From Nitrospirota bacterium (lineage in GTDB: Bacteria > Nitrospirota > UBA9217), in NCBI GenBank assembly GCA_963751455.1, contig CAVVUN010000001.1, positions 96,001 through 160,000 on the forward strand: a stretch of 64,000 nucleotides of DNA. Direction: 5' to 3'. How positions within the stretch are numbered: the first letter of the stretch is position 1; every line of letters starts with the position of its first letter. The notes beneath the pieces are model-generated. The model saw only the letters and a program-made list of their open reading frames with translations. It was not told where the DNA came from and made no database searches. Shown piece by piece: positions 1 to 64,000 of the stretch. The position numbers and the translations under genes were made by a program.

Positions 1-1484
1 GAGTCGATATTGGTGTCACAAAGCCCTGGATATAAGCAGTCCTTTCGAAATACTCGCCGTCCCGGGGATAGCTGATAATCACACGAGGACTTTTGGAAGG
101 AGAACCGGTCAGGCTGGCGCATACTCCGACTTCTTCGATCATGCCGAGTTGAACTCCGGGCTTCACGCGCAGCCCGGCTGTATTCAAGACAAGTCGGAGA
201 GCATCGGTTGTGACCGCTGCCGGGCATTGTTATTTCGTTCCAGCCTGAATGCATTGTTGAAAAATCGATCTGGAAGCCGGGCGCAACATCCTGCCAGGCA
301 GTCCCGGTCAGATACTGAAGTCCTGCGCTCAGGTTCATGGCGCTGGAGAGATGGAGTTTTAGGGTCTCGGGCTGAACAGTGCGTTCAAACGTTATGTCCA
401 GAGATTGGTCTGAAGAGGAAGCGGCTATCTTATAGGATGTTGTGATGTCTCCGTCATATGCAGCCTTATAAGATACGGATGAGACGGAGTTCCATCCGCT
501 GTCGGTTTCAACGATCAGCTTGAGGGCCCGGATGATTGCTGTTCCTCCTGTTGCCTGAAATTCGATCTTGTTTTCACCCTGGACCAGCCATAAGGGGTTG
601 ATCTCCTCGATATACGAAGACCAGGCAGGCTTGGTGCTTTCCGGCTGGGGTATGTCAAAACCGCCCGCCCAGAAAAGTCCATTGATGCGCCGTTTAATGC
701 TGACCGACCTTACCAGATTGTATCCGTCATAGAGCATGATAGGCGCGCTTGAAAAGATACGGGTTCTGGGTCATCCCAAGCATCACCGCGGGCGTGGAAC
801 CTTCTGCCACTGATAATTCGGACGGAGCAGCAGAAAATTCGAGGATATGCGAGTGATTCCCGGACGAGAATGCCAAGTGCTTCCTGCGGAGAACGGATGC
901 CTTCGAGCGTTATATGAGAAGCATTATCCTGCTCTGTGGACCCATCTTCTCCCCAGAGCTCGATCTCCGCGATTCCCGTGGTTATGTTTCCAAGGGGCAC
1001 GAATTCTAATAAAAGATGCTGTGCAGCCAACGGCTCCGCAGGTGTCAGGGAATTCCAGGAAGTACCGAGCGTCGTGAGGTCTTTCCCGGTAAGGGAGGGC
1101 ACAGGCTCCCACGTTCCCGGCATTGTCTCTGTAGACGTTGATTTGATAGGACGGCGAGCCGTAAACATGTATGCCGCTCAGGCTTCGCGTTTCGGACAGG
1201 CTCACGGTAACTCTCGCAGTCTGCATGGGCATATATGCAGTTGCAGTGTCCCTGTCGAAGAGTCGCCAGGCGAAATTCATTTCAGCCTGGGCCAGTTTCG
1301 GTGAAAGGGCAGTGGTATCAACCGAGACCATGGCAGGTGTCAGTTTGACGGTTACAGAAGCCGGAGATACGCCCATGACGGAAACTGCAATCACCCAAAT
1401 AATCGCCGCACATACAAAAGCAGAAATTATTCTCGCCTTCCTTTGCTTGAACATGATCGTCTCCTTAATTTTGGGGCCTTTCAT
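1..1484 (-). pseudogene. 5' part of a second giant SpvB/RHS-type secreted protein gene (paralog of 18560-31013), multiply frameshifted, runs off the left edge
   Basis: Pieces in different frames align collinearly with the N-terminus of 26421..31058: AWRLFDRDTATAY vs AWTLFDLDTNTAY, IAEIELWG vs IKEIEIWG, RRINGLFWAGGF vs RRINGLSWMGGF, ETDSGWN vs ELDSGWN, YPRDGEYFERTAYIQGF vs YPLNGEYFGRTAYIQGF. Hydrophobic signal-like N-terminus (likely start MFKQRK at 1454). The frameshifts may be real or assembly errors. Confidence 0.8.
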
Positions 1485-1534
1485 AAAGTGTGATCGTTTG
1501 TATCGTGTCCGGCTCCGGATTTATTAAAATAAAT

Positions 1535-2865
1535 CAGTAGTGTCCGGTTATCGTTTTTTTAATGTGCGATAACTCGCTGTCATTCAAAGATAAAAGAGAC
1601 TGTATGCAACTTTTCGATTTGAACTTAATTTATCCAGAATCATCCTATAATCCACCTCATCTATGCATGAGGAGGGACGAAGATGAATTCCGGAAAGACG
1701 GTTTTTGCTCAGCTGATCCAGCATCTACCACGGTACGAGTTCAACCAATGCGTCCTTCGTTATCACGGCAATCACAAAGTCAGAAGCTTTTCATGCATGG
1801 ATCAGTTTCTCTGCATGGCATTTGCCCAGCTGACCTATCGCGAAAGCTTGCGCGATATTGTAACGTGTCTCAACTCCCATCGACCAAAGCTTTACCACAT
1901 GGGCTTTCGAGGGAAGGTCGCCAAATCCACGTTGGCGGACGCCAACGAGCTTCGAGACTTCCGCATCTATCAGGACTTCGGCTATTTGCTCATCGACATC
2001 GCCAGCAAACTTTATCGGAACGAGGAGTTTGGCCTCGACCTGAAGCTCTCGGTCTTTGCGCTGGACTCAACGATCATCGATCTTTGCCTTTCCACGTTCC
2101 CTTGGGCGACGTTTCGGAAAAAGAAAGCAGCCGTCAAGATTCACACTTTGCTCAACGTGCAGGGATCGATTCCAACCTTTATTTTCGTGACTCCCGGCAG
2201 CGTTCACGATGTCAATATGATGGATACTGTCCCGTTCGAAGCCGAATCGGTCTATACAATGGATCGCGCTTACCTCGACTTCGAGCGACTTTACCAAATC
2301 GATCAACTGTCCGCGTTCTTCGTTATCAAGAGCAAAAGCAATACCCGGCTTCGTCGCGTCTACTCTGCTCCCGTGGACAAAGCCGACGGGGTGCAAGCCG
2401 ATCAGACGGTTATGCTCATTGGCTACAAATCCCGCAAGGCTTATCCAGATCCATTTCGTCGGGTGCGCTATTACGACACCGAACGAAACAAACGCTTGGT
2501 GGTTCTTACGAACAATTTCCTTATCCCGGCCAAAACAGTCGCGGATATTTATCGCTCGCGTTGGCAGGTAGAGCTGTTCTTCAAGTGGATCAAGCAACAC
2601 TTGCGGATCAAGTCGTTCTTCGGGACATCTCCGAATGCGGTCAAGATCCAAATCTGGATTGCCGTAAGCGTTTATCTCCTCGTGGCGATTGTCAAGAAGA
2701 GATTGAATCTGCCCGGCAGCCTCCACACAATTCTACAGATTTTGGAGGTCAACCTTTTTGAGAAAATACCGATTTCTCAACTGGTTGAAGACACTATCAA
2801 TCACGAAAACGAATATCGCGACGATAACCAATTGAATCTATTTACGTAACAACCGGACACTACTG
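1535..2865 (+). mobile_element. IS4-family insertion sequence
   Basis: Perfect 15-bp terminal inverted repeats CAGTAGTGTCCGGTT / AACCGGACACTACTG and a 9-bp target duplication AAAATAAAT (1526-1534, 2866-2874). Confidence 0.92.
1683..2849 (+). CDS. IS4-family transposase (DUF4372-like N-terminus + DDE_Tnp_1)
   Basis: 388 aa. Motifs LDST, MDRAY and the YRSRWQVELFFKWIKQHL (YREK-type) signature. Confidence 0.95.
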   Translation: MNSGKTVFAQLIQHLPRYEFNQCVLRYHGNHKVRSFSCMDQFLCMAFAQLTYRESLRDIVTCLNSHRPKLYHMGFRGKVAKSTLADANELRDFRIYQDFGYLLIDIASKLYRNEEFGLDLKLSVFALDSTIIDLCLSTFPWATFRKKKAAVKIHTLLNVQGSIPTFIFVTPGSVHDVNMMDTVPFEAESVYTMDRAYLDFERLYQIDQLSAFFVIKSKSNTRLRRVYSAPVDKADGVQADQTVMLIGYKSRKAYPDPFRRVRYYDTERNKRLVVLTNNFLIPAKTVADIYRSRWQVELFFKWIKQHLRIKSFFGTSPNAVKIQIWIAVSVYLLVAIVKKRLNLPGSLHTILQILEVNLFEKIPISQLVEDTINHENEYRDDNQLNLFT

Positions 2866-3031
2866 AAAATAAATCAAATATTGGGAATCAGATTGATGAA
2901 CGTTTATTCGACGCGTTTTATATTGAAACTGCCGCTCATTGCGATTGTTCCCGAACAGGAACAGAAGCAGCCGAATTTGCATTGAAGGTCTTGATGATAG
3001 AATCTCATTGTTTTATCCTCTCACAGCAAAA

Positions 3032-4510
3032 TCAAAGGGCCGTAAATGTCCCATAGGCAAACGTTGTGTCAGACATATCTACCTGCAAACCCGGGTCGGC
3101 CGGAGGAACCGTCGTCATGTCGGTCATGTCCTGTTCGCATGCCGTTACATAAACATCGTAAATCGTACCGTTCGTAAGCGTCCCCGTTTGTATGGTCGTC
3201 GAAGCTGTATTGACCCAATTTGCAGCTATTTCCGCATATGTACCGTTGTTCGTGCAGCCCGTGTCAGAGTTGACGCTTCCCGCCCCCACGCAAGTCCAGA
3301 CATTGACGTAATAGGAGTTAGCTCCGGGAACCGCGCTCCAACTGAGTGTAGCCGCTCCCCCCGAAGCCGGTATTGCAGTGAGCCCGGTGGCAACGGGAAG
3401 CTTCGCGGTTGGAGAGGGAATCGTGAAAGTCTCTGTTACGGACGCCGTACCGCCCGATACAACTGCGGACACGATGTAGGTTCCTGAACCGGGAACTGCT
3501 CCGAAATCCCAGTAGGTGTAATGAGCATTGGTCGCGGGATAGGTAAACGAGATCGGGGTCGTAATTCCAGAACCCGTTATGGTGATATTCCAGTCGCTTG
3601 CGGGCGCCGAAGGAGTGGTTGTGTTCGTAAGGAGGGAAGTCCAGATCACTAATCCATAATAATCCGCAGTTCCCGACTGGTCCGAATAGAGCGTGCCTTC
3701 ATATAATACTCCGCCGCGTACATCCAGTGAATAACCGCTTCCGCTTCCGCCGGCCACAATGTCCAAAGAGGCCAGCGAGATGTTTTCCTGAGCAGCAAGT
3801 GACGGCGAAGAGGAAATATCATTTTGCAAAGCCATGCGGTTCGTGGTATGCGCGAAGATTTCTACAACATAGCTGCCGTCAGTAAGAACAGGCAGATTAA
3901 ACCAATAAGAGGAATAAAGCGGATCGGCACCGTAATAGCCGGAAAGCACTTCGAAGCCGGATCCGTCTCTGACCCGGTAATAATAAGAGCCGGCTCCGGG
4001 CAGTGCGTTCCAAGTTATGATATCGCCGGATTTGTTGAGAGTAGGTTGTGAGAGATTTTTTGAGGCGTCAATACTGAAATTATAGGTCAGAGTCGTGGTT
4101 CCGTTTGAAGCAGTTGCGGTATAGATTCCGGAGCGCGGGCTAATAGATTCCCACCACCACGTTGCATAGCTGGAGGGAGAACCGTCATCATAACTGACGA
4201 CCAGAGGAGAATCTATTCCCGGGCCTGTTATCGTGATGTGCCATCCCGCCGCTCCGCCAGGACCGTTCCCGCCGGCATCACGGAGGGTTGCGAGAACCGT
4301 TAGTCCCGCCACGGATCCGTCATTCAATGTGCCTCCGGAAGCAATAAGGGTAAAGCCGCCGCCGATATTCGCAGGAGGATGATTATGCTTTCCCTTGCAT
4401 CCTGTGAATAAAATGATAAACAGCAACAGGGGAAGCAGGAATACAATCAAGATAAGGGAAGATGATACAGGGAATGTGGAAGAGAAACGAAGTGGAAAAC
4501 TCTTAACCAT
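3032..4510 (-). CDS. Large beta-rich lipoprotein with internal two-fold repeat and FN3-like segments (paralog of 31178-32665)
   Basis: GGAGG RBS, long signal peptide ending LFTGC, shared motifs TLIASGGTLNDGS, WHITITGPGI, LSWSAVPGANSYYV, YVTAC and DMS with 31178-32665. Confidence 0.8.
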   Translation of the reverse strand: MVKSFPLRFSSTFPVSSSLILIVFLLPLLLFIILFTGCKGKHNHPPANIGGGFTLIASGGTLNDGSVAGLTVLATLRDAGGNGPGGAAGWHITITGPGIDSPLVVSYDDGSPSSYATWWWESISPRSGIYTATASNGTTTLTYNFSIDASKNLSQPTLNKSGDIITWNALPGAGSYYYRVRDGSGFEVLSGYYGADPLYSSYWFNLPVLTDGSYVVEIFAHTTNRMALQNDISSSPSLAAQENISLASLDIVAGGSGSGYSLDVRGGVLYEGTLYSDQSGTADYYGLVIWTSLLTNTTTPSAPASDWNITITGSGITTPISFTYPATNAHYTYWDFGAVPGSGTYIVSAVVSGGTASVTETFTIPSPTAKLPVATGLTAIPASGGAATLSWSAVPGANSYYVNVWTCVGAGSVNSDTGCTNNGTYAEIAANWVNTASTTIQTGTLTNGTIYDVYVTACEQDMTDMTTVPPADPGLQVDMSDTTFAYGTFTAL

Positions 4511-4526
4511 AAAACCTCCTGATTTA

Positions 4527-4595
4527 TTGCAATCTGGGCTTAGGACGATCGCAATGGAGACTTTGCCCCCCAGCCCCTTCGACTGCCTTGCTGTA
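4527..4595 (-). ncRNA. Possible degenerate c-di-GMP-I (GEMM-like) riboswitch in the lipoprotein 5' leader
   Basis: Minus strand reads AGCAAGG-CAGTC-GAAG-GGGCTG-GGGGGCAAAGTCT...AGCCCAGATTGC just before the RBS. It resembles the GEMM pattern GCAAA-stem-GNRA-stem-GACGCAAAG...AGCC..TTGCC with several mismatches. Confidence 0.35.
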
Positions 4596-4644
4596 ATATT
4601 AAAGTATTAGGAATCGAGCAAATTATTTCATAATCCGGTATTTT

Positions 4645-4698
4645 TGTCTCGGCATCTGTTGCTTTTTTTGTTCGGCTTTTATTGCTGTTTATTTCTTA
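4645..4698 (-). promoter_or_regulatory. Conserved tandem direct repeat, candidate AraC-family activator site (copy 1)
   Basis: Plus strand TCGGCATCTGTTGCT (4649) and TCGGCTTTTATTGCT (4672), 23-bp period. The same block is conserved at 34240-34294 although the surrounding intergenic DNA is not. Confidence 0.6.
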
Positions 4699-4926
4699 AT
4701 TGGTATCGTAGAAAGATTAGACCTAAAAACGAAGAAACCAGCGGAGGGGTACCACATGGCAAGATTGAAATAAAGTTGCCTATTTTTTTCTCATTTGTTT
4801 TCTAAACTGGGTAGGAGTGGAACCGATAATTTTTTTAAAAATTCTCTCGAAGTGCGTTAGATCCGAAAAGCCCGTGCAGAAACCGACGTCCGTTATCGAG
4901 AGGGCCTGATCGGTCAACAATTTTTT

Positions 4927-6315
4927 GGTAGTGTAGAAAAGGAGAGACTTTGGACATGAAGTAACAACAAATTGCCCTCCATTTTATGGATAATAGTTTT
5001 GGACGAAACTAACCATAAAACAGGAGGGCAATATGGGTGTTACCCCACAAAGGAAAGGTATCACCATCAGTTTTGATTGTCAATTTGAAGTGCATTTGAA
5101 GGACAGCTCTCTTTCATCAATACTCGCCGCCTTTGCCGAGCTTTTGCCGCAGATTTTGACGGACTTCATTCAGAAAGTGCTTGTAGGCTTTGGCGAGCAT
5201 GTGATGGCTCTTAAGAAAAAGCCTTTTGCCTGCGGGTGCGGCAATGATCGGGAATTCACATGGAAGACGCGGCACGGGAAAAAGACTAAGATTCATGCCT
5301 TTTACCAATGGGTCTGGTTACAGCAGCTCCAGGTTGTTTGCAAACGCTGTGGGAGTAAGCTCTACATCACCCGAAAGCTGCTCGGAATGAAGCCGAAAAA
5401 GCGAATAGCGGCAGAAATTTATCGAAAGCTTGGGCTTCTGGGTTCCTTGACAACCTTTCGTGTGGCGGAGAAGATCGGCAAGATGTTCGGCTGGGCCGTG
5501 GACAAGATGACGGTCTGGAGCGCTGTCCAAAAGACGGGGTCGGAAATAGAGTTCAAGGTTGATGAAAAGGAGCTTCCCCAGGGCGAGGCTGACGGGACCG
5601 GGATCGGCATCAAGGGAATCAAGAAGCGCGGGAAGGAATTGAAGGCGTTCATACAGTACAAGAAGGGTGGCGGCGTGCGGGTGGCGGGCCTTGATATCGG
5701 GAATTATAACGGGTCCTGGGACAACCTTTTCAAGAAGAGTCTCAAGGCTCTGGGGAGCTTCACCCGTCCGTTTTCCTTAATCACCGACGGCGACACCTCC
5801 ATCCTGGATGCTCTTAAGGGGAAGGTGAAGATAATTGTTCAGCGCTGCTTGTGGCATATTCCCTATCAAGCGAAGTATGTGTTGTGGCAGGACAAAGTGA
5901 AGCGTAAGAGCGAGGACTGGTTGTATGTGATCGTGGAGCTGATGGAAATCTGCGCGATACGGCCGTTTGTAGACGACAAGCAGACGATAGCCGCGATGAT
6001 CGCTTCGAAGAAGGCCCGGCTGGATGAACTGATAAAGCGGTGCGCTGAGAGAGAATATACTCACACAGCCGCTTATCTTGAAAATGCCCGCCCGGATATG
6101 TTTACGGCGATCAAGAAGAGATTAGACGGTAAGACCACGAGCAAGGTGGAGCGACTCATGCGCACGGTCAATATGCGGGTAAACGTGAGCAAGTGGACCG
6201 AGGCCGGAGCGCTGAATGTCATGAAAGTCCGGCTGGCTTATTACTATAACGGATTTGATGCATAATGCGCGTAAAATGGGGGGCTTTTGTCAGGTCTCCA
6301 CTTGACAACGCTACC
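4927..6315 (+). mobile_element. ISH6-like (IS256/Mutator-related) insertion sequence, copy 1
   Basis: 1389 bp. Imperfect IRs begin GGTAG (GGTAGTGTAGAAAAGGAGAGAC vs GGTAGCGTTGTCAAGTGGAGAC). 8-bp TSD AATTTTTT. Apparently identical to 32668-34056. Confidence 0.88.
5033..6265 (+). CDS. ISH6/IS256-type DDE transposase
   Basis: 410 aa. EADGTG, ITDGD, QRCLWH (CxxH) and TTSKVER motifs; N-terminal Cys pairs. Confidence 0.88.
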   Translation: MGVTPQRKGITISFDCQFEVHLKDSSLSSILAAFAELLPQILTDFIQKVLVGFGEHVMALKKKPFACGCGNDREFTWKTRHGKKTKIHAFYQWVWLQQLQVVCKRCGSKLYITRKLLGMKPKKRIAAEIYRKLGLLGSLTTFRVAEKIGKMFGWAVDKMTVWSAVQKTGSEIEFKVDEKELPQGEADGTGIGIKGIKKRGKELKAFIQYKKGGGVRVAGLDIGNYNGSWDNLFKKSLKALGSFTRPFSLITDGDTSILDALKGKVKIIVQRCLWHIPYQAKYVLWQDKVKRKSEDWLYVIVELMEICAIRPFVDDKQTIAAMIASKKARLDELIKRCAEREYTHTAAYLENARPDMFTAIKKRLDGKTTSKVERLMRTVNMRVNVSKWTEAGALNVMKVRLAYYYNGFDA

Positions 6316-6872
6316 AATTTTTTGCCTGTTCTATTCTCACGCGATTTAAATAGCTTTGATAGGTCAATCCCGTCGTTTCTTTGAACGTCCGGGAAAAATG
6401 AAATCTGGAGACAGACGCTATCTTTGCCACCTGGTCAAGGCTGATATTCGTGGAACAGTAGCTGTGAATATATTGAAGCGCTTTATGAATGTAACTGCTC
6501 TTGTCGTTCGTGTCGGCGTCCTGGACCTCTTCTCTCACGCTTGTTTCAGCTGGGTCCAGTGGGGCCGTTCTGTGCTTGACCGGCCCGATGCCCTTGCGAA
6601 ACAAGCATACATTTATCCGTTCGATAAAATCGTCATAAATAAAGGGTTTTTTAACGTAATATCGTGCCCCAAGTCTGAATGCTTTTGAAGATCACCGGAA
6701 TTAAAGGCATGATTTTTTTTAATTCGATCAGAACTTCGATGCCCGACATGTCAGGCAACCTATAATCAATGACCGCAAGATCAAGATCCGGGCTCTTTTT
6801 AAGGAATACATTAGGGTCACCCATATGACGCTAAAGCGAAGCGTTTGAGCCGCTTTCTTTCGGCTGTATGGT

Positions 6873-7451
6873 TTAATTAACCACTCCCTCAACGATGCCG
6901 TCTTCGTTGAACCTGATGATCTGCCTGTCAAAGCGTGATTTCCAGTAATACCATGTATTATCTTTTGTCGACCGGGTGAGGGTCTCGGGCGGATATCCGT
7001 AGACAACTATAACCGCTTCCTTCCTCATGCTGGGTTTAACGATCCCTTCTTTAATGCATTTATTTTCAAGAGGAGAAAAACCGGCGGTCAGCTCCTTTAA
7101 ATTTTTTTTGGTGAAAAGTCTCTCGACAAAATCTTTCCTTTTCAAACCAGTGTGATGCTTCGGAGTAAAGTGGATCGCGAAAATACGATTGATATTTTTT
7201 ATCTCGAATTCACACATCTTTACCCTTCGGCCGCGCCTGTCATCAAAAATCAACGAGGTAACTTCCGAGCCGGCGGGAATGAGAATGCCTTTCCTGTAAT
7301 TGGCGCTCCACATTACGTCAGGTTTTTCGTACCAGAGATTGTATGCGGTATATAACGGACCTTCAATTCTCCGGGGATCAACCGCGAACAGACAGGAGCA
7401 AAAGCAAAAAGGAATGATCATGATTATCATCGGTAATTTTGCTCTGAACAT
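6873..7451 (-). CDS. Secreted hypothetical protein with SmpA/OmlA-like C-terminus (paralog of 15741-16322)
   Basis: Start reassigned to ATG 7451 after GGAGG. Signal peptide; PLYTAYNLWYEKP and MRKEAVIVVYGYPP are shared with the paralog. Confidence 0.7.
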   Translation of the reverse strand: MFRAKLPMIIMIIPFCFCSCLFAVDPRRIEGPLYTAYNLWYEKPDVMWSANYRKGILIPAGSEVTSLIFDDRRGRRVKMCEFEIKNINRIFAIHFTPKHHTGLKRKDFVERLFTKKNLKELTAGFSPLENKCIKEGIVKPSMRKEAVIVVYGYPPETLTRSTKDNTWYYWKSRFDRQIIRFNEDGIVEGVVN

Positions 7452-7469
7452 TACATGCCCTCCAGCGGA

Positions 7470-7583
7470 AATGATCTCCGCGTCTTTGGTCTGGATGACG
7501 CGCTTCATGCCGTCGACGAACGCGGCGGTTCGGATATTCGCCCGGCCGCAGCTTTTGCCGGAATCGGGCCTGTTGTTCCGGCT
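7470..7583 (-). pseudogene. About 110-bp relic of an RHS/YD-region gene
   Basis: Translates NRPDSGKSCGRANIRTAAFVDGMKRVIQTKDAE, which aligns to NRADSFLGCTSATINTTTFADGLKRIIQIRKDAD of the giant protein (about 21475-21575). Confidence 0.7.
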
Positions 7584-8372
7584 TTAATAAGCTACGTTCG
7601 TGCTCTTGAGAGAGTAGGTTAAATTCATATTCGCGATTAGAATAGTTCCTATGTAGCCTTTCTGGCTCTCCACAATCTTGGCGACTCCCATGCCGGGAAC
7701 TATCCAGGAGGTGGAAACGCTCTCAATCTTCGTATAGGATCCGGAAACGTAATTGGTGGTACTTGTGAAACTGACTTTATAACTTTCATAATTTGCAACA
7801 GCCGTCCCGACGTATTCCTTTCCCATAACCGTATATGAGTATGTTTCGGTGTTGCCGCTATCATAATTCACAGTGGTGCTGTAGGAGTCGCCGATCGTAA
7901 GTGGGCTTCCAATCAGCTTTATATAACCCACTGTCGGCGAGGTTATCCAATAATCGCCGCTTTCGTCCCCTTCTCCATGCAAAAAATAGCTGCCCGAGCT
8001 GTCTTGCGTGTAGTATGTATACGAGTTGTCGGTATAATTCGCGAAATTGTTGTTGAGACTGAGAGTATACTTAAAAGAGGTGTAATCGAGACTGCAGGCT
8101 ATTCCGTTGATCGGCGATGTCTTTGTAGTCGCCGTAATGATCTCGTCTTCGTTTCCTGAAAGATTGTAAGTCACACCGTTATAAACATAGGTTCCTGCAA
8201 CGCTATACGACCATGTATCACCCGGCCGTTCGATTCTGATGTCACTCGTTTTAAGAGGAATCGACGGCGTCTCTGCTCCCCCTCCTCCGCCGCCCCCGCA
8301 GGACATGAGTAATCCGGGCAAAAGTGCGACCAGCAGGACAATCCTAAAAATCTTTGCCACATCGTTGATCAT
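7584..8372 (-). CDS. Lipoprotein, beta-rich, unknown function
   Basis: Lipobox LMSC followed by a poly-Gly linker. PGDTWSY and SWIVPGMGVAK motifs are typical of beta-sheet envelope proteins. Confidence 0.75.
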   Translation of the reverse strand: MINDVAKIFRIVLLVALLPGLLMSCGGGGGGGAETPSIPLKTSDIRIERPGDTWSYSVAGTYVYNGVTYNLSGNEDEIITATTKTSPINGIACSLDYTSFKYTLSLNNNFANYTDNSYTYYTQDSSGSYFLHGEGDESGDYWITSPTVGYIKLIGSPLTIGDSYSTTVNYDSGNTETYSYTVMGKEYVGTAVANYESYKVSFTSTTNYVSGSYTKIESVSTSWIVPGMGVAKIVESQKGYIGTILIANMNLTYSLKSTNVAY

Positions 8373-8567
8373 GGTTACCTCCTATTCGGATTGCAAGAAT
8401 ATTTCGGTATTCAATGTCGTTTCAAACAATATTTTTACCAGGATAAAGCAATAATCTCATCCTCCGAGGATTTGCCCTTCCTTTATCTCGTCAATTCCGG
8501 TTCGCGTAATTTCGCTAATGCTTCCCGTTTAAGTTTCCTACCCGGCTTGAGCAGTATTGGCCCATGC

Positions 8568-9163
8568 CTATCCTTCCAGCGTCAAGCTCTTCACGATCTG
8601 CTCGAAAGTGCCGGCGTTCGTATCGAAGTAATGACGGCCGGGCGCCGAGTACCGGATGCTGTAAAACAGGTCTCCTTTCCTGAAACCGTAGTAGATGCAC
8701 TGGTACTGCAAAGTGCCGTCCAGGCGGTAGGCGTAAACAAGCCTGAAGCCCGGCAAACCTGTCACGGCCGCGGGTTTGTCCTCAAGGACATTGAAATTTT
8801 GCATGGATTCATTTATTTCGAAATCGTTTATGATAGCCTGCGCCATTTCCTGCGGCAATAGCAATAGCCCCATTGCACGATCCTTTTCCATGTGTTTGAA
8901 TTCGACGGTTACCAAATGTTTTTTAAATTCGACTTTGTCGAGCAGCAGGCCGTCCTTGGTGATAGTCACTATCTTTTCCTTTGCCTTTCTTCTTTCTTTT
9001 GCCAATCTTCTCCCCAGCTTCACTTCCTTGGGTGCATACCAGCCTTGAGGAAGCAGAAACGTGAAACCGTTATGCTTGTCTTTCCTTCGTCAGGCCCGGC
9101 AATGATCACCTGGGCATCGAGCGCGAGGACGAGAAGCGCGATGATGATCAATATTTTTTTCAT
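8568..9163 (-). CDS. Secreted PsbP/DcrB-like protein (one frameshift near 9085)
   Basis: Signal peptide MKKILIIIALLVLAL at 9163. A shifted frame gives GFTFLLPQGW and continues into ORF 8568..9023, which ends FEQIVKSL. Confidence 0.6.
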
Positions 9164-9192
9164 GAAATTGTCCTTTGCCTATATCAGAGAGT

Positions 9193-10335
9193 TTACCGAC
9201 ACGCGCTTAAATATTGCCGGATGTAATCCTTCTCTTCAGCATCGGGCTGTAGGGCCAGGTAACGCTCAAGATTCTTCCTAGCCTCCAGCTTGTCGCCTTT
9301 CTTATAAGCCATTATGCCCATGGCCCGGTAAGGCTCAGGATAATTCGGGTCTAGCCCGACAGCCTTCCTGTAATTTTCAAGTGCCTCCTGCTGCCCCTCG
9401 GGAAGTCCGTTCTCCCGAAAGATCTCTCCGAGCAGAAAATAGGCCTTCGCATCATTCGGCTTCCAGGAAAGGTATTTTCTAACAATCTGTTCCGCGATCG
9501 TAAAATTGCCCCGTTTCACATCGAGCTCTGCATTAGGGATGAGCAGCCCTATTATATGTCTACGGATGGAGACCGCATTCGTAATACCCCGCTGCCCCTT
9601 GTACTCGCCCTCAATAAGATCGTTGAAGCTGTCGATGCGTTGCTGAAGTTTCGGGTGATCGCTGTAAGCGAATGGCGCCTTCTTTTTTACTTTTTCCACG
9701 TCCCGTTGGAAAAGCTCAAAAAGCCTGGGCGCTTCGCGAGGATTGTAGCCTGCGCGGACCGCCCGGCGAAGCCCTTCCCTGTCCGCTTCCGATTCCATTG
9801 TCCGCGAATAACCGTTTACGGCCGCGGTTACGCTCCATTGGCCCAGAGATTCTCCGAAACTCCCGAGCCAGGAGCCAAGCGAGATTTTGCTCCTGTTCCT
9901 CTTCTTCATATTCATGAATTCCTGCGCTGCGTGATGGTTCACGATATGTGTCATTTCGTGACCGAGAAGGACAGCGAGCTGAGCTTCGTTCTCAATCGCT
10001 GCCAGCATGCCGGTATGGATATATATCCTGCCCGTCGGATAAGCCATCGCGTTCAGATACGGGTTCTTGATGATCTTGACGCTGATCGGCGGAGATCCCG
10101 GCTCCGAAAGCTTCCGGGCGACTGCGTTTACATAATCGTCGAGGTCTTTGTCCTCGTAAAGCCATCCGCTCCGGTCGATTGTGCGGGTCTCTTCCTCAGC
10201 GTGCGCCCACAGTCGCTGTTCGCTGCTCTCATCGGTGCCTTCCGATATTGTCGTTTTCCCGCGCTCTGCAATCGCATCGGTTACTATCGTCAAAAGCGCA
10301 GCTAAGACTAAAATTGTGATGACCGGCCGTCTCAT
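9193..10335 (-). CDS. M48-family metallopeptidase with C-terminal TPRs (BepA-like)
   Basis: Signal peptide; NAMAYPTG, GHEMTH (HExxH), YSRTMESEAD, DHP motifs; TPR tail. Confidence 0.9.
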   Translation of the reverse strand: MRRPVITILVLAALLTIVTDAIAERGKTTISEGTDESSEQRLWAHAEEETRTIDRSGWLYEDKDLDDYVNAVARKLSEPGSPPISVKIIKNPYLNAMAYPTGRIYIHTGMLAAIENEAQLAVLLGHEMTHIVNHHAAQEFMNMKKRNRSKISLGSWLGSFGESLGQWSVTAAVNGYSRTMESEADREGLRRAVRAGYNPREAPRLFELFQRDVEKVKKKAPFAYSDHPKLQQRIDSFNDLIEGEYKGQRGITNAVSIRRHIIGLLIPNAELDVKRGNFTIAEQIVRKYLSWKPNDAKAYFLLGEIFRENGLPEGQQEALENYRKAVGLDPNYPEPYRAMGIMAYKKGDKLEARKNLERYLALQPDAEEKDYIRQYLSACR

Positions 10336-10337
10336 TG

Positions 10338-11080
10338 CTATTCCTCTACGCGTACCCGATCCAGCATTTTTTTCGTCAATTCCTCGATTTTAGCGGGGTC
10401 ACGAAAATCAAAGCCCTTTCCGCTCATTATCGACGTATACCAAAGCACGCTCCCGGTGTGATCGATGAGGGCCATACTCAGATATGTCCCCGGGTTCCGA
10501 AGTGGTGCAAGTCTTACAGGACTAAACGAGCTCACAAATGCTACTGACCTGCTCCGATGCCGCGCTGACGCCCTCGCTTCCGTTTCCAGCTCATTCTGCC
10601 CAAAGACCAGGAGAATCGCATCTACGTTATGTTTTCTCAAGAGCGAATCGATCGGGCCGAAGGAGTAATCGGGGCAGGTGCGTTCATTCGAACAGAGTGA
10701 AAGCTTGCGATACGTCTTGTTCCAATAGAGGCTTTCGCTGATCGCCCGGAACAGGTAGTACATCTGCTCGAGGTCGCTGTCCCTGTCGCGGTCGAAGCCG
10801 ATAAACCGGGAAGCAACAGCCCTGTACTTTAGCTCGTTAACCAGGGATACTGAAAATTCTTGTCGGCAGTCTCACACCATTCGTCTATAAGCTCCCTCAT
10901 GCTGCCGCTAGAAAGTTGGTACATCAGGATATCAGGAGGAATTATGCCCACAGTTTTGATCGATTTGATCTTGTTGTTGAAATCCACTAGAGCTTGTTCC
11001 CAAAGCGAAGGACCGCAGCTCTGAAGATTGACAACGAAACAAAGAACCGCAAGGAAGGAAAGAATTTTTGAACGGGTCAT
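10338..11080 (-). CDS. Lipoprotein (single frameshift at the A4 run 10853-10856)
   Basis: Lipobox LQSC. Adding one base joins ORF 10829..11080 to 10338..10763 (NFSVSLVNELKYRAVASRFIGFD...MYYLF). Confidence 0.65.
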
Positions 11081-11235
11081 ATTTATACCCTTTTTTCTTG
11101 GCCACGGGGTTGTTTAATTAACCGGTCAATTTTCATGGTTCTATGCTGCGGCCTGGCCGGTCAATGACTCACAAAAAACGTTTTTAGGGTGCCAGGTTAA
11201 AACTCGTTGGTTCAACTTTCGGAATCTGATCGCCA

Positions 11236-13125
11236 TTATTTTGAGAGCATCTTTTCTTGTTCCTCAATAAACATTTTAAACTTCTTTTCGTTACGAATCC
11301 TGTCGAAGTCCTTGTCAGATCTAATTTTCTCAAGCCACATCTTTCTATCATAATCGAGGGGAATTTTCGCCCAAAGGATAGCTTGCTCCACGTTACGATT
11401 TAGCGCGTTCGCCGATGCTATATTGTAAGCTTCAATGTTATATGCGGCAATATTCCTCGTCGGTTGTTTTTCAAGTATGTTAAACCCTTGAGTAAAGTAT
11501 TTTATCGCCTTTTCATATTCCTTTAAAATAGCGTGACAAACTCCCAAAATATCGCTTGCCATAACATTCTCACAATTAAGAACAAATATTTCTAGATCTT
11601 CAATAGCCCTCTTACAATCGTCCAATTGGTAATTGGCGCTTCCGCTTACAAATAGCATGTAGTGGTAGTAATCTCTAATATCCTTTTTTTCTTCCTGAGT
11701 CAAAGTTTGATCATCCGGGCCTTGACCGTCAATACGGGCGTACGCCTTTTCAATTTTATTTCTTACTTTATTAATTAAATTTAATGCATCTTCTGGTTTT
11801 TCCTGTTTCAAGTAAATTAGACTCGTAAGCAAAATGGTTCTCTCGTCATCCGGCTTGTTTATATGTTTTAGCGTATCTAACGCTTTATTTATTTCCCCGC
11901 CGTTATAAAATGCCCATGCCCTTGCATAATTGATTTTTTCCTGCGGATACTGCTTAATGAACTCACAGGCATCGCTATAATTCATTTCGCAAGCCTTCTT
12001 GACGTCAGACATCCCACGGTCGTCATCAAGCAATTCTATGTAACTAAGACCCCTTACGAAGTAGGCTTCGACATAATCAGGATTCATTTCAATTGCCTTG
12101 GTGGCATCCTTTATGGCGGCCTCATAAGCGCCTTTTTTAAAAAAAACGAAACCGCGGTTATGATACGTTGTAGGATCGTTAGAATTTAATGATATTGATT
12201 TTGTAAAGTCATCTATTGCAAGATCATATTGCTTTTTGTGCGAGTATGCGGTGCCACGATTATTATAAGCTTCAGCGAAATTTGGATTGAGTAGAATAGC
12301 TTTCGTTAAATGTGTAATTGCCAGATCATCCTCAGCCTTTTCAACGAAAATAGTTCCAAGATTATAATGAGCGTTTTCATGGGATGGATTAATGTCAATT
12401 ACATGTTTATAATCTTGAATCGCAGCTTCTATGTTTCCTTGTAACTGGTATAATTTTGCTCTATAGGAATATGCCTTCACATAAGATGGATTTAGTTCGA
12501 TCGATTTTGAAAATTCTATAATTGCCAGATCGTCTCTCGCTCTTAAAAAGTACCCAAAGCCCTTATCGTAAAAAATTAACCCTTGAAAAAGTCTTTCCGC
12601 CTCTTGTATTCTGTTAACTGTTTGTTTCTTCGAACTTGCGCTTTTGAATTGCCTCTTGAGTTTGTTAAGTTGTGATTGATTTTTTTCAATTTGTTCAAGC
12701 AAATCCCGGTAATCATCTGCAATCAACTTTCCTGTAGCCTTAATCGCCGTCTCAATAATTTTTTCAGGCCATACTACCATCCGCAACTTGATTGAATACA
12801 TAGTCCCTGCTTTAGTGACACTCGCTTTTTCTTTAATCACTTCAAATTCAGTAAAAAAGGAAGCAACTACTTGCAATTGGTCTTTTGTAAGATCTATTTT
12901 TTTGTCTTTCAGAAGCATGTCAATGTAAGGCATGGCTTCGGTTATAATCTTCCTTTTTGCTTCAATAAATGCCCTCTCTTTTGCAATAGTAGGGTTTTCC
13001 GTTTGACCTATGGAATATAAGATTTCCGCCAAATACTCCTTTTCTAATGCGAAGGCAAAAGTGGAGATTATCATTGTGGCTAATAACATAAAAACTGACT
13101 TAAAATATACCGCGTTCATTCTCAC
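11236..13125 (-). CDS. Secreted multi-TPR protein, directly downstream of the orphan RHS C-terminus
   Basis: Signal peptide ending AFA, coiled coil, many TPRs (AYNNRG, TYHNRG, AYFVRG). Visibly AT-rich. Confidence 0.85.
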   Translation of the reverse strand: MRMNAVYFKSVFMLLATMIISTFAFALEKEYLAEILYSIGQTENPTIAKERAFIEAKRKIITEAMPYIDMLLKDKKIDLTKDQLQVVASFFTEFEVIKEKASVTKAGTMYSIKLRMVVWPEKIIETAIKATGKLIADDYRDLLEQIEKNQSQLNKLKRQFKSASSKKQTVNRIQEAERLFQGLIFYDKGFGYFLRARDDLAIIEFSKSIELNPSYVKAYSYRAKLYQLQGNIEAAIQDYKHVIDINPSHENAHYNLGTIFVEKAEDDLAITHLTKAILLNPNFAEAYNNRGTAYSHKKQYDLAIDDFTKSISLNSNDPTTYHNRGFVFFKKGAYEAAIKDATKAIEMNPDYVEAYFVRGLSYIELLDDDRGMSDVKKACEMNYSDACEFIKQYPQEKINYARAWAFYNGGEINKALDTLKHINKPDDERTILLTSLIYLKQEKPEDALNLINKVRNKIEKAYARIDGQGPDDQTLTQEEKKDIRDYYHYMLFVSGSANYQLDDCKRAIEDLEIFVLNCENVMASDILGVCHAILKEYEKAIKYFTQGFNILEKQPTRNIAAYNIEAYNIASANALNRNVEQAILWAKIPLDYDRKMWLEKIRSDKDFDRIRNEKKFKMFIEEQEKMLSK

Positions 13126-13159
13126 CTCACAAAAAAGAGCCTGCCCAAATTGAGACTCT

Positions 13160-15274
13160 TCACTTCATGTCTATTCGTGTGGGTTCCGGCAATTTATTAC
13201 TAATGAGGCTGGGCAAGCCTGAACTATTATTGCCTCCGGAACCGATACTAATGGAAATTTTACCGACATTGTCTCCCGGCGCCCCAACAAGAGATGGGTC
13301 ATGACTATATTCACCTCCGATAGTTAGGTTGAATTCCTTCGTCAATGGAATAGTATAGCCGGTCGTTGCTTTAACATTTCCGCTCCCTTTGACTTCGCCA
13401 CTCATTGAAAAAGTGCCGTCACCGAGTTTAAAATCTGCTGTCATTTTTCCTCCTATTTTATTGTTATCCACAGAAGGCGCTATTTTTACGCTTCCCTGCA
13501 ACTCAGTACGAATTGTGTGTTGCGTTACTTTATTTATGTCGCGTATTGCGGGATTGACAGTGTTGTTAACTAACCTATCAACGACTGCAGGAGCAGATTG
13601 CGGGACGTTAATCTCCTTTATCTCTGATCCAATCGATAATTCTATATCATTTCCATCCGGGTCTACAAACTTAATTGGATTGCTCCCCGCATAAGAGTAC
13701 ATGTTCATGTTTATCGGATTAAACACCCCACCTATTCCCGGCAGATCTCTTTCCGGCTTCCAGTCTTTCTGCTCTGTTTGTCTAGTGTCATTAACGTTCG
13801 GCAAATATTTTTCTAATATTGGATCCGCACTAATCCACCTGCTTAGCACCGGATCAAAATATCGTGCCCCGTAATAGTACAACCCCGTCTCCGGATCAAG
13901 CTCCTTGCCCGTGAACCGGTACATCGGCATCTGGCCGGAGCCGCCTTCTTCGACCCATGTTTCCCCGTACGGAAAGTATTCAAGCTCCTGGTACACAGCG
14001 CCATAATCATCAGTAATGAAGCTGCTGCTTCCGAGATGGTCCGGATGGTAGAAATATGCAAATTTCTCGGTAGGTGGATTCGTAGTTGTCGTGTCGGTTG
14101 TTCCTGTACTGGTTGTTGTCGTGCCGCTTGTGACCAGCCTACGCCCAATGCCTCTGTGGCTTCCGCGTCCTCTGTTGTATGCCTGCAGGATCCCCTGGCT
14201 GTTTATGATCGCGACCGTGCCTGGTACGCCGGACGTGATGCTGCCGCCGTCCTTTTCGAGTTTGGTGCAGACCCGGGTCTCTCCGGCAAAGACGTGTTTG
14301 CTGCCGAGATCGCCGTTCTTGAGACTGTAGAACCGGTTGAGGTAGACCGTCTCATTCCCGCCTCCGCCTTTGACAACTCTTTCTCCACTGTCATCATACA
14401 GGAACGCAGTGCCGCTCCCGAAGTCTGATATGGATTTCACCCGGTTCTCTTCGTTCCATATAATTGTCCTGGCTGAGTTCGTGGTTTTGCTGGTCCAGCC
14501 GGTCATGTTGCCGTTGTCGTCGTAGCTGTACAGCTTGTCGCCCGCGTCCCTGACCGCGTGGGGCTTGTTCTGCGGATTGTAGAGATACGTCATGTTGTAG
14601 TTCGTCTCTCTGGGCTGCTGGGAGCCGTTCGTACCCAGGATCAGATGGGTCTGGATCTTGCCGGTGATGTTTCCGATTGTATCATAAGCTAAATTGTTCG
14701 TATAGTTTGTTTTCTTGCCCGGATCGGCCTGATGCAGACCATTGGCTGTCGTAAGCTGATACAGATCATCATATGTGTAATGATGCTCTGTTGGGCCGCC
14801 GATCTCGCCGCCTGCCGGTATTGGCGCGGTATTGGTTATATCAAGTATGTTGCCGACAAGGTCATAGGCATACACGATATCCTGGATGACCCGGCCTTTG
14901 GTCGGTTCTTTTGTCCAAAGATGGGTCAGCCGTCGGGTGAGCGGGTCGTAGGCGTAGGTGGTTTTGACGTTATTCCCGTACGTGAACTCGGTCCGCTGTC
15001 CGAATTCGTCGTATAGTAGTTTATCCACGTAGACGTACCGGTTCCCGCGTTTTACTCCTTCTGCTCTCTTGAGCAGCCCTCCCGTATCATAGAGGTAGGT
15101 GAGCACCTCTCCGTCTGGATAGGTGAGTTCAATCATCCGGCCGAAGGAGTCGAAGACATAACCGGTCTGGTACAGCGTCCGGGAAACTGGATTGCTGGAG
15201 GCGTTTACCTGCCTCAATTCTTTCGCGGTCTCACCCAGTCTGCCGTACCACCGCTCTTCCATGCCTGATTCGTC
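13160..15274 (-). pseudogene. Orphan RHS core with a distinct C-terminal domain
   Basis: Homology to the giant gene begins at DESGMEERWYGRLGET. HPDHLGSS, RFTGKELDPETGLYYYGARY and NPIKFVDPDG are followed by a unique 163-aa tail. The first about 58 aa of the track ORF are antisense to a mobile-element remnant. Confidence 0.85.
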
Positions 15275-15616
15275 GACCAGAGCAAGGGTATCAAGAACCT
15301 CGAAAGAATCTCGAAATCCGTGGAAACCGACGACCGTTCCTACAAGGGATTCAATCTCTTCAGCGATGATGATCTCAAATTGTTTAAAGTTCTCGCCCGT
15401 GGTGAGTTCAACATCAACGGCTTGCAGAACAAGTCTCTGCGAAAACAACTGCCATCAATAACGAGTAGCACAATGACGAGAATTCTGAAACGCCTTCACG
15501 TCCACGGGATTATTCGTAAAGTCGGTAAAACATATAAGTACTACGTCTCAAAGCTCGGCAAGGCTGTTATCACTGCGGGATTGACCGTTCGAAATATGTC
15601 AGTAATCCGCAATTAG
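15272..15616 (+). mobile_element. 3' remnant of a putative mobile-element protein (C-terminal winged helix, family often labelled MarR-like)
   Basis: GEFNINGLQNKSLR...RILKRLHVHGIIRKVGKTYKYYVS. Opposite strand to all island genes, no start, abuts the RHS orphan at a GTC overlap. Confidence 0.55.
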
Positions 15617-15740
15617 CGCATGTTTGATGCATGTTCGATAAATAATTCTACCCATTTTGAGAAGCTTTTGATTCTTTAGTAACTAAAAGGTTCCTGATCT
15701 TTGAAAAGACCGGCTGATGAATTTCGGGTGATGCATGAGT

Positions 15741-16322
15741 TTAATTAAGCACTTTTTCAACTACGCCGTTGTCATTGAATATGATGATCTGCCTTTTAAA
15801 GCGCGTTATCCAGTAACTCCAGGCATTCTCTTTTATTGAGTGCGTGAGGTGCTCGGGCGGATATCCATAAGCCACTAAAACAGCTTCCTTCCGTATGCCA
15901 GGCTTGACTTCCCCTTCCTTGACGCATTCAAGTTCCAGAGTCGAAAAACCGGCTGTCAGTTGCTTAAAACTTTGGCTCGTGAAGAGTCTGTTGGTAATAT
16001 CTTTGCTTTTCAATCCCGGATGATACTTCCGCGTAAAGAGGATGACAAAGACACGGTCATTGTTATATATTTCAAATTCACACGCCTTTCCCTTTCGTCC
16101 ATGCCCGCTTTCAAGCGTCAAAGAAGTTACCGCCGTGCCGGCGGGGATAAGAATACCTTTCTTATAATTAACACTCCACATTACTTCAGGTTTTTCATAC
16201 CACACATTGTATGCGGTATATAGTGGATCTTCACTTTTCTCAACAGCGATAGCAGACAGACAAAACCCTGAATAGACAGAATAGAGAGACAGAACTACAA
16301 TCAGCAGTTTTATTCTGGACAT
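15741..16322 (-). CDS. Secreted hypothetical protein with SmpA/OmlA-like C-terminus (paralog of 6873-7451)
   Basis: GGAGG RBS before MSRIKLL; signal peptide; PLYTAYNVWYEKP and KEAVLVAYGYPP. Confidence 0.72.
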   Translation of the reverse strand: MSRIKLLIVVLSLYSVYSGFCLSAIAVEKSEDPLYTAYNVWYEKPEVMWSVNYKKGILIPAGTAVTSLTLESGHGRKGKACEFEIYNNDRVFVILFTRKYHPGLKSKDITNRLFTSQSFKQLTAGFSTLELECVKEGEVKPGIRKEAVLVAYGYPPEHLTHSIKENAWSYWITRFKRQIIIFNDNGVVEKVLN

Positions 16323-16407
16323 TGCAAATGCCTCCTCTGAAAAGAAAATTATCACGATAAGGAAAAGGCCACTTGAATTCGTAGCAACGGATGCCCCTTT
16401 AAATAGA

Positions 16408-17508
16408 TCAATGAATCTTTCGAATAGTAGCGTTACCCATATCTGCAACATACAGGGTGGTTCCGCTCATGGTTATGCCGTGAGGCTCTAAAAAACGCGC
16501 CGCTGTCAGAGCCCCATCCGTTGATCCGCCAAGAGGCACTGGCGCACCCGCGAACGTTGTGACGACTCCTGTGGAAATGACGATCTTCCTGATGGTATTG
16601 TTTGTACTGTCCGCGACATAAAGGTTAGTTCCGTCAGTAGTGATTCCGTAAGGACTGTTGAATTGTGCTGCTGTTCCCGTTCCGTCGGCAGACCCTGGAG
16701 TCATGACTGTGCCGGCGAGGGTAGTAACCGAATTTGTGGAAATGACAATCTTTCGAATAGTTGCATTGGCCGAATCCGTCACATAGAGGTTAGTACCGTC
16801 CGTGGTAATCCCGTTTGGATAGCTGAATCGCGCCGCAGTTCCCGTCCCGTCGCTCCATCCCCAAACTCCAGCTGTGCCTGCCACAGTCGTGACTAATGCT
16901 GAAGAAATAACTACTTTCCGGATAATACAATTCACTGTATCAGCAACGTATAGATTAGTTCCATCGGTCGTGATACCAGTCGGTCCGGCAAATCGTGCCG
17001 CCGCACCTGTTCCTTCGCTGAACCATCCAGGCCCTGCTGAACCGGTTAAGGTCGTAACCAGACCCGAGGAAATGACGATCTTCCGGATCGTACTGTTACT
17101 TGTATCGGCAACATAAAGATTAACCCCGTCATTGGTAATGCCAATTGGTTTTTTGAATCGTGCTGCGGTTCCGATTCCGTCAGCGGACCCGGTAATTCCC
17201 GGTGAACCTGCCAGTGTAGTAACAGCGCCCGTGGAAATAACGATCTTCCGGATGGTGCTGTTATAGGTGTCCGCAACATAAATGTTTGTTCCATCCGTGG
17301 TAATGCCGCACGGCAGATTAAAACGTGCAGCAGTCCCAATTCCATCAGCAGACCCGTAGGACAACGCTAGACCTGCAATGGTAGTAACAGGCTGAGTCCC
17401 TGTGGTATCGGCATTACCGTCTCCGCCCCCGTCCTCTCCGCCTCCGCAGGCGATGAACAAAATTGACGCAGTAAGAATGGTAATGAATGCAATCAACAGT
17501 TTTTTCAT
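16408..17508 (-). CDS. NHL-repeat beta-propeller lipoprotein
   Basis: Lipobox FIAC-GGG and six repeats of DGxGTAARFxxPxGITTDGTNLYVADxxNxTIRKI. Confidence 0.9.
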   Translation of the reverse strand: MKKLLIAFITILTASILFIACGGGEDGGGDGNADTTGTQPVTTIAGLALSYGSADGIGTAARFNLPCGITTDGTNIYVADTYNSTIRKIVISTGAVTTLAGSPGITGSADGIGTAARFKKPIGITNDGVNLYVADTSNSTIRKIVISSGLVTTLTGSAGPGWFSEGTGAAARFAGPTGITTDGTNLYVADTVNCIIRKVVISSALVTTVAGTAGVWGWSDGTGTAARFSYPNGITTDGTNLYVTDSANATIRKIVISTNSVTTLAGTVMTPGSADGTGTAAQFNSPYGITTDGTNLYVADSTNNTIRKIVISTGVVTTFAGAPVPLGGSTDGALTAARFLEPHGITMSGTTLYVADMGNATIRKIH

Positions 17509-17847
17509 TGTGATCCCTCCCAAAATATTTTATTTAATAACGAACGTTATACCTGTAGCTTCGCTATGGAGAACCTTATGTTTGGGATTCCAATGGGCGT
17601 TAAGCACCCTCGTGGTCACCGGCGGGGGTTCAATGCCCGTAAGTGAAAACGAGCTACGGGAGTTTGCTAAATCTGATCGACGGCAATGCAGCCGTCATTA
17701 ATAAGGTCTGCGACTTCTGCCCAACGTCTTTACTTCGTATTTCTCCCGTTGTGCGTATCGCGTTTGATATTAAAACCTTTTTTCATAAAGAGTCCCTTTC
17801 CTTAGCTCTCATAGATGTCGAAACTCATCTCGCAATTTATATCTCCG

Positions 17848-18504
17848 CTACGGTTTAACATTGCTGAATTCTTCGACTAAGTCAAAGAAAGGAAACGATT
17901 GATCAGTCAGATAATAATTGCCATAAGTCATCACAGTATCGCGAATATATTTTAAAGGGACTTCTTGCTTGTTTGATTCAAAATAACTCTTCACCAATTC
18001 CCGAACTATCTTTCCGCCCGGCTCATAATATGTTCGCCTCTCTACGATATAGGGTCCAGGTGATAGTGGTTGCTGCTTATCGGTATTATACCCTTGCATT
18101 GTGTTCAGTCTTTCAAAAACAAAGGCTGTATTGCCATTATGATAAAAATAATATTCTACGGTGTTATTCCATCCTTCGCTAACCGCGAATATAACGATTT
18201 TTACAACTTGTTCGCCCAAAAGATATGCCTTCGCCTTGTAGTCACTCTCTTCAAATGCCTTTACATCTTCTGCAGATTTAACTCTGTACCATTTGTCTTT
18301 TTTATTTTCGCTCGGTCCCGGTCCTTGGTCTGGGGCGCCAGTATGCAACATGATTTCCCGGACTTTCGTTTTAGAAATTAAATCATTCGTATGCTTATAT
18401 ACCTCCTTAATTTTTGTAATCGGATCGTCCGCTGCAAACGTTAACGAATACAAAAAGAGTAATGCAAACATCAATAAAGCTTTATTAATTTCTCTCATCC
18501 CCAT
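17848..18504 (-). CDS. Periplasmic protein, candidate immunity protein for the M15 toxin domain
   Basis: Starts 55 bp after the toxin stop, with an AGGAGG RBS and a signal peptide ending TFA-AD. AT-rich like the toxin tip. The function is inferred from position. Confidence 0.65.
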   Translation of the reverse strand: MGMREINKALLMFALLFLYSLTFAADDPITKIKEVYKHTNDLISKTKVREIMLHTGAPDQGPGPSENKKDKWYRVKSAEDVKAFEESDYKAKAYLLGEQVVKIVIFAVSEGWNNTVEYYFYHNGNTAFVFERLNTMQGYNTDKQQPLSPGPYIVERRTYYEPGGKIVRELVKSYFESNKQEVPLKYIRDTVMTYGNYYLTDQSFPFFDLVEEFSNVKP

Positions 18505-21500
18505 GGGCCACTAATCCTCCTAAAATGCGTGACCTTTTTGCCACGTTTAATTATTATAATCAGAATCCAGAGCCTGATGTAGGAGCTGATTTTAATTCAC
18601 CCGGACTAGGTTGCTGTTTCGGAAGATCTGGCATCTCTAAATGACCGGGATCCCAACCATAGCCCGTATTTTTATTTATTGGTTTGAAATCGCCACCCCA
18701 TTTCAACCCTTCCTGCTTCCCAACATCACCCAACTCTCTAAAAAATTGTCGCTGCTCTGGGGTTTTGTCAATTTGGCCCCATCTCGTATCCATGATATCC
18801 ATTGCTTCCGATTTACCTGTGCCAGCACGATCAACGTGTTTGCTTGTATAGAGCGAAGTTGGTTTTGAATAGCCTTGCTCAATCTTTTGTTTTTGCTGCT
18901 CCACTGTCCTCACAGGATTTTCAACAGACTGGGGTTTATACCCTTTTGCCTCCATCCTTGCAAAAGTTTTTTCGGCAGGCTCTCTCATCCTATCAGCGAG
19001 AAGGGTTAAATATGGATGGCTCTTTTCTAACGCAGCTGTCGTATTGATTCCGACACTTGCACCTCTATGGCCGCCACTGCTTACTAATTCAGCCACGAAA
19101 TATGCCTTAACAAAAGGTATCTTCCATGCAAAGTTTCCGTCAGGGTCTTTGAATATTACCGGATTATTATGAGCATACGTGTATAATCCTAAATTGAACG
19201 GATTAAATATTCCACCCATACCTACTAGTTGATCCTTGTTCTCAATCCTGCTTGGTAGATACTTCCCTAAGATTGGATCCGCACTAATCCACCTGCTCAA
19301 TACCGGATCATAATACCGTGCCCCATAATAGTACAACCCCGTCTCCGGATCAAGCTCCTTACCCGTGAACCGGTAGTACGGCATCTGGCCGGAGCCGCCA
19401 TCTTCCACCCACTGCTCTCCGTACGGGAAGTATTCAAGGTCCTGATACACTGCCCCAAGATCATCCGTGATGAAGTTACTTGATCCAAGATGATCGCCAT
19501 GGTAGAAGAACTCAAACTTCTCGATAGGTGGATTGGTCGTGGTCGTCGTGGTTGTGGTACTAGTGCCACCGGATGTACCTGATAATCTCCTGTTTATCCC
19601 TACCTGCCTGCCATTTCCGCGTGTGATGGCATTCTTGATGCCTTGGCTGTTTATAAGGGCGATGCTGCCCGGCACTCCGCTCTGGATGCTGCCGCCGTCT
19701 TTTTCGAGCTTGGTCACTACTCTTGTCTCTCCGGCAAATACATGCTTGCTGGCAAGATCACTGTTCTTTATGGAGTAGAACCGGTTGATGTAAACGGTCT
19801 CGTTGCCGCCTCCGCCTTTGACCACACGCTCGCCCTGGTCGTCATACAGGAAACTCGTGCCGTTCCCGGAATCCGTGATGTTCTTGACTCTGTTTTCCTC
19901 GTTCCAGGTTATGATTCTGTTGGCGTTGGCGGTGGTCCACCCAGCCATGTTGCCATCCGAGTCATAGGTATAGTTCTTGACCGGTGTTCTGGTGGTGACA
20001 TCCGAGGTGTTGGTGACTGCATGGGGCTGGACGCCGTTGTAAGCGTAGTTCCAGGAATAGTTCGTCTCCTTGGGCAGGTTGCTTGAACTCGTGCTATAGA
20101 CCAGGTGCTGCTGAATCTTCTGCGTTATGTTGCCGATTATATCATAGGCGAAGCTGTCTGCATACGTCGTCTTTGAATTGGCGGATGACCAGTGGGTTCC
20201 GCTGGCTGATATAAGCTGATACAAATCATCGTAAGCGAAAATCTGGACCGTCGGGCCCCCGATGTTCCCGCCTGTCGGGATGAGCGCCTGATTATCCGTG
20301 CCGAGTTGCAGGATGTTTCCTACAAGATCGTATTGATAGCTGCTGTCCTGAATAGAGCGACCGCTCGGGAGTATCGTGGTCAGCCTGATCAATCTTCGGG
20401 TGAGGGGGTCATAGGTATAATTCGTTTTGACTCCGTTCCCATACTTGATCATCTCCCTCTGGCCGAATTCGTCGTAAAGGAGATTATTGATGTAGACATA
20501 CTGGTTCCCGCGCTTGGTCCCTATTGCGCTCTTCAGAAGACCGCCGTTATCGTAGATGTAGGTAAGCATTTCTCCGTCTGGATAAGTAAGCTGCTTCATC
20601 CTGCCGAAGGAGTCGAAGACGTAATCCGTCTCAAACTGGGTCTTGGCAACAGTATTGTTTGAAGCATTTACCTGCCGCAGTTCCTTGGTGGTCTCGCCCA
20701 GTCTCCCGTACCAGCGCTGCTCGGTCCCTGATTCGTCCTTAACCTGTTTTATTCTGCCGGCAAGGTTTCCATGTTGGTCTCCGCCCTCATTCGATCCGCC
20801 GTATTCGTAGGTTACCGCTGTGGTGGTCGGGTATGAAATGGTTTTCAGCCTGTTATATTCATACGTGTAGCTGATGTTCGGCTGGCCTTTGTATTTCGGA
20901 TCGTTTTTCAGGTTTGCTGTCTGCTTGGTTGTGACATTGCCATTTGCGTCATACGTATAAGTCGTCAGGCCCGTATCCGGGTTGTCGATCGTAAGACGGT
21001 TGCCCAGGAGATCGTAAGTTATATTCGTCTGGTTGTTTTTTGCGTCAGTAACGTTGATGATTTCGCCCATAATATTATAAGCATAGATCGTTTTTATGTC
21101 GACATTAGTTCCTTCTAACTTTCCATGTTCTTTCACGGCATGGATCCGATCATGAACATCCTTGTACGATTCTTTGGAACGGTACATAGGATCAACGACC
21201 TTGACCAGGAACAACATGCCTGCTCCATCAGGTGAGGTGTCGAAACCGTAGGACATGGTGGTTGTCGCTTTATCGGGAGTAACGATGCTGTTCGTGCGAT
21301 CAAGCGTATCATAGGTGAACAGCGTCGGATACTGAGTTGTCAGATCTTCATACGCGTACCCGCTTCGGAATGCGGGCTGGCCCTGTTGTATTGTCCTGCC
21401 GAGCGAGTCGAAAACAACAGTCCCTGAGACAATAACGCCGGTACTGACTGTTAAACCGCCGTCCCGGGTAACGTCGGCATCCTTCCTGATCTGAATAATG

Positions 21501-24500
21501 CGTTTGAGACCGTCGGCGAACGTCGTTGTGTTGATTGTGGCTGACGTACAACCCAGGAAGGAGTCGGCCCTGTTCGTCGTGACGGCTCGCGCCGGAATAT
21601 TGTTCGAGGCCGGTACGTCATACGTGAAAGACACGGTAGGCTGGCAGACAGGACTCCCTCCGCTGTTCACGGCATTAGGGCCATAGACTGCGATAAGTCT
21701 GCCGAAATCATCGTAATTGTTGACCCGGAAGTTTCCGTTGATGTCCTTCGTGGTCAAAGGTTGACCGAAGCGTGGATCATAAAGGGCCGAAGAGCTGTAA
21801 CCGAAGGAATCGGATATACCGGTAACATAAGTCTCGACATCGTCATCATAGACGTATTTAAGCTTATAACCATCTGAATATTTATTGTACTGGGGGTCCC
21901 CCGCAGGTAAAGTGATGGTCCAAAGGTTGCCATCCGGGTAATAGGTCATATTCCACTGAGCATTCTTGCCCCCCTGTACAAGCATGGTAAAATTAAGAAG
22001 ATTTCCAGTGCCGTTTTCGTAATTCCCCGAGCGGCTCCGGTAAATCGTACCCTTGGTATCCTTCACAAGGATACTGCTCGGCTTATCCATGATGTAATGC
22101 GCCGTGTCCTTCTGATTGTAGCCGATCGAGACATAAATGTCGTCGACGGTTCCGTTGTCCGCACGATCCACGTATTCAAGAAGGTTTCCGTACTCATCAT
22201 ATGAGTTATATTCCTGGGACGTGTTCTTGACAATACTCTGGGTCGAGACGTCGTAATAATTGGTTGTCGTCATCGTTAATTCAGGGAACTGCGATAAGGG
22301 ATCTGACCCGGGTACAAGCTCGTAATCGTTCTCGGTTGCCACATAAGCCGGGTTCACAGTGCTCTGAATATTTTTGATGTCCTGGATGCTCCCTGAGCGT
22401 GTGATAGAATTTGCGAGGAGACCTTTAAGATAATAATTCTGGTTATGATACGTGTTGACAATGGTGACGGTGTCGTTTCCAGAGCCCCGTGTTTCAGCTA
22501 CAGTATGGAAACCGTAAAATTCACGCTCGTCGCGGCTGTAGAACCCGGAATCGTAGGCATATGAAGTTTCATAAACGTTCTTGAGCCTCCCGGAAGAGTC
22601 CTTCATGCCGTCGTTCCTCGTCACTTTCGACAGCACCCAGTAGCTCTTCGGCATGTCGATGCTCTGGTTCTGATTGGAGAAGTCCACCTTGTTGCCCTTG
22701 CGTTTGTAGTTTATGGTAAAACTCCCACCGAGGGGGCCATTCGCTGATTTTAGAAGATTTGCCTTGGAAGAGAGGTTACGCTTAACCAGGATAGTATGTT
22801 TGTCGAAATCCGCGTCGTGAGTGATTTTGAAAATATGGTCCGGCAAACCGTCACCGTCGATGTCGGTGAAATCTATATGAGAAGTAGTGGAATGGGTCGG
22901 TATCTTTTGGGGATTATAATCCGTTACAAACGGATTATTATGTATGTCCGGATTAGAGATATTGTCTTCCCTGATAATCCATGAAAGGGGATTTCCCGTC
23001 AACGGTGATATAAGTTGATACAATTCGGAAGAGTCAGGGAAACCGAGCACAGATGACTCGAGCAAATTGCCGCCGGGCAGGCTTCCCAAACCGAATTTGC
23101 GTTTATATGTCGAAGTACTTGCGAGACTGCCGGAGTCCTTGCTCGACCTCACAGCCGGCGCAAAAAGACCAGATCCGTTCACAATCCCGGCACTAATAGT
23201 GTCCATTAGGACGAAATTAGTATTAAAGAACCCATAGATATAGCTTACTGTGGCGCTATTGGATAGCGTATCGTTATAAAGAAACGCAGACAGCCTTTGA
23301 TAAAGCTCTTGATCTGACACTGATAAAAGAAGGCTTGTAAATAGGTCTGGTGCAACGCTCAGCATTTGCGCAGTCACAGCTTCAGGGTCCAGAGACGAAG
23401 AGAACTGCCAGAAAGGAATTGCCCATTTCTCTTCGTTCCCGAATCGACCTCCTTGGTTGATCCTAACCACCATAAAGCTGTCATTGGAGTTCTTTGAAAC
23501 CATATCAGGCAGACCGTCATCATTAACGTCGACCATATCAAAATCGTGATTAGTCACGCCCAGATTTATCCCCCAAGAACCTCCTGAATAGTTCAGCCAA
23601 TCGTGAGTGCCGAAGGTACCCGCAATCGTTTTGTTACTGCTCTTTCTCATCGGAATGTTAGCCGGCGTTCTCCATTCTTCCTGATAGCCGAACCGGCTCC
23701 CGAGGTTCAGACGAACAAGAAGCTTACCAGAGCCGTCAGGCTCCGGAGGCCCCTGTGTTACCAGATCCGGCAAGCCATCGCCGTTGATATCGATCAGATC
23801 GGACTGCGTCGAAGCGGTCCCTTCAGTATAACCCAGGTTTAATGAGAAGAGATTCCAGACGGAGAAAAGGCTGGAAAAGTCTCCTGAGGAATACGCGCCA
23901 CTCCCTGAGGAAAATAAATACTGACCAGCGGAGGAAATATTACTGACAACAGGTCCAACGCCGAGATTATAGCTGGTACTCTCGTTTGTGACGGTCCTGA
24001 AATTACCAGGATTAAGCCTGCTTGGTGTGGTAAAACCGCTTTTCCCGTCATTCAGTGTCACACCGGTTGTTGTAACCTGGTCGGGATAATGGTCTCCGTT
24101 CATATCAATCAAGTCGAGCGATGTACCGCTGTTCCCGCTCCCTTGCTGCCATGAGACGCCGGCGCCTGATCTCGTGGAACTATTATCTACGCCGGAACTA
24201 AGCCGGATTGTGGCGCTGGAGGCCTTCGGATTTATACGAGTAGAGCTCAACACCGAGCTGCCGATAAAACATCGATCCGCGCTTCCCAGCCAAACAGGTG
24301 CAGCTTGTGAAAAAGAATTACCGCCCGGCAAGGGCACCATGCGAGTGAAATCTTGAGACCCGGCATACGATCCGTCCGCCTGCTTCGTCTCGATAACCAT
24401 AAGGCTTTCAGCCCACATCTTGCCGCTATTCCATTGGCCGTAGTACCATTCGCGGAACCCCCCGCCATAAGCTTCTATTTCCTGCTGCGGATCCAGGTAA

Positions 24501-24918
24501 TAAAATTGAACGTCCGGATTGAAGACAAACTGATTTCCCGAAGGAGTACATGTCCACTGTTCCTGACCATCCTGGGTGCACTGCACGTTAGCGCAGGTTG
24601 AGGAGTCATTTGGGCAATATTGCGTGTAGGTGATCTTCGGCGACCAGGAAACGGAGCTTCCTAGGTTTTTGTCTGACCGCACTTCGAAAAAGAGCTGATC
24701 GCCGGCTGCGACGGGAATCGTGAAGTCGTGGGAATTCACTCCACCGGCACCCAGTTGCTGTTTCCAATAGGATTTGTTGATGCCAAGAACCCGCGCCGTA
24801 AAGGAAGCGGTTGATTGTGTTCCATTAACTGTGCCGGTAATCTCTATAGTCCCGGAGTACGGAGCGACCCAAGTTAAAGCCGTTGTTCTTGGGATCGTAG
24901 TCCATAAGGGATAATTGA

Positions 24919-26436
24919 CCTTAACGTTGCATAAAAAATCGCTATGCGGCCCGTTGCAATCGGTCGAGATAATGCAACAACCCCTTTTTGACTCGTGGAT
25001 TGGCGTTCATTGTCAGAGTTAGCTTGCCGCCGGGCTGTGTCAGGCGGCCGGCACGCTGTATAAGTGTTCTTCGCAGGGTATTGGGCTCCGTGAACTCCCA
25101 AAGAGCGGCCCGTTTTTCGGTGGTGCCCCGGTCGGGTTCATGCGCGACCATGTGAAGTTCCTTCAGGAGATTGTGCGAGATGATCGCCGACATCATGTAT
25201 AGCTGATTTCCGTGCAATCTTCTCACAGCCACGTAATCCATATTGCACTGGGACTTTAGCTCTCCAAGGATGTTTTCCTGAGAACCGCGGCCCTGATGGA
25301 AGTTCAGGACTTTCTTCACCGTCGTTGTTTTGTTTGTAACGATCACCTTGAAGTCAAACCCGTATTCGTGCGGCGTGAACATATCAAGCTGCACCGGCTC
25401 TTTTGACTGCTTTTTGGCTTTTTGACGAATAAAAAGAAAGCGGAACCGGCTGTCCCAGCTTTTCGGCTTCCAGGGTGTGTCGAAATAGGAAACAACGGAA
25501 TCGTAACGCCTCCAGCGTTTTTTGGCTTCGATCATGTGCTTGAGTTCGGAGAACCGCTCAAAGGGGACCGAGATGGTGAACTCAATTCCGTCGCGCTCCA
25601 GCGCGCCGACGATTTCATCGCTGAAGAAAGCGCTGTCCATGCGCACTTCGATGACGATATCCGAACAGGTTGCACGCACCTGTTCGATGCACGCAAGGAT
25701 GAACGCCCGGGCGCCGTTGGAATCATGTACGTTACCCGAACGGGGCAGGACGTCAAGGACCATGCCCAACTGAGCGATCATGCAGAAAAGCGGATAATAG
25801 CTTCTCTGCCCTTTTTTCTTTTTGTTGAAGCCTACGGCGGCACCCTCAGCCCATCGGGAGGTCGAGAGCACAGAGCCGTCGAAATCAAGCGTCACGCGAC
25901 GAAGCTTCAAACCCTGTATGCGGGAGAGCGACATTTCCCGGCAGAACCGACGAAGATTCAAAATGTCCTTTGCGTCGACCGTCATCAATGCCCGGCTGAT
26001 CGTGGAAACGTCCGGCATTTTTCGGAGGCCCAGAAGACGAAGCGCCATAAGGTCGTCCTGATAGTATTCGATGTCGCGGAGTTTCCGATAACCCAGCATC
26101 AGATGCACGATCAGCACGAGCGTAATGACGTGATTGCCGAAGATGGCGCTCGACGGTAGATGATCAAAGCAGCTTTTCAAGCGGGCTTTCAGATTCAGCT
26201 TCGTGAAGAATGCCTGAATGATAGCAAGGCCCGCGTAGGAAGTGAGCTGTTGATCCTCGAACTTCAGTTCCGGTATTTTGTGAACGCGGCTTAGAACCTG
26301 TGCTTTACTGGACTTCACTTTCAGTGGCCTCCTGCTTGAGTGAAATAATGATATCGCAGGAGCACTATATCCAATAATGAAGCCTGTTTCCAGAGGTTTC
26401 TGCATATTTTCAAGAAATGTTTATGCAACTACAAGG
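24919..26436 (-). mobile_element. IS1380-family insertion sequence
   Basis: IRs CCTTAACGTTGCATAAA / CCTTGTAGTTGCATAAA, CC..GG ends, 4-bp TSD TTGA (24915-24918, 26437-26440). Confidence 0.92.
24942..26318 (-). CDS. IS1380-family transposase
   Basis: LTSYAGL, TLDFDGS, VRMDSAFF and RGSQENILGELK motifs. Probable GTG start at 26318 after AGGAGG. Confidence 0.92.
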   Translation of the reverse strand: MKSSKAQVLSRVHKIPELKFEDQQLTSYAGLAIIQAFFTKLNLKARLKSCFDHLPSSAIFGNHVITLVLIVHLMLGYRKLRDIEYYQDDLMALRLLGLRKMPDVSTISRALMTVDAKDILNLRRFCREMSLSRIQGLKLRRVTLDFDGSVLSTSRWAEGAAVGFNKKKKGQRSYYPLFCMIAQLGMVLDVLPRSGNVHDSNGARAFILACIEQVRATCSDIVIEVRMDSAFFSDEIVGALERDGIEFTISVPFERFSELKHMIEAKKRWRRYDSVVSYFDTPWKPKSWDSRFRFLFIRQKAKKQSKEPVQLDMFTPHEYGFDFKVIVTNKTTTVKKVLNFHQGRGSQENILGELKSQCNMDYVAVRRLHGNQLYMMSAIISHNLLKELHMVAHEPDRGTTEKRAALWEFTEPNTLRRTLIQRAGRLTQPGGKLTLTMNANPRVKKGLLHYLDRLQRAA

Positions 26437-29400
26437 TTGATTTGCGGCTTGAACCGGTAGATAAGATTGCCATTGCCGTCCGTGGCATTTGGATCTACGG
26501 ACATCGTACTGCAGCCGAATTGCGATAAATCCGTTGTTATACCGCAACCGGTAATGCTTGAAAAAGCCGTTTCAACCGAGAAAGTTACGCTGTTCGGATC
26601 AACATTCATCTTGGATGAAATATCAAAGAGAAACTGTTCTCCTTCCTTCACGTCATCGACTGTTTCGTTCAGGGTAATCGTCTGCTCTGAATCTGCCGGC
26701 AAGGTATATTCTTTAAAGATGGTAGTGTCATCCACAGCGGAATTCGGACTCGCTCGCAGGATTCGGACGGTTACATCATCGGTTGTCGGATGTTTTTTAA
26801 TTGTCCCGTTCAAAATCATAGTTCCTGCAAATGGAGATGCCCAGACAACCTTTTGTGAATCGATGAGAGAATAATCGGAAGAGCCTTGATAAGTGTACAA
26901 TGGCCGGCCAATCGAGTCTTTAAGGTTCTGAAGTGATTGTTGCGTTTGGTTCCCGGAATTTGTGTAGGTGATAACAGGGTCGAAAATTATCTGGTCGTTC
27001 TCGCCGTTATCTATGGAATTAAGCCGGAAATAGATACGCTCGCCTTGCTGAACATTCGTCAAATCGATGCTGTTTGAACCTGTGTTATTCTCGACTTCGC
27101 CGAGGAGATGAACTGTATAATCGTCTCCGGTAATAGTGAGTTTGCCGATCTCGGTATTTTCTCGGTAAACATACAGGATTACTCCATCGCCGTCATTCTC
27201 TTGTTTCGTTTTTTGGATGGTGCCGGCTATACTGATGTCACCGCTGAAAGGTGCGACCCATTTGCGCACGGGATCGGCTAGCGGGGAATATGGCGTTGTA
27301 CTGCTCGCTAATGAAGAAAGATCTGTCGCGTTTGACCAGGTGCCTTGTGCGAATTTTTTTTGAGACGGGATGAGATTCAGGGAAGCTGCTCCATTCGAAA
27401 TGGAGTCTACAAGTCCGTCCCCGTTTATGTCGCTTAATGTAGCATTGGAACTGCTGATTGTCGTGGCCTTATTATTCGACATGGATGCTGCCATAGTATA
27501 AGTCGCGTTTCCTTCGCTGTCCGTCGTCTTCTTCTCCGACTCGATTATTCCAAGCCCCACGTTTGTAATTGGTCCAAAACCGGTAGTTGTTCCGGACGGC
27601 GCTTCCTGATCAAACTGGTTGAAATAAACTCCGTCCGGATTAACCATATCGGGCAGTCCATCCCCGTTGAGGTCGATAAACTTTCTGGTAGTAGTGACGT
27701 TTGACTCGCTGTGGCTGGTTAAACTGCCGGTTGAAGGCGCTTTTAATGGGAGCGGTCCTATTCCTTGGTATGTTTGTTTGCTTGTTGCATAATCTTCTAT
27801 CTTGGTTATCGCATCGGACTCGGGGGTATACCATGCTTCTTGCTCGCCGAAGCCCTTAATCGAACCGTCATCCAGATGATCCATTCGATAATAATCGAAA
27901 CTGTGGCTGTAAAATACCTGATCGTTTGCTCCTTTTGCCGTAATAGTGCTCAGCAAGGTTTTGAAAAAATCGCCTATGATGTAGTCGAATTTGTAACTCC
28001 TGATCGTCTTATCTTTAAACTTAACAACGATGCTGTCCAATATATAGCGGATAGCCGTTTTGAATCCAGCAATGCCGCTGATAATAAGATCCTGGCGGTT
28101 CCCGGCTTTACGAATGAATTGAACACTATATTGCGCCGGAGCACCAGTACTGTTATTCTGTGTATACGTAATCGTATCAGGGTAAAGATAAACCCAGTTC
28201 TCTTCGCTAAGTGAGGTCTTTGGAGGACTTGAGGGGTCGAATAGACTGTTTAAGTAAATTTCCTGAGAATCTTTATAATAAGAAAATGTCGTCACGTTTC
28301 CATTGGTATCTACAACCTTATCAAGGAACCATTGAAATATGTCAGACGGATTCTGATAGTCAGAGAGTCGCGATTGGTCACTCGATCCGTAGTAGTACTT
28401 GACACCTGACTTATCGGTAACTTCCCACCGATAATTCGTTGGATCGCTCCCTTTACGAATGACCCTCAGAAAATCGCCCTCTACTCGTTTGTAAAATTGT
28501 AAATCCGTTGTTCGGTTGATCTTGGGCGTGTTCCACCTGAATACAGGCGCCAACTCCTGTCCAGCAAGGAGATAGCTTTCTGTCTCGTATGTATCATTAT
28601 ATTGAGGTACGCCCCAACGAGTGTCTACCTGAATGCTTGGGATCGGGATGTCCCAGCCAAGGCCCATCCACCCGTTAGCATTGTTGCTGGTATAGGTGAC
28701 CCTTAAGTCAGGCGTATACGCGCCTCGACCTTTTGGGATTTGGATCGGGTAGCTGAGGTTGGCAGTTCCCTTGTTGTTCGCCCTCGGAGGTTCTATGAGA
28801 TCAATATTCGTGCCCGGGTCCGCTGCCTTGATGTCCTTGATCGAGGTCGGATTAAATGTTAATGCTTCGGGATGCTCCGGGACAACAAGGGTGGAATTTA
28901 TAATATCGGTGAAGTGGTCCGATGAAGACGTGACCAGAGAAGCACTGGCATCCACCTTTTCACGCGTGAGCTGCTGCCAGCGCAGAAGAGATTCATCGTA
29001 GTAGTACATATTAATGTCGTTGTCTGTCTGGCCCGCCGCAAACAGTGCCTTTGAATAGCCGAACGAAATCTTGATAGGCTTTTTGAACTTCATGTGGGGT
29101 AGAAAGCGGTAGCCGGCGGCAGGAGACGTGACGTTTATCATGCCGGGATTGAGGCGATTGAGGTCGGCCTCTGTCAGCGGGATAATCGTAATCTCGGTCT
29201 TCTGGTCCACGGCGTCTGCGGGAATATCAAGTGTCACTCCACCATATTGAATTTTCTTTGCCTGGCCAGGTGATACTTCTTCGCTGAACTTTTCGCGCTT
29301 ACTCATTGCTGCATGGCTTGAGTTCGTCGTACTGCTCGGACCGTTGTTCAGAAGGTTCTTATTAAGAGTTATGGTCTGAGTAAACACAGTGCTATCGGGA

Positions 29401-31177
29401 TACGTCCCCGTTATGACAGATTGCCAAGGGTCGTTGTCGTCCTGGTCTGCGTAAGACGTCTCATCCTTAGTGACCGGGACACTGAAAGAACCATCAATGT
29501 TCGACACTGTCTTTCCGGAGATATCGACCTGAACCGTCTCAGAAGAATTGGGTACGGAATCGAGGAACCCTTGGATATAGGCTGTTCTCCCGAAATACTC
29601 TCCGTTTAACGGGTAATTTACAACAAGACCTCGCCCGACTCGCGAGCCGACCGGGCTTGCGATAAGTTCGATTTCATTTATGCCGCCGACGGTCGCACCA
29701 CGTCGTTTTTTGTCCGGGGTGACCTGTATATTTAGTCTAAGCGTGTCAGTTGCGACTACCGAGGGTATTTTGATATCGTTCCACCCGTCCTTGAGAGAGG
29801 ACAGGTCGACCGAACCGCCCGAAGCAAAGTTTTTCCATTGACCGCTTTCGACGTACTGAAGGGTTATTGTGCCGGAAGGAACGCCGGACACACACCACAG
29901 ATTGATCCTCACTGTGTCCGGCTGGACTGTTCGTTCTGTTTTTAGATCAAGATTATGCGTTGATTTAAGCTCAAAATAGGTAGCCGGATCTCCGTCGATC
30001 ACCGTCTGGGCGGAATGGACGGCATTTTCTGACGTCCCGGTCACCGAGGAAAGGACGTTCCAGCCGCTGTCGAGCTCTGCGACGAGTTTAAGATCTCGGA
30101 TCGAATATGAAGAGTGATCTCTATCCGTGACCTGGTTGATGAATTCTATGGTATTTATGCCGTTTACAAGCCATGAAGGACTAATCTCTTCTGCATGCGC
30201 TTTCCAAGCAGGGTTATCCGAAGTTGTCGGGACGAATCCGCCCATCCAGGACAGACCGTTGATCCGTCTTTCCGGAGAGATCGGGTAGTCTGCATTATAG
30301 GAAGCGTAGTAAAGGAAGGCACGCTTTATGAGCCTGGGGTCTGAATTCAATGTGAAGCTTACCGTATAGGAATTGCCGTCAGCAGGCACATCAATTGTTT
30401 GGGGCATGGCGCCAAGCTGCATCATATGGTAAGGCATCGGCGAAGAGGATAATATCTTTTGAAAATCTGACGCTGTCTTGACGTTCTTCAGAGTCAGCGT
30501 CGGGTCTCCTGGATCTGTTCCCCATATCTCAATTTCCTTGATCCCACCGGCGTTTCCACCAGCAGCGGTGAATTCCAGCATGAGTTTGTCGGTGTTGAGA
30601 GCGGAAGTCGCGGTAAGCGTATTCCATGCAGTCGTTTGGGATTTGGGAGTGATATTGTCGAGGCCCGGCACTGCAACCCAAGAGCCTGAACTGCCGTCAT
30701 AGACAGCAAGATTGTAGGAAGCGCTGCCGTAGATCTTGATGAGGCCGATATTTCTGGCTCCTGGGAGGGTAACCATGACCCGTGCCGGTGCCATCGGGGC
30801 ATAGGCTGTGTTCGTGTCAAGGTCGAAGAGCGTCCAGGCCGAACTATCTTCAACCCACGCGCCTGATGATTCTACCCTCACAATGGAGGGATTCAGCTTG
30901 ACGATATTCTGGCCGCCTGATCCGCCGAAGACGGCGTAGCTTCCTAAGATTGCAGTGGCAGCCGAGGCTATCAATAGGATTCTCACCATCCCGCATTTAT
31001 TGAGACTGCTCATGGCGCATACCTCCCGAAAAATGAAAAGATCACTTCTCACAGCCAATGCTCTAAAAGAACGCCATTGTCCCCTTCATGATCCCTTCTT
31101 TATATAAAGGCGCGCACGGGGAGGGAGAATACAATGGGATTATTCGAAGGATAACACGACTTGCATTCCATTCCTGA

Positions 31178-32665
31178 CTACGGTGTTAGGAACGGCAACG
31201 GATAGCCATGATAATTCTCCGACATGTCGGCTCTAGTCGGAGCTGTTTGCGGAGGCGTAGGCGACGTCATATCAATCTGGCATGCCGTTACATAGACGTC
31301 GCACTGCAATCCGCTCGCGACGCTCCCGTTCAAAACCCGTGCGTTCGTAGTATTTACCCAGTTGCCCCAGACCTCGTCGTACTTGTACTGCTTGGTCGAA
31401 CTATTCCAAACATCGGCCCACAGACTGATATAATATGATTTAGCATTAATCACTGAAAGCCACGTTATACTGATATCTTTCACGTTCGCATTCGCTGCGT
31501 TCGAGACAAGGGAGGCGCTGATGTCCGATCGGGAGTCTGTTACAGAAAGAGGAATGAGATTCGGATTCGGATTTGTATTCGCGAAGCTGAAGGCAGCCGA
31601 CTCCGAAGCCCCTCCATATGTAGCGGTTACGGTGTAGGTTCCTCCTCTGACCGGTTCGATATTGTAGTACCAGTATGCATTGTGGCCCTCGTTTGCCGGA
31701 TAAATGTAATTCATGACAAGACCGTTAGGATCTGTAACCATAATGTTCCAGTCGCCTGAGGGGACTGTTGGCGAAGGATTCGTGGATAAGTCCTGAATCG
31801 AGGTCCAAATGGCCAAAGCGTAGATAGGGGTATTATTCGAATCGCGCATGCCATAATCGAGTATGCCGCCCGCAGTCTGAAGACTGTAATTAGCAGAGAT
31901 CTGCCCCCCGCCCACGGGGAAGGTGAAAGAATACTCGGAGATATTCTCCTGAGGGGCAAGGCCGGGCGACGATAGATGGTTGGCGTAAAGAGCGACAAGA
32001 TCCGTTGCGTAGGCATCGACCTCAATGAAGTAACTCCCGGTCGTCAGCGTTCCAAAACTTACGACCGCAGACGTGTCCGTCGTATAGCCTGTTATACAGT
32101 TTGTGTCAGGATCGCAGACGTTATAGGCGTAAGATCCAGCGCCGTCGATGCTAGGCCAAGTGAGCTTAATATCGCTCCCCGAGGAACTTGCGTTCGGAGC
32201 AGGCCGGGAAAGTACGGAAGATGTGATGGTGAAGTCATCATAAATGGTTGTAGAGCCATCGGTTGCTGTTGCACGATAAGTGCCGGGAACAGGATCGAAA
32301 CTAGCCCATTCCCAGGTCATAAAACTTCCGAGGCGGGGATCGGAATAATCGACAACAAGCGGAGAGGAAATCCCAGGACCTGTAATAGTAATCGTCCAAG
32401 GCAGCGTTGGGCCCCAACCACTGCCGTCCCTTAGCGTTACAAGCAGGGACAGACCCTTCGCTCCTGATCCGTCATTCAACGTCCCGCCCGAAGCAACAAG
32501 TGTATAGCCTCCGTCAGCGTTGGTCGGGGTACCGGGATTGTTTTTCTTCCCCCCCTTGCAGCCAAAAAGAGTGAACAGTAGGATGACGGATAAAAAAGTG
32601 ACAAGCGAAAAATGGGGAAAGATGCGGACAAGAGGCAATGACTTTGATAAGGAATTCTTAATCAT
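31178..32665 (-). CDS. Large beta-rich lipoprotein (paralog of 3032-4510), cut off from its RBS by an IS
   Basis: Native start MIKNSL at 32665; lipobox LFGC. The native GGAGG RBS now lies beyond the IS at about 34067-34071. Confidence 0.82.
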   Translation of the reverse strand: MIKNSLSKSLPLVRIFPHFSLVTFLSVILLFTLFGCKGGKKNNPGTPTNADGGYTLVASGGTLNDGSGAKGLSLLVTLRDGSGWGPTLPWTITITGPGISSPLVVDYSDPRLGSFMTWEWASFDPVPGTYRATATDGSTTIYDDFTITSSVLSRPAPNASSSGSDIKLTWPSIDGAGSYAYNVCDPDTNCITGYTTDTSAVVSFGTLTTGSYFIEVDAYATDLVALYANHLSSPGLAPQENISEYSFTFPVGGGQISANYSLQTAGGILDYGMRDSNNTPIYALAIWTSIQDLSTNPSPTVPSGDWNIMVTDPNGLVMNYIYPANEGHNAYWYYNIEPVRGGTYTVTATYGGASESAAFSFANTNPNPNLIPLSVTDSRSDISASLVSNAANANVKDISITWLSVINAKSYYISLWADVWNSSTKQYKYDEVWGNWVNTTNARVLNGSVASGLQCDVYVTACQIDMTSPTPPQTAPTRADMSENYHGYPLPFLTP

Positions 32666-32667
32666 TT

Positions 32668-34056
32668 GGTAGTGTAGAAAAGGAGAGACTTTGGACATGA
32701 AGTAACAACAAATTGCCCTCCATTTTATGGATAATAGTTTTGGACGAAACTAACCATAAAACAGGAGGGCAATATGGGTGTTACCCCACAAAGGAAAGGT
32801 ATCACCATCAGTTTTGATTGTCAATTTGAAGTGCATTTGAAGGACAGCTCTCTTTCATCAATACTCGCCGCCTTTGCCGAGCTTTTGCCGCAGATTTTGA
32901 CGGACTTCATTCAGAAAGTGCTTGTAGGCTTTGGCGAGCATGTGATGGCTCTTAAGAAAAAGCCTTTTGCCTGCGGGTGCGGCAATGATCGGGAATTCAC
33001 ATGGAAGACGCGGCACGGGAAAAAGACTAAGATTCATGCCTTTTACCAATGGGTCTGGTTACAGCAGCTCCAGGTTGTTTGCAAACGCTGTGGGAGTAAG
33101 CTCTACATCACCCGAAAGCTGCTCGGAATGAAGCCGAAAAAGCGAATAGCGGCAGAAATTTATCGAAAGCTTGGGCTTCTGGGTTCCTTGACAACCTTTC
33201 GTGTGGCGGAGAAGATCGGCAAGATGTTCGGCTGGGCCGTGGACAAGATGACGGTCTGGAGCGCTGTCCAAAAGACGGGGTCGGAAATAGAGTTCAAGGT
33301 TGATGAAAAGGAGCTTCCCCAGGGCGAGGCTGACGGGACCGGGATCGGCATCAAGGGAATCAAGAAGCGCGGGAAGGAATTGAAGGCGTTCATACAGTAC
33401 AAGAAGGGTGGCGGCGTGCGGGTGGCGGGCCTTGATATCGGGAATTATAACGGGTCCTGGGACAACCTTTTCAAGAAGAGTCTCAAGGCTCTGGGGAGCT
33501 TCACCCGTCCGTTTTCCTTAATCACCGACGGCGACACCTCCATCCTGGATGCTCTTAAGGGGAAGGTGAAGATAATTGTTCAGCGCTGCTTGTGGCATAT
33601 TCCCTATCAAGCGAAGTATGTGTTGTGGCAGGACAAAGTGAAGCGTAAGAGCGAGGACTGGTTGTATGTGATCGTGGAGCTGATGGAAATCTGCGCGATA
33701 CGGCCGTTTGTAGACGACAAGCAGACGATAGCCGCGATGATCGCTTCGAAGAAGGCCCGGCTGGATGAACTGATAAAGCGGTGCGCTGAGAGAGAATATA
33801 CTCACACAGCCGCTTATCTTGAAAATGCCCGCCCGGATATGTTTACGGCGATCAAGAAGAGATTAGACGGTAAGACCACGAGCAAGGTGGAGCGACTCAT
33901 GCGCACGGTCAATATGCGGGTAAACGTGAGCAAGTGGACCGAGGCCGGAGCGCTGAATGTCATGAAAGTCCGGCTGGCTTATTACTATAACGGATTTGAT
34001 GCATAATGCGCGTAAAATGGGGGGCTTTTGTCAGGTCTCCACTTGACAACGCTACC
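32668..34056 (+). mobile_element. ISH6-like insertion sequence, copy 2
   Basis: 1389 bp, same ends as copy 1, 8-bp TSD AATCATTT (32660-32667, 34057-34064). Confidence 0.88.
32774..34006 (+). CDS. ISH6/IS256-type DDE transposase
   Basis: Protein identical to 5033..6265. Confidence 0.88.
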   Translation: MGVTPQRKGITISFDCQFEVHLKDSSLSSILAAFAELLPQILTDFIQKVLVGFGEHVMALKKKPFACGCGNDREFTWKTRHGKKTKIHAFYQWVWLQQLQVVCKRCGSKLYITRKLLGMKPKKRIAAEIYRKLGLLGSLTTFRVAEKIGKMFGWAVDKMTVWSAVQKTGSEIEFKVDEKELPQGEADGTGIGIKGIKKRGKELKAFIQYKKGGGVRVAGLDIGNYNGSWDNLFKKSLKALGSFTRPFSLITDGDTSILDALKGKVKIIVQRCLWHIPYQAKYVLWQDKVKRKSEDWLYVIVELMEICAIRPFVDDKQTIAAMIASKKARLDELIKRCAEREYTHTAAYLENARPDMFTAIKKRLDGKTTSKVERLMRTVNMRVNVSKWTEAGALNVMKVRLAYYYNGFDA

Positions 34057-34113
34057 AATCATTTTGCCTCCAAAACAGATACAAATTGACTGTCTCATAG
34101 ACTTCTATCAATT

Positions 34114-34196
34114 AAAAAAAAAGGGGGGGGGATGTGTGATGTATGTATGTATGTATGTATGTATGTATGTATGTATGTATGTATGTATGTATGTAT
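34114..34196. repeat. A9G9 homopolymer pair plus (GTAT)14 microsatellite
   Basis: A9 at 34114-34122, G9 at 34123-34131, perfect (GTAT)x14 at 34141-34196. Confidence 0.97.
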
Positions 34197-34239
34197 AAAG
34201 TATTACAAATAAAATTATTTTGACATAAAATATAAATTT

Positions 34240-34294
34240 TGTCTCGGCTTTTGTTGCTTTTTTTCTTCGGCTTTTGTTGCTGTTTATATTTTAA
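34240..34294 (-). promoter_or_regulatory. Conserved tandem direct repeat, candidate AraC-family activator site (copy 2)
   Basis: Perfect TCGGCTTTTGTTGCT at 34244 and 34267 (23-bp period), homologous to 4645-4698. Confidence 0.62.
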
Positions 34295-34385
34295 TCAAAT
34301 TGGTTCCTATGGAAGTGACGTGCAGAATAAACCAGAAAAACAGGGGTCATAAATACAGGCGGGAAATCGAGATTCAGTTTGATAT

Positions 34386-35186
34386 TTATTTATTTCTGAT
34401 TTTATTTCGGAACTGAGTAGGCGTAGATCCGAGAACTTTCTTGAAAATTCTTTCGAAGTGGGTCAAATCCGAAAAGCCCGTACAGAAACCGACGTCCGTT
34501 ATCGAGAGGGCCTGATCGGTCAACAGTTTTTTTGCCTGTTCTATTCTCACCCGATTTAAATAGCTTTGATAGGTCAATCCCGTCGTTTCTTTGAACGTCC
34601 GGGAAAAATGAAATCTGGAGACAGACGCTATCTTTGCCACCTGATCAAGGCTGATATTCGTGGAACAGTTGCTGTGAATATATTGAAGCGCTTTATGAAT
34701 GTAACTGCTCTTGTCGTTCGTGTCGGCGTCCTGGACCTCTTCTCTCACGCTTGTTTCAGCTGGGTCCAGTGGGGCCGTTCTGTGCTTGACCGGCCCGATG
34801 CCCTTACGAAACAAGCATATATTTATCCGTTCTATAAAATCGTCATAAATGAAGGGTTTTTTAACGTAATCTCGTGCTCCAAGTCTGAATGCTTTCACGG
34901 CAACATCTTCATTGCCATACCCGGTTATGAAGATCACCGGAATTAAAGGCATGAGCTTCTTTAATTCTTTTAGAACATCGATGCCTGACATGTCCGGCAG
35001 CTTATAATCAATGACCGCAAGATTAAGATCAGGGTTCTTTTTAAGATAACGGATCGCCGTTTTACCGTCAGGCTTGATTACAACTATGAAGCTCTTGGGA
35101 AGAAAATAACGATGAAGCTTTATCATTTCCAAGTCGTCTTCAACAACAAGAATCTTTTTTTTGACGGCCATATAATCTGCGCTCAA
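34386..35186 (-). CDS. Response regulator: receiver domain + AraC-type HTH
   Basis: ILVVEDD, VIDYKLPDMSG, ITGYG and KKP receiver motifs; SRFHFSRTFK...GFSDLTHFERIFKK AraC domain. The start could be ATG 35171. Confidence 0.93.
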   Translation of the reverse strand: MSADYMAVKKKILVVEDDLEMIKLHRYFLPKSFIVVIKPDGKTAIRYLKKNPDLNLAVIDYKLPDMSGIDVLKELKKLMPLIPVIFITGYGNEDVAVKAFRLGARDYVKKPFIYDDFIERINICLFRKGIGPVKHRTAPLDPAETSVREEVQDADTNDKSSYIHKALQYIHSNCSTNISLDQVAKIASVSRFHFSRTFKETTGLTYQSYLNRVRIEQAKKLLTDQALSITDVGFCTGFSDLTHFERIFKKVLGSTPTQFRNKIRNK

Positions 35187-35533
35187 TCTTTCTCGTTACA
35201 TCGACAATGACAAATATGGTTACAACGACGGTGGTGTCGCTTCCCGGAGTCTAGAATTTAAAGAACCAGCTCACCGATTTCAAATTTAATCATCCTGACT
35301 TACAAATGAGAGCGATCTTTGAAAATCCGAAACCAGCCTATCCAAGTTAAATAAAGCTTGGCTGCAAACGATAGTTTTTCTAAATATGATATGGTTTTTT
35401 TAAAATATCAAGAAAATAATGATGGTTTTTTGGGATATATTTTAGGGAATGCCATTATCCCTTATTAACAGCGGCGTTATAGTGTGATTTTTCCATCGAT
35501 ATCATCATATTTAACTATTCATGACAATAAAAC

Positions 35534-35563
35534 AAAAAGCCGCTCCATTGAGCCGGGAGCGGC
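35534..35563 (-). terminator. Rho-independent terminator after the FecR-domain gene
   Basis: Minus strand GCCGCTCC-loop-GGAGCGGC followed by TTTTTGTTTT. Confidence 0.8.
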
Positions 35564-35590
35564 CTCATAACATTTTCATGGAATTTATTC

Positions 35591-36349
35591 TTAAAAATCG
35601 AGCTCCTTGTCCCTCTCCTGGTTCCACTTCACCCAGTCGTCGGCCTCGGCCTTGGGATCGAAATCCTGCGGCTTGGACGGTATGCCCTGCGGCGATATTG
35701 TAATCTGCTGCATAGCCTTGACAATCTCGGTCCATTCTTCCATGGTTACCTCATGGTACGGCGGCGGGACTGCATGTGGACCTGACACCTCGTGAGGAGC
35801 CTTAGACATGTCTGCCGCCTGAGAAGGATCCCTCGGCGGATTTGCGACATATACGGACCCGTCATAAACCTTGACCATGGCGCTGTTGTCTTCTTCCACA
35901 TTTACGCGATATACCGTCCCGCGTACTCCGGCAACGGCATTTGCCGTCTTGACTTGTACCGACGAATCAGCGGTCAGCTTCCTCACCTTGGCCCAGAGCC
36001 TGCCGACAGAGAGGCCCACTGTGATATTTTTCGTTTCGGTTTTCGGATCATATTTGACTTCGCTCATGAGAAAACGGGACTTTTGGGCCAGACGCATAAC
36101 ACTGCCGTCAGGATACCGTATCTCTACCTGCGACCGGTCGCCCACGAGTATTTCATTATCGTCGGTGAGCTTGTCTCCTTTTTTCAATGCGCGTCCCGGT
36201 GCTTTCTTTTTTGTAAATACCTGCGCGCTTCCGTCTATGGCAGTAACAACAGCGCTGCTGCTTCCGGCTGTCTTTTTTTCCACGGCTTCTCCGGAACCGG
36301 ATATAAACATCACCATCGACGCAGCGACAAGCCACATGAATCGTTTCAT
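35591..36349 (-). CDS. Secreted FecR-domain protein
   Basis: Signal peptide; DGSVMRL, GRLWAKV and VKTANAVAGVRGT motifs. Confidence 0.88.
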   Translation of the reverse strand: MKRFMWLVAASMVMFISGSGEAVEKKTAGSSSAVVTAIDGSAQVFTKKKAPGRALKKGDKLTDDNEILVGDRSQVEIRYPDGSVMRLAQKSRFLMSEVKYDPKTETKNITVGLSVGRLWAKVRKLTADSSVQVKTANAVAGVRGTVYRVNVEEDNSAMVKVYDGSVYVANPPRDPSQAADMSKAPHEVSGPHAVPPPYHEVTMEEWTEIVKAMQQITISPQGIPSKPQDFDPKAEADDWVKWNQERDKELDF

Positions 36350-36396
36350 AATGGTTTTATCCTTTCACCAAGCTGTCACCGAACCCAGTTTGCTCT

Positions 36397-37368
36397 TCAG
36401 CGGCTCAGTTTTACTATATCACCCGGCTGGAATCCTACACCCGACGTAGGCGTTGCAATGGAAAGATCCGCCTGGTCACCAATGTCATTCTGCTGAACGA
36501 TGGCCTGCCCGATCTTGTTCTCCGTGGTCCCCAGCTTCATTTTGGTGACCGGGTCGATGATTTCCTTGCCCGGACGAAACACATCGAGCTTGTCGCCCGT
36601 GTTCAATCCTGATTTCTGTCCGGCGTTGATGTAAAGGTTGCTCCCGTCCACCTGCGCAACTCTGCCGTTCCATTTACGGGTCCCGAGTTTCTGCACCATA
36701 TTCACCATAGCTTTTGTGAGAGCATCTCTCAGCGCACCGTCGCGCAGATCGGAATCATAGCTTACTTTGCTTCCAGCTCCCAGCACGGTAGTCGCCTTTT
36801 TTTGATAGATACCGGCCCCTGAATCGGCCATAAGCTGGACACCCGTGGTTGTATCAACGATCCGATAATCGACCGTTACCCGTGCAATCTGCGTTTTGCT
36901 TTTACCGATGATAAAATCCGTCCCCTCTTCCGCTTCTGAATAGGCAGTGACGGCGCCGGTCACAATTGCATTTAAACCCAGAACTTTTCCCATCTCCGCC
37001 GCGGTATCCGGATTAACCGCGCCCGTAGCGCCCATCCGCTGTTGCGAGAGAATCGAGTCTATGTCCTGCTGCGGTATGACGATAAAACGGTCGGTCTTCT
37101 GTAAAATGGTCCCGAGGATGTCAGCTGCCGCTTCGCCGATTCCAAGCACTTTCGACGGAGTTTTGTTCTGAAAATTTACGACACCTACTCTCAGTTTCGG
37201 GCCCTTATACTCTTTCACGTCGCTCGCCTGGGTCAGTTCACTCGACGTGTTCGTAGCGGTTGTATCGTCTTTGACCTGTCCTCTCTTGGCCGCGTCCGAG
37301 CTTGTTGCAGCGGCAGTTAAAACGGTTGCGCTAACCAACCATATGAACATAACCCTCTTCAAATCCAT
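36397..37368 (-). CDS. CsgG/HfaB-family protein with FlgT-like C-terminal domain
   Basis: RVGVVNFQNK, GKVLGLNAIVTGAVT and VDYRIVDTTTG, then LYINAGQKSGLNTGD...DPVTKMKLG. Confidence 0.85.
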   Translation of the reverse strand: MDLKRVMFIWLVSATVLTAAATSSDAAKRGQVKDDTTATNTSSELTQASDVKEYKGPKLRVGVVNFQNKTPSKVLGIGEAAADILGTILQKTDRFIVIPQQDIDSILSQQRMGATGAVNPDTAAEMGKVLGLNAIVTGAVTAYSEAEEGTDFIIGKSKTQIARVTVDYRIVDTTTGVQLMADSGAGIYQKKATTVLGAGSKVSYDSDLRDGALRDALTKAMVNMVQKLGTRKWNGRVAQVDGSNLYINAGQKSGLNTGDKLDVFRPGKEIIDPVTKMKLGTTENKIGQAIVQQNDIGDQADLSIATPTSGVGFQPGDIVKLSR

Positions 37369-37400
37369 CGTAATTCCTCCTCAATACCGAATTATAATAA

Positions 37401-38792
37401 TTATTTCGTTTCCGCCATGAGCTCCATGAATGAGTGCGCCTCCGTATATCCGCCGGGGATCTCGAACAGCGATCCCGGGGGCGTTTTGAGGACGATCGTT
37501 TTGAGCTCCGTCGTGACGCGAACATCGCTGTTCTCTAATTCGCTTTTGATGGTCATGTTGTCGAGGTCACGAGCATACCACATGAACCCTTCCTGCACGG
37601 TGCCGTTCTTGTACGTGATTTTGACTTTATATTTGTCGGTCGGATGTTTATCGACCACTTCGCTTCCAATCCGTGTTTTTTCCACAAGGGGCTTTTCATA
37701 TGCTTCCGTTTTGCCGTCGGTAATGGTCATGAATTTCTTCGACTCGGGATAGAGAGTATAACCCGTATTCTTGTCACCGTTGTACACCATGGACATCCTG
37801 CTCATGGCCGGGGGCGCGCCCTGGCCGCCTTTCATCATAGTTGAAAGGTCCATGTCCATCCTGATCTTTTCGCCCGCCTTTGAAATGGGGATTTCGTAAT
37901 TATAGCTGTTACTGCTGTTCTTGTCCATGGTTACCGAAATGAGCACGGCTGAAAAATCCTTTTTCCCGTAATCCATATACCCGAATGACGGAGCCTGGGG
38001 ATTTTTGATTTTCGGCAATGAAATTACCATCGGCTTCGCAACAGGCTCGCGGGCAGAAGCGGTTTCCGGCCCTGGTCCCCAAGGAAGCGTATCTATGATC
38101 CTTCGAGCCATCTCTTTCGATTCATAATCCAGGTGAACGCCGATTGCTTTTGTGAGCAGCTTTGCCCCCATGCCCAGGGCGAATGCCTTTCCGATGTTAT
38201 TTTCACTGGTTGTCACACTGTCAATAGTTACCCACGGCACCTCTTTTTCCCTCGCATCGGCAGTCCGGTTCAGGGCCGACGTGACCGATCCGCTTCTGCC
38301 GGCCATTTTTGTTTCCGTTCGTACCCCCAGTCCTCTTTCCCAAAACGTCTGCCCCGCGCCTGTATCGACCAGTTTGAACTTAGCCCGGACCTTTCGCACA
38401 TTAATCAGACCTGTCGTCGTTTCATCAAAATCCATGAGCGATCCATACAGAACGCCTTCAACACCCAGGGCTTCGCCGAGCTTCTGCGGCGTGGTCATTT
38501 CGAGCTGGCCGCCGAGAGTAATGCCCATCCGATCTCTCAGTATCTGGTCGGTTTCCTGGACATCCTTGACGATATATGCCCTACTCTCCAGCATCTCTAT
38601 CATCTTTTTTCTGACCAAGTCAGGACCGGCTACATCCAGCGTATCGTTCTTCAAGGGTAAAACTGCAACCCGTTTAAGAGGATTGCTTGCATCATAATGC
38701 CTGGGTACTATACGGCGGGGCGCTGACGCACAGGATACGAGCACACTTGAAACAGCGACGACACCCAATAATCTGCACAGCATTTTCACCAT
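37401..38792 (-). CDS. GNA1162/DUF799-like lipoprotein fused to a DUF4412-like domain
   Basis: Lipobox LVSC; RVAVLPLKNDT, PQKLGEALGVEGVLYG; C-terminal GSEVVDKHPTDKYKV...SLFEIPGGY. Confidence 0.75.
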   Translation of the reverse strand: MVKMLCRLLGVVAVSSVLVSCASAPRRIVPRHYDASNPLKRVAVLPLKNDTLDVAGPDLVRKKMIEMLESRAYIVKDVQETDQILRDRMGITLGGQLEMTTPQKLGEALGVEGVLYGSLMDFDETTTGLINVRKVRAKFKLVDTGAGQTFWERGLGVRTETKMAGRSGSVTSALNRTADAREKEVPWVTIDSVTTSENNIGKAFALGMGAKLLTKAIGVHLDYESKEMARRIIDTLPWGPGPETASAREPVAKPMVISLPKIKNPQAPSFGYMDYGKKDFSAVLISVTMDKNSSNSYNYEIPISKAGEKIRMDMDLSTMMKGGQGAPPAMSRMSMVYNGDKNTGYTLYPESKKFMTITDGKTEAYEKPLVEKTRIGSEVVDKHPTDKYKVKITYKNGTVQEGFMWYARDLDNMTIKSELENSDVRVTTELKTIVLKTPPGSLFEIPGGYTEAHSFMELMAETK

Positions 38793-38888
38793 ACCATCTC
38801 CTTTGTCCGTGATCCATAAGACTGTTTCCAGGTCTCAATTGCTTACTTATTTTTGTATCCCGGCGAGACAAGAGAGCCGTCTACGTTT

Positions 38889-39959
38889 TTAATAAACTAT
38901 GATGACCCGACAGTATTGCAGAAATTCGGCCTTTGACGATAACTGCCGAAGCGTGTCAGCGTCCGCCTGTCCGATCATGAGATCCGTCTTTGTGCTGCCC
39001 GACGCGCTCAACCCTTTTATGACCGCCGGGTTGTCGGTCACTCTGAAATTGTTGGATGCAGCGCTTACATCTTTGGCGTATCCAGCAACGCCTTGCTCGA
39101 CCGCATTGGTCCTCGTAGCAACCTGTCCTACATAAACCTCGCTGCCTTGCGGATCCACGATTTTAGGCAGAAGCGCAGGCCTTAAGCCAAGACCTCTTCC
39201 GTCGATCACCAAACCGGTCGCAACACCGCCTTTAAAATTCACTGTTGCATCAGATTGCGGTGCCGGTGCCGGCTGAGGTAATGCAGGTTTCAAAGGTTCA
39301 GTCTTCTTTTCGGGTTGTGACGGGATAGGCTGTAGCGGCTCTCCGTGCGGTTCCGGGACCTTCGTCGTCGTAGGGGCGGGTTTGGAGGGCTCCGGTTTTG
39401 CAGGGTCGGCTTTCTTGTCCGGCGTCACCGGTTGAGCGGGTTTAATATCCGACGGTTTCTGGGGAATGAGGACTGGTTTCTGAGGAACAGTTACCGTCGA
39501 GGATCGGCCGAACGTTTCCGGCACGACCGCGTTCATGAAGGCGCCCCTCATCGGCATTGATACGACCACTTCCACGGACCCATCGGACAAGTACCTGGTT
39601 TTAACGACGCGCGCTCCCCTCACAATGCCGTCAACCTTGGTCCTGATTATGTCGCTTTTTGTCATGAAATTTTCAACCACGGTCTCCGAATCCACGCGTA
39701 CTTCTTTTACGGCCTCGAGCAAATTGCGTATCCCAACCACAAACGCGGCCCGCTCGGTCATTGCACGCGCCTGCGCGGCATTTGCCGCATTGGCCGGCGG
39801 TGCGCCTATGCCCGTTGCATAAACCTCTCCGATAGTCCAGTTGATGGTACCTGAAGCCGTGTTCTCAACGGCGTCGGAAGGAGCGAACGTCTGGGCATCT
39901 GAATTTGCAAACGCGAAAAGAAACATAACAGCGAGCAAGAATGAGAACTTATAATTCAT
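38889..39959 (-). CDS. LPP20-like secreted protein with Pro-rich linker (paralog of 42726-43604)
   Basis: INWTIG..ATGIGAPP, RNLLEAVKEVRVDSET and GLVIDGRGL motifs. Confidence 0.8.
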   Translation of the reverse strand: MNYKFSFLLAVMFLFAFANSDAQTFAPSDAVENTASGTINWTIGEVYATGIGAPPANAANAAQARAMTERAAFVVGIRNLLEAVKEVRVDSETVVENFMTKSDIIRTKVDGIVRGARVVKTRYLSDGSVEVVVSMPMRGAFMNAVVPETFGRSSTVTVPQKPVLIPQKPSDIKPAQPVTPDKKADPAKPEPSKPAPTTTKVPEPHGEPLQPIPSQPEKKTEPLKPALPQPAPAPQSDATVNFKGGVATGLVIDGRGLGLRPALLPKIVDPQGSEVYVGQVATRTNAVEQGVAGYAKDVSAASNNFRVTDNPAVIKGLSASGSTKTDLMIGQADADTLRQLSSKAEFLQYCRVIIVY

Positions 39960-39995
39960 GTTCTTTTCTCCTTCATGACTGTGCCTTACAGAGTC

Positions 39996-41378
39996 TTATT
40001 TGATGGCGAAATCAAGCAGAGTTTCCTTGCCCGCTTCAGCCTGGCCCGTTTTCGAAACTTCCTTATCCCCCGCCATTGCAGACACCTTATATTGGCCCGG
40101 CGCAAGGCCCTCTATACGGTAGGTCCCGTCTTTCTCTATAGGCACGCCGTAACTGGTGCTTCCATCCCGATAAAACACATCCCCATCCTGGAGCGGCCTG
40201 CCCCGGGAATCGAAAACCTTGCCCTTGATAACGCCGCCGGGTTGAAGCGTGAAGTCGAGCGTATAAATCTTACCCTGTTCCACCTGAAACTCCCGTGAAG
40301 ATTTCGTAAACCCGGATCCTTTCAGCTCAAGCCGATATTTGCCCGGTTTCTCAAGCGCAGCCGCATACCGACCGTCCGTAAAAGGATAAGGAGTTCCCCG
40401 TCCGTCTTTCCAGAGAACCGCCGCTCCTTTCAAAACCGATAAACCGTTCCTGTCGTTTACCCGTCCTGTCACCAGCGCAGAATTCTGGCGATCATCAAGC
40501 CTGCGGCCGAGCCGTTTTTCTTTGGGCATCGGCAGTTCATCGACCATCAGGGTATTGTTTTCCTCTTTAAAAATCGTGAAGAACGTGGCCTTGTCCACAT
40601 CCAGATAGCCTTCCTTATACTTGCCGGGCATTTCCATGCCGTCCAGACGCAGAATCATATGAAAAGGGTCGACGAAATTATGTGAATGTTCCGCATCCGA
40701 GAATGCCCATCCGGTATCAGGATAAAATATTTCAAGATAGGCATGGAATCCGCCGTCGTTTACCTTCACACCCCAATAATCCTTAGAAAATCCCCATTCA
40801 TATCCGGGCGGCAGATAGCCGTGCGCTATTCGTGCCGGAATGCCTGCCGCGCGGAGCAGCGCAACCGAGAGATTGGAATAGCCGACGCAATAGGCTTTCT
40901 TGTGCCGCAAGGCTGAAACTGCATCAGGGGGAACAGATATGCTCGCATCGAATGTAAGGTTGTCTGCGACCCAGGAAAGAACCGCATGAGCAGCTTCATG
41001 TACAAACCTGCTGTCTTTTGTAATTTCTTTTGCAAGGCGTAGAATGGCCGGGTCTGATGATTGCCGGTCCTTCTCGGGGCTTAGGTACTGAAAAAGAGCA
41101 GCAGGGACGACACCTGAAGCGATGGGAAACGGAACCCGGGACTTCATGGGTCGCATTTTTGACGTAACCTGGACCCTTTTGCTGAACTCATCCTGACTGA
41201 GCACTTTTTGTTCGAAAGATTCGTTGGAATAATCGGGGATGAATGCAACGCCGCGCGGATTGACGATATCGTAAATAACAATGTGTTCCCCCTCGAGCAC
41301 TTTGAGGCCTGCAATGGCGCTCGAGGCTGACAACAAAACCAAAAAGAAAATGACAATACAGAGGGCTCGATATCTCAT
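39996..41378 (-). CDS. Secreted transglutaminase-like protein with two carboxypeptidase-regulatory-like (Cna-B type) domains
   Basis: AYCVGYS, LRAAGIPAR, FHAYLE and WAFSD give a Cys-His-Asp triad; ITGLAPG-like repeats (IEGLAPGQYKV). Confidence 0.85.
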   Translation of the reverse strand: MRYRALCIVIFFLVLLSASSAIAGLKVLEGEHIVIYDIVNPRGVAFIPDYSNESFEQKVLSQDEFSKRVQVTSKMRPMKSRVPFPIASGVVPAALFQYLSPEKDRQSSDPAILRLAKEITKDSRFVHEAAHAVLSWVADNLTFDASISVPPDAVSALRHKKAYCVGYSNLSVALLRAAGIPARIAHGYLPPGYEWGFSKDYWGVKVNDGGFHAYLEIFYPDTGWAFSDAEHSHNFVDPFHMILRLDGMEMPGKYKEGYLDVDKATFFTIFKEENNTLMVDELPMPKEKRLGRRLDDRQNSALVTGRVNDRNGLSVLKGAAVLWKDGRGTPYPFTDGRYAAALEKPGKYRLELKGSGFTKSSREFQVEQGKIYTLDFTLQPGGVIKGKVFDSRGRPLQDGDVFYRDGSTSYGVPIEKDGTYRIEGLAPGQYKVSAMAGDKEVSKTGQAEAGKETLLDFAIK

Positions 41379-41493
41379 AGACGCTGCAAATTATATTTTT
41401 CAGCTTTTTGTGAGACGACAAAAATATAAGGAATCGTTAGAAGCATTTGTCTTTGACACTTTGCTATAAGCTGTGATTGCTTACGAATTAATC

Positions 41494-41524
41494 AAAAAAG
41501 CCCGCCCCATAAAACGGGGCGGGC
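41494..41524 (-). terminator. Rho-independent terminator after the TPR-SLH gene
   Basis: Minus strand GCCCGCCCC-loop-GGGGCGGGC followed by TTTTTT. Confidence 0.85.
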
Positions 41525-41537
41525 ATAATAGCACTAA

Positions 41538-42695
41538 TCAGAATTTCAGCTGGTTTTTGAATTCGCGGATCGCGAGCAACGCATCCGCACCGCATACGGG
41601 GTCACCCGGTTTAAATTCACCGGTTGCCTTGTCCGCTTCAAGGAATCCGCGGGAGGCAGCAACCATGGCCGCATTGAACGCATAGTGATCGCTGCGGAGG
41701 TCAGGAAACAGTGAAGACGACCCGACGTATTTCGTCGCCAGTTTCTCGTCGCCGCTCACCTTGATCAGGATATCCTCCAGCATCAGCGCGAATTCGGCCT
41801 TCGTAATCAGCTTTGTCGGTTCGAACGTGTGGTTCGGCCCGGCTTCGAGTCCACGGACCTGGAGCCTGAGCACGGTATCTATGCTCGGCTTGAGCCAGTT
41901 GTCCGAAATATCGGTCGCAGCTTCAATCTTCACAACTTTTTCCGTTGTCATGGCAGTCGCTGTCGCCTCGGTCGGCGCCTTGAAAGCAGTGTCATAGGTC
42001 TTCGGTCCGCGTTTGGTAAAGAGCTTCTCCAGGTCCATTTCCTGCACGAAAAGCGCCGAGATATCTGCCCGGTCGATCCTGTCAATCAGCGCAATCTGCC
42101 TGCCGATCACGGTCCCCGGCGCGGCGCGCTGGATCTTCTGGATTACCGACCACTCAGCGTTGGCCTCGACGGTGAACTCCTTGTTCATATCGAGGACCTT
42201 GCGGAACATTTCGGCTGCCCGGTCAAAATCCAATGCCACCTTGTATGCAGTACCCATATAGTAGTGCAAGGCAGCGCTGTTCGGATCTTTTTCGAATGCC
42301 TCTTTGAATTCCTTTTCCGTGTTTTTGACCCAGTCCTCCCCGCGCTGCATGCCGTAGAGGCGAATCATGCCGATATTTGACTGGATGCCCTTCTCTTCAT
42401 AGTCCTTGGCTGTCTCCATATTCTCAAAGGCGGCTTTGAAGTCCCCTTTTTTCCCGAGCACGAGGCCCTTGCCGATATATCCCAGCGGCGCTTTGGGGGC
42501 CAAAGCGATCGCCCGGTCAAACGATCTTATAGCGTCGTCAAGCTGTCCTTTATCGAGATACGTAAGCCCGTTCTTATAATGGTACTCCGGCGTGTCCATA
42601 ATCGAAGTCGAAGGGGCTATCTTGGGGCCACACCCGACCGCTGTCAATGCCAGAACCGCCGCCACAACGATGATCCGCTTTATCTGTGTAAACAT
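41538..42695 (-). CDS. TPR lipoprotein with C-terminal SLH-like motifs
   Basis: Lipobox AVGC, TPRs, then DISDNW...FEPTKLITKAEFA and FPDLRSDHYA...FKPGDPV. Confidence 0.8.
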   Translation of the reverse strand: MFTQIKRIIVVAAVLALTAVGCGPKIAPSTSIMDTPEYHYKNGLTYLDKGQLDDAIRSFDRAIALAPKAPLGYIGKGLVLGKKGDFKAAFENMETAKDYEEKGIQSNIGMIRLYGMQRGEDWVKNTEKEFKEAFEKDPNSAALHYYMGTAYKVALDFDRAAEMFRKVLDMNKEFTVEANAEWSVIQKIQRAAPGTVIGRQIALIDRIDRADISALFVQEMDLEKLFTKRGPKTYDTAFKAPTEATATAMTTEKVVKIEAATDISDNWLKPSIDTVLRLQVRGLEAGPNHTFEPTKLITKAEFALMLEDILIKVSGDEKLATKYVGSSSLFPDLRSDHYAFNAAMVAASRGFLEADKATGEFKPGDPVCGADALLAIREFKNQLKF

Positions 42696-42725
42696 TCAAA
42701 CCTCCTATTTCTCTTTGATTAATTT

Positions 42726-43604
42726 TCAATCAACGAGGATTATTACCCTGCATTTTTCAAGCATGCTCAGATTTTGAGATGCGCTTTGCAATGCCGCAGC
42801 ATCGGCATTGGAGATCACCGTGTCCACCCGGCCGTCCCCGGAGACTTTGATAGCCTTGACGAGGAGCGGCTTGTCTGTTACGCGCGGATTTGTCTGCGCC
42901 GCAGCGGGGTCCTTCATATAGCCCGCCATGCCCTCCTTGACAGCCCAATCTCTGTTGACCCAGGCAGACCCGTAAACCTCTTTGCCGTCCTCATTCAGGA
43001 CCTTCGGCGACATTGCAGGTCTCAAGCCGAGGCCGCGGGCGTCGACGACCAACCCTGTATAAAGCTGACCAGTGATTGCTCCCGGCGCCTGTGCAGCCGG
43101 AGGGGTCGCTGCTGCTGCACCGGCAGTTGACGGTGCGGCAGCCTGCGGCGGAAGAAGGGCTTCTGCAAGCGCGCCAGTCAGCTTCATTCCGACAGTTACC
43201 TCGACTGACCCGTCTGACATATATTTTTTGTCCATGATCATCGCGCCCTGTATAATGCCGTTGACCTGTGTTTTAATAACGTCACTGGTGACGATAAAAT
43301 TCTCCACCGTAGTTGTGGAATCTACCCGAACGCCTTTGACGGCCTCAAGAAGATTTCTGTAAGCAACAACCTGAGCAGCACGTTCCGCCATTGCCCGTGC
43401 CTGTGCAGCGTTTGCAGGTTGCGCCGGGGGGGCGCCGATGCCGACAGCGGTGATCATGCCGGTGGTCCAATCAACTTTGCCGGTGCTGCCTACCGGGTCT
43501 ACAACGTCCTTAATAGTGCCGGTCAGTTGTGCAACCGCACTGCCCGCTGCAAGTATAAAAACCGCAAGTACGATTACAAAAAAACGAGTTCTTATTTGAA
43601 ACAT
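42726..43604 (-). CDS. LPP20-like secreted protein
   Basis: Signal peptide; VDWTTG..AVGIGAPP, RNLLEAVKGVRVDS and GLVVDARGL. Confidence 0.8.
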   Translation of the reverse strand: MFQIRTRFFVIVLAVFILAAGSAVAQLTGTIKDVVDPVGSTGKVDWTTGMITAVGIGAPPAQPANAAQARAMAERAAQVVAYRNLLEAVKGVRVDSTTTVENFIVTSDVIKTQVNGIIQGAMIMDKKYMSDGSVEVTVGMKLTGALAEALLPPQAAAPSTAGAAAATPPAAQAPGAITGQLYTGLVVDARGLGLRPAMSPKVLNEDGKEVYGSAWVNRDWAVKEGMAGYMKDPAAAQTNPRVTDKPLLVKAIKVSGDGRVDTVISNADAAALQSASQNLSMLEKCRVIILVD

Positions 43605-43979
43605 GTTGTCCCTCCCTATCAGAACGGTTTAATTATGGAGCCTAAATCGCAGAGGATTTCGATGCTCACCTCCTTATTTATGACTAAAGGCAAGCGACCC
43701 AAATTTTGAGCACTATTTCACATAAGTCTTTGTGAGTCAAGGTAATATTCACCTTTGAATCGGGAAGAAATCGTTAAAATACTCCCTGTAAAGGGCTGTC
43801 CAGGACAACGGGCGGGTAATACAGGCTGGAAAAACATAACAGAATATACCCAAAGGATTAGTTTTTGTCAAGACCGGCGAATTTGGGAATATAACCAAAA
43901 AAGGCATTTTTGCATTATCCAAGATACTTGGGAATGTCAACTATAACTGTGAGCGCGAGCGTCTCTCCTGCCTTGTTTT

Positions 43980-44702
43980 TTAAATAGCACGTGCAAGAGT
44001 TACTGCTGTTACCTTCGAAGCTCCGGCTTTCTTAAGAACGAGACTGCACTCATTCATGGTGGCCCCCGACGTAAATACATCGTCGACAAGGACTACGTCT
44101 TTGCCGTCAATTTCTTCCGGACGGAGGAGTGAAAAAGCTCTTGAGACGTTTTTAATCCGCTCTTCTCCGGAAAGATCCACCTGCGGTCTGGTCGGGCGGA
44201 CCCTGACCAGGTTGTCGAAGCTGAGGGGGATAGAGAACGCTTTTCCGATTTCATGGGCAAGGATAAGGGACTGATTGAATCCTCTGTGCCTCAGGCGCTC
44301 CCTGTGGAGCGGAACAGGCATGATGCAGTCAATGCTCGAATGAGGACGGATATTTTTCACCATCCATAAGGCTAGGGGTTTACCGAGAGACCTGCAGGGC
44401 CGATACTTGAATTGATGGATGGCTTCCCGAAGGGAACCTTCAAAATATCCAATGGACAGCGCCTGGTCGAAAACAGGCGGCTTCTGCCTGCATGCCGAAC
44501 AGACATGCTCAGGACTGTGGGTGAGCGCTTCCGGGGAATCAAAGGGCCTTCCGCAACCGGGACAGGCAGCCCCGGTTATCAGCGAGAAATCAGACCAGCA
44601 TGTGGCACAGAAAAAAGGGATAAGCGAATCGCCGATCGGAGAACGGCAATGGGAGCAAGCGGTAGGCAGAATAAAATCCAGGAGCAGCCGAATAAGGTTC
44701 AT
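43980..44702 (-). CDS. comF: ComF-family protein (double zinc ribbon + PRTase fold)
   Basis: CxxC repeats, PVPLH, RGFNQS and LVDDVFTSGAT. Confidence 0.9.
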   Translation of the reverse strand: MNLIRLLLDFILPTACSHCRSPIGDSLIPFFCATCWSDFSLITGAACPGCGRPFDSPEALTHSPEHVCSACRQKPPVFDQALSIGYFEGSLREAIHQFKYRPCRSLGKPLALWMVKNIRPHSSIDCIMPVPLHRERLRHRGFNQSLILAHEIGKAFSIPLSFDNLVRVRPTRPQVDLSGEERIKNVSRAFSLLRPEEIDGKDVVLVDDVFTSGATMNECSLVLKKAGASKVTAVTLARAI

Positions 44703-44745
44703 ATCTGGAGCACCTTACCCTTTCACGCTGCGCAGCCGGAGACGA

Positions 44746-46293
44746 TCACTTAACAATAAGGCTCTTTCCCGTCATCTCAGCCGGTTGTTCAATTCCGAGT
44801 AGAGCCAGCACCGTCGGCGCGACATCTGCAAGCAGCCCGCCGTCCTTTACCCTCGGGTTCTCCCCGACAACGATAAACGGAACCGGGTCCGTCGTATGCG
44901 CAGTATGCGGCTGCCCGGAAGACGGGTCTGCCATCATTTCGATGTTTCCGTGGTCGGCGGTTATCAGTACTCGAGTGCCTGTCTCCTCGGCTGCCTGCAG
45001 GACTTTCCCGAGACACTCATCCAACGTCTCGACGGCCTTGACCGCTGCTTCCAGTATTCCGGTATGACCTACCATGTCCGGATTTGCGTAATTGACAAGG
45101 ATAAATCCATATTGACCGGAGCGAATAGCGCTAACGAGTTTGTCAGTGATCTCCCGCGCGCTCATCTCCGGTTTCTTATCGTATGTTGCAACATCTCTCG
45201 GTGACGGAACAAGCACCCTGTCTTCAAGCGGAAAGGGGCGCTCTTCACCGCCATTGAAAAAAAAAGTCACATGTGCGTATTTTTCGGTTTCTGCTATGCG
45301 GAACTGGCGAACGCCATTGGCTGCTCAGGATTTCGCCCAGGATATTCGTAAGCCTCACGGGAGCAAAAGCGACGGGGAGATCGAAGGTCTCATCATAGGC
45401 AGTGAGGCAAACAAAAGCGAGCATAAGGCCGGAACAGTATTCCGCTTGAATCCGTCAAAGCTCGGGTCGGTCAGGGCCTTCGTGATCTCGCGCGCCCTGA
45501 TCCGATCGGAAATTGCAAAAGATAACGGCGTCGCTGTCTCCAATGGTGGCCAACGGACTGCTCGACTTCGGGCATCGATAATGACCGTCGGCATCATAAA
45601 TTCGTCGGTTCTGCCGTTTTCATAGCTCTTCTTTACCGCTTCGGCAGCGGTGTAGCTCATGGCCCCTTCACCCTTTACCAGCGCCGCATACGCCTTCTCC
45701 ACGCGGTCCCAGCGTTTATCCCGGTCCATAGCGTAATAGCGCCCGGAAATCGTGGCGATCTTTCCGATTCCGATTTTCGCAAGATGGCTTTCGAGGCGGG
45801 CGATATATTCGAGCGCGCTTGACGGCGGGGTGTCCCTGCCGTCCAGGAAGGCATGAAAAAATACATTCTGAACGCCCAGGGATTTGGCCATATCAAGCAT
45901 GGCGAAGATGTGGTCAAGCCTGCTGTGCACGCCGCCGTCGGAAAGCAGCGCCATAAGATGAAGTGCAGCGCCCTGTCTTTTCGCTGATTCCATGGCAGAC
46001 ATCAGAACAGGATTTTTAAAGAAATCTCCTTCTCTGACCGCCTTGCTGATGCGTGTGGAATCCTGATATACAACCCTTCCGGCGCCGAGGTTCAAATGCC
46101 CTACTTCCGAATTTCCCATCTGGCCATCGGGCAGACCAACTGCCTCGCCGGCAGCCTGAAGTTTGGTATGTGGACAAGCGGCGATCAGGCTGCGGTAAAC
46201 GGGAGCATGAGCCGATGCGATTGCGTTGGCTTCTTTCTTCTCGCTGATCCCCCAACCATCGAGAACGATCAGCACAACTGGTTTGCGATACAT
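44746..46293 (-). CDS. gpmI: 2,3-bisphosphoglycerate-independent phosphoglycerate mutase (frameshifts, likely assembly errors)
   Basis: [33 protein letters not shown] and TADHGN spread across ORFs 45355..46293 and 44746..45270. Confidence 0.93.
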
Positions 46294-46457
46294 TTAAACT
46301 CCCCTGCCCGATTAAATCCAAATCACAAATGAGACTAATTTCAAAAACAAATCAAAAATGCGTATTGGCGCTGTTATTGGATTTGTTTGAGATTTGAAGA
46401 TTTGGCGTTATTGGAGCTTATTTGCTATTTGATGCTTGTTACTTGGAGTTTGTACTA

Positions 46458-47766
46458 TCAGCAGGTCTTTTCGAGATTTACTCCGAACGTGTTCCACTTT
46501 CCGCAGTTCGGACACCGGCCGGACCAGCCCTTGGTGTGCAATTCGCAATTGGAGCAGACATACGGGACAATGATCTGTTTCTTGAATCCGAGTGCCCTCT
46601 TAAATTCCGACGCAGCAAGTCCGAGTGAACCGCGGCGAAGATAGATATTGCCGAGCAGTTTGTGCACATCCGGTAGATCCCTATCGCCCCAGTCAGCTGA
46701 CGACAGGATGTCGAACGCCTCGTCCACCATTTCAAGACGGTAGTACAGCTTCCCGAGAAAGAATCTCAGCGTAATATCCTGCGGCTTCCACATGACCGCC
46801 TGTTTATAGAGCTCGATCGCGCATCCGGGCTCACCCTGTTTCAGATAAAGATCCTCGATACGGTGCAGAAGCAGTACCGAAGACGTCATTTTATACGCTT
46901 TCTCCCAGAGTTCTGCCGCTTCCTTTACCTTATCTTCCTCGAGATAAACTTCTCCAAGCCCCAGATATGCAGGAATGAAATCTTTGTCCAGTTTGATCAC
47001 ACCGCGGAATATTTTCTTTGCGCGTTCCAGGTCGCCTGCCTCCAGCAGTGAACGGCCAAGCTCGTATTTGAAACCCACAAGCTTTCGGTGCTCAATCTCC
47101 TGTTCCGCGGGCGACAAAGGATTGGCAGAGAATACGCCGCTGGGTCTCGGATAGTTCCTCCCAGTGATTGAGCCGTTGATACAGATCCCGCATTTTTATA
47201 AGCGCCGTCAGGTTGGTCGGATCCTTGGAGATTATTTCCTGATAGACTTTCAGAGCGTCGTCATAGCGCTTTGCTTCTTCATAATCTGCGGAAAGAGAAA
47301 ACATGACTTCCTGGTTGTCATAGTCCAGACTCAATGCCTTCTGGTGAAGGAGAATGGCTTCATGATGATTTTTTTCGCGCAGCTGGCTTATTCCCATCCT
47401 GAGCAGCGTATCTACATGGTTAGGATCGATCGAGAGTACCTTCTGAAAAAAACTGGTCGCTTCGGGGTTGCGTTTTGCAAGCAGCGAGTTGAGACCTTTG
47501 GTATACAGCTCCTGGATACGGGACCGCTTTTTCTGTTCGCGCTGCACACGAAGACCGCGAAGAAACCTTTTGACATCGCGGAGCAGGTATAGAAACAGGA
47601 CACTGCCCGCGCCTGCGGCAAGTGAAATCAGAAAGAATGCGGATTTTGAGATATCGTACGACCGGGAAGGAAGGAGATTAACGGTCATTGTACCCGGATT
47701 GAACTCATACAGCGCGAAAATCGCAAATGCGATCAGGAGAAGCACTATCGTTACGAAAAACTTCAT
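46458..47766 (-). CDS. lapB: LapA-like membrane domain + LapB-like TPR/rubredoxin protein (one frameshift near 47120)
   Basis: Two N-terminal TM helices, TPRs, C-terminal YVCSNC...RCPNCGKWNT. Confidence 0.7.
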
Positions 47767-47859
47767 GCATGATCCTTTCCGCAGAAAAAATAGCGGTAAA
47801 AACCGTTCGTCAGGAGCCTAAAAGTCCGATCCGCAACCGCAAAAACAAGATAAGATATC

Positions 47860-48330
47860 TCAGTAGTGATACGTCTTCCCTTTAATAATCGTGAACGCGC
47901 GGTAGAGCTGTTCTAGAACAACCAGCCTTGCCATTTCATGAGTCAGAGTCCACCGTGACAGCGCAAGGGTCCTCTGCGAACTGGTAGTCACCTCTTCAGC
48001 AAGGCCCAGAGCGCCCCCAATGATAAAAGATGTTTCCCTGACGCCGGACTCTAGTACTTCATTTAACAATGCGGCAAATTCATGGGATGTATATTCTTGA
48101 CCGCGTTCATCAAGGCTGACCATATAGGACCCGGCCGGAACAGCGCGGAATATCTTTTCCGCTTCTTTTTTCCGTATCACGGGCGCATCTTTCAGGTCAC
48201 GGATTTTTTCTTCCTTGAGTTCCCTGATGTCGATGTCCGCATAATGCCTGAGGTAACGAAGATACTTTTCGATCCCTTCCCGGATGAATGACTCCCTCGT
48301 TTTGCCCATGCAGATGATGCTTATTTTCAT
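47860..48330 (-). CDS. rlmH: 23S rRNA pseudouridine-1915 N3-methyltransferase
   Basis: LDERG, FIIGGALG, THEMARLVVLEQLYRA..I..G..YH. Confidence 0.96.
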   Translation of the reverse strand: MKISIICMGKTRESFIREGIEKYLRYLRHYADIDIRELKEEKIRDLKDAPVIRKKEAEKIFRAVPAGSYMVSLDERGQEYTSHEFAALLNEVLESGVRETSFIIGGALGLAEEVTTSSQRTLALSRWTLTHEMARLVVLEQLYRAFTIIKGKTYHY

Positions 48331-48704
48331 GAAGAGGCGCCGCCGAGCGCCCGGGGCATTGAACCAACAGGAACGCGGAGTGCTTCACCCCAGAGCTTCT
48401 CGAGCGCATAGTAAATCCTCGTTTGCTCGTCGAAAATATGCACCACTACGTCGCCGTAGTCCATCAGCACCCACCGGGATTCTTCCTGTCCTTCCACATG
48501 TGAAGGAAGAACTCCCGTCTTCGCCAGTGTCTGGCCTATCCAGTCTGATATAGCGGAAACCTGCGTGGTATTGCTGCCGGAGCAGATCACGAAATAGTCG
48601 GTTATGTAGGTAAGTCCGCGGAGGTCGAGAATCAGGATGTCGAACGCCTTTTTGCCGTCCGCGGCTTCTGCGCACAAGCGTGCCGTTTCTAACGAATTAA
48701 CCAT
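48327..48704 (-). CDS. rsfS: Ribosome silencing factor
   Basis: KKAFDI, TDYFVICSG, WVLMDYGDVVVHIF..R.YYALEKLW. Confidence 0.96.
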   Translation of the reverse strand: MVNSLETARLCAEAADGKKAFDILILDLRGLTYITDYFVICSGSNTTQVSAISDWIGQTLAKTGVLPSHVEGQEESRWVLMDYGDVVVHIFDEQTRIYYALEKLWGEALRVPVGSMPRALGGASS

Positions 48705-49357
48705 ATAATGTATGATTAATTATATAGTGTTCTACGGATTCAGGCAAGAGATATTTAATCGTCCGCCGTGTTTTGACCCTTGTTCTGATGTCCGTTGACG
48801 ATATATCGTAGAGGGGAATCTTTTCGAGATATATCCGGAAGCCTCCGGTTGTCACAACCGATTGGTGTTGTTTCCCGCTGTCCAGCGCCGCCAGCTCGGC
48901 TGCGGCCGTTTGCATGAAGTCTATTTTCAGGAGATCCGGGAACCGGTAACCCGGCCTTGACAGCACTACAAAAGAGCAGAGCGCAAGGACGCGTTCCCAT
49001 CGATTCCAGGTTTGAATATCGAGAAAGGAGTCGAGACCTGTTATAAAATACAATTCCGAACCGGGATTGTCTGAAAGAAGCATGTCAAGCGTATCGGAGG
49101 TATATGACCTGCCTCCCCGCTGTATTTCGATGTCGGATACGGCAAAATTGGGATTTCCTGCAATCGCGAGACGAACCATGTCCAGTCGCTGTGCCGCGGA
49201 TGGAATGTCCCGACCCTGTTTATGGGGAGGCAGAAAAGGAAGGGATGAACAGCACCTGATCGAGCTTCAACCTGTCATGAATCTCTTCAGCCGCGGCAAG
49301 ATGGCCGTAATGTACGGGATTGAAGGTCCCTCCAAGGATGCCGAGTCGTCGATGCAA
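48697..49357 (-). CDS. nadD: Nicotinate-nucleotide adenylyltransferase (frameshift near 49235)
   Basis: [27 protein letters not shown] and ISSTDIR; position before rsfS. Confidence 0.93.
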
Positions 49358-49385
49358 GATACCCCCGTCGGCATTCTCAGAATGC

Positions 49386-49476
49386 CGAATTGCATATTGC
49401 AAAGTGCAAATTGTAAATTGCAAAGGGAAATTTAAACTTATCATTTTGCAATTTGAAATTTGCAATTTTCATTTTA
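49386..49476. repeat. Inverted arrays of heptamer repeats (AAATTGC-like / TTTGCAA-like)
   Basis: gaattgc atattgc aaagtgc aaattgt aaattgc ... ttttgca atttgaa atttgca attttca. Confidence 0.75.
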
Positions 49477-49485
49477 CACTCTATC

Positions 49486-50748
49486 TTATCTTCTTATCTG
49501 TCCGTTCCCAAAAACAATGAATTTCGTGGAGGTCAGTTCCTCAAGGCCCATGGGACCGCGCGCGTGGATCCTGGTCGTTGAAATGCCTATTTCGGCGCCT
49601 AGACCGAATTCAAAGCCGTCATTCAGACGCGTGGACGCATTCACGAATACGGCTGAAGCGTCCACCTCCCGCTGGAACCTCATTGCTCTCGCATAATCGT
49701 CCGTCACAATCGCCTCCGAATGCTGGGAACCATGCGCCGCAATGTGTGTCATGGCAGCATCCAGGTCGTCGACCACTTTCACATTCAGGACGAGGTCGTT
49801 ATATTCCGTGTCCCAGTCTTTGTCCGTAGCAACCTTGACGTACGGTACTATTCCCGCGGTTCGGGTGCAGCCCCTGATCTCCACATTTGCCTTCGTGAAC
49901 CTTCCGATCATTGCCGGTAGAAACGAGGAAGCGAGATCTTTGTGCACAAGCATCGTTTCCATCGCATTGCAGGTTCCGGGACGCTGTACTTTAGCGTTAA
50001 AACAGATCTCTTCGGCCATGGCGGGATCCGCCTTGCAATCGACGTAGACGTGGCAGACGCCCTTGTCGTGCTTGATGACCGGGATGGTAGAATTCTCGGA
50101 TACCATCCTGATAAGCCCTTCGCCGCCGCGGGGAATGATCAGGTCGACGAACCGGCTCAGCTTAAGCATTTCCATCACACAGGCCCGGTCCGGGTTCTCG
50201 ATAAACGAAACTGTTCCATCGGGGATTCCGGCTTCAGCGCCCGCCAGTGACAGCACGCCGGCGATGGCCGTATTCGAATTGATTGCTTCAGACCCTCCGC
50301 GAAGCAGCACGCCATTGCCCGATTTCAAGCAGAGCGCAGCCGCATCCGCAGTAACGTTCGGCCGCGATTCGTAAATAATACCGATAAGCCCGATCGGCAC
50401 CCGCATCCGTCCGACCTGCATGCCGTTCGGCCTCCGCCACATCCTGAGCACCTCGCCGACCGGATCGGGAAGACCGGCTACCTCCCGCAAACCGTCGGCC
50501 ATGGCCTTGATCCTCGCCGGGTTCAACGTAAGCCGGTCGATCATTGCCTTTGAAAGGCCCTTCCCTTCCCCGGCGGACACGTCTTTTTTATTCTCGGCCA
50601 TGAGCCTGTCGGCTTCCTGTTCCAGCCCGGCAGCCATCCTGAAGAGGGCGTTGTTCTTTACCTCCGTTGAAAGGTTTGCCAGCTTTCTTGACGCTTCTTT
50701 GGCTTTTTTTGCCTTATCAGATACATACTGTTTAATGTCGTTGTCCAT
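49486..50748 (-). CDS. proA: Gamma-glutamyl phosphate reductase
   Basis: IIYESRPNVT, LRGGSEA, CNAMET and GAEIGIST..HARGP. Confidence 0.97.
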   Translation of the reverse strand: MDNDIKQYVSDKAKKAKEASRKLANLSTEVKNNALFRMAAGLEQEADRLMAENKKDVSAGEGKGLSKAMIDRLTLNPARIKAMADGLREVAGLPDPVGEVLRMWRRPNGMQVGRMRVPIGLIGIIYESRPNVTADAAALCLKSGNGVLLRGGSEAINSNTAIAGVLSLAGAEAGIPDGTVSFIENPDRACVMEMLKLSRFVDLIIPRGGEGLIRMVSENSTIPVIKHDKGVCHVYVDCKADPAMAEEICFNAKVQRPGTCNAMETMLVHKDLASSFLPAMIGRFTKANVEIRGCTRTAGIVPYVKVATDKDWDTEYNDLVLNVKVVDDLDAAMTHIAAHGSQHSEAIVTDDYARAMRFQREVDASAVFVNASTRLNDGFEFGLGAEIGISTTRIHARGPMGLEELTSTKFIVFGNGQIRR

Positions 50749-50805
50749 ACCATCCTCCGATGCGCCCGGCCATCGCTCATCAACTGAGAAGTAACCCGGG
50801 GTCGT

Positions 50806-51318
50806 TTATTGCGGCAACCATGTCTTAATGCTTCTCGTCAATTCCTGTTCATTGCTGATTTCGCCGTAGAAAACGTCTTTTACGGTTCCATCTTCGCCGA
50901 TAAGAAAAGTCATCGGCAGGAATCGAACACCGTACAGTTCTGAGACCTTGCCTTTGCCGTCGCTCAGAACGAGTGGCTTATCAACCCTCAATTCCCGGAG
51001 CAATTCACTGATTTGACCAAAGTTCTCCTTGACACCGATTATGACCACGGTGATGCCTTTTTTTTGAAGGTCATCAACCAGGGAATTGATCAGCGGCAAC
51101 TCTGCTCGGCAAGGAGCGCACCAGGAAGCAAAAAAACTAAGGAGGAGGCCATGTCCGCTCCTGGTTCGGTTCGGGCCTGCATACTCGCTCAAGATAAAAT
51201 CGTTGCCCGCATTGTCCTTGATTGAAAAAAAGGGTGCGCTGTCATGTCGCCTCACAGCGCCGAATGCGGAAGAAACAATCAAGGCAGGCAGCAACACAAT
51301 CAGGATAACTGTTTTCAT
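50806..51318 (-). CDS. TlpA/ResA-like thiol-disulfide oxidoreductase
   Basis: Signal peptide; FFASWCAPCRAE and YGVRFLP. Confidence 0.88.
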   Translation of the reverse strand: MKTVILIVLLPALIVSSAFGAVRRHDSAPFFSIKDNAGNDFILSEYAGPNRTRSGHGLLLSFFASWCAPCRAELPLINSLVDDLQKKGITVVIIGVKENFGQISELLRELRVDKPLVLSDGKGKVSELYGVRFLPMTFLIGEDGTVKDVFYGEISNEQELTRSIKTWLPQ

Positions 51319-51329
51319 CTTTTCCGTTC

Positions 51330-52474
51330 TTACAGGATGACCAGATCGTCGCGGTGTATCACCTCGTCGTAGTCCTTGTGTCCCAGCACGGCTGCTATTT
51401 GCGAGGTCTTGAGTCCCTTGATCAGGTCAAGGTCCTGTGAAGAATATTTAACCAGCCCCCGGGCAAAGGCGCGCCCGGTACCGTCAATACAGGTGACGCA
51501 GTCACCGACCTTGAACGTTCCTTCGATCTTTACAATGCCGCCCGGCAGCAGGCTCTTGCCTTTGCTGATCAAGGCCTCACGCCCGCCATCGTCTACGACG
51601 ACCCTGCCGCTCGCACTAACCGCATACGCTATCCAGTGTTTTCTGCTGTCCTGCTTCTCCGACCGGGGAAGAAACAGGGTCCCCACTTCACGGCCTTCGA
51701 ATAAAGCCCTGAGGTTTCCCGCCTTCTTTCCGTTCATTATGACGACGGGCGCTCCATAGGCACCGACCTTGCGTGCGGTCATGATCTTGGAGCGCATGCC
51801 GCCGGTACCTACGGTCGACCGGGTGTCGCCTGCTCCGCGTTCCATATCCGCGGTGATCTTCTCAACGATCGGGATAAATTCAGCGGACGGTTGCTGTTTC
51901 GGATCGGCGGTATACAGTCCGTCGATATCGGAAAGGATTACCAGCAGATCGGCGTCCGCAAGATGGACTACCATGCCGGACAGATTGTCGTTGTCTCCGA
52001 ACTTGATCTCATCGACCGCCACCGTGTCATTTTCATTGATGATCGGCACTACCCGGTATTCCAGAAGGGTATGAAGCGTGTTTCTCGCGTTCAGAAACCG
52101 TGTGCGGTTCGAAAGATCTTCACGGGTCAGCAGCACTTGTGCCACTTTCCGGCCGTGCGCCCCGAACGTCTTTTCATACATCCACATGAGACTCGACTGA
52201 CCTATTGCCGCAGCCGCCTGCTTGAGCGAAAGGGGCATTCCCTTCTTTTTCGCGATACCGAGCTTCGCCAGGCCTGCAGCAATGGCTCCGGAAGAGACCA
52301 GAATCACCTCGCGTCCCTGATCGAGAAGCTCGGCAATTTCGGCGGCAAGCTGCTCAACGCGTGCATGATTGATCCCTCTCTCGGACGACGCCAGTACCGC
52401 GCTGCCGACTTTGATCACGATCCTTCGTTTTTTCGAGAAGAGTGATTTCGATCGATCGTCAAGTTTTTTTTCAT
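51330..52474 (-). CDS. proB: Glutamate 5-kinase
   Basis: IKVGS, VSSGAIAAG, NENDTV, FGDND, GTGGM and PUA domain. Start is uncertain (A8 run after ATG 52474). Confidence 0.96.
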
Positions 52475-52578
52475 AGTGAAAATTGCTTTTGATCAGATGA
52501 TGAAAACAATTATGTTCGGGAAGCATATCCTCCTGGGCTGATGATCCGGCCTGACTTCTTCGTTAATTCACAGCCCTC

Positions 52579-53644
52579 TCAGAGATTTAATAAAACCGCC
52601 TCCCACTCCTCGTTCTCAAGCACCTTCAGTTCCACCCTAAGCGCCCAGATCCCGCCGGGCTTCAGATTCCTGAGACGTACACCGTCTTTTTCGGTCGTCA
52701 CGATCATGCTGATCTTCTCGTGCGAGGCCCGGTCCCGATTGCAGCAAGGTCCGACTTATTATATGCGTAATGGTCCGGAAACCGGATATCGGCCTTTACT
52801 TCCGCTCCCAGCGCTCGAAGAATCGAGATGAATGATTCATGACGCGCAATTCCCGAAAACACCAGAACGCTGACGCCGTGAAGCGTGAGAGGGGCCTCTG
52901 CTCTCCGGTTTCGAGATCGATCAGATCAACAGGCACCAGCCGTGAAGTAAATATGCGGGCTCCCGTATGCCGGCTGATCGCTTTCCTGAGCGCGGGGAGA
53001 TCAGCTGCCCGGTCAGCATGCGTAATAACAACAACATCGGCGCGTCGAAGAGCCGAAAGCGGTTCCCGCAGGATTCCCGCGGGAAACAGTTTGCCGTTTC
53101 CAAAGGGGTCAACGGCATCGACCAGCACGATATCGAGATCGCGCGCCAGCCGGATATGCTGAAATCCGTCGTCCAGAATGACCGTGTCATTTCGAAATTT
53201 TTCATGGGCGTACTGCGCGGCCTGCAGCCGGTCACTTGCCGCTACAACCGGAACGCCAAGCACTTTCGAACCGATCAGCACGGGCTCATCTCCTCCCGTA
53301 CCCGGATCAGCAAGAACCATTTTCCCGTCCGAAACCACGGTCAGAACATTTTCGTCCCTGCGCCCGTAGCCCCTGCTCACGACAGCCGGATGCCTCTCAT
53401 GCGTCAGCAGCACGCGGGCGATCTGCATGACTGCCGGTGTCTTGCCGGTTCCGCCCACCGTTATATTGCCGACGGAAATCACGGATTGCTTAAGCTTTAC
53501 CTGCTTTATAATACCCAACCTGTACAAGCCATGCCGCAGGCGTATGATTTGTTCGTAGAATATCGAGACAAACTTCAGTAAAGAACCCGCAAACAAGGAT
53601 CTTTTTCTTCCGTACATCACTTCTTCAAGATCACTTTTTCTCAT
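52579..53644 (-). CDS. lpxK: Tetraacyldisaccharide 4'-kinase (frameshifts in the 3' part)
   Basis: SVGNITVGGTGKTP, SRGYG, LDDGFQH and PAGILRE; TTEKDGVR lies in another frame ending at 52579. Confidence 0.93.
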
Positions 53645-54902
53645 TATCACCGATCAGCCTGCTGACCGCGTCAATGGTTCTTGCAGCCGCCCCGGAATTC
53701 GCCTCGATCACGGCAAAGGCGCGGCTTCCAATAAGCTGCGCATATTTCTTATCCGACAGGAGTTTGTCAACCTTTATATAAAGTTCTTCTTTATCTTTGA
53801 CCAGAATTCCCCCTCCGGCAAAAATAAGGGCCTCAGATATTTCTTTAAAATTGAACATGTAACGGCTGAAAATTACGGGTTTTTTCATCGCTGCCGGCTC
53901 AAGCAAATTGTGGCCTCCCACTTTGACAAGGCTGCCTCCCACAAAAGCGATATCACAGATGCCGTAGAATGAACGAAGTTCCCCGATCGTATCGAGCAGA
54001 AGTACATCTTTTATGGGGCCGCCAGGTCTTGTCCTTCTCTGGCATTCATACCCGGCCTTGTTTATCAGTCCCTCTACCTCGTCGAACCGCTCGGGATGAC
54101 GCGGAGCGATAATGAGCACCAACTCGGGGTATTTCTCTCTCAACCTTCGGAATACGGTCAATAAAGCCGCTTCCTCGCCGCGATGCGTGCTCCCTGCGGT
54201 GATGACCTTGCTGTTCGGCGCAAGGGATACAGTGCTCGTCGGGATACCGTGGATCTTCAGATCGAATTTCAGATTCCCGGTCACAATTACGCGGTCCGGA
54301 TCAGCGCCGATGGCTTTGATCCTGACGGCGTCTTCGTCCGATTGCATGCAAAACAGCGTCACGTTGGAGAATACCAGCCTGAAGAACCTTCGCAGTTTCA
54401 TGTAATTGTTAAAGGAAGGAGGAGATATCCTGCCGTTTATTACCGCCGAAGGAATCCCTTCCCGGCTGAGCGCCCGGAAAAAATTGGGCCAGAGTTCCGT
54501 TTCCGCCACGAGGACGATGATCGGATTTATTTTCCGTATGACCCTGCGAACAATCCAGGGATAATCAAACGGAAAAAAGAAAACGACATCTGCCTCGGGC
54601 ACCCGCTGCCGCGCCGTATAATTCCCCGTTACCGTTACCGTTGAAAGAATCAGTTTTCTGGTTGGATATTTTTTCCTGAGTTCGCGGATGAGAGGATGCG
54701 CGGCCATGACTTCACCCACCGAAACGGCATGGATCCATATCGGCCTGGTATCGCGAATGACCTTTTTGAGCCGCTTGCGCACCCGGCCCAGCTTCTGGGT
54801 TATTCCGCCCCGGTACTTCGGCACGGTGATCATTTTAAAGAGAATGACCGGAGAGAAGAACACCGTAGCCAGAACTAAAACCAGGTTGTAAAGAATATAC
54901 AT
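53631..54902 (-). CDS. waaA: Kdo transferase
   Basis: WIHAVSVGE, ETELWPN, APRHPER and GGHNLLEPA. Confidence 0.96.
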   Translation of the reverse strand: MYILYNLVLVLATVFFSPVILFKMITVPKYRGGITQKLGRVRKRLKKVIRDTRPIWIHAVSVGEVMAAHPLIRELRKKYPTRKLILSTVTVTGNYTARQRVPEADVVFFFPFDYPWIVRRVIRKINPIIVLVAETELWPNFFRALSREGIPSAVINGRISPPSFNNYMKLRRFFRLVFSNVTLFCMQSDEDAVRIKAIGADPDRVIVTGNLKFDLKIHGIPTSTVSLAPNSKVITAGSTHRGEEAALLTVFRRLREKYPELVLIIAPRHPERFDEVEGLINKAGYECQRRTRPGGPIKDVLLLDTIGELRSFYGICDIAFVGGSLVKVGGHNLLEPAAMKKPVIFSRYMFNFKEISEALIFAGGGILVKDKEELYIKVDKLLSDKKYAQLIGSRAFAVIEANSGAAARTIDAVSRLIGDNEKK

Positions 54903-54907
54903 TCAAA

Positions 54908-55564
54908 TCACCCTTTCGAGCCATTCTCCAGAAAATAATTATCGGCCTCTTTAGAAACGCGGTTCAGGGCATCGGCCAGTTCCCGGCGCTTGAGTTCGAG
55001 CTCTTCCTCCCCGGTTCCCTTTACAATAATCGGTTCGCCGTATACCACAACGCCTTTCGTGAACGGCGACGGGAGAAGATACTTATCCCATATCTTTTCC
55101 AGGATCCAGAACCGCTTTGCGCTGGACGATAGCGGAACAATCACCTTATCCAGCTTTCCGGACAGGTAGGTAACGCCCTGTTTCACCTCGTAGACCGGTC
55201 CCCGGGGGCCGTCAACAGCCAAAGCGATCGTTTTTCCCTTCCTGAGCGCATCCACAAGGCCCAGCAGCGCGCGGTCCCCTTTCCTCTTGCTCGATCCACG
55301 CACCACTTCGAATCCGAACCGCTTGAGGATCCTGGCCTGGATTTCGCCGTCGCGGCTTTCGCTCGACGGAATGACCATGCCGCTGTTCCGGTGTTTCTGC
55401 AGCAGCAGGAACTGCCTTCCGTGCCAGAAGGCGTAAATGATATTTTTGCCTTCCGCTTTCAGCTTTTCAGGTATTTCCCGGTTCACGAATGCCGTTCGTA
55501 CCGATCCACCCCAGAGTGAAATCAATATCCACCCGATAAAGGACAATAATTTAGCCCTGATCAT
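54908..55564 (-). CDS. DUF374 acyltransferase (LpxJ-like lipid A late acyltransferase)
   Basis: AFWHG, SRDGE, VRGSS and VDGPRGP motifs; lies between msbA and waaA. Confidence 0.8.
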   Translation of the reverse strand: MIRAKLLSFIGWILISLWGGSVRTAFVNREIPEKLKAEGKNIIYAFWHGRQFLLLQKHRNSGMVIPSSESRDGEIQARILKRFGFEVVRGSSKRKGDRALLGLVDALRKGKTIALAVDGPRGPVYEVKQGVTYLSGKLDKVIVPLSSSAKRFWILEKIWDKYLLPSPFTKGVVVYGEPIIVKGTGEEELELKRRELADALNRVSKEADNYFLENGSKG

Positions 55565-57303
55565 TGCACCGCCCTAGCCGTCGTTTCTTCCCGGAACTGC
55601 CGATCGTACAGGTTTTTGTAGTCACCGCCGTTACTCAGCAGCTCTTCGTGATTGCCCTGTTCCACAATCCTGCCTGCTTTCAGCACGATGATCCGGTCTG
55701 CATTCATGATGGTCGAAAGCCGGTGCGCAATAACAAAGCTGGTTCTGCCCTTCATAAGGGTATCAAGCGCGTTCTGCACTTCCCGCTCGGACTCCGTATC
55801 GAGCGATGAAGTCGCTTCATCGAGAATCAGGATCGGCGCGTTTTTGAGCAGCGCCCTGGCAATTGAGAGGCGCTGCCGCTGGCCACCCGAAAGCCTGACG
55901 CCTCCCTCCCCTATCACCGTATCATATCCCATCGGGAAGGAGCGTATGAAGGAATCTGCCTGCGCCGCCTGCGCCGCCTGGACGATTTTTTCGAACGTGC
56001 ATGCAGTATCGCCATACGCGATATTGCTTCGGACTGTATCATTGAAAAGGATCGTCTGTTGGGTGACGATCGCTATCTGAGACCGAAGCGATGCCGTTGC
56101 AGCCCGGCGGATATCAACGCCTTCGACGAGAATGGACCCGCCGGTGACGTCATAAAACCGCGGGATGAGATTCACCAGCGTGGTCTTCCCCCCGCCGCTC
56201 TGCCCCACGATGGCGATCGTTTCACCTGCCCGTACCGTGAGGTTTACCTCTTTAAGTACAAGATCGTTTTCATATTGGAACGAAACGTTTTTGAACTCGA
56301 TCGTTTTAAAATCGCGGGGCAGCAAGGCAGCTCCGGGCATGTCCCGGATCTCGGGCTGTGTATCAATGACTTCAAATATTCTTCGTGCAGCGGCTATTCC
56401 GTCTTGAATGACGCTGTTCACGCCGTTTAACTCCTTGAGCGGCCGATAGAAAAATACGAGCGCCATGGAAAAAGAACCGAAGTCGCCGACCGTCATGGAA
56501 CCCCGAATGACCGAATAGCCGCCGAACCCGACCACGAGTGATGTTCCGATGATGCTGATCAGTTCCGTAACCGGGTGTGAGACGGCCGTTGTTTTGATTG
56601 CCCGCATAAGAGAATTAAAGAGGTCGCGATTGCGCGCTGCGAACCTCCGGCTTTCATATTCCTCCATGCCGAAGGCCTTCACGATCCGGACGCCGGCAAT
56701 CGTTTCATGCAGGTGTGTTGTCAATTGGCCGAGCTGCTCCTGCATGGTGGTGCTTGTTTTTCTGAGCCGTCTGCTGAATTTGGCCAGGGCGAGGCCCGCC
56801 AGAGGCAGGGCAACGAACGAGAGCAGGGCAAGCCGCCAGTTGAGGTACAGGATGAGCCCGAGCAGGCCGGCCATCGTGGCGAGTCCCTGCACAACGCTCG
56901 CAGGCACCCGGGTGAGCGCACCCTGCACCAGGTTCACGTCGTTCATGATTCTCGAGACAATGACCCCGGTCGGAGTCCTGGCAAAATATGAAAACGAAAG
57001 CGACTGCACGTGCGCATACAGCTGGTCACGAATATTGTTGACCACTTTCTGCCCGACATAGCCCATCAGATAGTCCTTGGCATACGACGTGATGCCTTTG
57101 ATGATGCTGATGACGATCAACGCAGGAGGGACGAGGTAAAGAAGGGTCTTGTTCTTGTTTACGAAGACGTCGTCGAGTACATGCTTGACGAGGTATGTCT
57201 GCGCCGAGATCATGGCGCTCGTGAACCCCATGAAGAGCGCAGCCCATATCAGCCGCATCTTGTAGGGCTTCAGATATATCAGCAATCTTTTATAAATATC
57301 CAT
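55561..57303 (-). CDS. msbA: Lipid A flippase ABC transporter
   Basis: TM domain plus GQSGGGKT, LSGGQRQR and LDEATS; lipid A operon context. Confidence 0.9.
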   Translation of the reverse strand: MDIYKRLLIYLKPYKMRLIWAALFMGFTSAMISAQTYLVKHVLDDVFVNKNKTLLYLVPPALIVISIIKGITSYAKDYLMGYVGQKVVNNIRDQLYAHVQSLSFSYFARTPTGVIVSRIMNDVNLVQGALTRVPASVVQGLATMAGLLGLILYLNWRLALLSFVALPLAGLALAKFSRRLRKTSTTMQEQLGQLTTHLHETIAGVRIVKAFGMEEYESRRFAARNRDLFNSLMRAIKTTAVSHPVTELISIIGTSLVVGFGGYSVIRGSMTVGDFGSFSMALVFFYRPLKELNGVNSVIQDGIAAARRIFEVIDTQPEIRDMPGAALLPRDFKTIEFKNVSFQYENDLVLKEVNLTVRAGETIAIVGQSGGGKTTLVNLIPRFYDVTGGSILVEGVDIRRAATASLRSQIAIVTQQTILFNDTVRSNIAYGDTACTFEKIVQAAQAAQADSFIRSFPMGYDTVIGEGGVRLSGGQRQRLSIARALLKNAPILILDEATSSLDTESEREVQNALDTLMKGRTSFVIAHRLSTIMNADRIIVLKAGRIVEQGNHEELLSNGGDYKNLYDRQFREETTARAVQ

Positions 57304-57309
57304 CGTCTG

Positions 57310-58449
57310 CTATGCGCCTTGTATGAATTCCATGACAACGTCGGCCGCCTTCGAAGACGCGCCGCCTTCTCCGAGCAGGGACCGCAGTTTCAGTAAACCG
57401 TCCTTTACTTCCCGGTGCCGGACGGGCTGATCCAGCAGGTCTGATATGTGTTCCGCTATCTTCTCCGGAGTCACGTCATTCTGTATCAGTTCAGGAACGA
57501 CCCGCCGGTTTGACACGATGTTCACGAGACCGACATGCTTGACGCCACTCACCAATTTGGTAAGGAGATAATAGGTCACGGCCGAAATGCGATATATGAT
57601 CACCATGGGCACCGCCATGAGCCCTGTCTCCAAAGTCGCCGTTCCGGACGTCACAATCGCCGCATCCGAGGCTCGCAGCACATCGTATACCCTTCCATCC
57701 ACGCTTTGCACCGGAACGCGGGAATGCTCAATATAAGCCTGCACGAAGTTCCGGTCAAGCGTCGGCGCGACCGGGAGAACAAACTGGAGGTCCGGGTGCC
57801 GTGACAAAAGCAGCAGCGCCGCGCCCAGCATGTCGGGAAGAAGATTGGCTATCTCGCCCTTTCTGCTTCCGGGCAGGAGGGCTATCGTACGGCGATTGGC
57901 GTCGAGACCGAGGGCCCGTCGCGCTTCCTCCTGGTTCAGGTCGGACTGAACGATATCCGCCAAAGGATGGCCCACGAAACGTACATCCACGCCGACCGCT
58001 TTATAAAGCGGCACCTCGAAGGGAAAAACCACGATCATGGCCTTGACGAGACCGGCTATGGTTTTGATTCGTCCTTTCCGCCATACCCATACCTGCGGAC
58101 TGATATAGTACAGGACGGGAATCCCGAGTTTGCGGGCCGCCTTTCCCAGCTTTATGTTGAAATCGGGAAAATCGATAAGCACAAGCAACTGGGGACGTTC
58201 GTTTTTCAGGAACTGCCTGAGCCTGGCAAATACACGATAGATCGGGCGGATGTGTGTGAGCACTTCGGTTATTCCCACTACCGATATTTCCGAGGCGTCA
58301 GCCAGCATGTGCACGCCGGCCTCCTTCATCCGCCTGCTGCCGACACCGTAAATTGTGATGTCGTTGTCGCGTTTACGGATTTCCCGGGCCAGATTGGCGC
58401 CATGCAGGTCGCCTGAGGCCTCACCGGACATGATCATGATTTTCTTCAT
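57310..58449 (-). CDS. lpxB: Lipid-A-disaccharide synthase
   Basis: GEASGDLHG, IDFPDFN, SPQVWVWR, LPGSR and SGTATLE. Confidence 0.97.
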   Translation of the reverse strand: MKKIMIMSGEASGDLHGANLAREIRKRDNDITIYGVGSRRMKEAGVHMLADASEISVVGITEVLTHIRPIYRVFARLRQFLKNERPQLLVLIDFPDFNIKLGKAARKLGIPVLYYISPQVWVWRKGRIKTIAGLVKAMIVVFPFEVPLYKAVGVDVRFVGHPLADIVQSDLNQEEARRALGLDANRRTIALLPGSRKGEIANLLPDMLGAALLLLSRHPDLQFVLPVAPTLDRNFVQAYIEHSRVPVQSVDGRVYDVLRASDAAIVTSGTATLETGLMAVPMVIIYRISAVTYYLLTKLVSGVKHVGLVNIVSNRRVVPELIQNDVTPEKIAEHISDLLDQPVRHREVKDGLLKLRSLLGEGGASSKAADVVMEFIQGA

Positions 58450-58499
58450 CGTTTTGGACCACGCGGCAGCCCTGGTGGCCTTCCCGGATAAAACCCTAT

Positions 58500-59600
58500 T
58501 TATAGCGCTTTTTTCACTGCCTCGGCAACCTGCATGATCTGCGGTTCGGTCAACTCAGGAAACATCGGAAGCGAGAGCACCTCGGCTGCGGCCTGTTCTG
58601 CTTTCGGCAGACTGCCTTTTTTCATACCAATTCCGGAATATGCTTTCTGGAGGTGCAGCGGCACCGGATAATAAATCATCGACGAAGTCACGTTGCCGGC
58701 ATCCAGCTTCTGCTTGACAGCGTCCCGGTTCGCGATCCTTATCGTATACTGATGATACACATGCTTTGCGTCCTTCTGTTCTGAAGGCGCGCTGATGCCG
58801 GGGACGTTCAGGTATTTTTTATACAGTGAAGCATTGTTCCTGCGTCTTTCGTTATAGGCGTCGATATGCCGGAATTTAATCCGGAGTACGGCTGCCTGGA
58901 CCTCGTCGAGCCTGCTGTTGAAACCGATCTCATCGTGATAATAGCGCACACGACTGCCGTGGTTCCGCAGCTTAGCCATATGATCAGCAAGGTTTGTATC
59001 GTCCGTGATAACCATGCCCCCGTCCCCATAACAACCGAGATTTTTACTCGGGAAGAAGCTGAAACATCCCACATCTCCGAAGACTCCGGTCTTCTTTCCC
59101 TTGTATTCCGCACCGAAGGACTGAGCGCAGTCCTCGATCACCTTGAGACCGTGGTTCCCGGCTATGCGCATGAGTTCGTCCATCTTCAACGGTTGACCGT
59201 ACAGGTGAACGGGTATGATCGCCTTTGTCTTTTTGGTAAGAGCAGGCTCTATCTGCGCAATATCCATGTTGAACGTTTCAGGATCGATATCAACGAATAC
59301 AGGCCTGGCTCCGACATATGATATTGCTTCAGCCGTTGCAATGAACGTAAATGGTGTGGTGATAACCTCGTCGCCCGGTTTAAGCCCGGCCGCGATCAGC
59401 GCAAGATGGAGCGCGTCTGTTCCCGACGCTACGGACAAAGCGTGCTTTGTCCCGTGATATTTTGCCACTTCCTCTTCGAGCGCTTTGCCCTGGGGCCCGA
59501 GAATAAAATTGGTGCTGCGAATAACTCCGAGAACAGCGTTGTCAATTTCCTCTTTGATCGCTTCGTATTGTATCTTGAGATCTACCATGGGAACCGGCAT
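58500..59600 (-). CDS. gnnB: DegT/DnrJ PLP aminotransferase, probable GnnB
   Basis: SGTDAL, EDCAQS, SFFPSKNLG..GDGG. Position between lpxA/lpxI and lpxB. Confidence 0.75.
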   Translation of the reverse strand: MPVPMVDLKIQYEAIKEEIDNAVLGVIRSTNFILGPQGKALEEEVAKYHGTKHALSVASGTDALHLALIAAGLKPGDEVITTPFTFIATAEAISYVGARPVFVDIDPETFNMDIAQIEPALTKKTKAIIPVHLYGQPLKMDELMRIAGNHGLKVIEDCAQSFGAEYKGKKTGVFGDVGCFSFFPSKNLGCYGDGGMVITDDTNLADHMAKLRNHGSRVRYYHDEIGFNSRLDEVQAAVLRIKFRHIDAYNERRRNNASLYKKYLNVPGISAPSEQKDAKHVYHQYTIRIANRDAVKQKLDAGNVTSSMIYYPVPLHLQKAYSGIGMKKGSLPKAEQAAAEVLSLPMFPELTEPQIMQVAEAVKKAL

Positions 59601-59762
59601 GCGTGTCTTATTCTCCTCAATTTATAATTTTTATTGTGCTGGTGACCGTTCGAAACGGATATTTGAATGACCCATCGGGTTGCCGCCGAAACTCAAACGC
59701 TTTATTATAGTCAACGGCTGCCGCCCGAAAAGCATGACGGGACAAATCGAGTGGTCGAATTT

Positions 59763-60719
59763 CTAACTCTTCGATATAGGAACAAATGCCGTTGTCCCGT
59801 TTCTGATATTTTCGGATATAGTTTGTGCAAGCGCCAGGGCACTCCTGGCTTCGATGCCCGATACGAGCGGCTGTCTGCCGGTTTGAATGCTGTTGACAAA
59901 AGCGCAGATCTCTTTGTGCAGCGTGTCGCACCGTTCAGCAGATATATCGGTTCCCACGAGCTCCGGGACGCCGTTTCCGCTCTTCCGGGATACGGTTGCT
60001 TTCTGGGTTTGATAATCCGAGGTATAAACGTTCTCTCCGTCAAGCACCCGGAGCAGCCGTTTTTTTTCGTCCGATATCCTGCTGGCAGTCACATCCGCGA
60101 TGCAGCCGTTTTCGAACAGGATCCGTGCTGTCGCGAGATCTATTTCTCCCGTAATGACGGCCGCACCGGCAGCGCTCACTTGTTTCGGCAGGGATCCGGC
60201 GAGGTCGGCGACGATATCGAGGTCGTGGATCATGAGGTCAAGTATGACGTTTACGTCCGTACACCGGACCGTGAAAGGCGCAGCGCGCTCGCTGGTCATG
60301 TACCTCGGCGCTTTCAGCATTGATTTGACCGCCGTGAGGGCGGGGTTGAAGCGTTCAATATGACCTACTTGAAGGACCGTTCCCTTGTTCCCCGCCATGG
60401 CAATAAGTTCATCGGCTTGTTCGAGGGTAACCGTAATGGGCTTCTCCAGAAAAACGTGAACGCCCTCCTCCATGAACCTTTTGGCAACATCATAATGATG
60501 CTTCGTGGGCACGACGATGTTGACGGCGTCTACAAGACCGAGGAGCTGAGCCGGTTGAGAGAACTGCCGCGTATTCAGACTTTTTGCGACAAGCGAGGCC
60601 CGCTCCGGTTCTACATCAACGATGCCAACCAGTTCGACGCCCGGGATGGTCGCGTATTTTTCGGCGTGAAACCTGCCCAGGTAGCCGACGCCTATGACGC
60701 CGACTCTCACTTTTTTCAT
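59763..60719 (-). CDS. gnnA: Gfo/Idh/MocA oxidoreductase, probable GnnA
   Basis: GVGYLG..HA.KY, EKP, GHIERFNPA and DLMIHDLD; lipid A operon context. Confidence 0.75.
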   Translation of the reverse strand: MKKVRVGVIGVGYLGRFHAEKYATIPGVELVGIVDVEPERASLVAKSLNTRQFSQPAQLLGLVDAVNIVVPTKHHYDVAKRFMEEGVHVFLEKPITVTLEQADELIAMAGNKGTVLQVGHIERFNPALTAVKSMLKAPRYMTSERAAPFTVRCTDVNVILDLMIHDLDIVADLAGSLPKQVSAAGAAVITGEIDLATARILFENGCIADVTASRISDEKKRLLRVLDGENVYTSDYQTQKATVSRKSGNGVPELVGTDISAERCDTLHKEICAFVNSIQTGRQPLVSGIEARSALALAQTISENIRNGTTAFVPISKS

Positions 60720-61537
60720 GTGCTCCCCCCCGGGTTTTGTACGACAGCAATCGCAATGCCCGCCCGATCTGCGCCATCGATAACCGCATCGCGGTCCAGA
60801 ATAATCGTTTTGCCTGCTTCAACTGCCAGACAGGCAGCCTTCACTTCCCTCATTGTCTGTATCGTTTGAGCGCCAAGTGCGGGAAGATCGAAACGAAGAT
60901 CCTGCTGGGGCTTGCAGACCTTCACGACAACTGCACCTTCACCGCAGAGACGCCCGCCCCGTCGAATGGCTTCGTCGGTCCCTTCGATGGCCTCGACCGC
61001 GAGTACCGCCTGGTTTTTGACGACAACGGTCTGTCCTATGTCAAGTCTCCCGATTTCCATGGCAATCTGCCAGCCGAACTCAATGTCCCGCTGCTCGTCC
61101 TTCGAAGGTTTTCTCCTGGTCAGTACGCCGGAAGGCGCCAGCAGGTTGTCCAGGTACAGCGTAGATTCACGGACCGTAATGCCCTCTGATTCCAGCTCCT
61201 CTGCAACTGCACGAAGCAGGGAATCATCTTTCTTGTGAACCATGCGGGCAAGCAGCGCAATCCCCCGCATATCGGGAGCAGCCCCGCCGAACAGCCGGGT
61301 TTTTTTAATCCCGCCCGCCATGAGCACATCGGTCACCCGCTGCTCCTTGAATATTTTAATCAGCTTGCCCAGTTGCCCGACTTTGACCCAGAATATCGCG
61401 TCGACGAGCTGCTCGAGCTCCGGAAGTGTTTCCCCTTCATGGGCTACGGCTATCACGTGAAGTCCTTTTTGTTTTGCGGCCCGTGCGAACGCAAGCGGGA
61501 ATGTGCCGTTGCCGGCTATCAGACCGATTGTCTTCAT
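60716..61537 (-). CDS. lpxI: UDP-2,3-diacylglucosamine pyrophosphatase LpxI
   Basis: GLIAGNG.FP, DIGQTVVV, AVEAIEGTD and KPQQDLRFDLP. Confidence 0.94.
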   Translation of the reverse strand: MKTIGLIAGNGTFPLAFARAAKQKGLHVIAVAHEGETLPELEQLVDAIFWVKVGQLGKLIKIFKEQRVTDVLMAGGIKKTRLFGGAAPDMRGIALLARMVHKKDDSLLRAVAEELESEGITVRESTLYLDNLLAPSGVLTRRKPSKDEQRDIEFGWQIAMEIGRLDIGQTVVVKNQAVLAVEAIEGTDEAIRRGGRLCGEGAVVVKVCKPQQDLRFDLPALGAQTIQTMREVKAACLAVEAGKTIILDRDAVIDGADRAGIAIAVVQNPGGST

Positions 61538-61732
61538 GTATCTCGATACCCGCGGTTCTCTCCGGTATTTTCTGTACAACACAAACCGGTTTTCGCGCCA
61601 GCCGCCAAGCAAATGAAAGAACCGAATAACCTGGTTTAGCTTTGTCTTCCCTTGTGTTCTTTGCGGTTCAGTGTGGCCGTTTTTTCGGCCATTGCGCGAG
61701 ACGACTCGCTTTTTCGACTTAGAAAGGTTACC

Positions 61733-62533
61733 TTACCTCGTCACTCCCCGTTTTGAGTGGCGCATAAAATCTACGAAATAGTTGACTTCCCGGGAATCCG
61801 GAAATTCCTCGACTGCCTTTTGGAAGGCTTCATCCAGCGTCAACCCGGACCGGAAAATTATCTTGTATGCCTTTTTCAGGTTATTTATCGTCTCATCGCT
61901 GAACCCCTTGCGTTTGAGCCCGATCGTATTCAGACCGTACAACTGGGCCCTGTTTCCTGCGGCGCTCACATATGGAGGGATGTCCTGTACGATTGCCGAC
62001 TGGCCCCCGATCATCGCGTATGCCCCAATTCGCACATGCTGATGAACGCCCACGATACCGCCCAAAATTGCGTAGTCCTCGATTACGATATGGCCTGCAA
62101 GACCTGCTGAATTCGCCATAATGATATTGTTGCCGAGTTTGCAGTCGTGCGCCACATGCGAATAGGCCATGAGGTAGTTGCCGTTTCCGATTTCGGTTTT
62201 GCGGTCCTCTTTGGTCGTGGCCCGGTGCACGGTCGCGCATTCCCTGATGACGTTGTCGTTACCGATGATGAGGTACGTCTCCTCGTTTTTGTAGCCGATA
62301 TCCTGGGGAGGCGTTCCCACGCTCGAAAAAGAATGGATCTGGTTGCGTTCTCCGATCGTGGTCCAGCCCTCGATCAGTACGTGAGATCTGATTTTGGTGT
62401 CCTTGCCGATCCTGACGTGCTCGCCGATCACGGAATACGGGCCTATCTCAACGCCCTCGCCGATCACCGCCCCGCGATGTACTAGTGCTGCCGGATGAAT
62501 GCTCAATTCCTTCTCCTGTGCCGCTGATTTCAT
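61733..62533 (-). CDS. lpxA: UDP-N-acetylglucosamine acyltransferase
   Basis: Hexapeptide repeats; PPQD, HVAHDC and LAGH. Confidence 0.97.
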   Translation of the reverse strand: MKSAAQEKELSIHPAALVHRGAVIGEGVEIGPYSVIGEHVRIGKDTKIRSHVLIEGWTTIGERNQIHSFSSVGTPPQDIGYKNEETYLIIGNDNVIRECATVHRATTKEDRKTEIGNGNYLMAYSHVAHDCKLGNNIIMANSAGLAGHIVIEDYAILGGIVGVHQHVRIGAYAMIGGQSAIVQDIPPYVSAAGNRAQLYGLNTIGLKRKGFSDETINNLKKAYKIIFRSGLTLDEAFQKAVEEFPDSREVNYFVDFMRHSKRGVTR

Positions 62534-62970
62534 TTGTCCACGACCATCGCCTTCATCTCGGCCTCGGCCACTACAGCACCCTCCACCTTCGCAACGGCCT
62601 TGAAGCTCTTGACCGGCCCTCGTTCCCTGATGATTTCAAGCTCGAAGCGAAGCTGGTCTCCGGGAACGACCGGCTTGCGGAATTTGGCGTTGTCGATGCT
62701 CATGAAATAAAGCACCTTTTTCTTCACCTCGTCTTCCGGCAACGATTTGAGCGCCATGACGCCGCCTACCTGCGCCATCGCCTCGAGCAGAAGGACGCCC
62801 GGCATGATCGGATGACCGGGAAAGTGGCCCTGGAAAAAAGGCTCGTTGATCGTCACGTTCTTCATTCCCACGATCCGCTTGTTCGCCTCGAATTCAAGGA
62901 TCCCGTCGATCATTAGAAATGGGTACCGATGTGGAAGAAAATTCATTATTTCATTAATGCCGAGGAGCAT
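62530..62970 (-). CDS. fabZ: 3-hydroxyacyl-ACP dehydratase
   Basis: LPHRYPFL and FFQGHFP..PIMPGVL..EAMAQ. Confidence 0.97.
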   Translation of the reverse strand: MLLGINEIMNFLPHRYPFLMIDGILEFEANKRIVGMKNVTINEPFFQGHFPGHPIMPGVLLLEAMAQVGGVMALKSLPEDEVKKKVLYFMSIDNAKFRKPVVPGDQLRFELEIIRERGPVKSFKAVAKVEGAVVAEAEMKAMVVDK

Positions 62971-63041
62971 GAGCTATCCCCTTTCTCCTAATTATTATTT
63001 GGTTCGCCGGGTGCGCGCTATACAGCGGCTTACCCGGATGC

Positions 63042-64000
63042 TTACTTTTTTTCCTTCAATTCCCGGAGCTGCTTTTCCAGGCTCATGATCGCTTTTTTCA
63101 GCTCCGGCAGCTTCGGCAATATTGCCTGGACCTTGAGCCATTCGCGAATCGGGATCGCGTTGAATCCGGCTATGATCTGGCCGGCGTCCACATCCCTGAC
63201 GATTACTGCCTTGCCGCCGGCCATAACGCCGTCACCAATGCTGATGTGGTCTGACACGCCCACCTGACCTCCCAACACGACATATTTCCCGAGCGTACTG
63301 CTTCCGGCTATCCCGGTCTGCCCCGCAAGCAGGCAGTGCTCCCCTACGGTTACGTTGTGCGCCACATGCACCTGATTATCGAGCTTGGTCCCTTTTTTAA
63401 TAACTGTGTTCCCGAGCGTAGCGCGGTCAATAGAGCAATTGGCCCCGATTTCCACGTTGTCCTCTACGATCACGCCTCCGACCTGCGGAATCTTGTGATG
63501 CACACCGCCCTCGGTCACGAATCCGAAACCGTCGCTTCCGAGTACGGTGCCGGAATGAACGATCACCCGCTTGCCGATAGAGCTGCCGTGTCCGATGCTC
63601 ACATTAGAAAAAATCACGGTATCATCATCGATTATCGAATCCCGGCCCACATACACGCCGGAATGTATGGTCACCCGGCTGCCTATCCTGACGTTGTCGT
63701 CGATAACGGCGAACGGACGAATGGAGCAGTCGCTACCGATGACAACCTGTTTTCCTATGGCTGCCCGATCGCTGACTCCGGTAGGCAGGGAGGGCCGCAC
63801 ATAGAAAAGCTCCAGAGTCCGGGCAAATGCAAGTCGGGGGTTTTTAACGCGAAGCAGAGGAAGGCGCATTACAGGCGCATCATACGGTACGAGAGCGGCA
63901 GACGCTTTCGATTGCTCCAGGTCCTTGAGGTAATTCAGCCCGGCGATAAAGGTCACGAATCCTTTGCCTGCCTCATGTATTCCGGCCGATCCGACGATCT
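63042..64000 (-). CDS. lpxD: UDP-3-O-acylglucosamine N-acyltransferase (5' end beyond the window)
   Basis: GSDGFG, KIPQVG, IDRATLG and KLDNQVHVAHN. Confidence 0.96.
   Translation of the reverse strand, partial: IVGSAGIHEAGKGFVTFIAGLNYLKDLEQSKASAALVPYDAPVMRLPLLRVKNPRLAFARTLELFYVRPSLPTGVSDRAAIGKQVVIGSDCSIRPFAVIDDNVRIGSRVTIHSGVYVGRDSIIDDDTVIFSNVSIGHGSSIGKRVIVHSGTVLGSDGFGFVTEGGVHHKIPQVGGVIVEDNVEIGANCSIDRATLGNTVIKKGTKLDNQVHVAHNVTVGEHCLLAGQTGIAGSSTLGKYVVLGGQVGVSDHISIGDGVMAGGKAVIVRDVDAGQIIAGFNAIPIREWLKVQAILPKLPELKKAIMSLEKQLRELKEKK

What the first reader, a model, noticed from the sequence alone, without database searches (positions are those of the whole stretch)
17848..35186. Candidate undescribed toxin system: Sec-exported TcB/TcC-like cocoon with an antibacterial payload, a dedicated lipoprotein and an AraC response regulator
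Seen: regulator, lipoprotein, a gene of about 3,640 aa (after IS removal) and a small periplasmic protein, all on one strand. The giant protein has an N-terminal signal peptide, beta-sandwich domains, ZU5, SpvB, FG-GAP repeats, YD/RHS repeats and a DPDG-delimited tip. Known: SpvB + mid-domains + RHS is the TcB-TcC shell of ABC toxin complexes, normally delivered by TcA to eukaryotes; antibacterial RHS proteins usually use PAAR/VgrG or WapA-type export. No TcA, PAAR/VgrG or TpsB is visible in the window, yet the payload attacks peptidoglycan. The same regulator-lipoprotein-giant gene order recurs at 1-6.8 kb. Inference: the three genes form a unit in which the lipoprotein anchors, displays or exports the cocoon.
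Basis: partly seen in the sequence, partly recalled or inferred. Interest (0 to 1): 0.9.

Follow-up and report, generated by a model that had tools for sequence, protein, structure and literature searches.

The report
Boxed antibacterial toxin with partner lipoprotein
This is a giant gene, broken here by a jumping gene, of an already described class of secreted toxins that likely box an enzyme for attacking rival bacteria; what appears new is an unnamed surface lipoprotein that sits in front of it in nearly all relatives and likely holds it on the cell.

Summary
The giant gene is real: signal-like N-terminus, discoidin-type head, ZU5-like domain, SpvB, FG-GAP, RHS and a 191-aa tip weakly matching M15 cell-wall peptidases. 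An IS1380 splits it. The genome has no TcA, T6SS or PAAR, but has a T2SS.

The architecture is not undescribed. Zhang et al. 2012 defined a signal peptide + SpvB + propeller + ZU5 + RHS class of polymorphic toxins, with wall-cutting tips. Relatives here carry swapped tips (HNH with Imm33; a lipase-like tip).

The lipoprotein link holds. The giant follows it in 19 of 19 loci with enough DNA, and the two co-diverge. But one complete giant (G838) has no lipoprotein, and the predicted four-domain Ig/FN3 fold is not a channel. It is therefore an accessory partner, not the exporter; binding is untested.

The regulator is not part of the unit: it is upstream in 1 of 24 relatives. Others have LuxR genes, GEMM-I riboswitches or unrelated genes.

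Verdict: new variant of a known class, probably inactive in this genome. Interest 0.45.

The parts
34386..35186 (-). REC-AraC response regulator; local addition, not a conserved part
   Evidence: PF00072, PF12833; upstream of the lipoprotein in 1 of 24 relatives
32668..34056 (+). ISH6-like insertion sequence (transposase 32774-34006) sitting at the lipoprotein start codon; 8 copies in the genome
   Evidence: NF041731 E=2e-56, under cut-off
31178..32665 (-). Unnamed 495-aa lipoprotein: lipobox Cys36, flexible linker, four predicted Ig/FN3-like beta-sandwiches
   Evidence: no Pfam or NCBIfam family; Cys kept in >=90% of 52 aligned sequences; AF2 pLDDT 88.8; only generic Ig/FN3 matches, best Z 8.4
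26438..31013 (-). Giant toxin gene, 5' piece: signal-like N-terminus (about 31013-30942), discoidin/CBM32-type head (30941-29559), ZU5-like domain with invariant HFT at 28916, SpvB (about 28775-28149), FG-GAP
24918..26437 (-). IS1380-family element interrupting the giant gene (transposase 24942-26405); 10 copies in the genome
18560..24917 (-). Giant toxin gene, 3' piece: FG-GAP, TcdB_midN, YD/RHS shell, RHS core ending in PxxxxDxxG (DPDG)
   Evidence: closest solved relatives TcdB2-TccC3 E=3e-28 and YenC2
18560..19135 (-). 191-aa variable tip, likely an M15-type (L-Ala-D-Glu-like) peptidoglycan peptidase
   Evidence: PF13539 E=0.009, under cut-off; 6akv E=0.03 and 2vo9 E=0.22; 3-row profile E=1.5e-5 (includes an M15-annotated row)
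17848..18504 (-). 218-aa protein with a signal-like N-terminus; likely periplasmic immunity protein
   Evidence: position just behind the tip; four homologs at 49-79%, no family; binding not tested
13160..15448 (-). Orphan RHS cassette with a different tip, 66% identical to the giant's C-terminal shell
3032..4510 (-). Second lipoprotein paralog (39% identical)
4781..6803 (-). Broken near-copy of the regulator (86-98% nt), interrupted by the same ISH6-like element
1..1484 (-). Frameshifted head of a second giant gene (continues to G000:C1:85759, different tip); IS4-type element at about 1534-2866 upstream

Best explanation
This locus encodes a fused TcB/TcC-like polymorphic toxin, here split by an IS, that is likely exported through Sec and likely aimed at rival bacteria, and the lipoprotein encoded in front of it likely tethers or displays it at the cell surface. 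Steps. (1) Lipoprotein and giant lie in one gene run (shown); co-transcription is inferred. Control varies by lineage: REC-AraC, LuxR or GEMM-I riboswitch upstream (positions shown, function inferred). (2) The giant is predicted to enter the periplasm by its signal peptide. Crossing the outer membrane is unexplained; the genome's T2SS is the candidate (guess). (3) The RHS core would self-cleave after DPDG and enclose the tip (inferred from TcC/RHS). (4) The ZU5-like HF/T site would self-cleave, leaving the discoidin head held to the shell until release (inferred from PIDD HF/S). (5) The lipoprotein would bind the head; the discoidin domains may bind surface sugars (inferred). (6) The released tip would cut peptidoglycan stems, and the downstream exported protein would neutralise it (inferred). 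In this genome both copies are probably silent (breaks shown, silence inferred). Odds: class assignment about 0.9, antibacterial about 0.85, lipoprotein as physical tether about 0.45.
For: Domain order matches the published TcdB/TcaC class. Tips differ among relatives and are followed by small genes: HNH + Imm33 in G402; a lipase-like GHSLGG tip (motif recalled) + ankyrin lipoprotein in G401. An orphan RHS cassette lies downstream. No TcA in G000, with G111 as a ringing positive. No VipB in 0 of 64 family genomes or in the 4 other carriers tested. No Hcp, VgrG or PAAR in G000, with ringing controls. The giant head follows the lipoprotein within 3.4 kb in 19 of 19 decidable loci. In the family, the head is in 8 of 64 genomes and all 8 have the lipoprotein; 7 other SpvB-positive genomes have neither. 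In the class of G401 both occur in the same 2 of 251 genomes. Lipoprotein and head trees share the same 6/7 split at 100/100; Spearman 0.78, 0 of 5000 permutations (13 loci).
Against: G838 has a complete 3,715-aa giant with the same head in mid-contig, no lipoprotein in the roughly 13 kb upstream, and none found in the genome; G699 also has the head without a detected lipoprotein. Two giants in lipoprotein-bearing genomes (G111:C136, G185:C311) have no lipoprotein directly upstream. Co-divergence is expected from operon co-inheritance alone. Up to two unrelated variable lipoproteins or exported proteins often sit between the two genes, so the operon may simply collect surface proteins. The M15 and ZU5 calls are under Pfam cut-offs. 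G401 and G402 were found through the lipoprotein, so they are not independent for that direction.
Confidence: 0.55

Rival explanations
1. The lipoprotein is a periplasmic chaperone or T2SS-targeting pilot that keeps the 400-kDa protein export-ready, not a surface tether.
For: Strict linkage and co-divergence; first gene of the run; G000 has a full gspC-K-like cluster at C15:917-927 kb (gene names read from motifs).
Against: G838 does without it. A tandem Ig/FN3 stalk on a flexible linker looks like a surface arm; that reading is from general knowledge.
Confidence: 0.2
2. The lipoprotein is a passenger: an independent adhesin co-regulated and co-inherited with the toxin, with no physical link.
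For: Variable accessory lipoproteins crowd the same run. G838 lacks it. About 30 distant full-length homologs have unknown context.
Against: It is the one constant upstream neighbour in 19 of 19 decidable loci in two phyla, while the other inserts vary. It tracks the discoidin-ZU5 subtype and not SpvB-RHS genes in general.
Confidence: 0.2
3. The giant is the B-C half of a Tc toxin delivered by a TcA, or is T6SS cargo.
For: The shell is homologous to TcdB2-TccC3, E=3e-28. One carrier, G111, has a TcA.
Against: No TcA or T6SS in G000 (100% complete) or in the other carriers tested. G111's TcA has its own TcB on the same contig. Signal-like N-termini and immunity genes are present, whereas Tc loci lack immunity genes (PMC7861908).
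Confidence: 0.03
4. The lipoprotein is itself the outer-membrane export channel.
For: Gene linkage; no TpsB found (control did not ring).
Against: The predicted fold is four soluble beta-sandwiches with no barrel; it is absent from G838.
Confidence: 0.04

Closest known systems
TcdB/TcaC-class polymorphic toxins (Zhang et al. 2012, PMC3482391)
   Same: Signal peptide, SpvB, integrin-like propeller, N-terminal ZU5, RHS, variable tips including wall peptidases and HNH, immunity genes, discoidin add-ons (passages).
   Different: No partner lipoprotein in the passages read (one 'lipoprotein' hit in the held main text). Nitrospirae are not in the listed range of that class. An M15 tip was not seen (0 hits for 'D-alanyl' or 'carboxypeptidase'). 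The class is computational, and Additional File 1 was not read.
Tc (ABC) toxin TcB-TcC cocoon (TcdB2-TccC3, YenB-YenC2)
   Same: Homologous shell and PxxxxDxxG boundary (motif in PMC7861908).
   Different: No TcA; natural fusion with a signal-like N-terminus, discoidin head and ZU5; immunity genes; bacterial targets.
Bacterial teneurin-like proteins (PMC13018210)
   Same: Sec-signalled YD shell enclosing a variable antibacterial tip, downstream immunity gene, predicted surface display.
   Different: TLPs use FN-plug + NHL and carry their own lipid anchor or wall-binding domain in Gram-negatives and Gram-positives respectively. Here the plug is SpvB/FG-GAP and the putative anchor is a separate gene.
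M15 L-Ala-D-Glu endolysins (LysB4 6akv; 2vo9)
   Same: Weak sequence match over the tip; R, SxH, AxD and DxxH-like residues present (their catalytic roles are recalled).
   Different: Under the Pfam cut-off; 6-residue longer H-to-D spacing (recalled comparison); sits as an RHS tip.

Membership tests
TcdB/TcaC-class polymorphic toxin | N-terminal signal peptide | tested here: inconclusive
   Basic n-region and 12-aa hydropathy of 2.4-3.5 in 13 of 14 relatives; the 14th (L027) was mis-windowed by the script. Similar in the window. No SignalP; a signal anchor is not excluded.
TcdB/TcaC-class polymorphic toxin | SpvB domain followed by integrin-like (FG-GAP) propeller | tested here: met
   PF03534 E=2e-30; FG-GAP_3 E=1e-8
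TcdB/TcaC-class polymorphic toxin | RHS repeats and core | tested here: met
   PF05593; TIGR03696 over cut-off
TcdB/TcaC-class polymorphic toxin | Variable C-terminal toxin with adjacent immunity gene, orphan cassettes | tested here: met
   Different tips in G000 (two), G103, G239, G401, G402, G838; HNH + Imm33 in G402; orphan cassettes
TcdB/TcaC-class polymorphic toxin | N-terminal ZU5 autopeptidase (optional) | tested here: inconclusive
   13 of 14 members hit PF00791 weakly, not the window's own; HFT invariant; no PDB hit; cleavage untested
Tc (ABC) toxin complex | Cognate TcA translocon | tested here: not met
   0 in G000, G401, G402, G838, G699; the search rings in G111
Tc (ABC) toxin complex | TcB-TcC-like shell | tested here: met
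T6SS RHS effector | PAAR/VgrG and a T6SS in the genome | tested here: not met
   (controls rang)
Teneurin-like protein | FN-plug + NHL + YD superfold in one chain | tested here: not met
   No NHL hit in either piece; SpvB/FG-GAP instead
M15 peptidase (tip) | Family score and zinc-binding residues | tested here: inconclusive
   17 bits against a cut-off of 25; candidate residues present; activity not testable
   1 of 24 relatives (L040, 27% identical)

The most novel reading that the evidence does not exclude
The lipoprotein is the founding member of a dedicated surface receptor family for TcA-free TcB-TcC cocoons. It would grip the discoidin-ZU5 head on the outer membrane, and ZU5 self-cleavage would act as the release latch on contact with a rival. 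That would be a contact-dependent killing system in Nitrospirota and Geobacteraceae needing no TcA, T6SS or TpsB, switched on in Geobacteraceae by cGAMP-type riboswitches, and it would supply the first concrete handle on how the TcdB/TcaC class reaches and leaves the surface.
Probability: 0.3. Interest if true: 0.75.

Novelty: new variant of a known kind. Interest (0 to 1): 0.45.

Why it matters
In the passages I read, the signal-peptide SpvB-RHS toxins are described from sequence alone, with no tested route to the surface or into a target. A constant, co-diverging partner gene and an invariant self-cleavage motif give two direct tests. An intact copy exists in G401, whose record is titled as a Geotalea sp. 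scaffold. The window's own copies are broken, so this locus is a pointer to the system and not the place to study it.

Tried and rejected
Complex prediction of the lipoprotein with the giant head: never ran because the queue was full; this says nothing on binding. Sequencing runs: none was listed, so expression, and whether the IS insertions and frameshifts are fixed, remain unchecked. Context of the distant 420-450-aa lipoprotein homologs: names uninformative, no plasmid match, viral scan not possible with alignment A4, and only G401 in 376 genomes of its phylum. ESM Atlas: lipoprotein best 0.88, a lead only; immunity candidate 0.93 to unnamed clusters. PDB sequence search for ZU5: nothing. 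No family-level fold match for the lipoprotein. Searches for ABC_toxin_N, TpsB and T9SS PorP found nothing but their controls did not ring. PF03934 did not pass cut-off in G000 although a gspK-like gene is visible. My first tblastn missed the REC-AraC gene in L040; I redid it with phmmer. No Rfam hit in the window. Earlier scan findings: none. Rejected: the CsgG-like, FecR and LPP20 genes upstream as parts of the system, since FecR precedes the lipoprotein in only 2 of 24 relatives.
Full report
SETTING. The window is G000:C1:96001-160000 of a 5.7-Mb, 15-contig genome rated 100% complete and 5.4% contaminated. Close relatives of the lipoprotein carry Nitrospirota names, so I take the organism to be a Nitrospirota member (inference).

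OBSERVATION. The four genes are on the minus strand as described. The giant gene is in two pieces around an IS1380 at about 24918-26437, with 10 near-identical copies. Aligned separately, the pieces abut exactly in L025 and L027, and their lengths sum to about 3,643 codons. SpvB, FG-GAP, TcdB_midN, RHS and the RHS core are firm. The closest solved relatives of the shell are TcdB2-TccC3 and YenC2. The 461-aa head folds at pLDDT 78 into beta-sandwiches whose top hits are CBM32/discoidin-domain proteins. ZU5 is weak by score: 13 of 14 members hit PF00791 at E<=1, and the window's own sequence is the miss. An HFT motif is invariant in 14 of 14 and also present in G838 and G699. PIDD cleaves after its ZU5 domains at HF/S, threonine can serve as the nucleophile, and fragments often stay associated (PMC3210808, passages). 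The tip after DPDG is 191 aa and matches M15 peptidases only under cut-off. A three-row profile reaches E=1.5e-5, but it includes an M15-annotated row.

Its 8-bp flanking repeat contains the lipoprotein's start codon. The second copy at 1-6.8 kb carries two IS elements and several frameshifts. Both systems are therefore probably inactive here; assembly error cannot be excluded for the frameshifts.

DELIVERY MACHINES. G000 has no VipB, Hcp, VgrG or PAAR, each with a ringing control. It has no TcA; the same search rings in G111, where TcA has its own TcB on the same contig. VipB is in 0 of 64 family genomes and 0 of 4 other carriers. Five secretins are present, one in a gspC-K-like cluster (names read from sequence motifs).

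THE LIPOPROTEIN. It has no family hit. There are 54 hits in the protein collection, counting itself, and about 30 more distant full-length ones. Its model (pLDDT 88.8) is four Ig/FN3-like sandwiches on a flexible linker, with only generic fold matches.

After collapsing duplicates, I had 32 lipoprotein loci. In 19 the giant head follows within 3.4 kb: G000 twice, G103 twice, G161 twice, G123, G139, G185, G239, G401, G402, L022, L025, L027, L028, L032, L036 and L038 (the last two near-identical). The other 13 end within 3.4 kb and were dropped as undecidable. None with enough DNA lacks the giant.

In reverse, 19 of 23 giant heads have the lipoprotein upstream. Two do not but have one elsewhere in the genome (G111:C136, G185:C311). 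G699 has only about 460 bp upstream and none found in the genome. G838 has a complete giant in mid-contig with none nearby or in the genome. The G838 and G699 heads are more divergent (E about 1e-79, against 1e-180 or better for full-length heads of the others).

By genome: the head is in 8 of 64 family genomes, all with the lipoprotein. The lipoprotein is in 10 of 64; the two extra are fragmented, and weak FN3-level hits at E about 1e-4 were not counted. Seven other SpvB-positive genomes have neither. In the class of G401, both occur in the same 2 of 251 genomes; 30 other genomes had only weak partial hits to the lipoprotein profile. For 13 loci with both parts intact (the rest left out as frameshifted or partial), both trees split the same 6 and 7 rows at 100/100; Spearman 0.78, 0 of 5000 permutations. 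Operon co-inheritance alone would give this, so it shows linkage and not contact.

THE REGULATOR. A REC-AraC gene lies directly upstream in 1 of 24 relatives' loci examined (L040, 27% identical; the 24 include one duplicate). Two have a LuxR gene. Two have FecR directly upstream, as in the window but without the regulator. Five of 20 loci scanned have c-di-GMP-I riboswitches. The window's two regulator copies are 86-98% identical in DNA while the lipoproteins are 39% identical as proteins, so the regulator cassette was attached recently. Paralogs elsewhere in G000 precede other exported-protein clusters.

POLYMORPHISM. Tips differ among relatives: HNH followed by Imm33 (G402), a GHSLGG lipase-like tip followed by an ankyrin lipoprotein (G401; the motif label is recalled), and unassigned others. 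An HNH tip implies that some payloads must reach the cytoplasm. An orphan cassette sits at 13160-15448. Tc loci are reported to lack immunity genes (PMC7861908, passages), which fits a bacterial target here.

MECHANISM. Most likely: Sec export; self-cleavage at DPDG to box the tip; self-cleavage at HF/T as a latch between head and shell; the lipoprotein holding the head at the surface; release on contact; and protection by the downstream exported protein. Gene order, domains, motifs, linkage and the missing TcA/T6SS are shown. Export, both cleavages, binding, killing and immunity are inferred. Outer-membrane crossing is unexplained, with the T2SS as a guess.

WHAT IS KNOWN. PMC3482391 (passages; the first 300,000 of 357,715 characters are held; supplements not read) defines the TcdB/TcaC class as a signal peptide followed by SpvB and an integrin-like propeller. 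It places ZU5 at the N-terminus, proposes that ZU5 releases the toxin at the surface, and lists LD-peptidase, NlpC/P60 and HNH tips. PMC7861908 notes natural B-C fusions. The bioRxiv paper 10.1101/2021.10.19.465003 uses SpvB as a trafficking marker (passages; supplements closed). PMC13018210 (first of 11 parts plus passages) shows the same logic for teneurin-like proteins. I found no paper on this lipoprotein or on these loci in searches. The library lacks most subscription papers, and unread supplements of PMC3482391 could list such neighbours.

VERDICT. The toxin is a member of a known class. The partner lipoprotein is a real and apparently unreported addition, common but not obligatory. The regulator is incidental, and the locus itself is broken. 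New variant of a known kind; interest 0.45.

Noticed in passing
L054:1340-1417, L055:1338-1413, L034:1260-1339, L036:3861-3940 and 4074-4152, L040:1199-1290 and 2210-2288: c-di-GMP-I (GEMM-I) riboswitches upstream of the lipoprotein in 5 of 20 loci scanned. L034, L036, L054 and L055 have A where L040:2210 has G before the GG(C/T)AAA motif. If that is nucleotide 20 (my mapping, recalled), they are cGAMP-type (A20G switches the ligand, PMC6456294 passages).
   Followed up: partly
G000:C2:371567-380514; C15:117918-126716; C15:1093731-1102711 (L051-L053): Three other signal-bearing SpvB-RHS genes of about 2,050-2,140 aa without the discoidin-ZU5 head, each next to a different lipoprotein of about 800 aa; the two scanned have no family over cut-off. 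Possibly a second toxin-lipoprotein pairing.
   Followed up: partly
G111:C15:8274-26500: A true Tc locus (TcA and TcB domains) in one family member, 1 of 64 genomes.
   Followed up: no
window 34139-34196: A run of about 14 four-base repeats between the regulator and the ISH6-like element, in the likely promoter region; possible slipped-strand switch.
   Followed up: no
window 6873-7508 and 15741-16451: Two paralogous exported proteins (62% identical) of no Pfam family in the cassette region.
   Followed up: no
window 35591-43604: Cluster of FecR, CsgG-like + FlgT_C, GNA1162-like, LPP20 and TPR genes; a similar run lies directly before the lipoprotein in L037.
   Followed up: partly
G000:C15:321419-327442; C15:1230182-1236205; C11:34469-40198: Three further signal-bearing RHS genes of about 1,900-2,000 aa without SpvB.
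   Followed up: no
L015, L017, L020, L022, L027, L046 between lipoprotein and giant: Variable accessory lipoproteins (MAM-like, Kelch, fn3, Big_5) or DUF4412 proteins inserted in the gene run.
   Followed up: partly
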